Assembly: GCA_964016885.1 (NCBI GenBank)
Contig: OZ024764.1
Span: 5,518,001 to 5,582,000, forward strand
DNA from: Eledone cirrhosa
Lineage: Eukaryota
Length of the DNA: 64,000 bases
Reading direction: 5' to 3'
Made by a program: the position numbers and the translations under genes. Below are positions 1 through 64,000 of this stretch, one piece after another; positions within the stretch are counted from its first letter, which is position 1; each line of letters opens with the position of its first letter. A model generated the notes under the pieces. The model saw only the letters and a program-made list of their open reading frames with translations, was not told the DNA's origin and made no database searches.

Positions 1-3000
1 TGTACCTACTGCTATAGTCTTACATTTAGACCGGTTTCTCTCTAGATATACCTACTGCTGTAGTCTTACATTTAGACCTGTTTCTCTCTAGATATACCTA
101 CAGCTATAGTCTCACATTTAGACCTATTTCTCTCGAGATATACCTATTGATATAGTCTTACATTTAGACCTGTATCTCTCTAGATATCCCTACTGCTATA
201 GTCTCACATTTAGACCTGTTTCTCTCTAGATATACCTACTGCTGTAGTCTCACATTTAGACCTGTTTCTCTCTAGATGCACCTACTGCTATAGTCTTACA
301 TTTAGACCTGTTTCTCTCTAGATATACCTACTGCTATAGTCTCACTTTAGACCTGTTTCTCTCTAGATATACCTACTGATATAGTCTCACATTTAGACCT
401 GTTTCTCTCTAGATGTACCTACCGCTATAGTCTCACATTTAGACCTGTTTCTCTCTAGATATACCTACTGCTATAGTCTTACATTTAGACCTGTTTCTCT
501 CTAGATATACCTACTGCTATAGTCTGACATTTAGACCTGTATCTCTCTAGATATACCTACAGCTATAGTCTCACATTTAGACCTATTTCTCTCGAGATAT
601 ACCTATTGATATAGTCTTACATTTAGACCTGTATCTCTCTAGATATACCTACTGCTATAGTCTCACATTTAGACCTGTTTCTCTCTAGATATACCTACTG
701 CTGTAGTCTCACATTTAGACCTGTTTCTCTCTAGATGTACCTACTGCTATAGTCTCACATTTAGACCTGTTTCTCTCTAGATATACCTACTGATATAGTC
801 TTACATTTGGACCTGTTTCTCTCTAGATATACCTACAACTATAGTCTGACATTTAGACCTATTTCTATCTAGATATACCTACTGATATAATCTTACATTT
901 AGACCTGTTTCTCTCTAGATATACCTACTGCAATGGTCTTACATTTAGACCTGTTTCTCTCTAGATATACCTACTGCTATAGTCTCACATTTAGACCTAT
1001 TTCTCTCTAGATATACCTACTGATATAGTCTTACATTTAGACCTGCTTCTCTCTAGATATACCTACTGCAATGGTCTTACATTTAGATCTGTTTCTCTCT
1101 AGATATACCTACTGCTATAGTCTCACATTTAGACCTGTTTCTCACTACATGTACCTACTGCTATAGTCTCACATTTAGACCTGTTTCTCTCTAGATGTAC
1201 CTACTGCTATAGTCTCACATTTAGACCGGTTTCTCTCTAGATATACCTACTGCTGTAGTCTCACAGTTAGACCTGTTTCTCTCTAGATATACCTACTGCT
1301 ATAGTCTTACATTTAGACCTGTTTCTCTCTAGATATACCTACTGGAATGGTCTTACATTTAGACCTGTTTCTCACTAGATATACCTACTGCTATAGTCTC
1401 ACATTTAGACCTCTTTCTCTCTAGATATACCTACTGCTGTAGTCTCACATTTCGACCCGTTTCTCTCCAGATATACCTACTGCTATAGTCTCACATTTAG
1501 ACCCGTTTCTCTCTAGATATACCTACTGCTATAGTCTTACATTTAGACCTCTTTCTCTCTAGATGTACCTACTGCTATAGTCTTACATTTAGACCTGTTC
1601 CTCTCTAGATGTACCTACTGCTATAGTCTCACATTTAGACCTGTTTCTCTCTAGATATACCTACTGCTATAGTCTCACATTTAGACCCGTTTCTCTCTAG
1701 ATGTACCTACTGATATAGTCTCACATTTAGACCTGTTTCTCTCTAGATATACCTACTGCTGTAGTCTCACATTTAGACCTGTTTCTCTCTAGATATACCT
1801 ACTGCTATAGTATTACATTCAGACCTGTTTCTCTCTAGATATACCTACTGATATAGTCTTACATTTAGACCTGTATCTCTCTAGATATACCTACAGCTAT
1901 AGTCTCACATTTAGACCTATTTCTCTCGAGATATACCTATTGATATAGTCTTACATTTAGACCTGTATCTCTCTAGATATACCTACTGCTATAGTCTCAC
2001 ATTTAGACCTGTTTCTCTCTAGATATACCTACTGCTATAGTCTTACATTTAGACCTGTTTCTCTCTAGATGTACCTACTGATATAGTCTCACATTTAGAC
2101 CTGTTTCTCTCTAGATGTACCTACTGCTATAGTCTTACATTTAGACCTGTTTCTCTCTAGATGTACCTACTGCTATAGTCTTACATTTAGACCTGGTTCT
2201 CTCTAGATGTACCTACTGATATAGTCTCACATTTAGACCTATTTCTCTCTAGATATACCTACTGATATAGTCTTACATTTAGACCTGCTTCTCTCTAGAT
2301 ATACCAACTGCAATGGTCTTACATTTAGACCTGTTTCTCTCTAGATATACCTACTGCTATAGTCTCACATTTAGACCTGTTTCTCTCTAGATGTACCTAC
2401 TGCTATAGTCTCACATTTAGACCGGTTTCTCTCTAGATATACCTACTGCTGTAGTCTCACAGTTAGACCTGTTTCTCACTAGATATACATACTGCTATAG
2501 TCTTACATTTAGACCTGTTTCTCTCTAGATATACCTACAGCTATAGTCTCACAATTAGACCTGTTTCTCTCTAGATATACCTACTGTAATGGTCTTACAT
2601 TTAGACCCGTTTCTCTCTAGATGTACCTACTGCTATAGTCTCACATTTAGACCTGTTTCTCTCTAGATATACCTACTGCTGTAGTCTCACATTTAGACCT
2701 GTTTCTCTCTAGATATACCTACTGCTATAGTATTACATTTAGACCCGTTTCTCTCTAGATATACCTACTGCAATGGTCTTACATTTAGACCTGTTTCTCT
2801 CTAGATATACCTACTGATATAGTCTCACATTTAGACCTGTTTCTCCCTAGATATACCTACTGCTGTAGTCTCACATTTAGACCTGTTTCTCTCTAGATGT
2901 ACCTACTGCTATAGTCTTACATTTAGACCTATTTCTCTCTAGATATACCTACTGCTATAGTCTCACTTTAGACCTGTTTCTCTCTAGATATACCTACTGC

Positions 3001-6000
3001 TATAGTCTCACATTTAGACCTGTTTCTCTCTAGATGTACCTACCGCTATAGTCTCACATTTAGACCTGTTTCTCTCTAGATATACCTACTGCTATAGTCT
3101 TACATTTAGACCTGTTTCTCTCTAGATATACCTACTGCTGTAGTCTCACATTTAGACCTGTTTCTCTCTAGATATACCTACTGCTATAGTCTTACATCTA
3201 GACCTGTTTCTCTCTAGATATACCTACTGCTGTAGTCTCACATTTAGACCTGTTTCTCTCTAGATGTACCTACTGCTATAGTCTCACATTTAGACCTGTT
3301 TCTCTCTAGATATACCTACTGATATAGTCTTACATTTAGACCTGTTTCTCTCTAGATATACCTACTGCTGTAGTCTCACATTTAGACCTGTTTCTCTCTA
3401 GATATACCTACTGCTATAGTCTTACATTTAGACCTGTTTCTCTCTAGATATACCTACTGCTGTAGTCTCACATTTAGACCTGTTTCTCTCTAGATGTACC
3501 TACTGCTATAGTCTCACATTTAGACCTGTTTCTCTCTAGATATACTTACTGATATAGTCTTACATTTAGAACTGTTTCTCTCTAGATATACCTACTGATA
3601 TAGTCTTACATTTAGACCTGTTTCTCTCTAGATGTACCTACTGCTATAGTCTCACATTTAGACCTGTTTCTCTCTAGATATACCTACTGCTATAGTCTTA
3701 CATTTAGACCTGTTTCTCTCTAGATATACCTACAACTATAGTCTCACATTTAGACCTATTTCAATCTAGATATACCTACTGATATAGTCTTACATTTAGA
3801 CCTGTTTCTCTCTAGATATACCTACTACAATGGTCTTACATTTAGACCTGTTTCTCTCTAGATATACCTACTGCTATAGTCTCACATTTAGACCTATTTC
3901 TCTCTAGATATACCTACTGATATAGTCTTACATTTAGACCTGTTTCTCTCTAGATATACCTACTGATATAGTATTACATTTAGACCTGTTTCTCTCTAGA
4001 TATACCTACTGCTATAGTCTCACATTTAGACCTGTTTCTCTCTAGATATACCTACTGCTATAGTCTTACATTTAGACCTGTATCTCTCTAGATATACCTA
4101 CAGCTATAGTCTCACATTTAGACCTATTTCTCTCGAGATATACCTATTGATATAGTCTTACATTTAGACCTGTATCTCTCTAGATATACCTACTGCTATA
4201 GTCTCACATTTAGACCTGTTTCTCTCTACATGTACCTACTGCTATAGTCTCACATTTAGACCTGTTTCTCTCTAGATGTACCTACTGCTATAGTCTCACA
4301 TTTAGACCGGTTTCTCTCTAGATATACCTACTGCTGTAGTCTCACAGTTAGACCTGTTTCTCTCTAGATATACCTACTGCTATAGTCTTACATTTAGACC
4401 TGTTTCTCTCTAGATATACCTACTGTAATGGTCTTACATTTAGACCTGTTTCTCACTAGATATACCTACTGCTATAGTCTCACATTTAGACCTCTTTCTC
4501 TCTAGATATACCTACTGCTGTAGTCTCACATTTCGACCCGTTTCTCTCCAGATATACCTACTGCTATAGTCTCACATTTAGACCCGTTTCTCTCTAGATA
4601 TACCTACTGCTATAGTCTTACATTTAGACCTCTTTCTCTCTAGATGTACCTACTGATATAGTCTTACATTTAGACCTGTTCCTCTCTAGATGTACCTACT
4701 GCTATAGTCTCACATTTAGACCTGTTTCTCTCTAGATATACCTACTGCTATAGTCTCACATTTAGACCTGTTTCTCTCTAGATGTACCTACTGCTGTAGT
4801 CTCACATTTAGACCGGTTTCTCTCTAGATATACCTACTGCTGTAGTCTCACAGTTAGACCTGTTTCTCTCTAGATATACCTACTGCTATAGTCTTACATT
4901 TAGACCTGTTTCTCTCTAGATATACCTACAGCTATAGTCTCACAATTAGACCCGTTTCTCTCTAGATATACCTACTGTAATGGTCTTACATTTAGACCTG
5001 TTTGTCACTAGATATACATACTGCTATAGTCTCACATTTAGACCGCTTTCTCTCTAGATATACCTACTGCTGTAGTCTCACATTTAGACCCATTTCTCTC
5101 TAGATATACCTACTGCTATAGTCTCACATTTAGACCTCCTTCTCTCTAGATGTACCTACTGCTATAGTCTTACATTTAGACCTGTTCCTCTCTAGATATA
5201 CCTACTGCTATAGTCTCACATTTAGACCCGTTTCTCTCTAGATGTACCTACTGCTATAGTCTCACATTTAGACCTGTTTCTCTCTAGATATACCTACTGC
5301 TGTAGTCACACATTTAGACCTGTTTCTCTCTAGATATACCTACTGCTATAGTATTACATTTAGACCTGTTTCTCTCTAGATATACCTACTGCTATAGTCT
5401 CACATTTAGACCTGTTTCTCTCTAGATATACCTACTGCTATAGTCTTACATTTAGACCTGTATCTCTCTAGATATACCTACAGCTATAGTCTCACATTTA
5501 GACCTATTTCTCTCGAGATATACCTATTGATATAGTCTTACATTTAGACCTGTATCTCTCTAGATATACCTACTGCTATAGTCTCACATTTAGACCTGTT
5601 TCTCTCTAGATATACCTACTGCTATAGTCTTACATTTAGACCTGTTTCTCTCTAGATGTACCTACTGCTATAGTCTCACATTTAGACCTGGTTCTCTCTA
5701 GATGTACCTACTGATATAGTCTCACATTTAGACCTGTTTCTCTCTAGATGTACCTACTGCTATAGTCTCACATTTAGACCTGTTTCTCTCTAGATGTACC
5801 TACTGCTATAGTCTTACATTTAGACTTGTTCCTCTCTAGATGTACCTACTGCTATAGTCTCACATTTAGATCTGTTTCTCTCTAGATATACCTACTGCTA
5901 TAGTCTCACATTTAGACCCGTTTCTCTCTAGATGTACCTACTGCTATAGTCTCACATTTAGACCTGTTTCTCTCTAGATATACCTACTGCTGTAGTTTCA

Positions 6001-9000
6001 CATTTAGACCTGTTTCTCTCTAGATATACCTACTGCTATAGTATTACATTTAGACCTGTTTCTCTCTATATATACCTACTGCTATAGTCTCACATTTAGA
6101 CCTGTTTCTCTGTAGATATACCTACTGCTATAGTCTTACATTTAGACCTGTATCTCTCTAGATATACCTACAGCTATAGTCTCACATTTAGACCTATTTC
6201 TCTCTAGATATACCTACTGCTGTAGTCTTACATTTAGACCTGTTTCTCTCTAGATATACCTACAGCTATAGTCTCACATTTAGACCTATTTCTCTCGAGA
6301 TATACCTATTGATATAGTCTTACATTTAGACCTGTATCTCTCTAGATATCCCTACTGCTATAGTCTCACATTTAGACCTGTTTCTCTCTAGATATACCTA
6401 CTGCTGTAGTCTCACATTTAGACCTGTTTCTCTCTAGATGCACCTACTGCTATAGTCTTACATTTAGACCTGTTTCTCTCTAGATATACCTACTGCTATA
6501 GTCTCACTTTAGACCTGTTTCTCTCTAGATATACCTACTGATATAGTCTCACATTTAGACCTGTTTCTCTCTAGATGTACCTACCGCTATAGTCTCACAT
6601 TTAGACCTGTTTCTCTCTAGATATACCTACTGCTATAGTCTTACATTTAGACCTGTTTCTCTCTAGATATACCTACTGCTATAGTCTGACATTTAGACCT
6701 GTATCTCTCTAGATATACCTACAGCTATAGTCTCACATTTAGACCTATTTCTCTCGAGATATACCTATTGATATAGTCTTACATTTAGACCTGTATCTCT
6801 CTAGATATACCTACTGCTATAGTCTCACATTTAGACCTGTTTCTCTCTAGATATACCTACTGCTGTAGTCTCACATTTAGACCTGTTTCTCTCTATATGT
6901 ACCTACTGCTATAGTCTCACATTTAGACCTGTTTCTCTCTAGATATACCTACTGATATAGTCTTACATTTGGACCTGTTTCTCTCTAGATATACCTACAA
7001 CTATAGTCTGACATTTAGACCTATTTCTATCTAGATATACCTACTGATATAGTCTTATATTTAGACCTGTTTCTCTCTAGATATACCTACTGCAATGGTC
7101 TTACATTTAGACCTGTTTCTCTCTAGATATACCTACTGCTATAGTCTCACATTTAGACCTATTTCTCTCTAGATATACCTACTGATATAGTCTTACATTT
7201 AGACCTGCTTCTCTCTAGATATACCTACTGCAATGGTCTTACATTTAGATCTGTTTCTCTCTAGATATACCTACTGCTATAGTCTCACATTTAGACCTGT
7301 TTCTCACTACATGTACCTACTGCTATAGTCTCACATTTAGACCTGTTTCTCTCTAGATGTACCTACTGCTATAGTCTCACATTTAGACCGGTTTCTCTCT
7401 AGATATACCTACTGCTGTAGTCTCACAGTTAGACCTGTTTCTCTCTAGATATACCTACTGCTATAGTCTTACATTTAGACCTGTTTCTCTCTAGATATAC
7501 CTACTGTAATGGTCTTACATTTAGACCTGTTTCTCACTAGATATACCTACTGCTATAGTCTCACATTTAGACCACTTTCTCTCTAGATATACCTACTGCT
7601 GTAGTCTCACATTTCGACCCGTTTCTCTCCAGATATACCTACTGCTATAGTCTCACATTTAGACCCGTTTCTCTCTAGATATACCTACTGCTATAGTCTT
7701 ACATTTAGACCTCTTTCTCTCTAGATGTACCTACTGCTATAGTCTTACATTTAGACCTGTTCCTCTCTAGATGTACCTACTGCTATAGTCTCACATTTAG
7801 ACCTATTTCTCTCTAGATATACCTACTGATATAGTCTTACATTTAGACCTGTTTCTCTCTAGATATACCTACTGATATAGTATTACATTTAGACCTGTTT
7901 CTCTCTAGATATACCTACTGCTATAGTCTCACATTTAGACCTGTTTCTCTCTAGATATACCTACTGCTATAGTCTTACATTTAGACCTGTATCTCTCTAG
8001 ATATACCTACAGCTATAGTCTCACATTTAGACCTATTTCTCTCGAGATATACCTATTGATATAGTCTTACATTTAGACCTGTATCTCTCTAGATATACCT
8101 ACTGCTATAGTCTCACATTTAGACCTGTTTCTCTCTACATGTACCTACTGCTATAGTCTCACATTTAGACCTGTTTCTCTCTAGATGTACCTACTGCTAT
8201 AGTCTCACATTTAGACCGGTTTCTCTCTAGATATACCTACTGCTGTAGTCTCACAGTTAGACCTGTTTCTCTCTAGATATACCTACTGCTATAGTCTTAC
8301 ATTTAGACCTGTTTCTCTCTAGATATACCTACTGTAATGGTCTTACATTTAGACCTGTTTCTCACTAGATATACCTACTGCTATAGTCTCACATTTAGAC
8401 CTCTTTCTCTCTAGATATACCTACTGCTGTAGTCTCACATTTCGACCCGTTTCTCTCCAGATATACCTACTGCTATAGTCTCACATTTAGACCCGTTTAT
8501 CTCTAGATATACCTACTGCTATAGTCTTACATTTAGACCTCTTTCTCTCTAGATGTACCTACTGCTATAGTCTTACATTTAGACCTGTTCCTCTCTAGAT
8601 GTACCTACTGCTATAGTCTCACATTTAGACCTGTTTCTCTCTAGATATACCTACTGCTATAGTCTCACATTTAGACCTGTTTCTCTCTAGATGTACCTAC
8701 TGCTATAGTCTCACATTTAGACCGGTTTCTCTCTAGATATACCTACTGCTGTAGTCTCACAGTTAGACCTGTTTCTCTCTAGATATACCTACTGCTATAG
8801 TCTTACATTTAGACCTGTTTCTCTCTAGATATACCTACAGCTATAGTCTCACAATTAGACCCGTTTCTCTCTAGATATACCTACTGTAATGGTCTTACAT
8901 TTAGACCTGTTTGTCACTAGATATACATACTGCTATAGTCTCACATTTAGACCGCTTTCTCTCTAGATATACCTACTGCTGTAGTCTCACATTTAGACCC

Positions 9001-12000
9001 ATTTCTCTCTAGATATACCTACTGCTATAGTCTCACATTTAGACCTCCTTCTCTCTAGATGTACCTACTGCTATAGTCTTACATTTAGACCTGTTCCTCT
9101 CTAGATGTACCTACTGCTATAGTCTCACATTTAGACCTGTTTCTCTCTAGATATACCTACTGCTATAGTCTCACATTTAGACCCGTTTCTGTCTAGATGT
9201 ACCTACTGCTATAGTCTCACATTTAGACCTGTTTCTCTCTAGATATACCTACTGCTGTAGTCACACATTTAGACCTGTTTCTCTCTAGATATACCTACTG
9301 CTATAGTATTACATTTAGACCTGTTTCTCTCTAGATATACCTACTGCTATAGTCTCACATTTAGACCTGTTTCTCTCTAGATATACCTACTGCTATAGTC
9401 TTACATTTAGACCTGTATCTCTCTAGATATACCTACAGCTATAGTCTCACATTTAGACCTATTTCTCTCGAGATATACCTATTGATATAGTCTTACATTT
9501 AGACCTGTATCTCTCTAGATATACCTACTGCTATAGTCTCACATTTAGACCTGTTTCTCTCTAGATATACCTACTGCTATAGTCTTACATTTAGACCTGT
9601 TTCTCTCTAGATGTACCTACTGCTATAGTCTCACATTTAGACCTGGTTCTCTCTAGATGTACCTACTGATATAGTCTCACATTTAGACCTGTTTCTCTCT
9701 AGATGTACCTACTGCTATAGTCTCACATTTAGACCTGTTTCTCTCTAGATGTACCTACTGCTATAGTCTTACATTTAGACTTGTTCCTCTCTAGATGTAC
9801 CTACTGCTATAGTCTCACATTTAGATCTGTTTCTCTCTAGATATACCTACTGCTGTAGTCTCACATTTAGACCTGTTTCTCTCTAGATGTACCTACTGCT
9901 ATAGTCTCACATTTAGACCTGTTTCTCTCTAGATATACCTACTGATATAGTCTTACATTTGGACCTGTTTCTCTCTAGATATACCTACAACTATAGTCTG
10001 ACATTTAGACCTATTTCTATCTAGATATACCTACTGATATAGTCTTACATTTAGACCTGTTTCTCTCTAGATATACCTACTGCAATGGTCTTACATTTAG
10101 ACCTGTTTCTCTCTAGATATACCTACTGCTATAGTCTCACATTTAGACCTATTTCTCTCTAGATATACCTACTGATATAGTCTTACATTTAGACCTGCTT
10201 CTCTCTAGATATACCTACTGCAATGGTCTTACATTTAGATCTGTTTCTCTCTAGATATACCTACTGCTATAGTCTCACATTTAGACCTGTTTCTCACTAC
10301 ATGTACCTACTGCTATAGTCTCACATTTAGACCTGTTTCTCTCTAGATGTACCTACTGCTATAGTCTCACATTTAGACCGGTTTCTCTCTAGATATACCT
10401 ACTGCTGTAGTCTCACAGTTAGACCTGTTTCTCTCTAGATATACCTACTGCTATAGTCTTACATTTAGACCTGTTTCTCTCTAGATATACCTACTGTAAT
10501 GGTCTTACATTTAGACCTGTTTCTCACTAGATATACCTACTGCTATAGTCTCACATTTAGACCTCTTTCTCTCTAGATATACCTACTGCTGTAGTCTCAC
10601 ATTTCGACCCGTTTCTCTCCAGATATACCTACTGCTATAGTCTCACATTTAGACCCGTTTCTCTCTAGATATACCTACTGCTATAGTCTTACATTTAGAC
10701 CTCTTTCTCTCTAGATGTACCTACTGCTATAGTCTCACATTTAGACCTGTTTCTCTCTAGATATACCTACTGCTATAGTCTCACATTTAGACCCGTTTCT
10801 CTCTAGATGTACCTACTGATATAGTCTCACATTTAGACCTGTTTCTCTCTAGATATACCTACTGCTGTAGTCTCACATTTAGACCTGTTTCTCTCTAGAT
10901 ATACCTACTGCTATAGTATTACATTCAGACCTGTTTCTCTCTAGATATACCTACTGATATAGTCTTACATTTAGACCTGTATCTCTCTAGATATACCTAC
11001 AGCTATAGTCTCACATTTAGACCTATTTCTCTCGAGATATACCTATTGATATAGTCTTACATTTAGACCTGTATCTCTCTAGATATACCTACTGCTATAG
11101 TCTCACATTTAGACCTGTTTCTCTCTAGATATACCTACTGCTATAGTCTTACATTTAGACCTGTTTCTCTCTAGATGTACCTACTGATATAGTCTCACAT
11201 TTAGACCTGTTTCTCTCTAGATGTACCTACTGCTATAGTCTTACATTTAGACCTGTTTCTCTCTAGATGTACCTACTGCTATAGTCTTACATTTAGACCT
11301 GGTTCTCTCTAGATGTACCTACTGATATAGTCTCACATTTAGACCTATTTCTCTCTAGATATACCTACTGATATAGTCTTACATTTAGACCTGCTTCTCT
11401 CTAGATATACCTACTGCAATGGTCTTACATTTAGACCTGTTTCTCTCTAGATATACCTACTGCTATAGTCTCACATTTAGACCTGTTTCTCTCTAGATGT
11501 ACCTACTGCTATAGTCTCACATTTAGACCGGTTTCTCTCTAGATATACCTACTGCTGTAGTCTCACAGTTAGACCTGTTTCTCTCTAGATATACCTACTG
11601 CTATAGTCTTACATTTAGACCTGTTTCTCTCTAGATATACCTACAGCTATAGTCTCACAATTAGACCTGTTTCTCTCTAGATATACCTACTGTAATGGTC
11701 TTACATTTAGACCCGTTTCTCTCTAGATGTACCTACTGCTATAGTCTCACATTTAGACCTGTTTCTCTCTAGATATACCTACTGCTGTAGTCTCACATTT
11801 AGACCTGTTTCTCTCTAGATATACCTACTGCTATAGTATTACATTTAGACCCGTTTCTCTCTAGATATACCTACTGCAATGGTCTTACATTTAGACCTGT
11901 TTCTCTCTAGATATACCTACTGATATAGTCTCACATTTAGACCTGTTTCTCTCTAGATATACCTACTGCTGTAGTCTCACATTTAGACCTGTTTCTCTCT

Positions 12001-15000
12001 AGATGTACCTACTGCTATAGTCTTACATTTAGACCTATTTCTCTCTAGATATACCTACTGCTATAGTCTCACTTTAGACCTGTTTCTCTCTAGATATACC
12101 TACTGCTATAGTCTCACATTTAGACCTGTTTCTCTCTAGATGTACCTACCGCTATAGTCTCACATTTAGACCTGTTTCTCTCTAGATATACCTACTGCTA
12201 TAGTCTTACATTTAGACCTGTTTCTCTCTAGATATACCTACTGCTGTAGTCTCACATTTAGACCTGTTTCTCTCTAGATATACCTAGTGCTATAGTCTTA
12301 CATCTAGACCTGTTTCTCTCTGATATACCTACTGCTGTAGTCTCACATTTAGACCTGTTTCTCTCTAGATGTACCTACTGCTATAGTCTCACATTTAGAC
12401 CTGTTTCTCTCTAGATATACCTACTGATATAGTCTTACATTTAGACCTGTTTCTCTCTAGATATACCTACTGCTGTAGTCTCACATTTAGACCTGTTTCT
12501 CTCTAGATATACCTACTGCTATAGTCTTACATTTAGACCTGTATCTCTCTAGATATACCTACTGCTATAGTCTCACATTTAGACCTGTTTCTATCTACAT
12601 GTACCTACTGCTATAGTCTCACATTTAGACCTGTTTCTCTCTAGATGTACCTACTGCTATAGTCTCACATTTAGACCGGTTTCTCTCTAGATATACCTAC
12701 TGCTGTAGTCTCACAGTTAGACCTGTTTCTCTCTAGATATACCTACTGCTATAGTCTTACATTTAGACCTGTTTCTCTCTAGATATACCTACTGTAATGG
12801 TCTTACATTTAGACCTGTTTCTCACTAGATATACCTACTGCTATAGTCTCACATTTAGACCTCTTTCTCTCTAGATATACCTACTGCTGTAGTCTCACAT
12901 TTCGACCCGTTTCTCTCCAGATATACCTACTGCTATAGTCTCACATTTAGACCCGTTTCTCTCTAGATATACCTACTGCTATAGTCTTACATTTAGACCT
13001 CTTTCTCTCTAGATGTACCTACTGCTATAGTCTTACATTTAGACCTGTTCCTCTCTAGATGTACCTACTGCTATAGTCTCACATTTAGACCTGTTTCTCT
13101 CTAGATATACCTACTGCTATAGTCTCACATTTAGACCTGTTTCTCTCTAGATGTACCTACTGCTATAGTCTCACATTTAGACCGGTTTCTCTCTAGATAT
13201 ACCTACTGCTGTAGTCTCACAGTTAGACCTGTTTCTCTCTAGATATACCTACAGCTATAGTCTCACAATTAGACCCGTTTCTCTCTAGATATACCTACTG
13301 TAATGGTCTTACATTTAGACCTGTTTGTCACTAGATATACATACTGCTATAGTCTCACATTTAGACCGCTTTCTCTCTAGATATACCTACTGCTGTAGTC
13401 TCACATTTAGACCCATTTCTCTCTAGATATACCTACTGCTATAGTCTCACATTTAGACCTCCTTCTCTCTAGATGTACCTACTGCTATAGTCTTACATTT
13501 AGACCTGTTCCTCTCTAGATGTACCTACTGCTATAGTCTCACATTTAGACCTGTTTCTCTCTAGATATACCTACTGCTATAGTCTCACATTTAGACCCGT
13601 TTCTCTCTAGATGTACCTACTGCTATAGTCTCACATTTAGACCTGTTTCTCTCTAGATATACCTACTGCTGTAGTCACACATTTAGACCTGTTTCTCTCT
13701 AGATATACCTACTGCTATAGTATTACATTTAGACCTGTTTCTCTCTAGATATACCTACTGCTATAGTCTCACATTTAGACCTGTTTCTCTCTAGATATAC
13801 CTACTGCTATAGTCTTACATTTAGACCTGTATCTCTCTAGATATACCTACAGCTATAGTCTCACATTTAGACCTATTTCTCTCGAGATATACCTATTGAT
13901 ATAGTCTTACATTTAGACCTGTATCTCTCTAGATATACCTACTGCTATAGTCTCACATTTAGACCTGTTTCTCTCTAGATATACCTACTGCTATAGTCTT
14001 ACATTTAGACCTGTTTCTCTCTAGATGTACCTACTGCTATAGTCTCACATTTAGACCTGGTTCTCTCTAGATGTACCTACTGATATAGTCTCACATTTAG
14101 ACCTGTTTCTCTCTAGATGTACCTACTGCTATAGTCTCACATTTAGACCTGTTTCTCTCTAGATGTACCTACTGCTATAGTCTTACATTTAGACTTGTTC
14201 CTCTCTAGATGTACCTACTGCTATAGTCTCACATTTAGATCTGTTTCTCTCTAGATATACCTACTGCTATAGTCTCACATTTAGACCCGTTTCTCTCTAG
14301 ATGTACCTACTGCTATAGTCTCACATTTAGACCTGTTTCTCTCTAGATATACCTACTGCTGTAGTTTCACATTTAGACCTGTTTCTCTCTAGATATACCT
14401 ACTGCTATAGTATTACATTTAGACCTGTTTCTCTCTATATATACCTACTGCTATAGTCTCACATTTAGACCTGTTTCTCTGTAGATATACCTACTGCTAT
14501 AGTCTTACATTTAGACCTGTATCTCTCTAGATATACCTACAGCTATAGTCTCACATTTAGACCTATTTCTCTCTAGATATACCTACTGCTGTAGTCTTAC
14601 ATTTAGACCTGTTTCTCTCTAGATATACCTACAGCTATAGTCTCACATTTAGACCTATTTCTCTCGAGATATACCTATTGATATAGTCTTACATTTAGAC
14701 CTGTATCTCTCTAGATATCCCTACTGCTATAGTCTCACATTTAGACCTGTTTCTCTCTAGATATACCTACTGCTGTAGTCTCACATTTAGACCTGTTTCT
14801 CTCTAGATGCACCTACTGCTATAGTCTTACATTTAGACCTGTTTCTCTCTAGATATACCTACTGCTATAGTCTCACTTTAGACCTGTTTCTCTCTAGATA
14901 TACCTACTGATATAGTCTCACATTTAGACCTGTTTCTCTCTAGATGTACCTACCGCTATAGTCTCACATTTAGACCTGTTTCTCTCTAGATATACCTACT

Positions 15001-15022
15001 GCTATAGTCTTACATTTAGACC
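1..15022. repeat. 46-bp tandem satellite array, left arm (about 326 monomers; continues beyond window start)
   Basis: Period counted directly: TAGATA at 181 and again at 227. Consensus TAGATATACCTACTGCTATAGTCTCACATTTAGACCTGTTTCTCTC (17/46 GC, no CpG, one XbaI site TCTAGA across each monomer junction). Monomers differ by a few substitutions; occasional 45-bp monomers (e.g. CTCACTTTAG at 341). Confidence 0.99.
15019..15022 (+). repeat. Target-site duplication, left copy (GACC)
   Basis: TTTA-GACC|TGTAGTAAG on the left and CCTAAA|GACC-TGTTTCTC on the right. An uninterrupted monomer has a single GACC. A 5-bp reading (AGACC) is formally possible. Confidence 0.85.
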
Positions 15023-15422
15023 TGTAGTAAGAGTTGTCTCCCCTGCCACGACAATTGAATCGCTGTTCTCTAGACAGGAAGTAGGTGGAGTTGCTTCCCT
15101 TTGGGATTGACCAAACTCCCTAGTGGTCACTTCCGGTCAAGAGAGATAAAAGGAGCGATTAACCGCGAAATCTCTCTCTCGCCTCCTGATTCCCGAAGTG
15201 GTAACATCTTCGACCATAGCTGGATTCTTTCTGGACGACCCTTTCGTTACCAGCACAATCCAGCTCACCAGCCTGACAACTTCACAATGGCATTATTGCC
15301 ATCGGGTAACAACCCTTTACCTTATACACCTTTGACTTCTATGAAGTAAAACTTTATCACACACACCAGTACTCTTTGTCTTTTATATTATGTTGCATGT
15401 GCACCGATATCTATTTCCTAAA
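15023..15422 (+). repeat. 5' LTR (400 bp)
   Basis: Starts TGTAGTAAGAG and ends CTATTTCCTAAA. Direct repeat of 20677-21076 with no difference found by eye. Followed by one nucleotide and then the PBS. Confidence 0.96.
15075..15170 (+). promoter_or_regulatory. Putative U3 promoter: ETS-type motifs (CAGGAAGT 15075-15082, ACTTCCGG 15129-15136) and TATA-like GATAAAA (15145-15151)
   Basis: Motif matches at the expected position within an LTR. Function is inferred only. Confidence 0.4.
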
Positions 15423-15423
15423 G

Positions 15424-15441
15424 TGGTGACCCTGACGTGAT
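15424..15441 (+). other. Primer-binding site, tRNA-Trp
   Basis: TGGTGACCCTGACGTGAT matches the complement of the 3' end of metazoan tRNA-Trp (TGGTGACCCCGACGTGAT) at 17/18; the difference allows a G-U pair. Lies 1 nt after the 5' LTR. Confidence 0.92.
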
Positions 15442-15903
15442 ATTTTTTTTTCAATGGGAAATGGTTATACGGTGTATCTGATATGATATAGGACACAAAC
15501 AAAAAAAAAAAAAAAGAAAAAAGAGAAAAATATAACACCTACAATTATTGACACGCAGACAAACCACAATTCTATAAATGTTTTCACCGTCCTCATTTTC
15601 TCTCCTTTTTCTGCCTTTCGCTTCTCGCAAAAAAATAATTTTTATGAGGATGACAAGATGGAGTCTCTCTTCTTTTTAAATAGTGTTTTGGCGCGAAATA
15701 GTCCGCCATGTTGGATTTTTTTTTGTTGAGTTTTTAGGCCCCCCGAAATTAACGTAGATAACAGCATTCAAGTAATCGCTGGTTCGCACACTGTCCCGGA
15801 TGCATTAGTTTTCCGGTTCAGTGCTCTGACGAAAGATTTTAGTTTCCATTTACTGTTACCTTAGAGACATTTTCCCCATACGGTAGATCACTACGGCATA
15901 CCA

Positions 15904-16698
15904 ATGGCTTCCCACTCTGTTCTGCCAACGTACACGGGCGACGTAAGGTTGTGGTTCTCGCAATTAGAAGCTTTCTTCAGGGCGAACAGAGTCGACGAGG
16001 AACTACAGCATTCTGTGGTCCTCAGTGCCATTCCGCCGGCAATTCTCCCAGCGGTCAAGGACCTCGTGTTGGAGGCAACGGCAGAGTCGTCGTACGCGTC
16101 TCTGAAGGCTGAAATACTCAGCCGGACGGAACAGTCGTCAGAGAGGAGATTTAGGGCTCTGGTCCACCTGGAGCACATAGGGGATGGCACACCATCGAAC
16201 CTCCTTAGGCGGATGAAGGACCTAACGGAGGGGTCTGCAGCGGAAACTGCCCTGCTGAAGCAGTTGTTCTTTTCGCGCCTGCCGACGAACGTACAGGCAA
16301 TTTTGGCCCCCATGAGGGATTCGAGCTCGGTTGAGCAGCTTGCCTCATCGGCGGACAAGATATTCGAGGTGACGAATGCCGGAGACAGTGACCCCCTCGC
16401 CGCTGTTCAACACCCAGCTCGGGCCACACACGGCCATGCGATCTACGCGGCAGCACCAACGGATAGCTTGGCGATCATTGCGATGCAAAGGTCCATTCAG
16501 GAGCTCACCATGGAGCTCCACAAGATGAAGGCCTTGTGTGGTGGCTGTTCGCGCGCCCGCAGTCGCGGGAGATCGCAAAGTTTCAGACGACGGTCCAAAT
16601 CACCTGGTTCAGCCTTATGCTGGTACCACGAGCGGTTCGCGGAGAACGCGAAGCACTGCGTGCAACCTTGCTCCTATCATAAGGCGGGAAACGCTTAA
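15904..16698 (+). CDS. gag: Gag (264 aa) with CHCC nucleocapsid motif
   Basis: N-terminal [16 protein letters not shown] and later [17 protein letters not shown] are typical of this Gag type. An RS-rich stretch ([19 protein letters not shown]) is followed by [18 protein letters not shown] = C-x2-H-x9-C-x3-C. Confidence 0.94.
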
Positions 16699-16727
16699 GA
16701 GGTCCTCTGATGGGGACAGATGGCCTC
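16686..16727 (+). promoter_or_regulatory. -1 programmed ribosomal frameshift signal (slippery G GGA AAC plus hairpin)
   Basis: Heptamer G GGA AAC (16686-16692) is in the gag frame. A 6-nt spacer precedes the stem-loop GAGGTC-C-TCTG-[ATGGGGA]-CAGA-T-GGCCTC (16699-16727). Pol is in the -1 frame and is open from the heptamer (GGG AAA CGC TTA AGA GGT CCT CTG ATG). Confidence 0.85.
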
Positions 16728-19700
16728 AACATAAAGCCACCAAACCGCCATTTCTTCATTAAGGACCTAATATCCGGAAGAGGTTTCCTCGTGGATACAG
16801 GAGCCTCCTGTAGTATCTGGCCGGTCCATTGCCTGAAAGATACCCCCATAGAGTCATCTGTCACGCTGCAGGCAGTTAACCACTCGTCTATAAAGACGTA
16901 CGGGCAAATCTCGCTCCCTCTTAAATTCCTAAATCTTCGAAGGGATTTTAAGTGGATTTTTACGGTTGCCGATTTGCCATATCCCATCTTAGGAGCGGAT
17001 TTCCTCCACAACTTCTCTTTAACTGTGGACGTCCGTGGCCAACGCCTGGTGGATAACATCACCGGCTTTTCAATTCATGGCCAGGAAGCCAAGGCCCCAA
17101 TAGTCAGCCCCGTGTTCTTTATTGCTGCCGCTGGTGACGCTTACCATGCGTTACTGGGTTCTTTCCCGGAGCTCACGGATGGAAATTTTCGAGTCACTGA
17201 CCCAACACACTCGACCGAACATTTTGTTTCCACCACCGGTGCCCCAGTGTTTTCGCGCCCACGCCGCTTACCGACGGAAAAATTAAAGGCAGCACGGTCC
17301 GAGTTCGACCATATGCTGCAGCTGGGCATTATTCGCCCATCTACGAGTCCTTGGGCTTCACCGTTACACATGGTGCCCAAGACTTCCGGCGACTGGAGAC
17401 CCACAGGGGATTATAGGAGGTTAAATGCCATGACCGTCCCGGATAGGTATCCCATTCCCCATCTCCACGATTTTGCATCTTCACTGCAGGGGTGTAGGAT
17501 TTTTTCTAAGCTAGATTTAGTGCGAGCCTACCACCAAATTCCGGTCAGGAAGGAGGATATTCCGAAAACTGCAATTACAACCCCTTTCGGATCATTCGAA
17601 TTTTTGACCATGCCTTTCGGACTCAGGAACGCCGCTAGCACTTTTCAGCGGTTCATGGACGAGGTCACGCGTGGTCTGGACTTCGTTTATGCTTACATAG
17701 ACGATATTCTCGTCGCTAGTTCCTCTCCGGAAGAGCATATGCGCCACATGCTTCTCTTGCTTCGGCGACTTCAGGATTACCGCGTTCGCGTGAATCCTGC
17801 AAAGTGTGTTTTCGGTTCCACTTCCCTACATTTTTTAGGCCACCTCATCGACGCCGAAGGTATTAGGCCGCTCCCTGAGCGAGTTCAAGCCATACAGGAG
17901 TTACCGCCGCCTACTACACTTCACCAGTTGCGTCACTTCTTAGGCCTAATCAATTTCTATAGGCGTTTCATTCCTCATTGTGCTAATTGGCTATCTTCCC
18001 TTACTGACATTTTAAAAAAACGTCGTAAGAAGAATGAAGACATTTCCTTGACACAAGGACAGCTTCAGGACTTCCAGTCTGCCAAGACAGCCCTCGCTAG
18101 TTCTTCTTTGCTAGCCCACCCGGTACCAGAGGCCAAGCTTTCGCTTTGTGTTGATGCATCTGATACCGCTGTGGGTGCAGTTTTACAGCAGTCTTACGCT
18201 GAAAGCCAACAACCTTTGGCATTTTTCTCGAGGAAGTTGAAACCAGCAGAAACGCGTTATAGCACGTTTGGGCGGGAATTATTAGCCATATATCTGTCGG
18301 TGAAACATTTCTCTCATATCCTTGAGGGGAGAAATTTTACGGTTTTTACCGACCACAAACCGTTGACCTTCGCTTTGAGGGCCAAAGCCGACAGATATTC
18401 GCCCAGAGAGACAAGGCACCTGGACTACGTTTCACAATTTACAAACGATATCCAGCACATTGCCGGCTCGCACAACATAGTTGCAGACGCATTATCTCGT
18501 TTGCCAATTAGCTCCATCTCGTCATCCCAGGACATCGATTTAGGTCGTTTAGCTGCAGACCAACCTGCACTCCAATCGTTGGACACTCTTTCCACCGAAT
18601 TTGCGACTTGCATTTTCAAATATCTGCCCTTGTCCACCACCGACAGGCAGATCCTTTGTGATGTATCCACTGATGCACCACGACCACTTGTTCCTGAGAC
18701 TCACCGTCGAATTGTGTTCCTGGCTCTGCACAACATTTCTCATCCAGGATCGGCTGCCACAGTTAAACTTATAACAGCCAGATTCTTCTGGCCTAATATG
18801 AGGCGAGACATTGCTGTTTTTTGCCGTTCCTGTATCGCTTGCCAGAAATCGAAGATCCATAAACACATCCGGACTCCACTTGGTACTTTCACCACTCCAG
18901 ATGCCCGGTTTCAACACATCCACATTGACATCGTTGGACCTTGGCCATTCAGCAGTGGATATTCATACTTATTGACGTGTGTCGATCGCTTTTCGAGATG
19001 GCCTGAGGCCATACCTTTACCAGACATGACGGCTGAGACTGTAGCACGTGCCCTGGTATCAGGGTGGATTACCCGCTTTGGGGTACCAACTACACTCACG
19101 ACAGACCGTGGTAGACAATTCGAGTCCCATCTCTTCTCTGAGCTCACAAAAATAATTGGAGCTCAACGGATTCGGACCACAGCCTATCATCCTGCTTCAA
19201 ATGGAATGGTGGAACGATTCCACCGCCAATTAAAGGCCGCTCTTCGCGCCTATCCAGACTCTCAACGTTGGAGCGAGTACCTTCCTATTGTGTTATTAGG
19301 AATTCGGTCATCAATAAAGGAGGACCTTGGGTTCTCCCCGGCCGAATTAATCTACGGTGCTCCTCTAGCGTTGCCTGGGCAAATGCTTGCCCCTGTTGAT
19401 CTTGCTTTCCAAGATCCGCTTTCCTACGTATCCCGTCTGCGTTCTTATTTACAGGACCTGCCGCCGATGGATACGAGGAAGCAAACTGTAAAACATGCGG
19501 TCCCGAGGGACATTGCCTCGTGGACCCATGTGTTCGTAAGGAACGATGCTGTGAGACCACCCCTCACACAACCATACTCTGGACCCTACCGTGTGTTAGC
19601 ACGCACTGACAAACATTTCACAGTAGACGTTAAGGGGTCCAGAGAGACAATTTCGGTGGATAGACTGAAAAGGGCACACAATGACGCTCATACACCCGAG

Positions 19701-19838
19701 CCACAAATACCCCAATCTTTCACCATTGTGCATACACCTGCTCCTTCTGCCCCACCATCACCTACATACAAGACTACGACCCGTTCCGGTCGGAGAGTCC
19801 ACTGGCCCAAAAAGTTCTGCCAAACTATTTTTATATGA
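16710..19838 (+). CDS. pol: Pol polyprotein: aspartic protease, reverse transcriptase, RNase H, integrase (probably made as a Gag-Pol fusion from 16686)
   Basis: Uninterrupted 1042-aa ORF. Protease FLVDTGAS; [25 protein letters not shown]; RNase [35 protein letters not shown]; integrase zinc finger H..HPG..CIAC; DDE core [22 protein letters not shown]; GPY/F module PYSGPYRV. No chromodomain visible. Confidence 0.98.
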
Positions 19839-19855
19839 ACTGGCCATTGGAGCCT

Positions 19856-19857
19856 TA

Positions 19858-19888
<31 letters not shown>

Positions 19889-19891
19889 TTT
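19856..19891. repeat. (TA)n microsatellite followed by poly(T) in the element's 3' UTR
   Basis: TATATATA... run followed by a T run, shortly after the pol stop codon. Confidence 0.9.
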
Positions 19892-20242
19892 GTTTTTGCT
19901 GTTCTTATTTATTTGATTTATTGTATTGCAATGTACCTCTCATGACCATTTCACTGGATGTATATATATGTTTTTTCGTTCCCTTTACAATGAACATTTT
20001 AAGCTACATTCTTCTCTTTGCCGGTTTATAAGTTTGCAATGTAAATTTACCGTTGATAACCGCGCATTTAGTAAGAATGCTTATTTCTCTGGTCGCTGGC
20101 CTCTGGACCCTTCCAGATCAACGCATTCTCAACATCGACCATCAACTTCGGCTGCTATTTCTAGCACTTTGCGCAACTCATTTTTTCTAAAAAATTTTTG
20201 TCTACTGTGAGTTTAAACACCGAATACGCTCACTCAGCGAGA

Positions 20243-20379
20243 CAACAGCAGCAGCAACAGCAATACAGCAGCAGCAGCAACAGCAATACAGCAGCAACAA
20301 CAGCAATACAACAACAGCAACAGCAACAGCACTACAGCAGCAACAACAGCAATACAACAGCAGCAACAGCAACAGCAAC
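20243..20379 (+). repeat. Compound (CAG/CAA)n repeat with periodic TA interruptions in the 3' UTR
   Basis: CAACAGCAGCAGCAACAGCAATACAGCAGCAG..., with CAATA or CACTA recurring every 20-26 bp. Confidence 0.9.
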
Positions 20380-20656
20380 CAAAGCCAGAGAATTTATTTT
20401 TGCAGCACTCTTCCTGTGAGAAAATCCATACGGAGGTTGGAAATTCACGATATACCACAGAACAGAGACCACCTGCATTCATTCTCTGGAACACACTTTC
20501 TTTCCTGCTGTCATGTGACTGCACACCTGTGAACTATATTTTGTACATTTGAACTTTTGACTTTTCTTACTTCCATTACTCTGTACCATATTTTTCATGC
20601 CTCTTACATGCTCGCCATCTTACTCCATGCATGCTTCTTTCGATTTTTTATGTTTT

Positions 20657-20676
20657 AAAAATCTGGCGGGGGATAC
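20657..20676 (+). other. Polypurine tract region (plus-strand primer)
   Basis: AAAAATCTGGCGGGGGATAC lies directly before the TGT of the 3' LTR; the G-rich core is imperfect. Confidence 0.7.
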
Positions 20677-21076
20677 TGTAGTAAGAGTTGTCTCCCCTGC
20701 CACGACAATTGAATCGCTGTTCTCTAGACAGGAAGTAGGTGGAGTTGCTTCCCTTTGGGATTGACCAAACTCCCTAGTGGTCACTTCCGGTCAAGAGAGA
20801 TAAAAGGAGCGATTAACCGCGAAATCTCTCTCTCGCCTCCTGATTCCCGAAGTGGTAACATCTTCGACCATAGCTGGATTCTTTCTGGACGACCCTTTCG
20901 TTACCAGCACAATCCAGCTCACCAGCCTGACAACTTCACAATGGCATTATTGCCATCGGGTAACAACCCTTTACCTTATACACCTTTGACTTCTATGAAG
21001 TAAAACTTTATCACACACACCAGTACTCTTTGTCTTTTATATTATGTTGCATGTGCACCGATATCTATTTCCTAAA
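20677..21076 (+). repeat. 3' LTR (400 bp)
   Basis: Direct repeat of 15023-15422 at an offset of 5654. The ORF track also gives identical 82-aa translations in the two copies. Confidence 0.96.
20999..21004 (+). terminator. Putative variant polyadenylation signal AGTAAA in the 3' LTR
   Basis: No AATAAA in the LTR. AGTAAA is followed by CA repeats and a T/GT-rich tract (TCTTTGTCTTTT). Confidence 0.4.
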
Positions 21077-21080
21077 GACC
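21077..21080 (+). repeat. Target-site duplication, right copy (GACC)
   Basis: CCTAAA|GACC TGTTTCTCTC; the satellite resumes in register. Confidence 0.85.
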
Positions 21081-24000
21081 TGTTTCTCTCTAGATATACC
21101 TACTGCTATAGTCTGACATTTAGACCTGTATCTCTCTAGATATACCTACAGCTATAGTCTCACATTTAGACCTATTTCTCTCGAGATATACCTATTGATA
21201 TAGTCTTACATTTAGACCTGTATCTCTCTAGATATACCTACTGCTATAGTCTCACATTTAGACCTGTTTCTCTCTAGATATACCTACTGCTGTAGTCTCA
21301 CATTTAGACCTGTTTCTCTCTAGATGTACCTACTGCTATAGTCTCACATTTAGACCTGTTTCTCTCTAGATATACCTACTGATATAGTCTTACATTTGGA
21401 CCTGTTTCTCTCTAGATATACCTACAACTATAGTCTGACATTTAGACCTATTTCTATCTAGATATACCTACTGATATAGTCTTACATTTAGACCTGTTTC
21501 TCTCTAGATATACCTACTGCAATGGTCTTACATTTAGACCTGTTTCTCTCTAGATATACCTACTGCTATAGTCTCACATTTAGACCTATTTCTCTCTAGA
21601 TATACCTACTGATATAGTCTTACATTTAGACCTGCTTCTCTCTAGATATACCTACTGCAATGGTCTTACATTTAGATCTGTTTCTCTCTAGATATACCTA
21701 CTGCTATAGTCTCACATTTAGACCTGTTTCTCACTACATGTACCTACTGCTATAGTCTCACATTTAGACCTGTTTCTCTCTAGATGTACCTACTGCTATA
21801 GTCTCACATTTAGACCGGTTTCTCTCTAGATATACCTACTGCTGTAGTCTCACAGTTAGACCGGTTTCTCTCTAGATATACCTACTGCTATAGTCTTACA
21901 TTTAGACCTGTTTCTCTCTAGATATACCTACTGTAATGGTCTTACATTTAGACCTGTTTCTCACTAGATATACCTACTGCTATAGTCTCACATTTAGACC
22001 TCTTTCTCTCTAGATATACCTACTGCTGTAGTCTCACATTTCGACCCGTTTCTCTCCAGATATACCTACTGCTATAGTCTCACATTTAGACCCGTTTCTC
22101 TCTAGATATACCTACTGCTATAGTCTTACATTTAGACCTCTTTCTCTCTAGATGTACCTACTGCTATAGTCTTACATTTAGACCTGTTCCTCTCTAGATG
22201 TACCTACTGCTATAGTCTCACATTTAGACCTGTTTCTCTCTAGATATACCTACTGCTATAGTCTCACATTTAGACCCGTTTCTCTCTAGATGTACCTACT
22301 GATATAGTCTCACATTTAGACCTGTTTCTCTCTAGATATACCTACTGCTGTAGTCTCACATTTAGACCTGTTTCTCTCTAGATATACCTACTGCTATAGT
22401 ATTACATTCAGACCTGTTTCTCTCTAGATATACCTACTGATATAGTCTTACATTTAGACCTGTATCTCTCTAGATATACCTACAGCTATAGTCTCACATT
22501 TAGACCTATTTCTCTCGAGATATACCTATTGATATAGTCTTACATTTAGACCTGTATCTCTCTAGATATACCTACTGCTATAGTCTCACATTTAGACCTG
22601 TTTCTCTCTAGATATACCTACTGCTATAGTCTTACATTTAGACCTGTTTCTCTCTAGATGTACCTACTGATATAGTCTCACATTTAGACCTGTTTCTCTC
22701 TAGATGTACCTACTGCTATAGTCTTACATTTAGACCTGTTTCTCTCTAGATGTACCTACTGCTATAGTCTTACATTTAGACCTGGTTCTCTCTAGATGTA
22801 CCTACTGATATAGTCTCACATTTAGACCTATTTCTCTCTAGATATACCTACTGATATAGTCTTACATTTAGACCTGCTTCTCTCTAGATATACCTACTGC
22901 AATGGTCTTACATTTAGACCTGTTTCTCTCTAGATATACCTACTGCTATAGTCTCACATTTAGACCTGTTTCTCTCTAGATGTACCTACTGCTATAGTCT
23001 CACATTTAGACCGGTTTCTCTCTAGATATACCTACTGCTGTAGTCTCACAGTTAGACCTGTTTCTCTCTAGATATACCTACTGCTATAGTCTTACATTTA
23101 GACCTGTTTCTCTCTAGATATACCTACAGCTATAGTCTCACAATTAGACCTGTTTCTCTCTAGATATACCTACTGTAATGGTCTTACATTTAGACACGTT
23201 TCTCTCTAGATGTACCTACTGCTATAGTCTCACATTTAGACCTGTTTCTCTCTAGATATACCTACTGCTGTAGTCTCACATTTAGACCTGTTTCTCTCTA
23301 GATATACCTACTGCTATAGTATTACATTTAGACCCGTTTCTCTCTAGATATACCTACTGCAATGGTCTTACATTTAGACCTGTTTCTCTCTAGATATACC
23401 TACTGATATAGTCTCACATTTAGACCTGTTTCTCTCTAGATATACCTACTGCTGTAGTCTCACATTTAGACCTGTTTCTCTCTAGATGTACCTACTGCTA
23501 TAGTCTTACATTTAGACCTATTTCTCTCTAGATATACCTACTGCTATAGTCTCACTTTAGACCTGTTTCTCTCTAGATATACCTACTGCTATAGTCTCAC
23601 ATTTAGACCTGTTTCTCTCTAGATGTACCTACCGCTATAGTCTCACATTTAGACCTGTTTCTCTCTAGATATACCTACTGCTATAGTCTTACATTTAGAC
23701 CTGTTTCTCTCTAGATATACCTACTGCTGTAGTCTCACATTTAGACCTGTTTCTCTCTAGATATACCTAGTGCTATAGTCTTACATCTAGACCTGTTTCT
23801 CTCTGATATACCTACTGCTGTAGTCTCACATTTAGACCTGTTTCTCTCTAGATGTACCTACTGCTATAGTCTCACATTTAGACCTGTTTCTCTCTAGATA
23901 TACCTACTGATATAGTCTTACATTTAGACCTGTTTCTCTCTAGATATACCTACTGCTGTAGTCTCACATTTAGACCTGTTTCTCTCTAGATATACCTACT

Positions 24001-27000
24001 GCTATAGTCTTACATTTAGACCTGTATCTCTCTAGATATACCTACTGCTATAGTCTCACATTTAGACCTGTTTCTCTCTACATGTACCTACTGCTATAGT
24101 CTCACATTTAGACCTGTTTCTCTCTAGATGTACCTACTGCTATAGTCTCACATTTAGACCGGTTTCTCTCTAGATATACCTACTGCTGTAGTCTCACAGT
24201 TAGACCTGTTTCTCTCTAGATATACCTACTGCTATAGTCTTACATTTAGACCTGTTTCTCTCTAGATATACCTACTGTAATGGTCTTACATTTAGACCTG
24301 TTTCTCACTAGATATACCTACTGCTATAGTCTCACATTTAGACCTCTTTCTCTCTAGATATACCTACTGCTGTAGTCTCACATTTCGACCCGTTTCTCTC
24401 CAGATATACCTACTGCTATAGTCTCACATTTAGACCCGTTTCTCTCTAGATATACCTACTGCTATAGTCTTACATTTAGACCTCTTTCTCTCTAGATGTA
24501 CCTACTGCTATAGTCTTACATTTAGACCTGTTCCTCTCTAGATGTACCTACTGCTATAGTCTCACATTTAGACCTGTTTCTCTCTAGATATACCTACTGC
24601 TATAGTCTCACATTTAGACCTGTTTCTCTCTAGATGTACCTACTGCTATAGTCTCACATTTAGACCGGTTTCTCTCTAGATATACCTACTGCTGTAGTCT
24701 CACAGTTAGACCTGTTTCTCTCTAGATATACCTACAGCTATAGTCTCACAATTAGACCCGTTTCTCTCTAGATATACCTACTGTAATGGTCTTACATTTA
24801 GACCTGTTTGTCACTAGATATACATACTGCTATAGTCTCACATTTAGACCGCTTTCTCTCTAGATATACCTACTGCTGTAGTCTCACATTTAGACCCATT
24901 TCTCTCTAGATATACCTACTGCTATAGTCTCACATTTAGACCTCCTTCTCTCTAGATGTACCTACTGCTATAGTCTTACATTTAGACCTGTTCCTCTCTA
25001 GATGTACCTACTGCTATAGTCTCACATTTAGACCTGTTTCTCTCTAGATATACCTACTGCTATAGTCTCACATTTAGACCCGTTTCTCTCTAGATGTACC
25101 TACTGCTATAGTCTCACATTTAGACCTGTTTCTCTCTAGATATACCTACTGCTGTAGTCACACATTTAGACCTGTTTCTCTCTAGATATACCTACTGCTA
25201 TAGTATTACATTTAGACCTGTTTCTCTCTAGATATACCTACTGCTATAGTCTCACATTTAGACCTGTTTCTCTCTAGATATACCTACTGCTATAGTCTTA
25301 CATTTAGACCTGTATCTCTCTAGATATACCTACAGCTATAGTCTCACATTTAGACCTATTTCTCTCGAGATATACCTATTGATATAGTCTTACATTTAGA
25401 CCTGTATCTCTCTAGATATACCTACTGCTATAGTCTCACATTTAGACCTGTTTCTCTCTAGATATACCTACTGCTATAGTCTTACATTTAGACCTGTTTC
25501 TCTCTAGATGTACCTACTGCTATAGTCTCACATTTAGACCTGGTTCTCTCTAGATGTACCTACTGATATAGTCTCACATTTAGACCTGTTTCTCTCTAGA
25601 TGTACCTACTGCTATAGTCTCACATTTAGACCTGTTTCTCTCTAGATGTACCTACTGCTATAGTCTTACATTTAGACTTGTTCCTCTCTAGATGTACCTA
25701 CTGCTATAGTCTCACATTTAGATCTGTTTCTCTCTAGATATACCTACTGCTATAGTCTCACATTTAGACCCGTTTCTCTCTAGATGTACCTACTGCTATA
25801 GTCTCACATTTAGACCTGTTTCTCTCTAGATATACCTACTGCTGTAGTTTCACATTTAGACCTGTTTCTCTCTAGATATACCTACTGCTATAGTATTACA
25901 TTTAGACCTGTTTCTCTCTATATATACCTACTGCTATAGTCTCACATTTAGACCTGTTTCTCTGTAGATATACCTACTGCTATAGTCTTACATTTAGACC
26001 TGTATCTCTCTAGATATACCTACAGCTATAGTCTCACATTTAGACCTATTTCTCTCTAGATATACCTACTGCTGTAGTCTTACATTTAGACCTGTTTCTC
26101 TCTAGATATACCTACAGCTATAGTCTCACATTTAGACCTATTTCTCTCGAGATATACCTATTGATATAGTCTTACATTTAGACCTGTATCTCTCTAGATA
26201 TCCCTACTGCTATAGTCTCACATTTAGACCTGTTTCTCTCTAGATATACCTACTGCTGTAGTCTCACATTTAGACCTGTTTCTCTCTAGATGCACCTACT
26301 GCTATAGTCTTACATTTAGACCTGTTTCTCTCTAGATATACCTACTGCTATAGTCTCACTTTAGACCTGTTTCTCTCTAGATATACCTACTGATATAGTC
26401 TCACATTTAGACCTGTTTCTCTCTAGATGTACCTACCGCTATAGTCTCACATTTAGACCTGTTTCTCTCTAGATATACCTACTGCTATAGTCTTACATTT
26501 AGACCTGTTTCTCTCTAGATATACCTACTGCTATAGTCTGACATTTAGACCTGTATCTCTCTAGATATACCTACAGCTATAGTCTCACATTTAGACCTAT
26601 TTCTCTCGAGATATACCTATTGATATAGTCTTACATTTAGACCTGTATCTCTCTAGATATACCTACTGCTATAGTCTCACATTTAGACCTGTTTCTCTCT
26701 AGATATACCTACTGCTGTAGTCTCACATTTAGACCTGTTTCTCTCTAGATGTACCTACTGCTATAGTCTCACATTTAGACCTGTTTCTCTCTAGATATAC
26801 CTACTGATATAGTCTTACATTTGGACCTGTTTCTCTCTAGATATACCTACAACTATAGTCTGACATTTAGACCTATTTCTATCTAGATATACCTACTGAT
26901 ATAGTCTTACATTTAGACCTGTTTCTCTCTAGATATACCTACTGCAATGGTCTTACATTTAGACCTGTTTCTCTCTAGATATACCTACTGCTATAGTCTC

Positions 27001-30000
27001 ACATTTAGACCTATTTCTCTCTAGATATACCTACTGATATAGTCTTACATTTAGACCTGCTTCTCTCTAGATATACCTACTGCAATGGTCTTACATTTAG
27101 ATCTGTTTCCCTCTAGATATACCTACTGCTATAGTCTCACATTTAGACCTGTTTCTCACTACATGTACCTACTGCTATAGTCTCACATTTAGACCTGTTT
27201 CTCTCTAGATGTACCTACTGCTATAGTCTCACATTTAGACCGGTTTCTCTCTAGATATACCTACTGCTGTAGTCTCACAGTTAGACCGGTTTCTCTCTAG
27301 ATATACCTACTGCTATAGTCTTACATTTAGACCTGTTTCTCTCTAGATATACCTACTGTAATGGTCTTACATTTAGACCTGTTTCTCACTAGATATACCT
27401 ACTGCTATAGTCTCACATTTAGACCTCTTTCTCTCTAGATATACCTACTGCTGTAGTCTCACATTTCGACCCGTTTCTCTCCAGATATACCTACTGCTAT
27501 AGTCTCACATTTAGACCCGTTTCTCTCTAGATATACCTACTGCTATAGTCTTACATTTAGACCTCTTTCTCTCTAGATGTACCTACTGCTATAGTCTTAC
27601 ATTTAGACCTGTTCCTCTCTAGATGTACCTACTGCTATAGTCTCACATTTAGACCTGTTTCTCTCTAGATATACCTACTGCTATAGTCTCACATTTAGAC
27701 CCGTTTCTCTCTAGATGTACCTACTGATATAGTCTCACATTTAGACCTGTTTCTCTCTAGATATACCTACTGCTGTAGTCTCACATTTAGACCTGTTTCT
27801 CTCTAGATATACCTACTGCTATAGTATTACATTCAGACCTGTTTCTCTCTAGATATACCTACTGATATAGTCTTACATTTAGACCTGTATCTCTCTAGAT
27901 ATACCTACAGCTATAGTCTCACATTTAGACCTATTTCTCTCGAGATATACCTATTGATATAGTCTTACATTTAGACCTGTATCTCTCTAGATATACCTAC
28001 TGCTATAGTCTCACATTTAGACCTGTTTCTCTCTAGATATACCTACTGCTATAGTCTTACATTTAGACCTGTTTCTCTCTAGATGTACCTACTGATATAG
28101 TCTCACATTTAGACCTGTTTCTCTCTAGATGTACCTACTGCTATAGTCTTACATTTAGACCTGTTTCTCTCTAGATGTACCTACTGCTATAGTCTTACAT
28201 TTAGACCTGGTTCTCTCTAGATGTACCTACTGATATAGTCTCACATTTAGACCTATTTCTCTCTAGATATACCTACTGATATAGTCTTACATTTAGACCT
28301 GCTTCTCTCTAGATATACCTACTGCAATGGTCTTACATTTAGACCTGTTTCTCTCTAGATATACCTACTGCAATGGTCTTACATTTAGACCTGTTTCTCT
28401 CTAGATATACCTACTGCTATAGTCTCACATTTAGACCTGTTTCTCTCTAGATGTACCTACTGCTATAGTCTCACATTTAGACCGGTTTCTCTCTAGATAT
28501 ACCTACTGCAATGGTCTTACATTTAGACCTGTTTCTCTCTAGATATACCTACTGATATAGTCTCACATTTAGACCTGTTTCTCTCTAGATATACCTACTG
28601 CTGTAGTCTCACATTTAGACCTGTTTCTCTCTAGATATACCTACTGCTATAGTATTACATTCAGACCTGTTTCTCTCTAGATATACCTACTGATATAGTC
28701 TTACATTTAGACCTGTATCTCTCTAGATATACCTACAGCTATAGTCTCACATTTAGACCTATTTCTCTCGAGATATACCTATTGATATAGTCTTACATTT
28801 AGACCTGTATCTCTCTAGATATACCTACTGCTATAGTCTCACATTTAGACCTGTTTCTCTCTAGATATACCTACTGCTATAGTCTTACATTTAGACCTGT
28901 TTCTCTCTAGATGTACCTACTGATATAGTCTCACATTTAGACCTGTTTCTCTCTAGATGTACCTACTGCTATAGTCTTACATTTAGACCTGTTTCTCTCT
29001 AGATGTACCTACTGCTATAGTCTTACATTTAGACCTGGTTCTCTCTAGATGTACCTACTGATATAGTCTCACATTTAGACCTATTTCTCTCTAGATATAC
29101 CTACTGATATAGTCTTACATTTAGACCTGCTTCTCTCTAGATATACCTACTGCAATGGTCTTACATTTAGACCTGTTTCTCTCTAGATATACCTACTGCT
29201 ATAGTCTCACATTTAGACCTGTTTCTCTCTAGATGTACCTACTGCTATAGTCTCACATTTAGACCGGTTTCTCTCTAGATATACCTACTGCTGTAGTCTC
29301 ACAGTTAGACCTGTTTCTCTCTAGATATACCTACTGCTATAGTCTTACATTTAGACCTGTTTCTCTCTAGATATACCTACAGCTATAGTCTCACAATTAG
29401 ACCTGTTTCTCTCTAGATATACCTACTGTAATGGTCTTACATTTAGACCCGTTTCTCTCTAGATGTACCTACTGCTATAGTCTCACATTTAGACCTGTTT
29501 CTCTCTAGATATACCTACTGCTGTAGTCTCACATTTAGACCTGTTTCTCTCTAGATATACCTACTGCTATAGTATTACATTTAGACCCGTTTCTCTCTAG
29601 ATATACCTACTGCAATGGTCTTACATTTAGACCTGTTTCTCTCTAGATATACCTACTGATATAGTCTCACATTTAGACCTGTTTCTCTCTAGATATACCT
29701 ACTGCTGTAGTCTCACATTTAGACCTGTTTCTCTCTAGATGTACCTACTGCTATAGTCTTACATTTAGACCTATTTCTCTCTAGATATACCTACTGCTAT
29801 AGTCTCACTTTAGACCTGTTTCTCTCTAGATATACCTACTGCTATAGTCTCACATTTAGACCTGTTTCTCTCTAGATGTACCTACCGCTATAGTCTCACA
29901 TTTAGACCTGTTTCTCTCTAGATATACCTACTGCTATAGTCTTACATTTAGACCTGTTTCTCTCTAGATATACCTACTGCTGTAGTCTCACATTTAGACC

Positions 30001-33000
30001 TGTTTCTCTCTAGATATACGTACTGCTATAGTCTTACATCTAGACCTGTTTCTCTCTAGATATACCTACTGCTGTAGTCTCACATTTAGACCTGTTTCTC
30101 TCTAGATGTACCTACTGCTATAGTCTCACATTTAGACCTGTTTCTCTCTAGATATACCTACTGATATAGTCTTACATTTAGACCTGTTTCTCTCTAGATA
30201 TACCTACTGCTGTAGTCTCACATTTAGACCTGTTTCTCTCTAGATATACCTACTGCTATAGTCTTACATTTAGACCTGTTTCTCTCTAGATATACCTACT
30301 GCTGTAGTCTCACATTTAGACCTGTTTCTCTCTAGATGTACCTACTGCTATAGTCTCACATTTAGACCTGTTTCTCTCTAGATATACTTACTGATATAGT
30401 CTTACATTTAGAACTGTTTCTCTCTAGATATACCTACTGATATAGTCTTACATTTAGACCTGTTTCTCTCTAGATGTACCTACTGCTATAGTCTCACATT
30501 TAGACCTGTTTCTCTCTAGATATACCTACTGCTATAGTCTTACATTTAGACCTGTTTCTCTCTAGATATACCTACAACTATAGTCTCACATTTAGACCTA
30601 TTTCAATCTAGATATACCTACTGATATAGTCTTACATTTAGACCTGTTTCTCTCTAGATATACCTACTACAATGGTCTTACATTTAGACCTGTTTCTCTC
30701 TAGATATACCTACTGCTATAGTCTCACATTTAGACCTATTTCTCTCTAGATATACCTACTGATATAGTCTTACATTTAGACCTGTTTCTCTCTAGATATA
30801 CCTACTGCAATGGTCTTACATTTAGACCTGTTTCTCTCTAGATATACCTACTGCTATAGTCTCACATTTAGACCTGTTTCTCTCTAGATGTACCTACTGC
30901 TATAGTCTCACATTTAGACCCGTTTCTCTCTAGATGTACCTACTGCTATAGTCTCACATTTAGACCTGTTTCTCTCTAGATATACCTACTGCTGTAGTCT
31001 CACATTTAGACCTGTTTCTCTCTAGATGCACCTACTGCTATAGTCTTACATTTAGACCTGTTTCTCTCTAGATATACCTACTGCTATAGTCTTACATTTA
31101 GACCTGTTTCTCTCTAGATATACCTACTGCTATAGTCTTACATTTAGACCTGTATCTCTCTAGATATACCTACAGCTATAGTCTCACATTTAGACCTATT
31201 TCTCTCGAGATATACCTATTGATATAGTCTTACATTTAGACCTGTATCTCTCTAGATATACCTACTGCTATAGTCTCACATTTAGACCTGTTTCTCTCTA
31301 GATATACCTACTGCTGTAGTCTCACATTTAGACCTGTTTCTCTCTAGATGTACCTACTGCTATAGTCTCACATTTAGACCTGTTTCTCTCTAGATATACC
31401 TACTGATATAGTCTTACATTTGGACCTGTTTCTCTCTAGATATACCTACTGCTATAGTCTTACATTTAGACCTGTTTCTCTCTAGATATACCTACAACTA
31501 TAGTCTGACATTTAGACCTATTTCTATCTAGATATACCTACTGATATAGTCTTACATTTAGACCTGCTTCTCTCTAGATATACCTACTGCAATGGTCTTA
31601 CATTTAGATCTGTTTCTCTCTAGATATACCTACTGCTATAGTCTCACATTTAGACCTGTTTCTCTCTACATGTACCTACTGCTATAGTCTCACATTTAGA
31701 CCTGTTTCTCTCTAGATGTACCTACTGCTATAGTCTCACATTTAGACCGGTTTCTCTCTAGATATACCTACTGCTGTAGTCTCACAGTTAGACCTGTTTC
31801 TCTCTAGATATACCTACTGCTATAGTCTTACATTTAGACCTGTTTCTCTCTAGATATACCTACTGTAATGGTCTTACATTTAGACCTGTTTCTCACTAGA
31901 TATACCTACTGCTATAGTCTCACATTTAGACCTCTTTCTCTCTAGATATACCTACTGCTGTAGTCTCACATTTCGACCCGTTTCTCTCCAGATATACCTA
32001 CTGCTATAGTCTCACATTTAGACCCGTTTCTCTCTAGATATACCTACTGCTATAGTCTTACATTTAGACCTCTTTCTCTCTAGATGTACCTACTGCTATA
32101 GTCTTACATTTAGACCTGTTCCTCTCTAGATGTACCTACTGCTATAGTCTCACATTTAGACCTGTTTCTCTCTAGATATACCTACTGCTATAGTCTCACA
32201 TTTAAACCCGTTTCTCTCTAGATGTACCTACTGATATAGTCTCACATTTAGACCTGTTTCTCTCTAGATATACCTACTGCTGTAGTCTCACATTTAGACC
32301 TGTTTCTCTCTAGATATACCTACTGCTATAGTATTACATTCAGACCTGTTTCTCTCTAGATATACCTACTGATATAGTCTTACATTTAGACCTGTATCTC
32401 TCTAGATATACCTACAGCTATAGTCTCACATTTAGACCTATTTCTCTCGAGATATACCTATTGATATAGTCTTACATTTAGACCTGTTTCTCTCTAGATG
32501 TACCTACTGATATAGTCTCACATTTAGACCTGTTTCTCTCTAGATGTACCTACTGCTATAGTATTACATTTAGACCTGTTTCTCTCTAGATGTACCTACT
32601 GCTATAGTCTTACATTTAGACCTGGTTCTCTCTAGATGTACCTACTGATATAGTCTCACATTTAGACCTATTTCTCTCTAGATATACCTACTGCAATGGT
32701 CTTACATTTAGACCTGTTTCTCTCTAGATATACCTACTGCAATGGTCTTACATTTAGACCTGTTTCTCTCTAGATATACCTACTGCTATAGTCTCACATT
32801 TAGACCTGTTTCTCTCTAGATGTACCTACTGCTATAGTCTCACATTTAGACCGGTTTCTCTCTAGATATACCTACTGCAATGGTCTTACATTTAGACCTG
32901 TTTCTCTCTAGATATACCTACTGATATAGTCTCACATTTAGACCTGTTTCTCTCTAGATATACCTACTGCTGTAGTCTCACATTTAGACCTGTTTCTCTC

Positions 33001-36000
33001 TAGATATACCTACTGCTATAGTATTACATTCAGACCTGTTTCTCTCTAGATATACCTACTGATATAGTCTTACATTTAGACCTGTATCTCTCTAGATATA
33101 CCTACAGCTATAGTCTCACATTTAGACCTATTTCTCTCGAGATATACCTATTGATATAGTCTTACATTTAGACCTGTATCTCTCTAGATATACCTACTGC
33201 TATAGTCTCACATTTAGACCTGTTTCTCTCTAGATATACCTACTGCTATAGTCTTACATTTAGACCTGTTTCTCTCTAGATGTACCTACTGATATAGTCT
33301 CACATTTAGACCTGTTTCTCTCTAGATGTACCTACTGATATAGTCTCACATTTAGACCTGTTTCTCTCTAGATATACCTACTGATATAGTCTTACATTTA
33401 GACCTGTTTCTCTCTAGATGTACCTACTGCTATAGTCTCACATTTAGACCTGTTTCTCTCTAGATATACCTACTGCTATAGTCTTACATTTAGACCTGTT
33501 TCTCTCTAGATATACCTACAACTATAGTCTCACATTTAGACCTATTTCAATCTAGATATACCTACTGATATAGTCTTACATTTAGACCTGTTTCTCTCTA
33601 GATATACCTACTACAATGGTCTTACATTTAGACCTGTTTCTCTCTAGATATACCTACTGCTATAGTCTCACATTTAGACCTATTTCTCTCTAGATATACC
33701 TACTGATATAGTCTTACATTTAGACCTGTTTCTCTCTAGATATACCTACTGCAATGGTCTTACATTTAGACCTGTTTCTCTCTAGATATACCTACTGCTA
33801 TAGTCTCACATTTAGACCTGTTTCTCTCTAGATGTACCTACTGCTATAGTCTCACATTTAGACCCGTTTCTCTCTAGATGTACCTACTGCTATAGTCTCA
33901 CATTTAGACCTGTTTCTCTCTAGATATACCTACTGCTGTAGTCTCACATTTAGACCTGTTTCTCTCTAGATGCACCTACTGCTATAGTCTTACATTTAGA
34001 CCTGTTTCTCTCTAGATATACCTACTGCTATAGTCTTACATTTAGACCTGTTTCTCTCTAGATATACCTACTGCTATAGTCTTACATTTAGACCTGTATC
34101 TCTCTAGATATACCTACAGCTATAGTCTCACATTTAGACCTATTTCTCTCGAGATATACCTATTGATATAGTCTTACATTTAGACCTGTATCTCTCTAGA
34201 TATACCTACTGCTATAGTCTCACATTTAGACCTGTTTCTCTCTAGATATACCTACTGCTGTAGTCTCACATTTAGACCTGTTTCTCTCTAGATGTACCTA
34301 CTGCTATAGTCTCACATTTAGACCTGTTTCTCTCTAGATATACCTACTGATATAGTCTTACATTTGGACCTGTTTCTCTCTAGATATACCTACTGCTATA
34401 GTCTTACATTTAGACCTGTTTCTCTCTAGATATACCTACAACTATAGTCTGACATTTAGACCTATTTCTATCTAGATATACCTACTGATATAGTCTTACA
34501 TTTAGACCTGCTTCTCTCTAGATATACCTACTGCAATGGTCTTACATTTAGATCTGTTTCTCTCTAGATATACCTACTGCTATAGTCTCACATTTAGACC
34601 TGTTTCTCTCTACATGTACCTACTGCTATAGTCTCACATTTAGACCTGTTTCTCTCTAGATGTACCTACTGCTATAGTCTCACATTTAGACCGGTTTCTC
34701 TCTAGATATACCTACTGCTGTAGTCTCACAGTTAGACCTGTTTCTCTCTAGATATACCTACTGCTATAGTCTTACATTTAGACCTGTTTCTCTCTAGATA
34801 TACCTACTGTAATGGTCTTACATTTAGACCTGTTTCTCACTAGATATACCTACTGCTATAGTCTCACATTTAGACCTCTTTCTCTCTAGATATACCTACT
34901 GCTGTAGTCTCACATTTCGACCCGTTTCTCTCCAGATATACCTACTGCTATAGTCTCACATTTAGACCCGTTTCTCTCTAGATATACCTACTGCTATAGT
35001 CTTACATTTAGACCTCTTTCTCTCTAGATGTACCTACTGCTATAGTCTTACATTTAGACCTGTTCCTCTCTAGATGTACCTACTGCTATAGTCTCACATT
35101 TAGACCTGTTTCTCTCTAGATATACCTACTGCTATAGTCTCACATTTAAACCCGTTTCTCTCTAGATGTACCTACTGATATAGTCTCACATTTAGACCTG
35201 TTTCTCTCTAGATATACCTACTGCTGTAGTCTCACATTTAGACCTGTTTCTCTCTAGATATACCTACTGCTATAGTATTACATTCAGACCTGTTTCTCTC
35301 TAGATATACCTACTGATATAGTCTTACATTTAGACCTGTATCTCTCTAGATATACCTACAGCTATAGTCTCACATTTAGACCTATTTCTCTCGAGATATA
35401 CCTATTGATATAGTCTTACATTTAGACCTGTTTCTCTCTAGATGTACCTACTGATATAGTCTCACATTTAGACCTGTTTCTCTCTAGATGTACCTACTGC
35501 TATAGTCTTACATTTAGACCTGTTTCTCTCTAGATGTACCTACTGCTATAGTCTTACATTTAGACCTGGTTCTCTCTAGATGTACCTACTGCTATAGTCT
35601 CACATTTAGACCCGTTTCTCTCTAGATGTACCTACTGATATAGTCTCACATTTAGACCTGTTTCTCTCTAGATATACCTACTGCTGTAGTCTCACATTTA
35701 GACCTGTTTCTCTCTAGATATACCTACTGCTATAGTATTACATTCAGACCTGTTTCTCTCTAGATATACCTACTGATATAGTCTTACATTTAGACCTGTA
35801 TCTCTCTAGATATACCTACAGCTATAGTCTCACATTTAGACCTATTTCTCTCGAGATATACCTATTGATATAGTCTTACATTTAGACCTGTTTCTCTCTA
35901 GATGTACCTACTGATATAGTCTCACATTTAGACCTGTTTCTCTCTAGATGTACCTACTGCTATAGTATTACATTTAGACCTGTTTCTCTCTAGATGTACC

Positions 36001-39000
36001 TACTGCTATAGTCTTACATTTAGACCTGGTTCTCTCTAGATGTACCTACTGATATAGTCTCACATTTAGACCTATTTCTCTCTAGATATACCTACTGCAA
36101 TGGTCTTACATTTAGACCTGTTTCTCTCTAGATATACCTACTGCAATGGTCTTACATTTAGACCTGTTTCTCTCTAGATATACCTACTGCTATAGTCTCA
36201 CATTTAGACCTGTTTCTCTCTAGATGTACCTACTGCTATAGTCTCACATTTAGACCGGTTTCTCTCTAGATATACCTACTGCAATGGTCTTACATTTAGA
36301 CCTGTTTCTCTCTAGATATACCTACTGATATAGTCTCACATTTAGACCTGTTTCTCTCTAGATATACCTACTGCTGTAGTCTCACATTTAGACCTGTTTC
36401 TCTCTAGATATACCTACTGCTATAGTATTACATTCAGACCTGTTTCTCTCTAGATATACCTACTGATATAGTCTTACATTTAGACCTGTATCTCTCTAGA
36501 TATACCTACAGCTATAGTCTCACATTTAGACCTATTTCTCTCGAGATATACCTATTGATATAGTCTTACATTTAGACCTGTATCTCTCTAGATATACCTA
36601 CTGCTATAGTCTCACATTTAGACCTGTTTCTCTCTAGATATACCTACTGCTATAGTCTTACATTTAGACCTGTTTCTCTCTAGATGTACCTACTGATATA
36701 GTCTCACATTTAGACCTGTTTCTCTCTAGATGTACCTACTGATATAGTCTCACATTTAGACCTGTTTCTCTCTAGATATACCTACTGATATAGTCTTACA
36801 TTTAGACCTGTTTCTCTCTAGATGTACCTACTGCTATAGTCTCACATTTAGACCTGTTTCTCTCTAGATATACCTACTGCTATAGTCTTACATTTAGACC
36901 TGTTTCTCTCTAGATATACCTACAACTATAGTCTCACATTTAGACCTATTTCAATCTAGATATACCTACTGATATAGTCTTACATTTAGACCTGTTTCTC
37001 TCTAGATATACCTACTACAATGGTCTTACATTTAGACCTGTTTCTCTCTAGATATACCTACTGCTATAGTCTCACATTTAGACCTATTTCTCTCTAGATA
37101 TACCTACTGATATAGTCTTACATTTAGACCTGTTTCTCTCTAGATATACCTACTGCAATGGTCTTACATTTAGACCTGTTTCTCTCTAGATATACCTACT
37201 GCTATAGTCTCACATTTAGACCTGTTTCTCTCTAGATGTACCTACTGCTATAGTCTCACATTTAGACCCGTTTCTCTCTAGATGTACCTACTGCTATAGT
37301 CTCACATTTAGACCTGTTTCTCTCTAGATATACCTACTGCTGTAGTCTCACATTTAGACCTGTTTCTCTCTAGATGCACCTACTGCTATAGTCTTACATT
37401 TAGACCTGTTTCTCTCTAGATATACCTACTGCTATAGTCTTACATTTAGACCTGTTTCTCTCTAGATATACCTACTGCTATAGTCTTACATTTAGACCTG
37501 TATCTCTCTAGATATACCTACAGCTATAGTCTCACATTTAGACCTATTTCTCTCGAGATATACCTATTGATATAGTCTTACATTTAGACCTGTATCTCTC
37601 TAGATATACCTACTGCTATAGTCTCACATTTAGACCTGTTTCTCTCTAGATATACCTACTGCTGTAGTCTCACATTTAGACCTGTTTCTCTCTAGATGTA
37701 CCTACTGCTATAGTCTCACATTTAGACCTGTTTCTCTCTAGATATACCTACTGATATAGTCTTACATTTGGACCTGTTTCTCTCTAGATATACCTACTGC
37801 TATAGTCTTACATTTAGACCTGTTTCTCTCTAGATATACCTACAACTATAGTCTGACATTTAGACCTATTTCTATCTAGATATACCTACTGATATAGTCT
37901 TACATTTAGACCTGCTTCTCTCTAGATATACCTACTGCAATGGTCTTACATTTAGATCTGTTTCTCTCTAGATATACCTACTGCTATAGTCTCACATTTA
38001 GACCTGTTTCTCTCTACATGTACCTACTGCTATAGTCTCACATTTAGACCTGTTTCTCTCTAGATGTACCTACTGCTATAGTCTCACATTTAGACCGGTT
38101 TCTCTCTAGATATACCTACTGCTGTAGTCTCACAGTTAGACCTGTTTCTCTCTAGATATACCTACTGCTATAGTCTTACATTTAGACCTGTTTCTCTCTA
38201 GATATACCTACTGTAATGGTCTTACATTTAGACCTGTTTCTCACTAGATATACCTACTGCTATAGTCTCACATTTAGACCTCTTTCTCTCTAGATATACC
38301 TACTGCTGTAGTCTCACATTTCGACCCGTTTCTCTCCAGATATACCTACTGCTATAGTCTCACATTTAGACCCGTTTCTCTCTAGATATACCTACTGCTA
38401 TAGTCTTACATTTAGACCTCTTTCTCTCTAGATGTACCTACTGCTATAGTCTTACATTTAGACCTGTTCCTCTCTAGATGTACCTACTGCTATAGTCTCA
38501 CATTTAGACCTGTTTCTCTCTAGATATACCTACTGCTATAGTCTCACATTTAAACCCGTTTCTCTCTAGATGTACCTACTGATATAGTCTCACATTTAGA
38601 CCTGTTTCTCTCTAGATATACCTACTGCTGTAGTCTCACATTTAGACCTGTTTCTCTCTAGATATACCTACTGCTATAGTATTACATTCAGACCTGTTTC
38701 TCTCTAGATATACCTACTGATATAGTCTTACATTTAGACCTGTATCTCTCTAGATATACCTACAGCTATAGTCTCACATTTAGACCTATTTCTCTCGAGA
38801 TATACCTATTGATATAGTCTTACATTTAGACCTGTTTCTCTCTAGATGTACCTACTGATATAGTCTCACATTTAGACCTGTTTCTCTCTAGATGTACCTA
38901 CTGCTATAGTCTTACATTTAGACCTGTTTCTCTCTAGATGTACCTACTGCTATAGTCTTACATTTAGACCTGGTTCTCTCTAGATGTACCTACTGATATA

Positions 39001-42000
39001 GTCTCACATTTAGACCTATTTCTCTCTAGATATACCTACTGATATAGTCTTACATTTAGACCTGCTTCTCTCTAGATATACCTACTGCAATGGTCTTACA
39101 TTTAGACCTGTTTCTCTCTAGATATACCTACTGCAATGGTCTTACATTTAGACCTGTTTCTCTCTAGATATACCTACTGCTATAGTCTCACATTTAGACC
39201 TGTTTCTCTCTAGATGTACCTACTGCTATAGTCTCACATTTAGACCGGTTTCTCTCTAGATATACCTACTGCAATGGTCTTACATTTAGACCTGTTTCTC
39301 TCTAGATATACCTACTGATATAGTCTCACATTTAGACCTGTTTCTCTCTAGATATACCTACTGCTGTAGTCTCACATTTAGACCTGTTTCTCTCTAGATA
39401 TACCTACTGCTATAGTATTACATTCAGACCTGTTTCTCTCTAGATATACCTACTGATATAGTCTTACATTTAGACCTGTATCTCTCTAGATATACCTACA
39501 GCTATAGTCTCACATTTAGACCTATTTCTCTCGAGATATACCTATTGATATAGTCTTACATTTAGACCTGTATCTCTCTAGATATACCTACTGCTATAGT
39601 CTCACATTTAGACCTGTTTCTCTCTAGATATACCTACTGCTATAGTCTTACATTTAGACCTGTTTCTCTCTAGATGTACCTACTGATATAGTCTCACATT
39701 TAGACCTGTTTCTCTCTAGATGTACCTACTGCTATAGTCTTACATTTAGACCTGTTTCTCTCTAGATGTACCTACTGCTATAGTCTTACATTTAGACCTG
39801 GTTCTCTCTAGATGTACCTACTGATATAGTCTCACATTTAGACCTATTTCTCTCTAGATATACCTACTGATATAGTCTTACATTTAGACCTGCTTCTCTC
39901 TAGATATACCTACTGCAATGGTCTTACATTTAGACCTGTTTCTCTCTAGATATACCTACTGCTATAGTCTCACATTTAGACCTGTTTCTCTCTAGATGTA
40001 CCTACTGCTATAGTCTCACATTTAGACCGGTTTCTCTCTAGATATACCTACTGCTGTAGTCTCACAGTTAGACCTGTTTCTCTCTAGATATACCTACTGC
40101 TATAGTCTTACATTTAGACCTGTTTCTCTCTAGATATACCTACAGCTATAGTCTCACAATTAGACCTGTTTCTCTCTAGATATACCTACTGTAATGGTCT
40201 TACATTTAGACCCGTTTCTCTCTAGATGTACCTACTGCTATAGTCTCACATTTAGACCTGTTTCTCTCTAGATATACCTACTGCTGTAGTCTCACATTTA
40301 GACCTGTTTCTCTCTAGATATACCTACTGCTATAGTATTACATTTAGACCCGTTTCTCTCTAGATATACCTACTGCAATGGTCTTACATTTAGACCTGTT
40401 TCTCTCTAGATATACCTACTGATATAGTCTCACATTTAGACCTGTTTCTCTCTAGATATACCTACTGCTGTAGTCTCACATTTAGACCTGTTTCTCTCTA
40501 GATGTACCTACTGCTATAGTCTTACATTTAGACCTATTTCTCTCTAGATATACCTACTGCTATAGTCTCACTTTAGACCTGTTTCTCTCTAGATATACCT
40601 ACTGCTATAGTCTCACATTTAGACCTGTTTCTCTCTAGATGTACCTACCGCTATAGTCTCACATTTAGACCTGTTTCTCTCTAGATATACCTACTGCTAT
40701 AGTCTTACATCTAGACCTGTTTCTCTCTAGATATACCTACTGCTGTAGTCTCACATTTAGACCTGTTTCTCTCTAGATGTACCTACTGCTATAGTCTCAC
40801 ATTTAGACCTGTTTCTCTCTAGATATACCTACTGATATAGTCTTACATTTAGACCTGTTTCTCTCTAGATATACCTACTGCTGTAGTCTCACATTTAGAC
40901 CTGTTTCTCTCTAGATATACCTACTGCTATAGTCTTACATTTAGACCTGTTTCTCTCTAGATATACCTACTGCTGTAGTCTCACATTTAGACCTGTTTCT
41001 CTCTAGATGTACCTACTGCTATAGTCTCACATTTAGACCTGTTTCTCTCTAGATATACTTACTGATATAGTCTTACATTTAGAACTGTTTCTCTCTAGAT
41101 ATACCTACTGATATAGTCTTACATTTAGACCTGTTTCTCTCTAGATGTACCTACTGCTATAGTCTCACATTTAGACCTGTTTCTCTCTAGATATACCTAC
41201 TGCTATAGTCTTACATTTAGACCTGTTTCTCTCTAGATATACCTACAACTATAGTCTCACATTTAGACCTATTTCAATCTAGATATACCTACTGATATAG
41301 TCTTACATTTAGACCTGTTTCTCTCTAGATATACCTACTACAATGGTCTTACATTTAGACCTGTTTCTCTCTAGATATACCTACTGCTATAGTCTCACAT
41401 TTAGACCTATTTCTCTCTAGATATACCTACTGATATAGTCTTACATTTAGACCTGTTTCTCTCTAGATATACCTACTGCAATGGTCTTACATTTAGACCT
41501 GTTTCTCTCTAGATATACCTACTGCTATAGTCTCACATTTAGACCTGTTTCTCTCTAGATGTACCTACTGCTATAGTCTCACATTTAGACCCGTTTCTCT
41601 CTAGATGTACCTACTGCTATAGTCTCACATTTAGACCTGTTTCTCTCTAGATATACCTACTGCTGTAGTCTCACATTTAGACCTGTTTCTCTCTAGATGC
41701 ACCTACTGCTATAGTCTTACATTTAGACCTGTTTCTCTCTAGATATACCTACTGCTATAGTCTCACATTTAGACCTGTTTCTCTCTAGATATACCTACTG
41801 CTATAGTCTTACATTTAGACCTGTATCTCTCTAGATATACCTACAGCTATAGTCTCACATTTAGACCTATTTCTCTCGAGATATACCTATTGATATAGTC
41901 TTACATTTAGACCTGTATCTCTCTAGATATACCTACTGCTATAGTCTCACATTTAGACCTGTTTCTCTCTAGATATACCTACTGCTGTAGTCTCACATTT

Positions 42001-45000
42001 AGACCTGTTTCTCTCTAGATGTACCTACTGCTATAGTCTCACATTTAGACCTGTTTCTCTCTAGATATACCTACTGATATAGTCTTACATTTGGACCTGT
42101 TTCTCTCTAGATATACCTACTGCTATAGTCTTACATTTAGACCTGTTTCTCTCTAGATATACCTACAACTATAGTCTGACATTTAGACCTATTTCTATCT
42201 AGATATACCTACTGATATAGTCTTACATTTAGACCTGCTTCTCTCTAGATATACCTACTGCAATGGTCTTACATTTAGATCTGTTTCTCTCTAGATATAC
42301 CTACTGCTATAGTCTCACATTTAGACCTGTTTCTCTCTACATGTACCTACTGCTATAGTCTCACATTTAGACCTGTTTCTCTCTAGATGTACCTACTGCT
42401 ATAGTCTCACATTTAGACCGGTTTCTCTCTAGATATACCTACTGCTGTAGTCTCACAGTTAGACCTGTTTCTCTCTAGATATACCTACTGCTATAGTCTT
42501 ACATTTAGACCTGTTTCTCTCTAGATATACCTACTGTAATGGTCTTACATTTAGACCTGTTTCTCACTAGATATACCTACTGCTATAGTCTCACATTTAG
42601 ACCTCTTTCTCTCTAGATATACCTACTGCTGTAGTCTCACATTTCGACCCGTTTCTCTCCAGATATACCTACTGCTATAGTCTCACATTTAGACCCGTTT
42701 CTCTCTAGATATACCTACTGCTATAGTCTTACATTTAGACCTCTTTCTCTCTAGATGTACCTACTGCTATAGTCTTACATTTAGACCTGTTCCTCTCTAG
42801 ATGTACCTACTGCTATAGTCTCACATTTAGACCTGTTTCTCTCTAGATATACCTACTGCTATAGTCTCACATTTAAACCCGTTTCTCTCTAGATGTACCT
42901 ACTGATATAGTCTCACATTTAGACCTGTTTCTCTCTAGATATACCTACTGCTGTAGTCTCACATTTAGACCTGTTTCTCTCTAGATATACCTACTGCTAT
43001 AGTATTACATTCAGACCTGTTTCTCTCTAGATATACCTACTGATATAGTCTTACATTTAGACCTGTATCTCTCTAGATATACCTACAGCTATAGTCTCAC
43101 ATTTAGACCTATTTCTCTCGAGATATACCTATTGATATAGTCTTACATTTAGACCTGTATCTCTCTAGATATACCTACTGCTATAGTCTCACATTTAGAC
43201 CTGTTTCTCTCTAGATATACCTACTGATATAGTCTTACATTTAGACCTGTTTCTCTCTAGATGTACCTACTGATATAGTCTCACATTTAGACCTGTTTCT
43301 CTCTAGATGTACCTACTGCTATAGTCTTACATTTAGACCTGTTTCTCTCTAGATGTACCTACTGCTATAGTCTTACATTTAGACCTGGTTCTCTCTAGAT
43401 GTACCTACTGATATAGTCTCACATTTAGACCTATTTCTCTCTAGATATACCTACTGATATAGTCTTACATTTAGACCTGCTTCTCTCTAGATATACCTAC
43501 TGCAATGGTCTTACATTTAGACCTGTTTCTCTCTAGATATACCTACTGCTATAGTCTCACATTTAGACCTGTTTCTCTCTAGATGTACCTACTGCTATAG
43601 TCTCACATTTAGACCGGTTTCTCTCTAGATATACCTACTGCTGTAGTCTCACAGTTAGACCTGTTTCTCTCTAGATATACCTACTGCTATAGTCTTACAT
43701 TTAGACCTGTTTCTCCCTAGATATACCTACAGCTATAGTCTCACAATTAGACCTGTTTCTCTCTAGATATACCTACTGTAATGGTCTTACATTTAGACCC
43801 GTTTCTCTCTAGATGTACCTAGTGCTATAGTCTCACATTTAGACCTGTTTCTCTCTAGATATACCTACTGCTGTAGTCTCACATTTAGACCTGTTTCTCT
43901 CTAGATATACCTACTGCTATAGTATTACATTTAGACCCGTTTCTCTCTAGATATACCTACTGCAATGGTCTTACATTTAGACCTGTTTCTCTCTAGATAT
44001 ACCTACTGATATAGTCTCACATTTAGACCTGTTTCTCTGTAGATATACCTACTGCTGTAGTCTCACATTTAGACCTGTTTCTCTCTAGATGTACCTACTG
44101 CTATAGTCTTACATTTAGACCTATTTCTCTCTAGATATACCTACTGCTATAGTCTCACTTTAGACCTGTTTCTCTCTAGATATACCTACTGCTATAGTCT
44201 CACATTTAGAGCTGTTTCTCTCTAGATGTACCTACCGCTATAGTCTCACATTTAGACCTGTTTCTCTCTAGATATACCTACTGCTATAGTCTTACATTTA
44301 GACCTGTTTCTCTCTAGATATACCTACTGCTGTAGTCTCACATTTAGACCTGTTTCTCTCTAGATATACCTACTGCTATAGTCTTACATTTAGACCTGTT
44401 TCTCTCTAGATATACCTACTGCTGTAGTCTCACATTTAGACCTGTTTCTCTCTAGATGTACCTACTGCTATAGTCTCACATTTAGACCTGTTTCTCTCTA
44501 GATATACCTACTGATATAGTCTTACATTTAGACCTGTTTCTCTCTAGATATACCTACTGCTGTAGTCTCACATTTAGACCTGTTTCTCTCTAGATATACC
44601 TACTGCTATAGTCTTACATTTAGACCTGTTTCTCTCTAGATATACCTACTGCTGTAGTCTCACATTTAGACCTGTTTCTCTCTAGATGTACCTACTGCTA
44701 TAGTCTCACATTTAGACCTGTTTCTCTCTAGATATACTTACTGATATAGTCTTACATTTAGAACTGTTTCTCTCTAGATATACCTACTGATATAGTCTTA
44801 CATTTAGACCTGTTTCTCTCTAGATGTACCTACTGCTATAGTCTCACATTTAGACCTGTTTCTCTCTAGATATACCTACTGCTATAGTCTTACATTTAGA
44901 CCTGTTTCTCTCTAGATATACCTACAACTATAGTCTCACATTTAGACCTATTTCAATCTAGATATACCTACTGATATAGTCTTACATTTAGACCTGTTTC

Positions 45001-48000
45001 TCTCTAGATATACCTACTACAATGGTCTTACATTTAGACCTGTTTCTCTCTAGATATACCTACTGCTATAGTCTCACATTTAGACCTATTTCTCTCTAGA
45101 TATACCTACTGATATAGTCTTACATTTAGACCTGTTTCTCTCTAGATATACCTACTGCAATGGTCTTACATTTAGACCTGTTTCTCTCTAGATATACCTA
45201 CTGCTATAGTCTCACATTTAGACCTGTTTCTCTCTAGATGTACCTACTGCTATAGTCTCACATTTAGACCCGTTTCTCTCTAGATGTACCTACTGCTATA
45301 GTCTCACATTTAGACCGGTTTCTCTCTAGATATACCTACTGCTGTAGTCTCACAGTTAGACCTGTTTCTCTCTAGATATACCTACTGCTATAGTCTTACA
45401 TTTAGACCTGTTTCTCTCTAGATATACCTACAGCTATAGTCTCACATTTAGACCTATTTCTCTCTAGATATACCTATTGATATAGTCTTACATTTAGACC
45501 TGTTTCTCTCTAGATATACCTACTGTAATGGTCTTACATTTAGACCTGTTTCTCACTAGATATACCTACTGCTATAGCCTCACATTTAGACCCGTTTCTC
45601 TCTAGATATACCTACTGATATAGTCTTACATTTAGACCTGTTTCTCTCTAGATATACCTACTGCAATGGTCTTACATTTAGACCCGTTTCTCTCTAGATA
45701 TACCTACTGCTATAGTCTTACATTTAGACCTGTTTCTCTCTAGATATACCTACTGATATAGTCTTACATTTAGACCTGTTTCTCTCTAGATATACCTACT
45801 GATATAGTCTTACATTTAGACCTGTTTCTCTCTAGATGTACCTACTGCTATAGTCTCACATTTAGACCTGTTTCTCTCTAGATATACCTACTGCTATAGT
45901 CTTACATTTAGACCTGTTTCTCTCTAGATATACCTACAACTATAGTCTCACATTTAGACCTATTTCAATCTAGATATACCTACTGATATAGTCTGACATT
46001 TAGACCTGTTTCTCTCTAGATATACCTACTGCTATAGTCTCACATTTAGACCTATTTCTCTCTAGATATACCTACTGATATAGTCTTACATTTAGACCTG
46101 TTTCTCTCTAGATATACCTACTGCAATGTTCTTACATTTAGACCTGTTTCTCTCTAGATATACCTACTGCTATAGTCTCACATTTAGACCTGTTTCTCTC
46201 TAGATGTACCTACTGCTATAGTCTCACATTTAGACCTGTTTCTCTCTAGATGTACCTACTGCTATAGTCTCACATTTAGACCGGTTTCTCTCTAGATATA
46301 CCTACTGCTGTAGTCTCACAGTTAGACCTGTTTCTCTCTAGATATACCTACTGCTATAGTCTTACATTTAGACCTGTCTCTCTCTAGATATACCTACTGC
46401 TATATTCTCACATTTAGACCTCTTTCTTTCTAGATATACCTACTGTTATAGTCTTACATTTAGACCTGTTTCTCTCTAGATATACCTACTGCTGTAGTCT
46501 CACATTTAGACCTGTTTCTCTCTAGATGTATCTACTGCTATAGTCTTATATTTAGACCTGTTTCTCTCTAGATATACCTACTGCTATAGTCTCACATTTA
46601 GACCTGTTTCTCTCTAGATATACCTACTGCTATAGTCTCACATTTAGACCTGTTTCTCTCTAGATGTACCTACCGCTATAGTCTCACATTTAGACCTGTT
46701 TCTCTCTAGATATACCTACTGCTATAGTCTTACATTTATACCTGTTTCTCTCTAGATATACCTACTGCTGTCGTCTCATATTTAGACCTGTTTCTCTCTA
46801 GATATACCTACTGCTATAGTCTTACATTTAGACCTGTTTCTCTCTAGATATACCTACTGCTGTAGTCTCACATTTAGACCTGTTTCTCTCTAGATGTACC
46901 TACTGCTATAGTCTCACATTTAGACCTGTTTCTCTCTAGATATACCTACTGATATAGTCTTACATTTAGACCTGTTTCTCTCTAGATGTACCTACTGCTA
47001 TAGTCTCACATTTAGACCTGTTTCTCTCTAGATATACCTACTGCTATAGTCTTACATTTAGACCTGTTTCTCTCTAGATATACCTACTGCTATAGTCTTA
47101 CATTTAGACCTGTTTCTCTCTCGATATACCTACAACTAGAGTCTCACATTTAGACCTATTTCAATCTAGATATACTTACTGATATAGTCTTACATTTAGA
47201 CCTGTTTCTCTCTAGATATACCTACTGCAATGGTCTTACATTTAGACCTGTTTCTCTCTAGATATACCTACTGCTATAGTCTCACATTTAGACCTGTTTC
47301 TCTCTAGATGTACCTACTGCTATAGTCTCACATTTAGACCTGTTTCTCTCTAGATATACCTACTGCTATAGTCTTACATTTAGACCTGTTTCTCTCTAGA
47401 TATACCTACTGCTGTAGTCTCACATTTAGACCTGTTTCTCTCTAGATATACCTATTGATATAGTCTTACATTTAGACCTGTATCTCTCTAGATATACCTA
47501 CTGCTATAGTCTCACATTTAGACCTCTTTCTCTCTAGATATACCTACTGCTATAGTCTCACATTTAGACCTGGTTCTCTTTAGATGTACCTACTGATATA
47601 GTCTCACATTTAGACCTGTTTCTCTCTAGATGTACCTACTGCTATAGTCTTACATTTAGACCTGTTTCTCTCTAGATGTACCTACTGCTATAGTCTTACA
47701 TTTAGACCTGTTTCTCTCTAGATGTACCTACTGCTATAGTCTTACATTTAGATCTGTTTCTCTCTAGATGTACCTACTGCTATAGTCTCACATTTAGACC
47801 TGTTTCTCTCTAGATATACCTACAACTATAGTCTCACATTTAGACCTATTTCAATCTAGATATACCTACTGATATAGTCTTACATTTAGACCTGTTTCTC
47901 TCAAGATATACCTACTGCTATAGTCTCACATTTAGACCTATTTCTCTCTAGATATACCTACTGCTATAGTCTTACATTTAGACCTGTTTCTCTCTAGATG

Positions 48001-51000
48001 TACCTACTGCTATAGTCTCACATTTAGACCTGTTTCTCTCTAGATATTCCTACTGCAATGGTCTTACATTTAGACCTGTTTCTCTCTAGATATACCTACT
48101 ATAATGGTCTTACATTTAGACCTGTTTCTCACTAGATATACCTACTGCTATAGTCTCACATTTAGACCGTTTCTCTCTAGATATACCTACTGCTATAGTC
48201 TTACATTTAGACCTGCTTCTCTCTAGATATACCTACTGCTATAGTCTCACATTTAGACCTGTCTCTCTCTAGATATACCTACTACTATAGTCTCACATTT
48301 AGACCTCTTTCTCTCTAGATATACCTACTGTTATAGTCTTACATTTAGACCTGTTTCTCACTAGATATACCTACTGCTATAGTCTCACATTTAGACCTCT
48401 TTCTCTCTAGATATACCTACTGCTGTAGTCTCACATTTAGACCTGTTTCTCTCTAGATATACCTACTGCTATAGTCTCACATTTAGACCCGTTTCTCTCT
48501 AGATATACCTATTGATATAGTCTTACATTTAGTCCTGTATCTCTCTAGATATACCTACTGCTATAGTCTTACATTTAGTCCTGTATCTCTCTAGATATAC
48601 CTACCGCTATAGTCTCACATTTAGACCTGTTTCTCTCTAGATATACCTACTGCTATAGTCTTACATTTAGACCTGTTTCTCTCTAGATATACCTACTACT
48701 GTAGTCTCACATTTAGACCTGTTTCTCTCTAGATGTACCTACTGCTATAGTCTCACATTTAGACCTGTTTCTCTGTAGATATACCTACTGATATAGTCTT
48801 ACATTTAGACCTGTTTCTCTCTAGATATACCTACTGCTATAGTCTCACATTTAGACCTATTTCTCTCTAGATATACCTACTGATATAGTCTTACATTTAG
48901 ACCTGTTTCTCTCTAGATATACCTACTGCAATTGTCTTACATTTAGACCTGTTTCTCTCTAGATATACCTACTGCTATAGTCTCAGATTTAGACCTGTTT
49001 CTCTCTAGATGTACCTACTGCTATAGTCTCACATTTAGACCTGTTTCTCTCTAGATGTACCTACTGCTATAGTCTCACATTTAGACCGGTTTCTCTCTAG
49101 ATATACCTACTGCTGTAGTCTCACAGTTAGACCTGTTTCTCTCTAGATATACCTACTGCTATAGTCTTACATTTAGACCTGTTTCTCTCTAGATATACCT
49201 ACTGCTGTAGTCTCACATTTAGACCTGTTTCTCTCTAGATGTACCTACTGCTATAGTCTCACTTTAGACCTGTTTCTCTCTAGATATACCTACTGCTATA
49301 GTCTCACATTTAGACCTGTTTCTCTCTAGATGTACCTACCGCTATAGTCTCACATTTAGACCTGTTTCTCTCTAGATATACCTACTGCTATAGTCTTACA
49401 TTTAGACCTGTTTCTCTCTAGATATACCTACTGCTGTAGTCTCACATTTAGACCTGTTTCTCTCTAGATATACTTACTGATATAGTCTTACATTTAGAAC
49501 TGTTTCTCTCTAGATATACCTACTGATATAGTCTTACATTTAGACCCGTTTCTCTCTAGATGTACCTACTGCTATAGTCTCACATTTAGACCTGTTTCTC
49601 TCTAGATATACCTACTGCTATAGTCTTACATTTAGACCTGTTTCTCTCTAGATATACCTACAACTATAGTCTCACATTTAGACCTATTTCAATCTAGATA
49701 TACCTACTGATATAGTCTTACATTTAGACCTGTTTCTCTCTAGATATACCTACTGCAATGGTCTTACATTTAGACCTGTTTCTCTCTAGATATACCTACT
49801 GCTATAGTCTCACATTTAGACCTATTTCTCTCTAGATATACCTACTGATATAGTCTTACATTTAGACCTGTTTCTCTCTAGATATACCTACTGCAATGGT
49901 CTTACATTTAGACCTGTTTCTCTCTAGATATACCTACTGCTATAGTCTCACATTTAGACCTGTTTCTCTCTAGATGTACCTACTGCTATAGTCTCACATT
50001 TAGACCCGTTTCTCTCTAGATGTACCTACTGCTATAGTCTCACATTTAGACCGGTTTCTCTCTAGATATACCTACTGCTGTAGTCTCACAGTTAGACCTG
50101 TTTCTCTCTAGATATACCTACTGCTATAGTCTTACATTTAGACCTGTTTCTCTCTAGATATACCTACAGCTATAGTCTCACATTTAGACCTATTTCTCTC
50201 TAGATATACCTATTGATATAGTCTTACATTTAGACCTGTTTCTCTCTAGATATACCTACTGTAATGGTCTTACATTTAGACCTGTTTCTCACTAGATATA
50301 CCTACTGCTATAGTCTCACATTTAGACCCGTTTCTCTCTAGATATAACTACTGCTATAGTCTTACATTTAGACCTGCTTCTCTCTAGATATACCTACTGC
50401 TATAGTCTCACATTTAGACCTGTCTCTCTCTAGATATGCCTACTACTATAGTCTCACATTTAGACCTCTTTCTCTCTAGATATACCTACTGTTATAGTCT
50501 TACATTTAGACCTGTTTCTCTCTAGATATACCTACTGCTGTAGTCTCACATTTAGACCTGTTTCTCTCTAGATATACCTATTGATATAGTCTTACATTTA
50601 GACCTGTATCTCTCTAGATATACCTACTGCTATAGTCTCACATTTAGACCTCTTTCTCTCTAGATATACCTACAACTATAGTCTGACATTTAGACCTATT
50701 TCTATATAGATATACCTACTGATATAGTCTTACATTTAGACCTGTTTCTCTCTAGATATACCTACTGCAATGGTCTTACATTTAGACCTGTTTCTCTCTA
50801 GATATACCTACTGCTATAGTCTCACATTTAGACCTATTTCTCTCTAGATATACCTACTGATATAGTCTTACATTTAGACCTGTTTCTCTCTAGATATACC
50901 TACTGCAATGGTCTTACATTTAGATCTGTTTCTCTCTAGATATACCTACTGCTATAGTCTCACATTTAGACCTGTTTCTCTCTAGATATACCTACTGCAA

Positions 51001-54000
51001 TGGTCTTACATTTAGATCTGTTTCTCTCTAGATATACCTACTGCTATAGTCTCACATTTAGACCTGTTTCTCTCTACATGTACCTACTGCTATAGTCTCA
51101 CATTTAGACCTGTTTCTCTCTAGATGTACCTACTGCTATAGTCTCACATTTAGACCGGTTTCTCTCTAGATATACCTACTGCTGTAGTCTCACAGTTAGA
51201 CCTGTTTCTCTCTAGATATACCTACTGCTATAGTCTTACATTTAGACCTGTTTCTCTCTAGATATACCTACTGTAATGGTCTCACATTTAGACCTCTTTC
51301 TCTCTAGATATACCTACTGCTGTAGTCTCACATTTCGACCCGTTTCTCTCCAGATATACCTACTGCTATAGTCTCACATTTAGACCCGTTTCTCTCTAGA
51401 TATACCTACTGCTATAGTCTTACATTTAGACCTCTTTCTCTGTAGATGTACCTACTGCTATAGTCTTACATTTAGACCTGTTCCTCTCTAGATGTACCTA
51501 CTGCTATAGTCTCACATTTAGACCTGTTTCTCTCTAGATATACCTACTGCTATAGTCTCACATTTAGACCCGTTTCTCTCTAGATGTACCTACTGATATA
51601 GTCTCACATTTAGACCTGTTTCTCTCTAGATATACCTACTGCTATTGTCTCACATTTAGACCCGTTTCTCTCTAGATATAACTACTGCTATAGTCTTACA
51701 TTTAGACCTGCTTCTCTCTAGATATACCTACTGCTATATTCTCACATTTAGACCTGTCTCTCTCTAGATATGCCTACTACTATAGTCTCACATTTAGACC
51801 TCTTTCTCTCTAGATATACCTACTGTTATAGTCTTACATTTAGACCTGTTTCTCTCTAGATATACCTACTGCTGTAGTCTCACATTTAGACCTGTTTCTC
51901 TCTAGATATACCTATTGATATAGTCTTACATTTAGACCTGTATCTCTCTAGATATACCTACTGCTATAGTCTCACATTTAGACCTCTTTCTCTCTAGATA
52001 TACCTACAACTATAGTCTGACATTTAGACCTATTTCTATATAGATATACCTACTGATATAGTCTTACATTTAGACCTGTTTCTCTCTAGATATACCTACT
52101 GCAATGGTCTTACATTTAGACCTGTTTCTCTCTAGATATACCTACTGCTATAGTCTCACATTTAGACCTGTTTCTCTCTACATGTACCTACTGCTATAGT
52201 CTCACATTTAGACCTGTTTCTCTCTAGATGTACCTACTGCTATAGTCTCACATTTAGACCGGTTTCTCTCTAGATATACCTACTGCTGTAGTCTCACAGT
52301 TAGACCTGTTTCTCTCTAGATATACCTACTGCTATAGTCTTACATTTCGACCCGTTTCTCTCCAGATATACCTACTGCTATAGTCTCACATTTAGACCCG
52401 TTTCTCTCTAGATATACCTACTGCTATAGTCTTACATTTAGACCTCTTTCTCTGTAGATGTACCTACTGCTATAGTCTTACATTTAGACCTGTTCCTCTC
52501 TAGATGTACCTACTGCTATAGTCTCACATTTAGACCTGTTTCTCTCGAGATATACCTATTGATATAGTCTTACATTTAGACCTGTATCTCTCTAGATATA
52601 CCTACTGCTATAGTCTCACATTTAGACCTGTTTCTCTCTAGATATACCTACTGCTATAGTCTTACATTTAGACCTGTTTCTCTCTAGATGTACCTACTGA
52701 TATAGTCTCACATTTAGACCTGTTTCTCTCTAGATGTACCTACTGCTATAGTCTTACATTTAGACCTGTTTCTCTCTAGATGTACCTACTGCTATAGTCT
52801 TACATTTAGACCTGGTTCTCTCTAGATGTACCTACTGATATAGTCTCACGTTTAGACCTATTTCTCTCTAGATATACCTACTGATATAGTCTTACATTTA
52901 GACCTGCTTCTCTCTAGATATACCTACTGCAATGGTCTTACATTTAGACCTGTTTCTCTCTAGATATACCTACTGCTATAGTCTCACATTTAGACCTGTT
53001 TCTCTCTAGATGTACCTACTGCTATAGTCTCACATTTAGACCGGTTTCTCTCTAGATATACCTACTGCTGTAGTCTCACAGTTAGACCTGTTTCTCTCTA
53101 GATATACCTACTGCTATAGTCTTACATTTAGACCTGTTTCTCTCTAGATATACCTACAGCTATAGTCTCACAATTAGACCTGTTTCTCTCTAGATATACC
53201 TACTGTAATGGTCTTACATTTAGACCCGTTTCTCTCTAGATGTACCTACTGCTATAGTCTCACATTTAGACCTGTTTCTCTCTAGATATACCTACTGCTG
53301 TAGTCTCACATTTAGACCTGTTTCTCTCTAGATATACCTACTGCTATAGTATTACATTTAGACCCGTTTCTCTCTAGATATACCTACTGCAATGGTCTTA
53401 CATTTAGACCTGTTTCTCTCTAGATATACCTACTGATATAGTCTCACATTTAGACCTGTTTCTCTCTAGATATACCTACTGCTGTAGTCTCACATTTAGA
53501 CCTGTTTCTCTCTAGATGTACCTACTGCTATAGTCTTACATTTAGACCTATTTCTCTCTAGATATACCTACTGCTATAGTCTCACTTTAGACCTGTTTCT
53601 CTCTAGATATACCTACTGCTATAGTCTCACATTTAGACCTGTTTCTCTCTAGATGTACCTACCGCTATAGTCTCACATTTAGACCTGTTTCTCTCTAGAT
53701 ATACCTACTGCTATAGTCTTACATTTAGACCTGTTTCTCTCTAGATATACCTACTGCTGTAGTCTCACATTTAGACCTGTTTCTCTTTAGATATACCTAC
53801 TGCTATAGTCTTACATCTAGACCTGTTTCTCTCTAGATATACCTACTGCTGTAGTCTCACATTTAGACCTGTTTCTCTCTAGATGTACCTACTGCTATAG
53901 TCTCACATTTAGACCTGTTTCTCTCTAGATATACCTACTGATATAGTCTTACATTTAGACCTGTTTCTCTCTAGATATACCTACTGCTGTAGTCTCACAT

Positions 54001-57000
54001 TTAGACCTGTTTCTCTCTAGATATACCTACTGCTATAGTCTTACATTTAGACCTGTTTCTCTCTAGATATACCTACTGCTGTAGTCTCACATTTAGACCT
54101 GTTTCTCTCTAGATGTACCTACTGCTATAGTCTCACATTTAGACCTGTTTCTCTCTAGATATACTTACTGATATAGTCTTACATTTAGAACTGTTTCTCT
54201 CTAGATATACCTACTGATATAGTCTTACATTTAGACCTGTTTCTCTCTAGATGTACCTACTGCTATAGTCTCACATTTAGACCTGTTTCTCTCTAGATAT
54301 ACCTACTGCTATAGTCTTACATTTAGACCTGTTTCTCTCTAGATATACCTACAACTATAGTCTCACATTTAGACCTATTTCAATCTAGATATACCTACTG
54401 ATATAGTCTTACATTTAGACCTGTTTCTCTCTAGATATACCTACTACAATGGTCTTACATTTAGACCTGTTTCTCTCTAGATATACCTACTGCAATGGTC
54501 TTACATTTAGACCTGTTTCTCTCTAGATATACCTACTGCTATAGTCTCACATTTAGACCTGTTTCTCTCTAGATGTACCTACTGCTATAGTCTCACCTTT
54601 AGACCCGTTTCTCTCTAGATGTACCTACTGCTATAGTCTCACATTTAGACCGGTTTCTCTCTAGATATACCTACTGCTGTAGTCTCACAGTTAGACCTGT
54701 TTCTCTCTAGATATACCTACTGCTATAGTCTTACATTTAGACCTGTTTCTCTCTAGATATACCTACAGCTATAGTCTCACATTTAGACCTATTTCTCTCT
54801 AGATATACCTATTGATATAGTCTTACATTTAGACCTGTTTCTCTCTAGATATACCTACTGTAATGGTCTTACATTTAGACCCGTTTCTCACAAGATATAC
54901 CTACTGCTATAGCCTCACATTTAGACCCGTTTCTCTCTAGATATACCTACTGATATAGTCTTACATTTAGACCTGTTTCTCTCTAGATATACCTACTGCA
55001 ATGGTCTTACATTTAGACCCGTTTCTCTCTAGATATTCCTACTGCTATAGTCTTACATTTAGACCTGTTTCTCTCTAGATATACCTACTGATATAGTCTT
55101 ACATTTAGACCTGTTTCTCTCTAGATATACCTACTGATATAGTCTTACATTTAGACCTCTTTCTCTCTAGATGTACCTACTGCTATAGTCTCACATTTAG
55201 ACCTGTTTCTCTCTAGATATACCTACTGCTATAGTCTTACATTTAGACCTGTTTCTCTCTAGATATACCTACAACTATAGTCTCACATTTAGACCTATTT
55301 CTCTCTAGATATACCTACTGATATAGTCTTACATTTAGACCTGTTTCTCTCTAGATATACCTACTGCAATGTTCTTACATTTAGACCTGTTTCTCTCTAG
55401 ATATACCTACTGCTATAGTCTCACATTTAGACCTGTTTCTCCCTAGATGTACCTACTGCTATAGTCTCACATTTAGACCTGTTTCTCTCTAGATGTACCT
55501 ACTGCTATAGTCTCACATTTAGACCGGTTTCTCTCTAGATATACCTACTGCTGTAGTCTCACAGTTAGACCTGTTTCTCTCTAGATATACCTACTGCTAT
55601 AGTCTTACATTTAGACCTGTCTCTCTCTAGATATACCTACTGCTATAGTCTCACATTTAGACCTCTTTCTTTCTAGATATACCTACTGTTATAGTCTTAC
55701 ATTTAGACCTGTTTCTCTCTAGATATACCTACTGCTGTAGTCTCACATTTAGACCTGTTTCTCTCTAGATGTATCTACTGCTATAGTCTTATATTTAGAC
55801 CTGTTTCTCTCTAGATATACCTACTGCTATAGTCTCACATTTAGACCTGTTTCTCTCTAGATATACCTACTGCTATAGTCTCACATTTAGACCTGTTTCT
55901 CTCTAGATGTACCTACCGCTATAGTCTCACATTTAGACCTGTTTCTCTCTAGATATACCTACTGCTATAGTCTTACATTTATACCTGTTTCTCTCTAGAT
56001 ATACCTACTGCTGTCGTCTCATATTTAGACCTGTTTCTCTCTAGATATACCTACTGCTATAGTCTTACATTTAGACCTGTTTCTCTCTAGATATACCTAC
56101 TGCTGTAGTCTCACATTTAGACCTGTTTCTCTCTAGATGTACCTACTGCTATAGTCTCACATTTAGACCTGTTTCTCTCTAGATATACCTACTGATATAG
56201 TCTTACATTTAGACCTGTTTCTCTCTAGATGTACCTACTGCTATAGTCTCACATTTAGACCTGTTTCTCTCTAGATATACCTACTGCTATAGTCTTACAT
56301 TTAGACCTGTTTCTCTCTAGATATACCTACTGCTATAGTCTTACATTTAGACCTGTTTCTCTCTCGATATACCTACAACTATAGTCTCACATTTAGACCT
56401 ATTTCAATCTAGATATACTTACTGATATAGTCTTACATTTAGACCTGTTTCTCTCTAGATATACCTACTGCAATGGTCTTACATTTAGACCTGTTTCTCT
56501 CTAGATATACCTACTGCTATAGTCTCACATTTAGACCTGTTTCTCTCTAGATGTACCTACTGCTATAGTCTCACATTTAGACCTGTTTCTCTCTAGATAT
56601 ACCTACTGCTATAGTCTTACATTTAGACCTGTTTCTCTCTAGATATACCTACTGCTGTAGTCTCACATTTAGACCTGTTTCTCTCTAGATATACCTATTG
56701 ATATAGTCTTACATTTAGACCTGTATCTCTCTAGATATACCTACTGCTATAGTCTCACATTTAGACCTCTTTCTCTCTAGATATACCTACTGCTATAGTC
56801 TCACATTTAGACCTGGTTCTCTTTAGATGTACCTACTGATATAGTCTCACATTTAGACCTGTTTCTCTCTAGATGTACCTACTGCTATAGTCTTACATTT
56901 AGACCTGTTTCTCTCTAGATGTACCTACTGCTATAGTCTTACATTTAGACCTGTTTCTCTCTAGATGTACCTACTGCTATAGTCTTACATTTAGACCTGT

Positions 57001-60000
57001 TTCTCTCTAGATGTACCTACTGATATAGTCTCACATGTAGACCTGTTTCTCTCTAGATGTACCTACTGCTATAGTCTTACATTTAGACCTGTTTCTCTCT
57101 AGATATACCTACTGCTGTAGTCTCACATTTAGACCTGTTTCTCTCTAGATATACCTACTGCTATAGTCTTACATTTAGACCTGTTTCTCTCTAGATATAC
57201 CTACAACTATAGTCTCACATTTAGACCTATTTCAATCTAGATATACCTACTGATATAGTCTTACATTTAGACCTGTTTCTCTCGAGATATACCTACTGCT
57301 ATAGTCTCACATTTAGACCTGTTTCTCTCTAGATATACCTACTGCTATAGTCTCACATTTAGACCTGTTTCTCTCTAGATGTACCTACCGCTATAGTCTC
57401 ACATTTAGACCTGTTTCTCTCTAGATATACCTACTGCTATAGTCTTACATTTATACCTGTTTCTCTCTAGATATACCTACTGCTGTCGTCTCATATTTAG
57501 ACCTGTTTCTCTCTAGATATACCTACTGCTATAGTCTTACATTTAGACCTGTTTCTCTCTAGATATACCTACTGCTGTAGTCTCACATTTAGACCTGTTT
57601 CTCTCTAGATGTACCTACTGCTATAGTCTCACATTTAGACCTGTTTCTCTCTAGATATACCTACTGATATAGTCTTACATTTAGACCTGTTTCTCTCTAG
57701 ATGTACCTACTGCTATAGTCTCACATTTAGACCTGTTTCTCTCTAGATATACCTACTGCTATAGTCTTACATTTAGACCTGTTTCTCTCTAGATATACCT
57801 ACTGCTATAGTCTTACATTTAGACCTGTTTCTCTCTCGATATACCTACAACTATAGTCTCACATTTAGACCTATTTCAATCTAGATATACTTACTGATAT
57901 AGTCTTACATTTAGACCTGTTTCTCTCTAGATATACCTACTGCAATGGTCTTACATTTAGACCTGTTTCTCTCTAGATATACCTACTGCTATAGTCTCAC
58001 ATTTAGACCTGTTTCTCTCTAGATGTACCTACTGCTATAGTCTCACATTTAGACCTGTTTCTCTCTAGATATACCTACTGCTATAGTCTTACATTTAGAC
58101 CTGTTTCTCTCTAGATATACCTACTGCTGTAGTCTCACATTTAGACCTGTTTCTCTCTAGATATACCTATTGATATAGTCTTACATTTAGACCTGTATCT
58201 CTCTAGATATACCTACTGCTATAGTCTCACATTTAGACCTCTTTCTCTCTAGATATACCTACTGCTATAGTCTCACATTTAGACCTGGTTCTCTTTAGAT
58301 GTACCTACTGATATAGTCTCACATTTAGACCTGTTTCTCTCTAGATGTACCTACTGCTATAGTCTTACATTTAGACCTGTTTCTCTCTAGATGTACCTAC
58401 TGCTATAGTCTTACATTTAGACCTGTTTCTCTCTAGATGTACCTACTGCTATAGTCTTACATTTAGACCTGTTTCTCTCTAGATGTACCTACTGATATAG
58501 TCTCACATGTAGACCTGTTTCTCTCTAGATGTACCTACTGCTATAGTCTTACATTTAGACCTGTTTCTCTCTAGATATACCTACTGCTGTAGTCTCACAT
58601 TTAGACCTGTTTCTCTCTAGATATACCTACTGCTATAGTCTTACATTTAGACCTGTTTCTCTCTAGATATACCTACAACTATAGTCTCACATTTAGACCT
58701 ATTTCAATCTAGATATACCTACTGATATAGTCTTACATTTAGACCTGTTTCTCTCGAGATATACCTACTGCTATAGTCTCACATTTAGACCTATTTCTCT
58801 CTAGATATACCTACTGATATAGTCTTACATTTAGACCTGTTTCTCTCTAGATATACCTACTGCAATGGTCTTACATTTAGACCTGTTTCTCTCTAGATAT
58901 ACCTACTGCTATAGTCTCACATTTAGACCTGTTTCTCTCTAGATGTACCTACTGCTATAGTCTCACATTTAGACCGGTTTCTCTCTAGATATACCTACTG
59001 CTGTAGTCTCACGGTTAGACCTGTTTCTCTCTAGATATACCTACTGCTATAGTCTTACATTTAGACCTGTTTCTCTCTAGATATACCTACAGCTATAGTC
59101 TCACATTTAGACCTATTTCTCTCTAGATATACCTATTGATATAGTCTTACATTTAGACCTGTTTCTCTCTAGATATACCTACTGTAATGGTCTTACATTT
59201 AGACCTGTTTCTCACTAGATATACCTACTGCTATAGTCTCACATTTAGACCTCTTTCTCTCTAGATATACCTACTACTGTAGTCTCACATTTAGACCTGT
59301 TTCTCTCTAGATATACCTACTGCTATAGTCTCACATTTAGACCCGTTTCTCTCTAGATATACCTACTGCTATAGTCTTACATTTAGACCTGCTTCTCTCT
59401 AGATATACCTACTGCTATAGTCTCACATTTAGACCTGTCTCTCTCTAGATATACCTACTACTATAGTCTCACATTTAGACCTCTTTCTCTCTAGATATAC
59501 CTACTGTTATAGTCTTACATTTAGACCTGTTTCTCACTAGATATACCTACTGCTATAGTCTCACATTTAGACCTCTTTCTCTCTAGATATACCTACTGCT
59601 GTAGTCTCACATTTAGACCTGTTTCTCTCTAGATATACCTACTGCTATAGTCTCACATTTAGACCCGTTTCTCTCTAGATATACCTATTGATATAGTCTT
59701 ACATTTAGTCCTGTATCTCTCTAGATATACCTACTGCTATAGTCTTACATTTAGTCCTGTATCTCTCTAGATATACCTACCGCTATAGTCTCACATTTAG
59801 ACCTGTTTCTCTCTAGATATACCTACTGCTATAGTCTTACATTTAGACCTGTTTCTCTCTAGATATACCTACTACTGTAGTCTCACATTTAGACCTGTTT
59901 CTCTCTAGATGTACCTACTGCTATAGTCTCACATTTAGACCTGTTTCTCTGTAGATATACCTACTGATATAGTCTTACATTTAGACCTGTTTCTCTCTAG

Positions 60001-63000
60001 ATATACCTACTGCTATAGTCTCACATTTAGACCTATTTCTCTCTAGATATACCTACTGATATAGTCTTACATTTAGACCTGTTTCTCTCTAGATATACCT
60101 ACTGCAATTGTCTTACATTTAGACCTGTTTCTCTCTAGATATACCTACTGCTATAGTCTCAGATTTAGACCTGTTTCTCTCTAGATGTACCTACTGCTAT
60201 AGTCTCACATTTAGACCTGTTTCTCTCTAGATGTACCTACTGCTATAGTCTCACATTTAGACCGGTTTCTCTCTAGATATACCTACTGCTGTAGTCTCAC
60301 AGTTAGACCTGTTTCTCTCTAGATATACCTACTGCTATAGTCTTACATTTAGACCTGTTTCTCTCTAGATATACCTACTGCTGTAGTCTCACATTTAGAC
60401 CTGTTTCTCTCTAGATGTACCTACTGTTATAGTCTTACATTTAGACCTGTTTCTCTCTAGATATACCTACTGCTATAGTCTCACTTTAGACCTGTTTCTC
60501 TCTAGATATACCTACTGCTATAGTCTCACATTTAGACCTGTTTCTCTCTAGATGTACCTACCGCTATAGTCTCACATTTAGACCTGTTTCTCTCTAGATA
60601 TACCTACTGCTATAGTCTTACATTTAGACCTGTTTCTCTCTAGATATACCTACTGCTGTAGTCTCACATTTAGACCTGTTTCTCTCTAGATATACCTACT
60701 GCTGTAGTCTCACATTTAGACCTGTTTCTCTCTAGATGTACCTACTGCTATAGTCTCACATTTAGACCTGTTTCTCTCTAGATATACTTACTGATATAGT
60801 CTTACATTTAGACCTGTTTCTCTCTAGATATACCTACTGCAATTGTCTTACATTTAGACCTGTTTCTCTCTAGATGTACCTACTGCTATAGTCTCACATT
60901 TAGACCTGTTTCTCTGTAGATATACCTACTGATATAGTCTTACATTTAGACCTGTTTCTCTCTAGATATACCTACTGCTATAGTCTCACATTTAGACCTA
61001 TTTCTCTCTAGATATACCTACTGATATAGTCTTACATTTAGACCTGTTTCTCTCTAGATATACCTACTGCAATTGTCTTACATTTAGAACTGTTTCTCTC
61101 TAGATATACCTACTGATATAGTCTTACATTTAGACCCGTTTCTCTCTAGATGTACCTACTGCTATAGTCTCACATTTAGACCTGTTTCTCTCTAGATATA
61201 CCTACTGTTATAGTCTTACATTTAGACCTGTTTCTCACTAGATATACCTACTGCTATAGTCTCACATTTAGACCTCTTTCTCTCTAGATATACCTACTGC
61301 TGTAGTCTCACATTTAGACCTGTTTCTCTCTAGATATACCTACTGCTATAGTCTCACATTTAGACCCGTTTCTCTCTAGATATACCTATTGATATAGTCT
61401 TACATTTAGTCCTGTATCTCTCTAGATATACCTACTGCTATAGTCTTACATTTAGTCCTGTATCTCTCTAGATATACCTACCGCTATAGTCTCACATTTA
61501 GACCTGTTTCTCTCTAGATATACCTACTGCTGTAGTCTCACATTTAGACCTGTTTCTCTCTAGATATACCTACTGCTGTAGTCTCACATTTAGACCTGTT
61601 TCTCTCTAGATATACCTACTGCTGTAGTCTCACATTTAGACCTGTTTCTCTCTAGATATACCTACTGCTATAGTCTTACATCTAGACCTGTTTCTCTCTA
61701 GATATACCTACTGCTGTAGTCTCACATTTAGACCTGTTTCTCTCTAGATGTACCTACTGCTATAGTCTCACATTTAGACCTGTTTCTCTCTAGATATACC
61801 TACTGATATAGTCTTACATTTAGACCTGTTTCTCTCTAGATATACCTACTGATATAGTCTTACATTTAGACCTGTTTCTCTCTAGATGTACCTACTGCTA
61901 TAGTCTCACATTTAGACCTGTTTCTCTCTAGATATACCTACTGCTATAGTCTTACATTTAGACCTGTTTCTCTCTAGATATACCTACAACTATAGTCTCA
62001 CATTTAGACCTATTTCAATCTAGATATACCTACTGATATAGTCTGACATTTAGACCTGTTTCTCTCTAGATATACCTACTGCAATGGTCTCACATTTAGA
62101 CCTATTTCTCTCTAGATATACCTACTGATATAGTCTTACATTTAGACCTGTTTCTCTCTAGATATACCTACTGCAATGTTCTTACATTTAGACCTGTTTC
62201 TCTCTAGATATACCTACAACTATAGTCTCACATTTAGACCTATTTCAATCTAGATATACCTACTGATATAGTCTGACATTTAGACCTGTTTCTCTCTAGA
62301 TATACCTACTGCAATGGTCTTACATTTAGACCTGTTTCTCTCTAGATATACCTACTGCTATAGTCTCACATTTAGACCTATTTCTCTCTAGATATACCTA
62401 CTGATATAGTCTTACATTTAGACCTGTTTCTCTCTAGATATACCTACTGCAATGTTCTTACATTTAGACCTGTTTCTCTCTAGATATACCTACTGCTATA
62501 GTCTCACATTTAGACCTGTTTCTCTCTAGATGTACCTACTGCTATAGTCTCACATTTAGACCTGTTTCTCTCTAGATGTACCTACGGCTATAGTCTCACA
62601 TTTAGACCGGTTTCTCTCTAGATATACCTACTGCTGTAGTCTCACAGTTAGACCTGTTTCTCTCTAGATATACCTACTGCTATAGTCTTACATTTAGACC
62701 TGTCTCTCTCTAGATATACCTACTGCTATAGTCTCACATTTAGACCTCTTTCTTTCTAGATATACCTACTGTTATAGTCTTACATTTAGACCTGTTTCTC
62801 TCTAGATATACCTACTGCTGTAGTCTCACATTTAGACCTGTTTCTCTCTAGATGTATCTACTGCTATAGTCTTATATTTAGACCTGTTTCTCTCTAGATA
62901 TACCTACTGCTATAGTCTCACATTTAGACCTGTTTCTCTCTAGATATACCTACTGTTATAGTCTCACATTTAGACCTGTTTCTCTCTAGATGTACCTACC

Positions 63001-64000
63001 GCTATAGTCTCACATTTAGACCTGTTTCTCTCTAGATATACCTACTGCTATAGTCTTACATTTATACCTGTTTCTCTCTAGATATACCTACTGCTGTCGT
63101 CTCATATTTAGACCTGTTTCTCTCTAGATATACCTACTGCTATAGTCTTACATTTAGACCTGTTTCTCTCTAGATATACCTACTGCTGTAGTCTCACATT
63201 TAGACCTGTTTCTCTCTAGATGTACCTACTGCTATAGTCTCACATTTAGACCTGTTTCTCTCTAGATATACCTACTGATATAGTCTTACATTTAGACCTG
63301 TTTCTCTCTAGATGTACCTACTGCTATAGTCTCACATTTAGACCTGTTTCTCTCTAGATATACCTACTGCTATAGTCTTACATTTAGACCTGTTTCTCTC
63401 TAGATATACCTACTGCTATAGTCTTACATTTAGACCTGTTTCTCTCTCGATATACCTACAACTATAGTCTCACATTTAGACCTATTTCAATCTAGATATA
63501 CTTACTGATATAGTCTTACATTTAGACCTGTTTCTCTCTAGATATACCTACTGCAATGGTCTTACATTTAGACCTGTTTCTCTCTAGATATACCTACTGC
63601 TATAGTCTCACATTTAGACCTGTTTCTCTCTAGATGTACCTACTGCTATAGTCTTACATTTAGACCTGTTTCTCTCTAGATATACCTACTGCTGTAGTCT
63701 CACATTTAGACCTGTTTCTCTCTAGATATACCTACTGCTATAGTCTTACATTTAGACCTGTTTCTCTCTAGATATACCTACTGCTGTAGTCTCACATTTA
63801 GACCTGTTTCTCTCTAGATATACCTATTGATATAGTCTTACATTTAGACCTGTATCTCTCTAGATATACCTACTGCTATAGTCTCACATTTAGACCTCTT
63901 TCTCTCTAGATATACCTACTGCTATAGTCTCACATTTAGACCTGGTTCTCTTTAGATGTACCTACTGATATAGTCTCACATTTAGACCTGTTTCTCTCTA
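21077..64000. repeat. 46-bp tandem satellite array, right arm (about 933 monomers; continues beyond window end)
   Basis: Same monomer and orientation as the left arm. No other insertion or inversion seen. Confidence 0.99.

What the first reader, a model, noticed from the sequence alone, without database searches (positions are those of the whole stretch)
15023..21076. Intact, very recent CsRn1-like retrotransposon deep inside a satellite array: candidate centrophilic element
Seen: LTRs with no difference I could find over 400 bp, uninterrupted gag and pol, and all cis signals present, with at least 15 kb and 43 kb of pure satellite on either side. Known: centromere-colonising LTR elements are well described in plants (CRM, ATHILA, Tal1); I am not aware of this being established for the animal CsRn1 clade. 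Inference: an active family that may target satellite or CENP-A chromatin.
Basis: partly seen in the sequence, partly recalled or inferred. Interest (0 to 1): 0.7.

Follow-up and report, generated by a model that had tools for sequence, protein, structure and literature searches.

The report
Young CsRn1 retrotransposon in satellite array
A complete, very recently inserted jumping gene of a well-known animal group (CsRn1) sits alone in a long 46-base repeat block, where it likely landed by chance and was tolerated; nothing yet shows that it seeks out such repeats or that the block is a centromere.

Summary
15023-21076 is an intact CsRn1-type Ty3/gypsy element: identical 400-bp LTRs (TGT..AAA), 4-bp duplication GACC, tRNA-Trp-type primer site, CHCC gag, -1 frameshift into a stop-free PR-RT-RH-IN pol, no env or chromodomain. 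It is the only insertion in about 58 kb of 46-bp satellite. It lies in one copy of a 6.1-kb array duplication (3 substitutions) whose twin site is empty, so it is very young or was unfixed then. Targeting is not shown. No genome was held, so enrichment could not be tested, and read data were blind to satellite junctions. Indirect evidence leans against it: the integrase tail motif is clade-wide (77 of 90 homologues); 0 of 30 long-flank relatives from another animal lie inside satellite arrays, though 10 of 24 have identical LTRs; GACC fits a weak RRYY site preference (8 of 21 relatives). Young intact Gypsy elements in animal satellites are a published general pattern. The scan had not noted this element or satellite before, but noted two other CsRn1-like elements in satellites of this genome (unchecked). 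Verdict: new member of a known kind; centrophily about 12% likely.

The parts
3..15018 (+). 46-bp satellite array, left arm (continues beyond the window)
   Evidence: TRF; monomer parse
15019..15022 (+). Left target-site duplication GACC (RRYY type)
   Evidence: single copy in the empty paralogous monomers
15023..15422 (+). 5' LTR, 400 bp, TGT..AAA
15424..15441 (+). Primer-binding site, tRNA-Trp type; 11 of 12 match to the published CsRn1 motif (one C>T, which would give a G-U pair)
   Evidence: against PMC2582038 section 6
15904..16698 (+). gag, 264 aa, DUF7041; CX2HX9CX3C zinc finger at residues 239-256 (about 16618-16671)
16686..16692 (+). Slippery heptamer G GGA AAC in the gag frame; predicted -1 frameshift into pol
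   Evidence: frames; frameshifting itself inferred
16700..16768 (+). Predicted stimulatory stem-loop 7 nt downstream of the slippery site
   Evidence: -32.1 kcal/mol for 16680-16780, z -2.94, 0 of 200 shuffles as stable
16683..19838 (+). pol, 1051 aa: protease DTGA (38), RT YIDD (338), RNase H DAS (491), integrase HHCC and core, GPY motif, Pro/Ser/Thr linker, TRSGR tail; no chromodomain
19839..20664 (+). 3' untranslated region with (TA)n (19856-19880) and a CAG/CAA-rich tract (20235-20372); no env-like ORF
20665..20673 (+). G-rich polypurine tract ending 3 nt before the 3' LTR
   Evidence: same tract precedes the LTR in reads of runs X4 and X8
20677..21076 (+). 3' LTR, identical to the 5' LTR
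21077..21080 (+). Right target-site duplication GACC
21081..64000 (+). 46-bp satellite array, right arm, same strand and register (continues beyond the window)
22222..28336 (+). Second copy of a recently duplicated array block (offset 118 monomers); matches 10739-22911 minus the element with 3 substitutions in 6115 bp
26497..26542 (+). Empty paralogue of the insertion monomer, in identical context for 52 monomers upstream and 12 downstream

Best explanation
This is a complete CsRn1-type LTR retrotransposon with identical LTRs and a 4-bp target duplication inside a 46-bp satellite array, likely a recent copy of a dispersed multi-copy family that likely landed there without regional targeting and was likely tolerated because no gene was hit. 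Inferred life cycle, from the signals shown and from what is published for the clade: transcription from the 5' LTR; Gag, and Gag-Pol by -1 frameshift at G GGA AAC ahead of a stem-loop; reverse transcription primed by tRNA-Trp and the G-rich tract; integration by the DDE integrase with a 4-bp stagger. Within the monomer the integrase took a purine-purine-pyrimidine-pyrimidine site, which relatives also favour. The insertion is younger than the last local duplication of the array, or was unfixed when that duplication happened.
For: Shown: all structural parts. Empty twin site at 26497 in a block with 3 substitutions in 6115 bp, and two older empty paralogues at 6645 and 483. One insertion and no other fragment of the element in about 58 kb of array. 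The family is multi-copy and varied in a close relative: 1305 contigs of run X1 were laid, 323 at 99% or more, 476 at 95-99%, 506 at 90-95%. The integrase C-terminus, which sets centromere targeting in Tal1 (PMC11735389, passages), is the clade's common form: a [TS]R.GR motif follows GPY in 77 of 90 homologues that have GPY, out of 120 examined, and is in 18 of 21 dispersed relatives. Of 30 relatives with 10 kb or more of DNA (of 79 loci), none lies inside a long array; 24 have an LTR pair and Trp primer site, 10 of these 24 have identical LTRs, and 1 of 24 (L017) touches a 720-bp tandem repeat on one side. RRYY duplications in 8 of 21 relatives against 6% background (P 1.6e-5, pattern chosen after seeing the data, 16 possible patterns); RRYY sites are not enriched in this satellite (4.6%). 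Enrichment of Ty3/gypsy in pericentric heterochromatin of Anopheles is put down to low recombination and relaxed selection (PMC3026039, passages).
Against: No direct count of this family's insertion sites was possible. The dispersed relatives are only 50-55% identical, 29 of the 30 come from contigs that share one assembly prefix, their LTRs are short (about 130-240 bp), and such assemblies under-represent satellites. In Tal1 one R/K change flips targeting, so a shared motif cannot exclude a family-specific switch. Across 325 genomes, LTR elements in satellite arrays are younger and more intact than those outside, which the authors read as targeted integration. Two earlier unchecked notes describe other CsRn1-like elements in satellite arrays of this genome.
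Confidence: 0.68

Rival explanations
1. Centrophilic family: the integrase would recognise CENP-A chromatin, and the 46-bp array would be a functional centromere.
For: Very young intact insertion in a homogeneous, actively duplicating array (916 of 1259 monomers lie in identical runs of 12 or more; longest run 72 against 3-4 in 20 order shuffles). This is the pattern described for centromeric arrays across eukaryotes. Integrase C-termini can carry such targeting.
Against: One insertion only. No evidence that the array is centromeric; no fixed higher-order period (best lag 118 gives 13% identical monomers). Earlier unchecked notes list several other, unrelated large satellites in this genome. 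No chromodomain. Tail motif is clade-wide and present in dispersed relatives. The array is otherwise free of insertions over 58 kb.
Confidence: 0.12
2. Broad bias towards satellite or heterochromatin in general, by integration preference or by much stronger retention, without CENP-A dependence.
For: Two earlier notes of CsRn1-like elements in satellite arrays of this genome (e1-9587327, e1-9560544; not tested here). Ty3/gypsy density is several-fold higher in Anopheles heterochromatin (PMC3026039).
Against: 0 of 30 long-flank relatives lie inside arrays.
Confidence: 0.17
3. Assembly artefact: the element was joined into the array by mistake. A milder form: the 118-monomer duplication is two haplotypes, one with and one without the element, laid head to tail.
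For: No listed contig or read bridged the satellite-LTR junction in the runs laid. Satellites are hard to assemble.
Against: Exact TGT..AAA termini, an exact 4-bp duplication and a preserved satellite register are what integration leaves, not what a mis-join leaves. Similar exact duplications occur elsewhere in the array (72 monomers at offset 74, 32 at offset 32). The runs are of a related sample (about half of the 31-mers shared), most contig pieces were not displayed, and the PstI-type RAD runs cannot see a satellite with 0 PstI sites. The milder form would make the insertion heterozygous, which fits 'very recent'.
Confidence: 0.03

Closest known systems
CsRn1 clade of Ty3/gypsy (CsRn1, PwRn1, AgCR1-14; PMC2582038, section 6 and passages read)
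   Same: 4-bp duplication, TGT..AAA termini, tRNA-Trp primer site, CX2HX9CX3C gag, overlapping gag and pol in -1 frame (as in 9 AgCR elements), GPY motif, no chromodomain or env, near-identical LTRs. The clade is reported in 9 of 12 cephalopods examined (PMC6238403, passages).
   Different: A new family: closest proteins are 72-76% identical over RT-RNase H and unnamed; named relatives 48-66%. It sits in a long satellite, which the papers found do not report for the clade. That paper saw no target-site preference; the relatives here show a weak RRYY bias.
Tal1 (ALE4 Copia) and ATHILA/CRM centrophilic elements of plants (PMC11735389, passages read)
   Same: Young intact LTR element inside a satellite array; integrase with a C-terminal extension that could carry targeting.
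   Different: Tal1 targeting was shown by de novo insertions that follow CENH3; here there is one insertion, no CENP-A data, another superfamily or lineage, and no family-specific tail.
Gypsy elements in animal satellite centromeres (Anoplius array, Stinger errantiviruses of Ancistrocerus; bioRxiv 10.64898/2026.09.17.752431, section 7 and passages read)
   Same: Intact, high-LTR-identity Gypsy element embedded in an animal satellite array.
   Different: Those are multi-copy or clustered on every chromosome in predicted centromeres. The main text has 0 occurrences of CsRn1, mollusc, cephalopod or octopus; its supplements could not be seen.

Membership tests
CsRn1 clade (Ty3/gypsy) | Gag zinc finger CX2HX9CX3C instead of CCHC | tested here: met
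   gag residues 239-256; definition
CsRn1 clade (Ty3/gypsy) | Primer-binding site for tRNA-Trp | tested here: met
   15424-15441 matches the published 12-nt motif at 11 of 12; the host's own tRNA-Trp was not available
CsRn1 clade (Ty3/gypsy) | 4-bp target-site duplication | tested here: met
   GACC on both sides, single in the empty paralogue. A 5-bp reading is possible only if the LTR ends one base earlier; the published AAA terminus favours 4 bp
CsRn1 clade (Ty3/gypsy) | LTR termini TGT..AAA or TGT..ATA | tested here: met
CsRn1 clade (Ty3/gypsy) | Pol order PR-RT-RH-IN with GPY/F motif, no chromodomain, no env | tested here: met
   best solved relative Ty3 Gag-Pol, E 5.6e-104
CsRn1 clade (Ty3/gypsy) | RT/RNase H groups with named CsRn1, Kabuki or Boudicca references against other Gypsy clades | tested here: inconclusive
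   Quick tree of 38 rows (the careful search did not finish) places it among trematode, cestode, cnidarian and echinoderm relatives; no named reference or outgroup was available. 29 of 30 long related loci carry CHCC
Centrophilic retrotransposon | Family copies enriched in centromeric satellite over the genomic share | not testable with these tools
   No genome held; contigs and RAD reads do not resolve satellite junctions
Centrophilic retrotransposon | Host array is CENP-A chromatin | not testable with these tools
   No chromatin data; no centromere description for an octopod among the listings
Centrophilic retrotransposon | Multiple independent insertions in the array | tested here: inconclusive
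   1 insertion in the 58 kb visible; the rest of the array was not seen
Centrophilic retrotransposon | Recognisable targeting module at the integrase C-terminus (chromodomain or family-specific extension) | tested here: not met
   0 Pfam families in the last 62 aa; tail motif shared by 77 of 90 homologues. Single-residue switches would escape this test

The most novel reading that the evidence does not exclude
This is an active CsRn1 lineage of an octopus-type genome whose integrase is steered to CENP-A or satellite chromatin through its basic TRSGR tail. It would be the first centrophilic CsRn1 family, and its young insertions would mark cephalopod centromeres, which have no description in the papers searched.
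Probability: 0.12. Interest if true: 0.65.

Novelty: new member of a known kind. Interest (0 to 1): 0.25.

Why it matters
As it stands, it is a clean reference copy of a recently active CsRn1 family, with an internal empty-site control that orders the insertion against satellite turnover more tightly than LTR dating can (3 differences in 6115 bp, against 0 in 400 bp). If genome-wide mapping showed enrichment in CENP-A arrays, it would add an animal Gypsy lineage without a chromodomain to the short list of centromere-targeting elements and give a marker for centromeres in a group where none was found described.

Tried and rejected
Whole-genome mapping: no genome is held for this window, so the enrichment test was not run. 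Expression: no RNA holder listed; this is no evidence either way. Junction search in public runs: no satellite-to-LTR joint in X1, X4, X6, X7 or X2, X3, X4, X8; the listed loose ends at the LTR start are the polypurine tract (21 and 14 reads in X8, 1 contig in X4); 270 and 26 loose-end rows and 1448 and 196 pieces were not displayed; uninformative for the reasons given under the artefact rival. Copy number from contig depth: satellite about 51,000 against about 500 for the matching LTR contig and 4-12 for three low-depth contigs in X2 and X3; the tool says depth is no copy number and the peak may be saturated (a cap near 50,000 is recalled, not from a call), so it was not used. Microhomology-guided insertion: LTR and element match the satellite no better than shuffles (scores 19 and 21 against shuffled means 17.3 and 22.2); rejected. 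Mammalian CENP-B box (motif recalled): 0 matches; not expected outside mammals. Fixed higher-order repeat: not found. Extra ORFs in the UTRs and antisense to gag: 0 of 7 reach a Pfam cut-off; no env. Satellite 24-mer in metagenome contigs: 0 matches. Pol in viral contigs: 0. Earlier-findings look-ups by pol DNA, by satellite and by place: nothing. My LTR-pair finder failed on the window itself, picking satellite repeats, though flank tandem coverage read 1.0 on both sides as expected. Literature: 'CsRn1' gave 37 papers and 'CsRn1' with 'centromer' gave 5; no title or abstract start links the clade to centromeres; passages were read in 5 CsRn1-mentioning papers only.

Full report
OBSERVATION. 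The element runs from 15023 to 21076. The two LTRs (15023-15422, 20677-21076) are identical over 400 bp, begin TGT and end AAA, and are flanked by GACC on both sides. One base after the 5' LTR lies an 18-nt primer site (15424-15441); a G-rich tract ends 3 nt before the 3' LTR. gag (15904-16698) and pol (16683-19838) are stop-free and overlap in the -1 frame. A G GGA AAC heptamer in the gag frame (16686-16692) is followed 7 nt later by a stem-loop that folds better than 200 of 200 shuffles (z -2.94). Pfam gives DUF7041 for gag and protease (weak), RT, RNase H, integrase zinc finger and core for pol; the catalytic motifs DTGA, YIDD, DAS and HHCC are present. The rest of the window is one 46-bp array: 1259 monomers, 1243 of 46 bp and 16 of 45 bp, one strand, no other interruption.

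IDENTITY. PMC2582038 (section 6 and passages) defines the CsRn1 clade by a CX2HX9CX3C gag finger, a tRNA-Trp primer site, 4-bp duplications, TGT..AAA or TGT..ATA termini, a GPY/F motif, and no chromodomain or env. Every one is met here. A formal tree with named references was not possible; a quick tree of 38 rows places RT-RNase H next to an unnamed cluster at 72-76% identity, among flatworm, cnidarian and echinoderm relatives. Earlier scan notes call this genome octopus-like; I did not test that. If so, the clade is expected: it was found in 9 of 12 cephalopods (PMC6238403, passages).

AGE AND ACTIVITY. Zero differences in 400 bp bound LTR divergence below about 0.75% (rule of three, my arithmetic). 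The array gives a tighter marker. The block 10739-22911, without the element, matches 22222-28336 at an offset of 118 monomers with 3 substitutions in 6115 bp, and the paralogous monomer at 26497 is empty, as are older paralogues at 6645 and 483. So the insertion came after that duplication, or the duplicate came from an element-free chromosome while the insertion was unfixed. No mutation rate is available, so I give no date. Public runs of a close relative hold about half of the element's 31-mers and many variants. Among the 40 variant rows displayed (of 568), 17 coding sites differ from the window in all or nearly all X1 depth, and 12 of these are synonymous against 29% expected (P 0.0005); of the other 9 coding rows, 4 are synonymous. 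This suggests the window copy descends from a lineage that kept replicating under selection, not from a decaying copy. Present-day activity is untested.

TARGETING. The decisive test could not be run: no genome is held. The reads gave no satellite-LTR joint, but short-read contigs break at such junctions and the RAD libraries start at PstI sites, of which the satellite has none, so this says nothing. Four indirect tests were possible. (1) Local density: one insertion and no solo LTR or fragment in about 58 kb. (2) Integrase tail: no Pfam domain in the last 62 aa; its motif is in 77 of 90 homologues with GPY, of 120 examined. (3) Context of relatives: of 79 loci, 30 have 10 kb or more; none lies in a long array; 24 have an LTR pair with a Trp primer site (6 dropped: 3 without a pair, 3 with a wrong pair), 10 of the 24 have identical LTRs, and one touches a 720-bp tandem repeat. 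Young, intact CsRn1-type copies with the same tail (18 of 21) are therefore common in ordinary DNA. These relatives are distant (50-55%), nearly all from one assembly, and satellite-poor assembly could bias them. (4) Site choice: 8 of 21 relatives with a clean duplication have an RRYY tetramer against 6% background (post hoc pattern); GACC is RRYY, and such sites are no more frequent in this satellite (4.6%). Local sequence may explain where in the monomer it landed, not why it is in the array. There is no LTR-satellite microhomology beyond chance.

IS THE ARRAY A CENTROMERE? Unknown. It is homogeneous and turns over by block duplication (916 of 1259 monomers in identical runs of 12 or more; longest 72 against 3-4 in shuffles), which fits centromeric and non-centromeric satellites alike. 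Earlier unchecked notes list many unrelated large satellites in this genome, some grown from retrotransposon tails, including a 46-49-bp unit; a look-up with this satellite returned nothing, so a link is not shown. In the oyster, even the most abundant satellite does not cover all centromeres (PMC7348941, passages). Searches listed no octopod centromere study.

COMPARISON. A 325-genome atlas (bioRxiv 10.64898/2026.09.17.752431; abstract, section 7 and passages; supplements not seen and may list CsRn1-type or mollusc cases) finds Gypsy the most enriched superfamily in satellite arrays, with array-resident copies younger and more intact, and gives wasp examples; it does not name CsRn1. In Anopheles, Ty3/gypsy excess in pericentric heterochromatin is put down to low recombination and relaxed selection (PMC3026039, passages). 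Searches for CsRn1 (37 papers), CsRn1 with centromer (5) and Boudicca with FISH (2) listed nothing on centromere targeting by this clade; PMC3601003 and PMC11117352 (passages) add nothing on it.

VERDICT. A real, intact, very young CsRn1-type insertion with an unusually good internal empty-site control: a new member of a known kind. Untargeted landing with tolerance is the best reading (0.68), a broad satellite or heterochromatin bias next (0.17), true centrophily less likely (0.12), artefact unlikely (0.03). Interest 0.25; about 0.65 if genome-wide mapping and CENP-A data showed targeting.

Noticed in passing
window 15061-15114 (and 20715-20768): A block of about 40 bp in the LTR has about 18,000 summed contig depth against about 500 for the matching LTR contig in X2 and X3, so it is likely shared with a far more abundant sister LTR family. 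It holds an ETS-like core at 15076, and a second lies at 15130 (the ETS label is recalled).
   Followed up: partly
21 loci among L007-L077, and window 15019-15022: CsRn1-type relatives show a weak RRYY target-duplication bias (8 of 21 against 6%; RxxY 13 of 21), whereas PMC2582038 saw no preference.
   Followed up: partly
window about 19780-19810 (pol C-terminus): A conserved TRSGR-x-V-x-(W/F)-P motif after a variable Pro/Ser/Thr linker ends most CsRn1-type integrases (77 of 90). It resembles arginine-anchor motifs that bind the nucleosome acidic patch (recalled, untested); the 3 papers listed (listing only) do not appear to address it.
   Followed up: partly
window 1-15018 and 21081-64000: The satellite grows by irregular block duplications of 1.5-6 kb, not a fixed higher-order unit: identical runs of 72, 65, 45, 41, 36 and 32 monomers at different offsets.
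   Followed up: yes
window 20235-20372: A CAG/CAA-rich tract in the 3' UTR gives poly-Gln or poly-Cys open frames of about 100 aa without Pfam support.
   Followed up: partly
run X4 laid on window 14935-15445: In X4 the satellite depth (18.7) is below LTR depth (50), the reverse of X2 and X3. The run's kind is not on record; unexplained.
   Followed up: no
L017 7186-7905: A related element directly abuts a 32-bp tandem repeat of 22.7 copies on its 5' side, and no clean target duplication was found.
   Followed up: no
protein P0074: A CsRn1-type pol is labelled Streptococcus dysgalactiae by its source; likely host DNA in a bacterial assembly.
   Followed up: no
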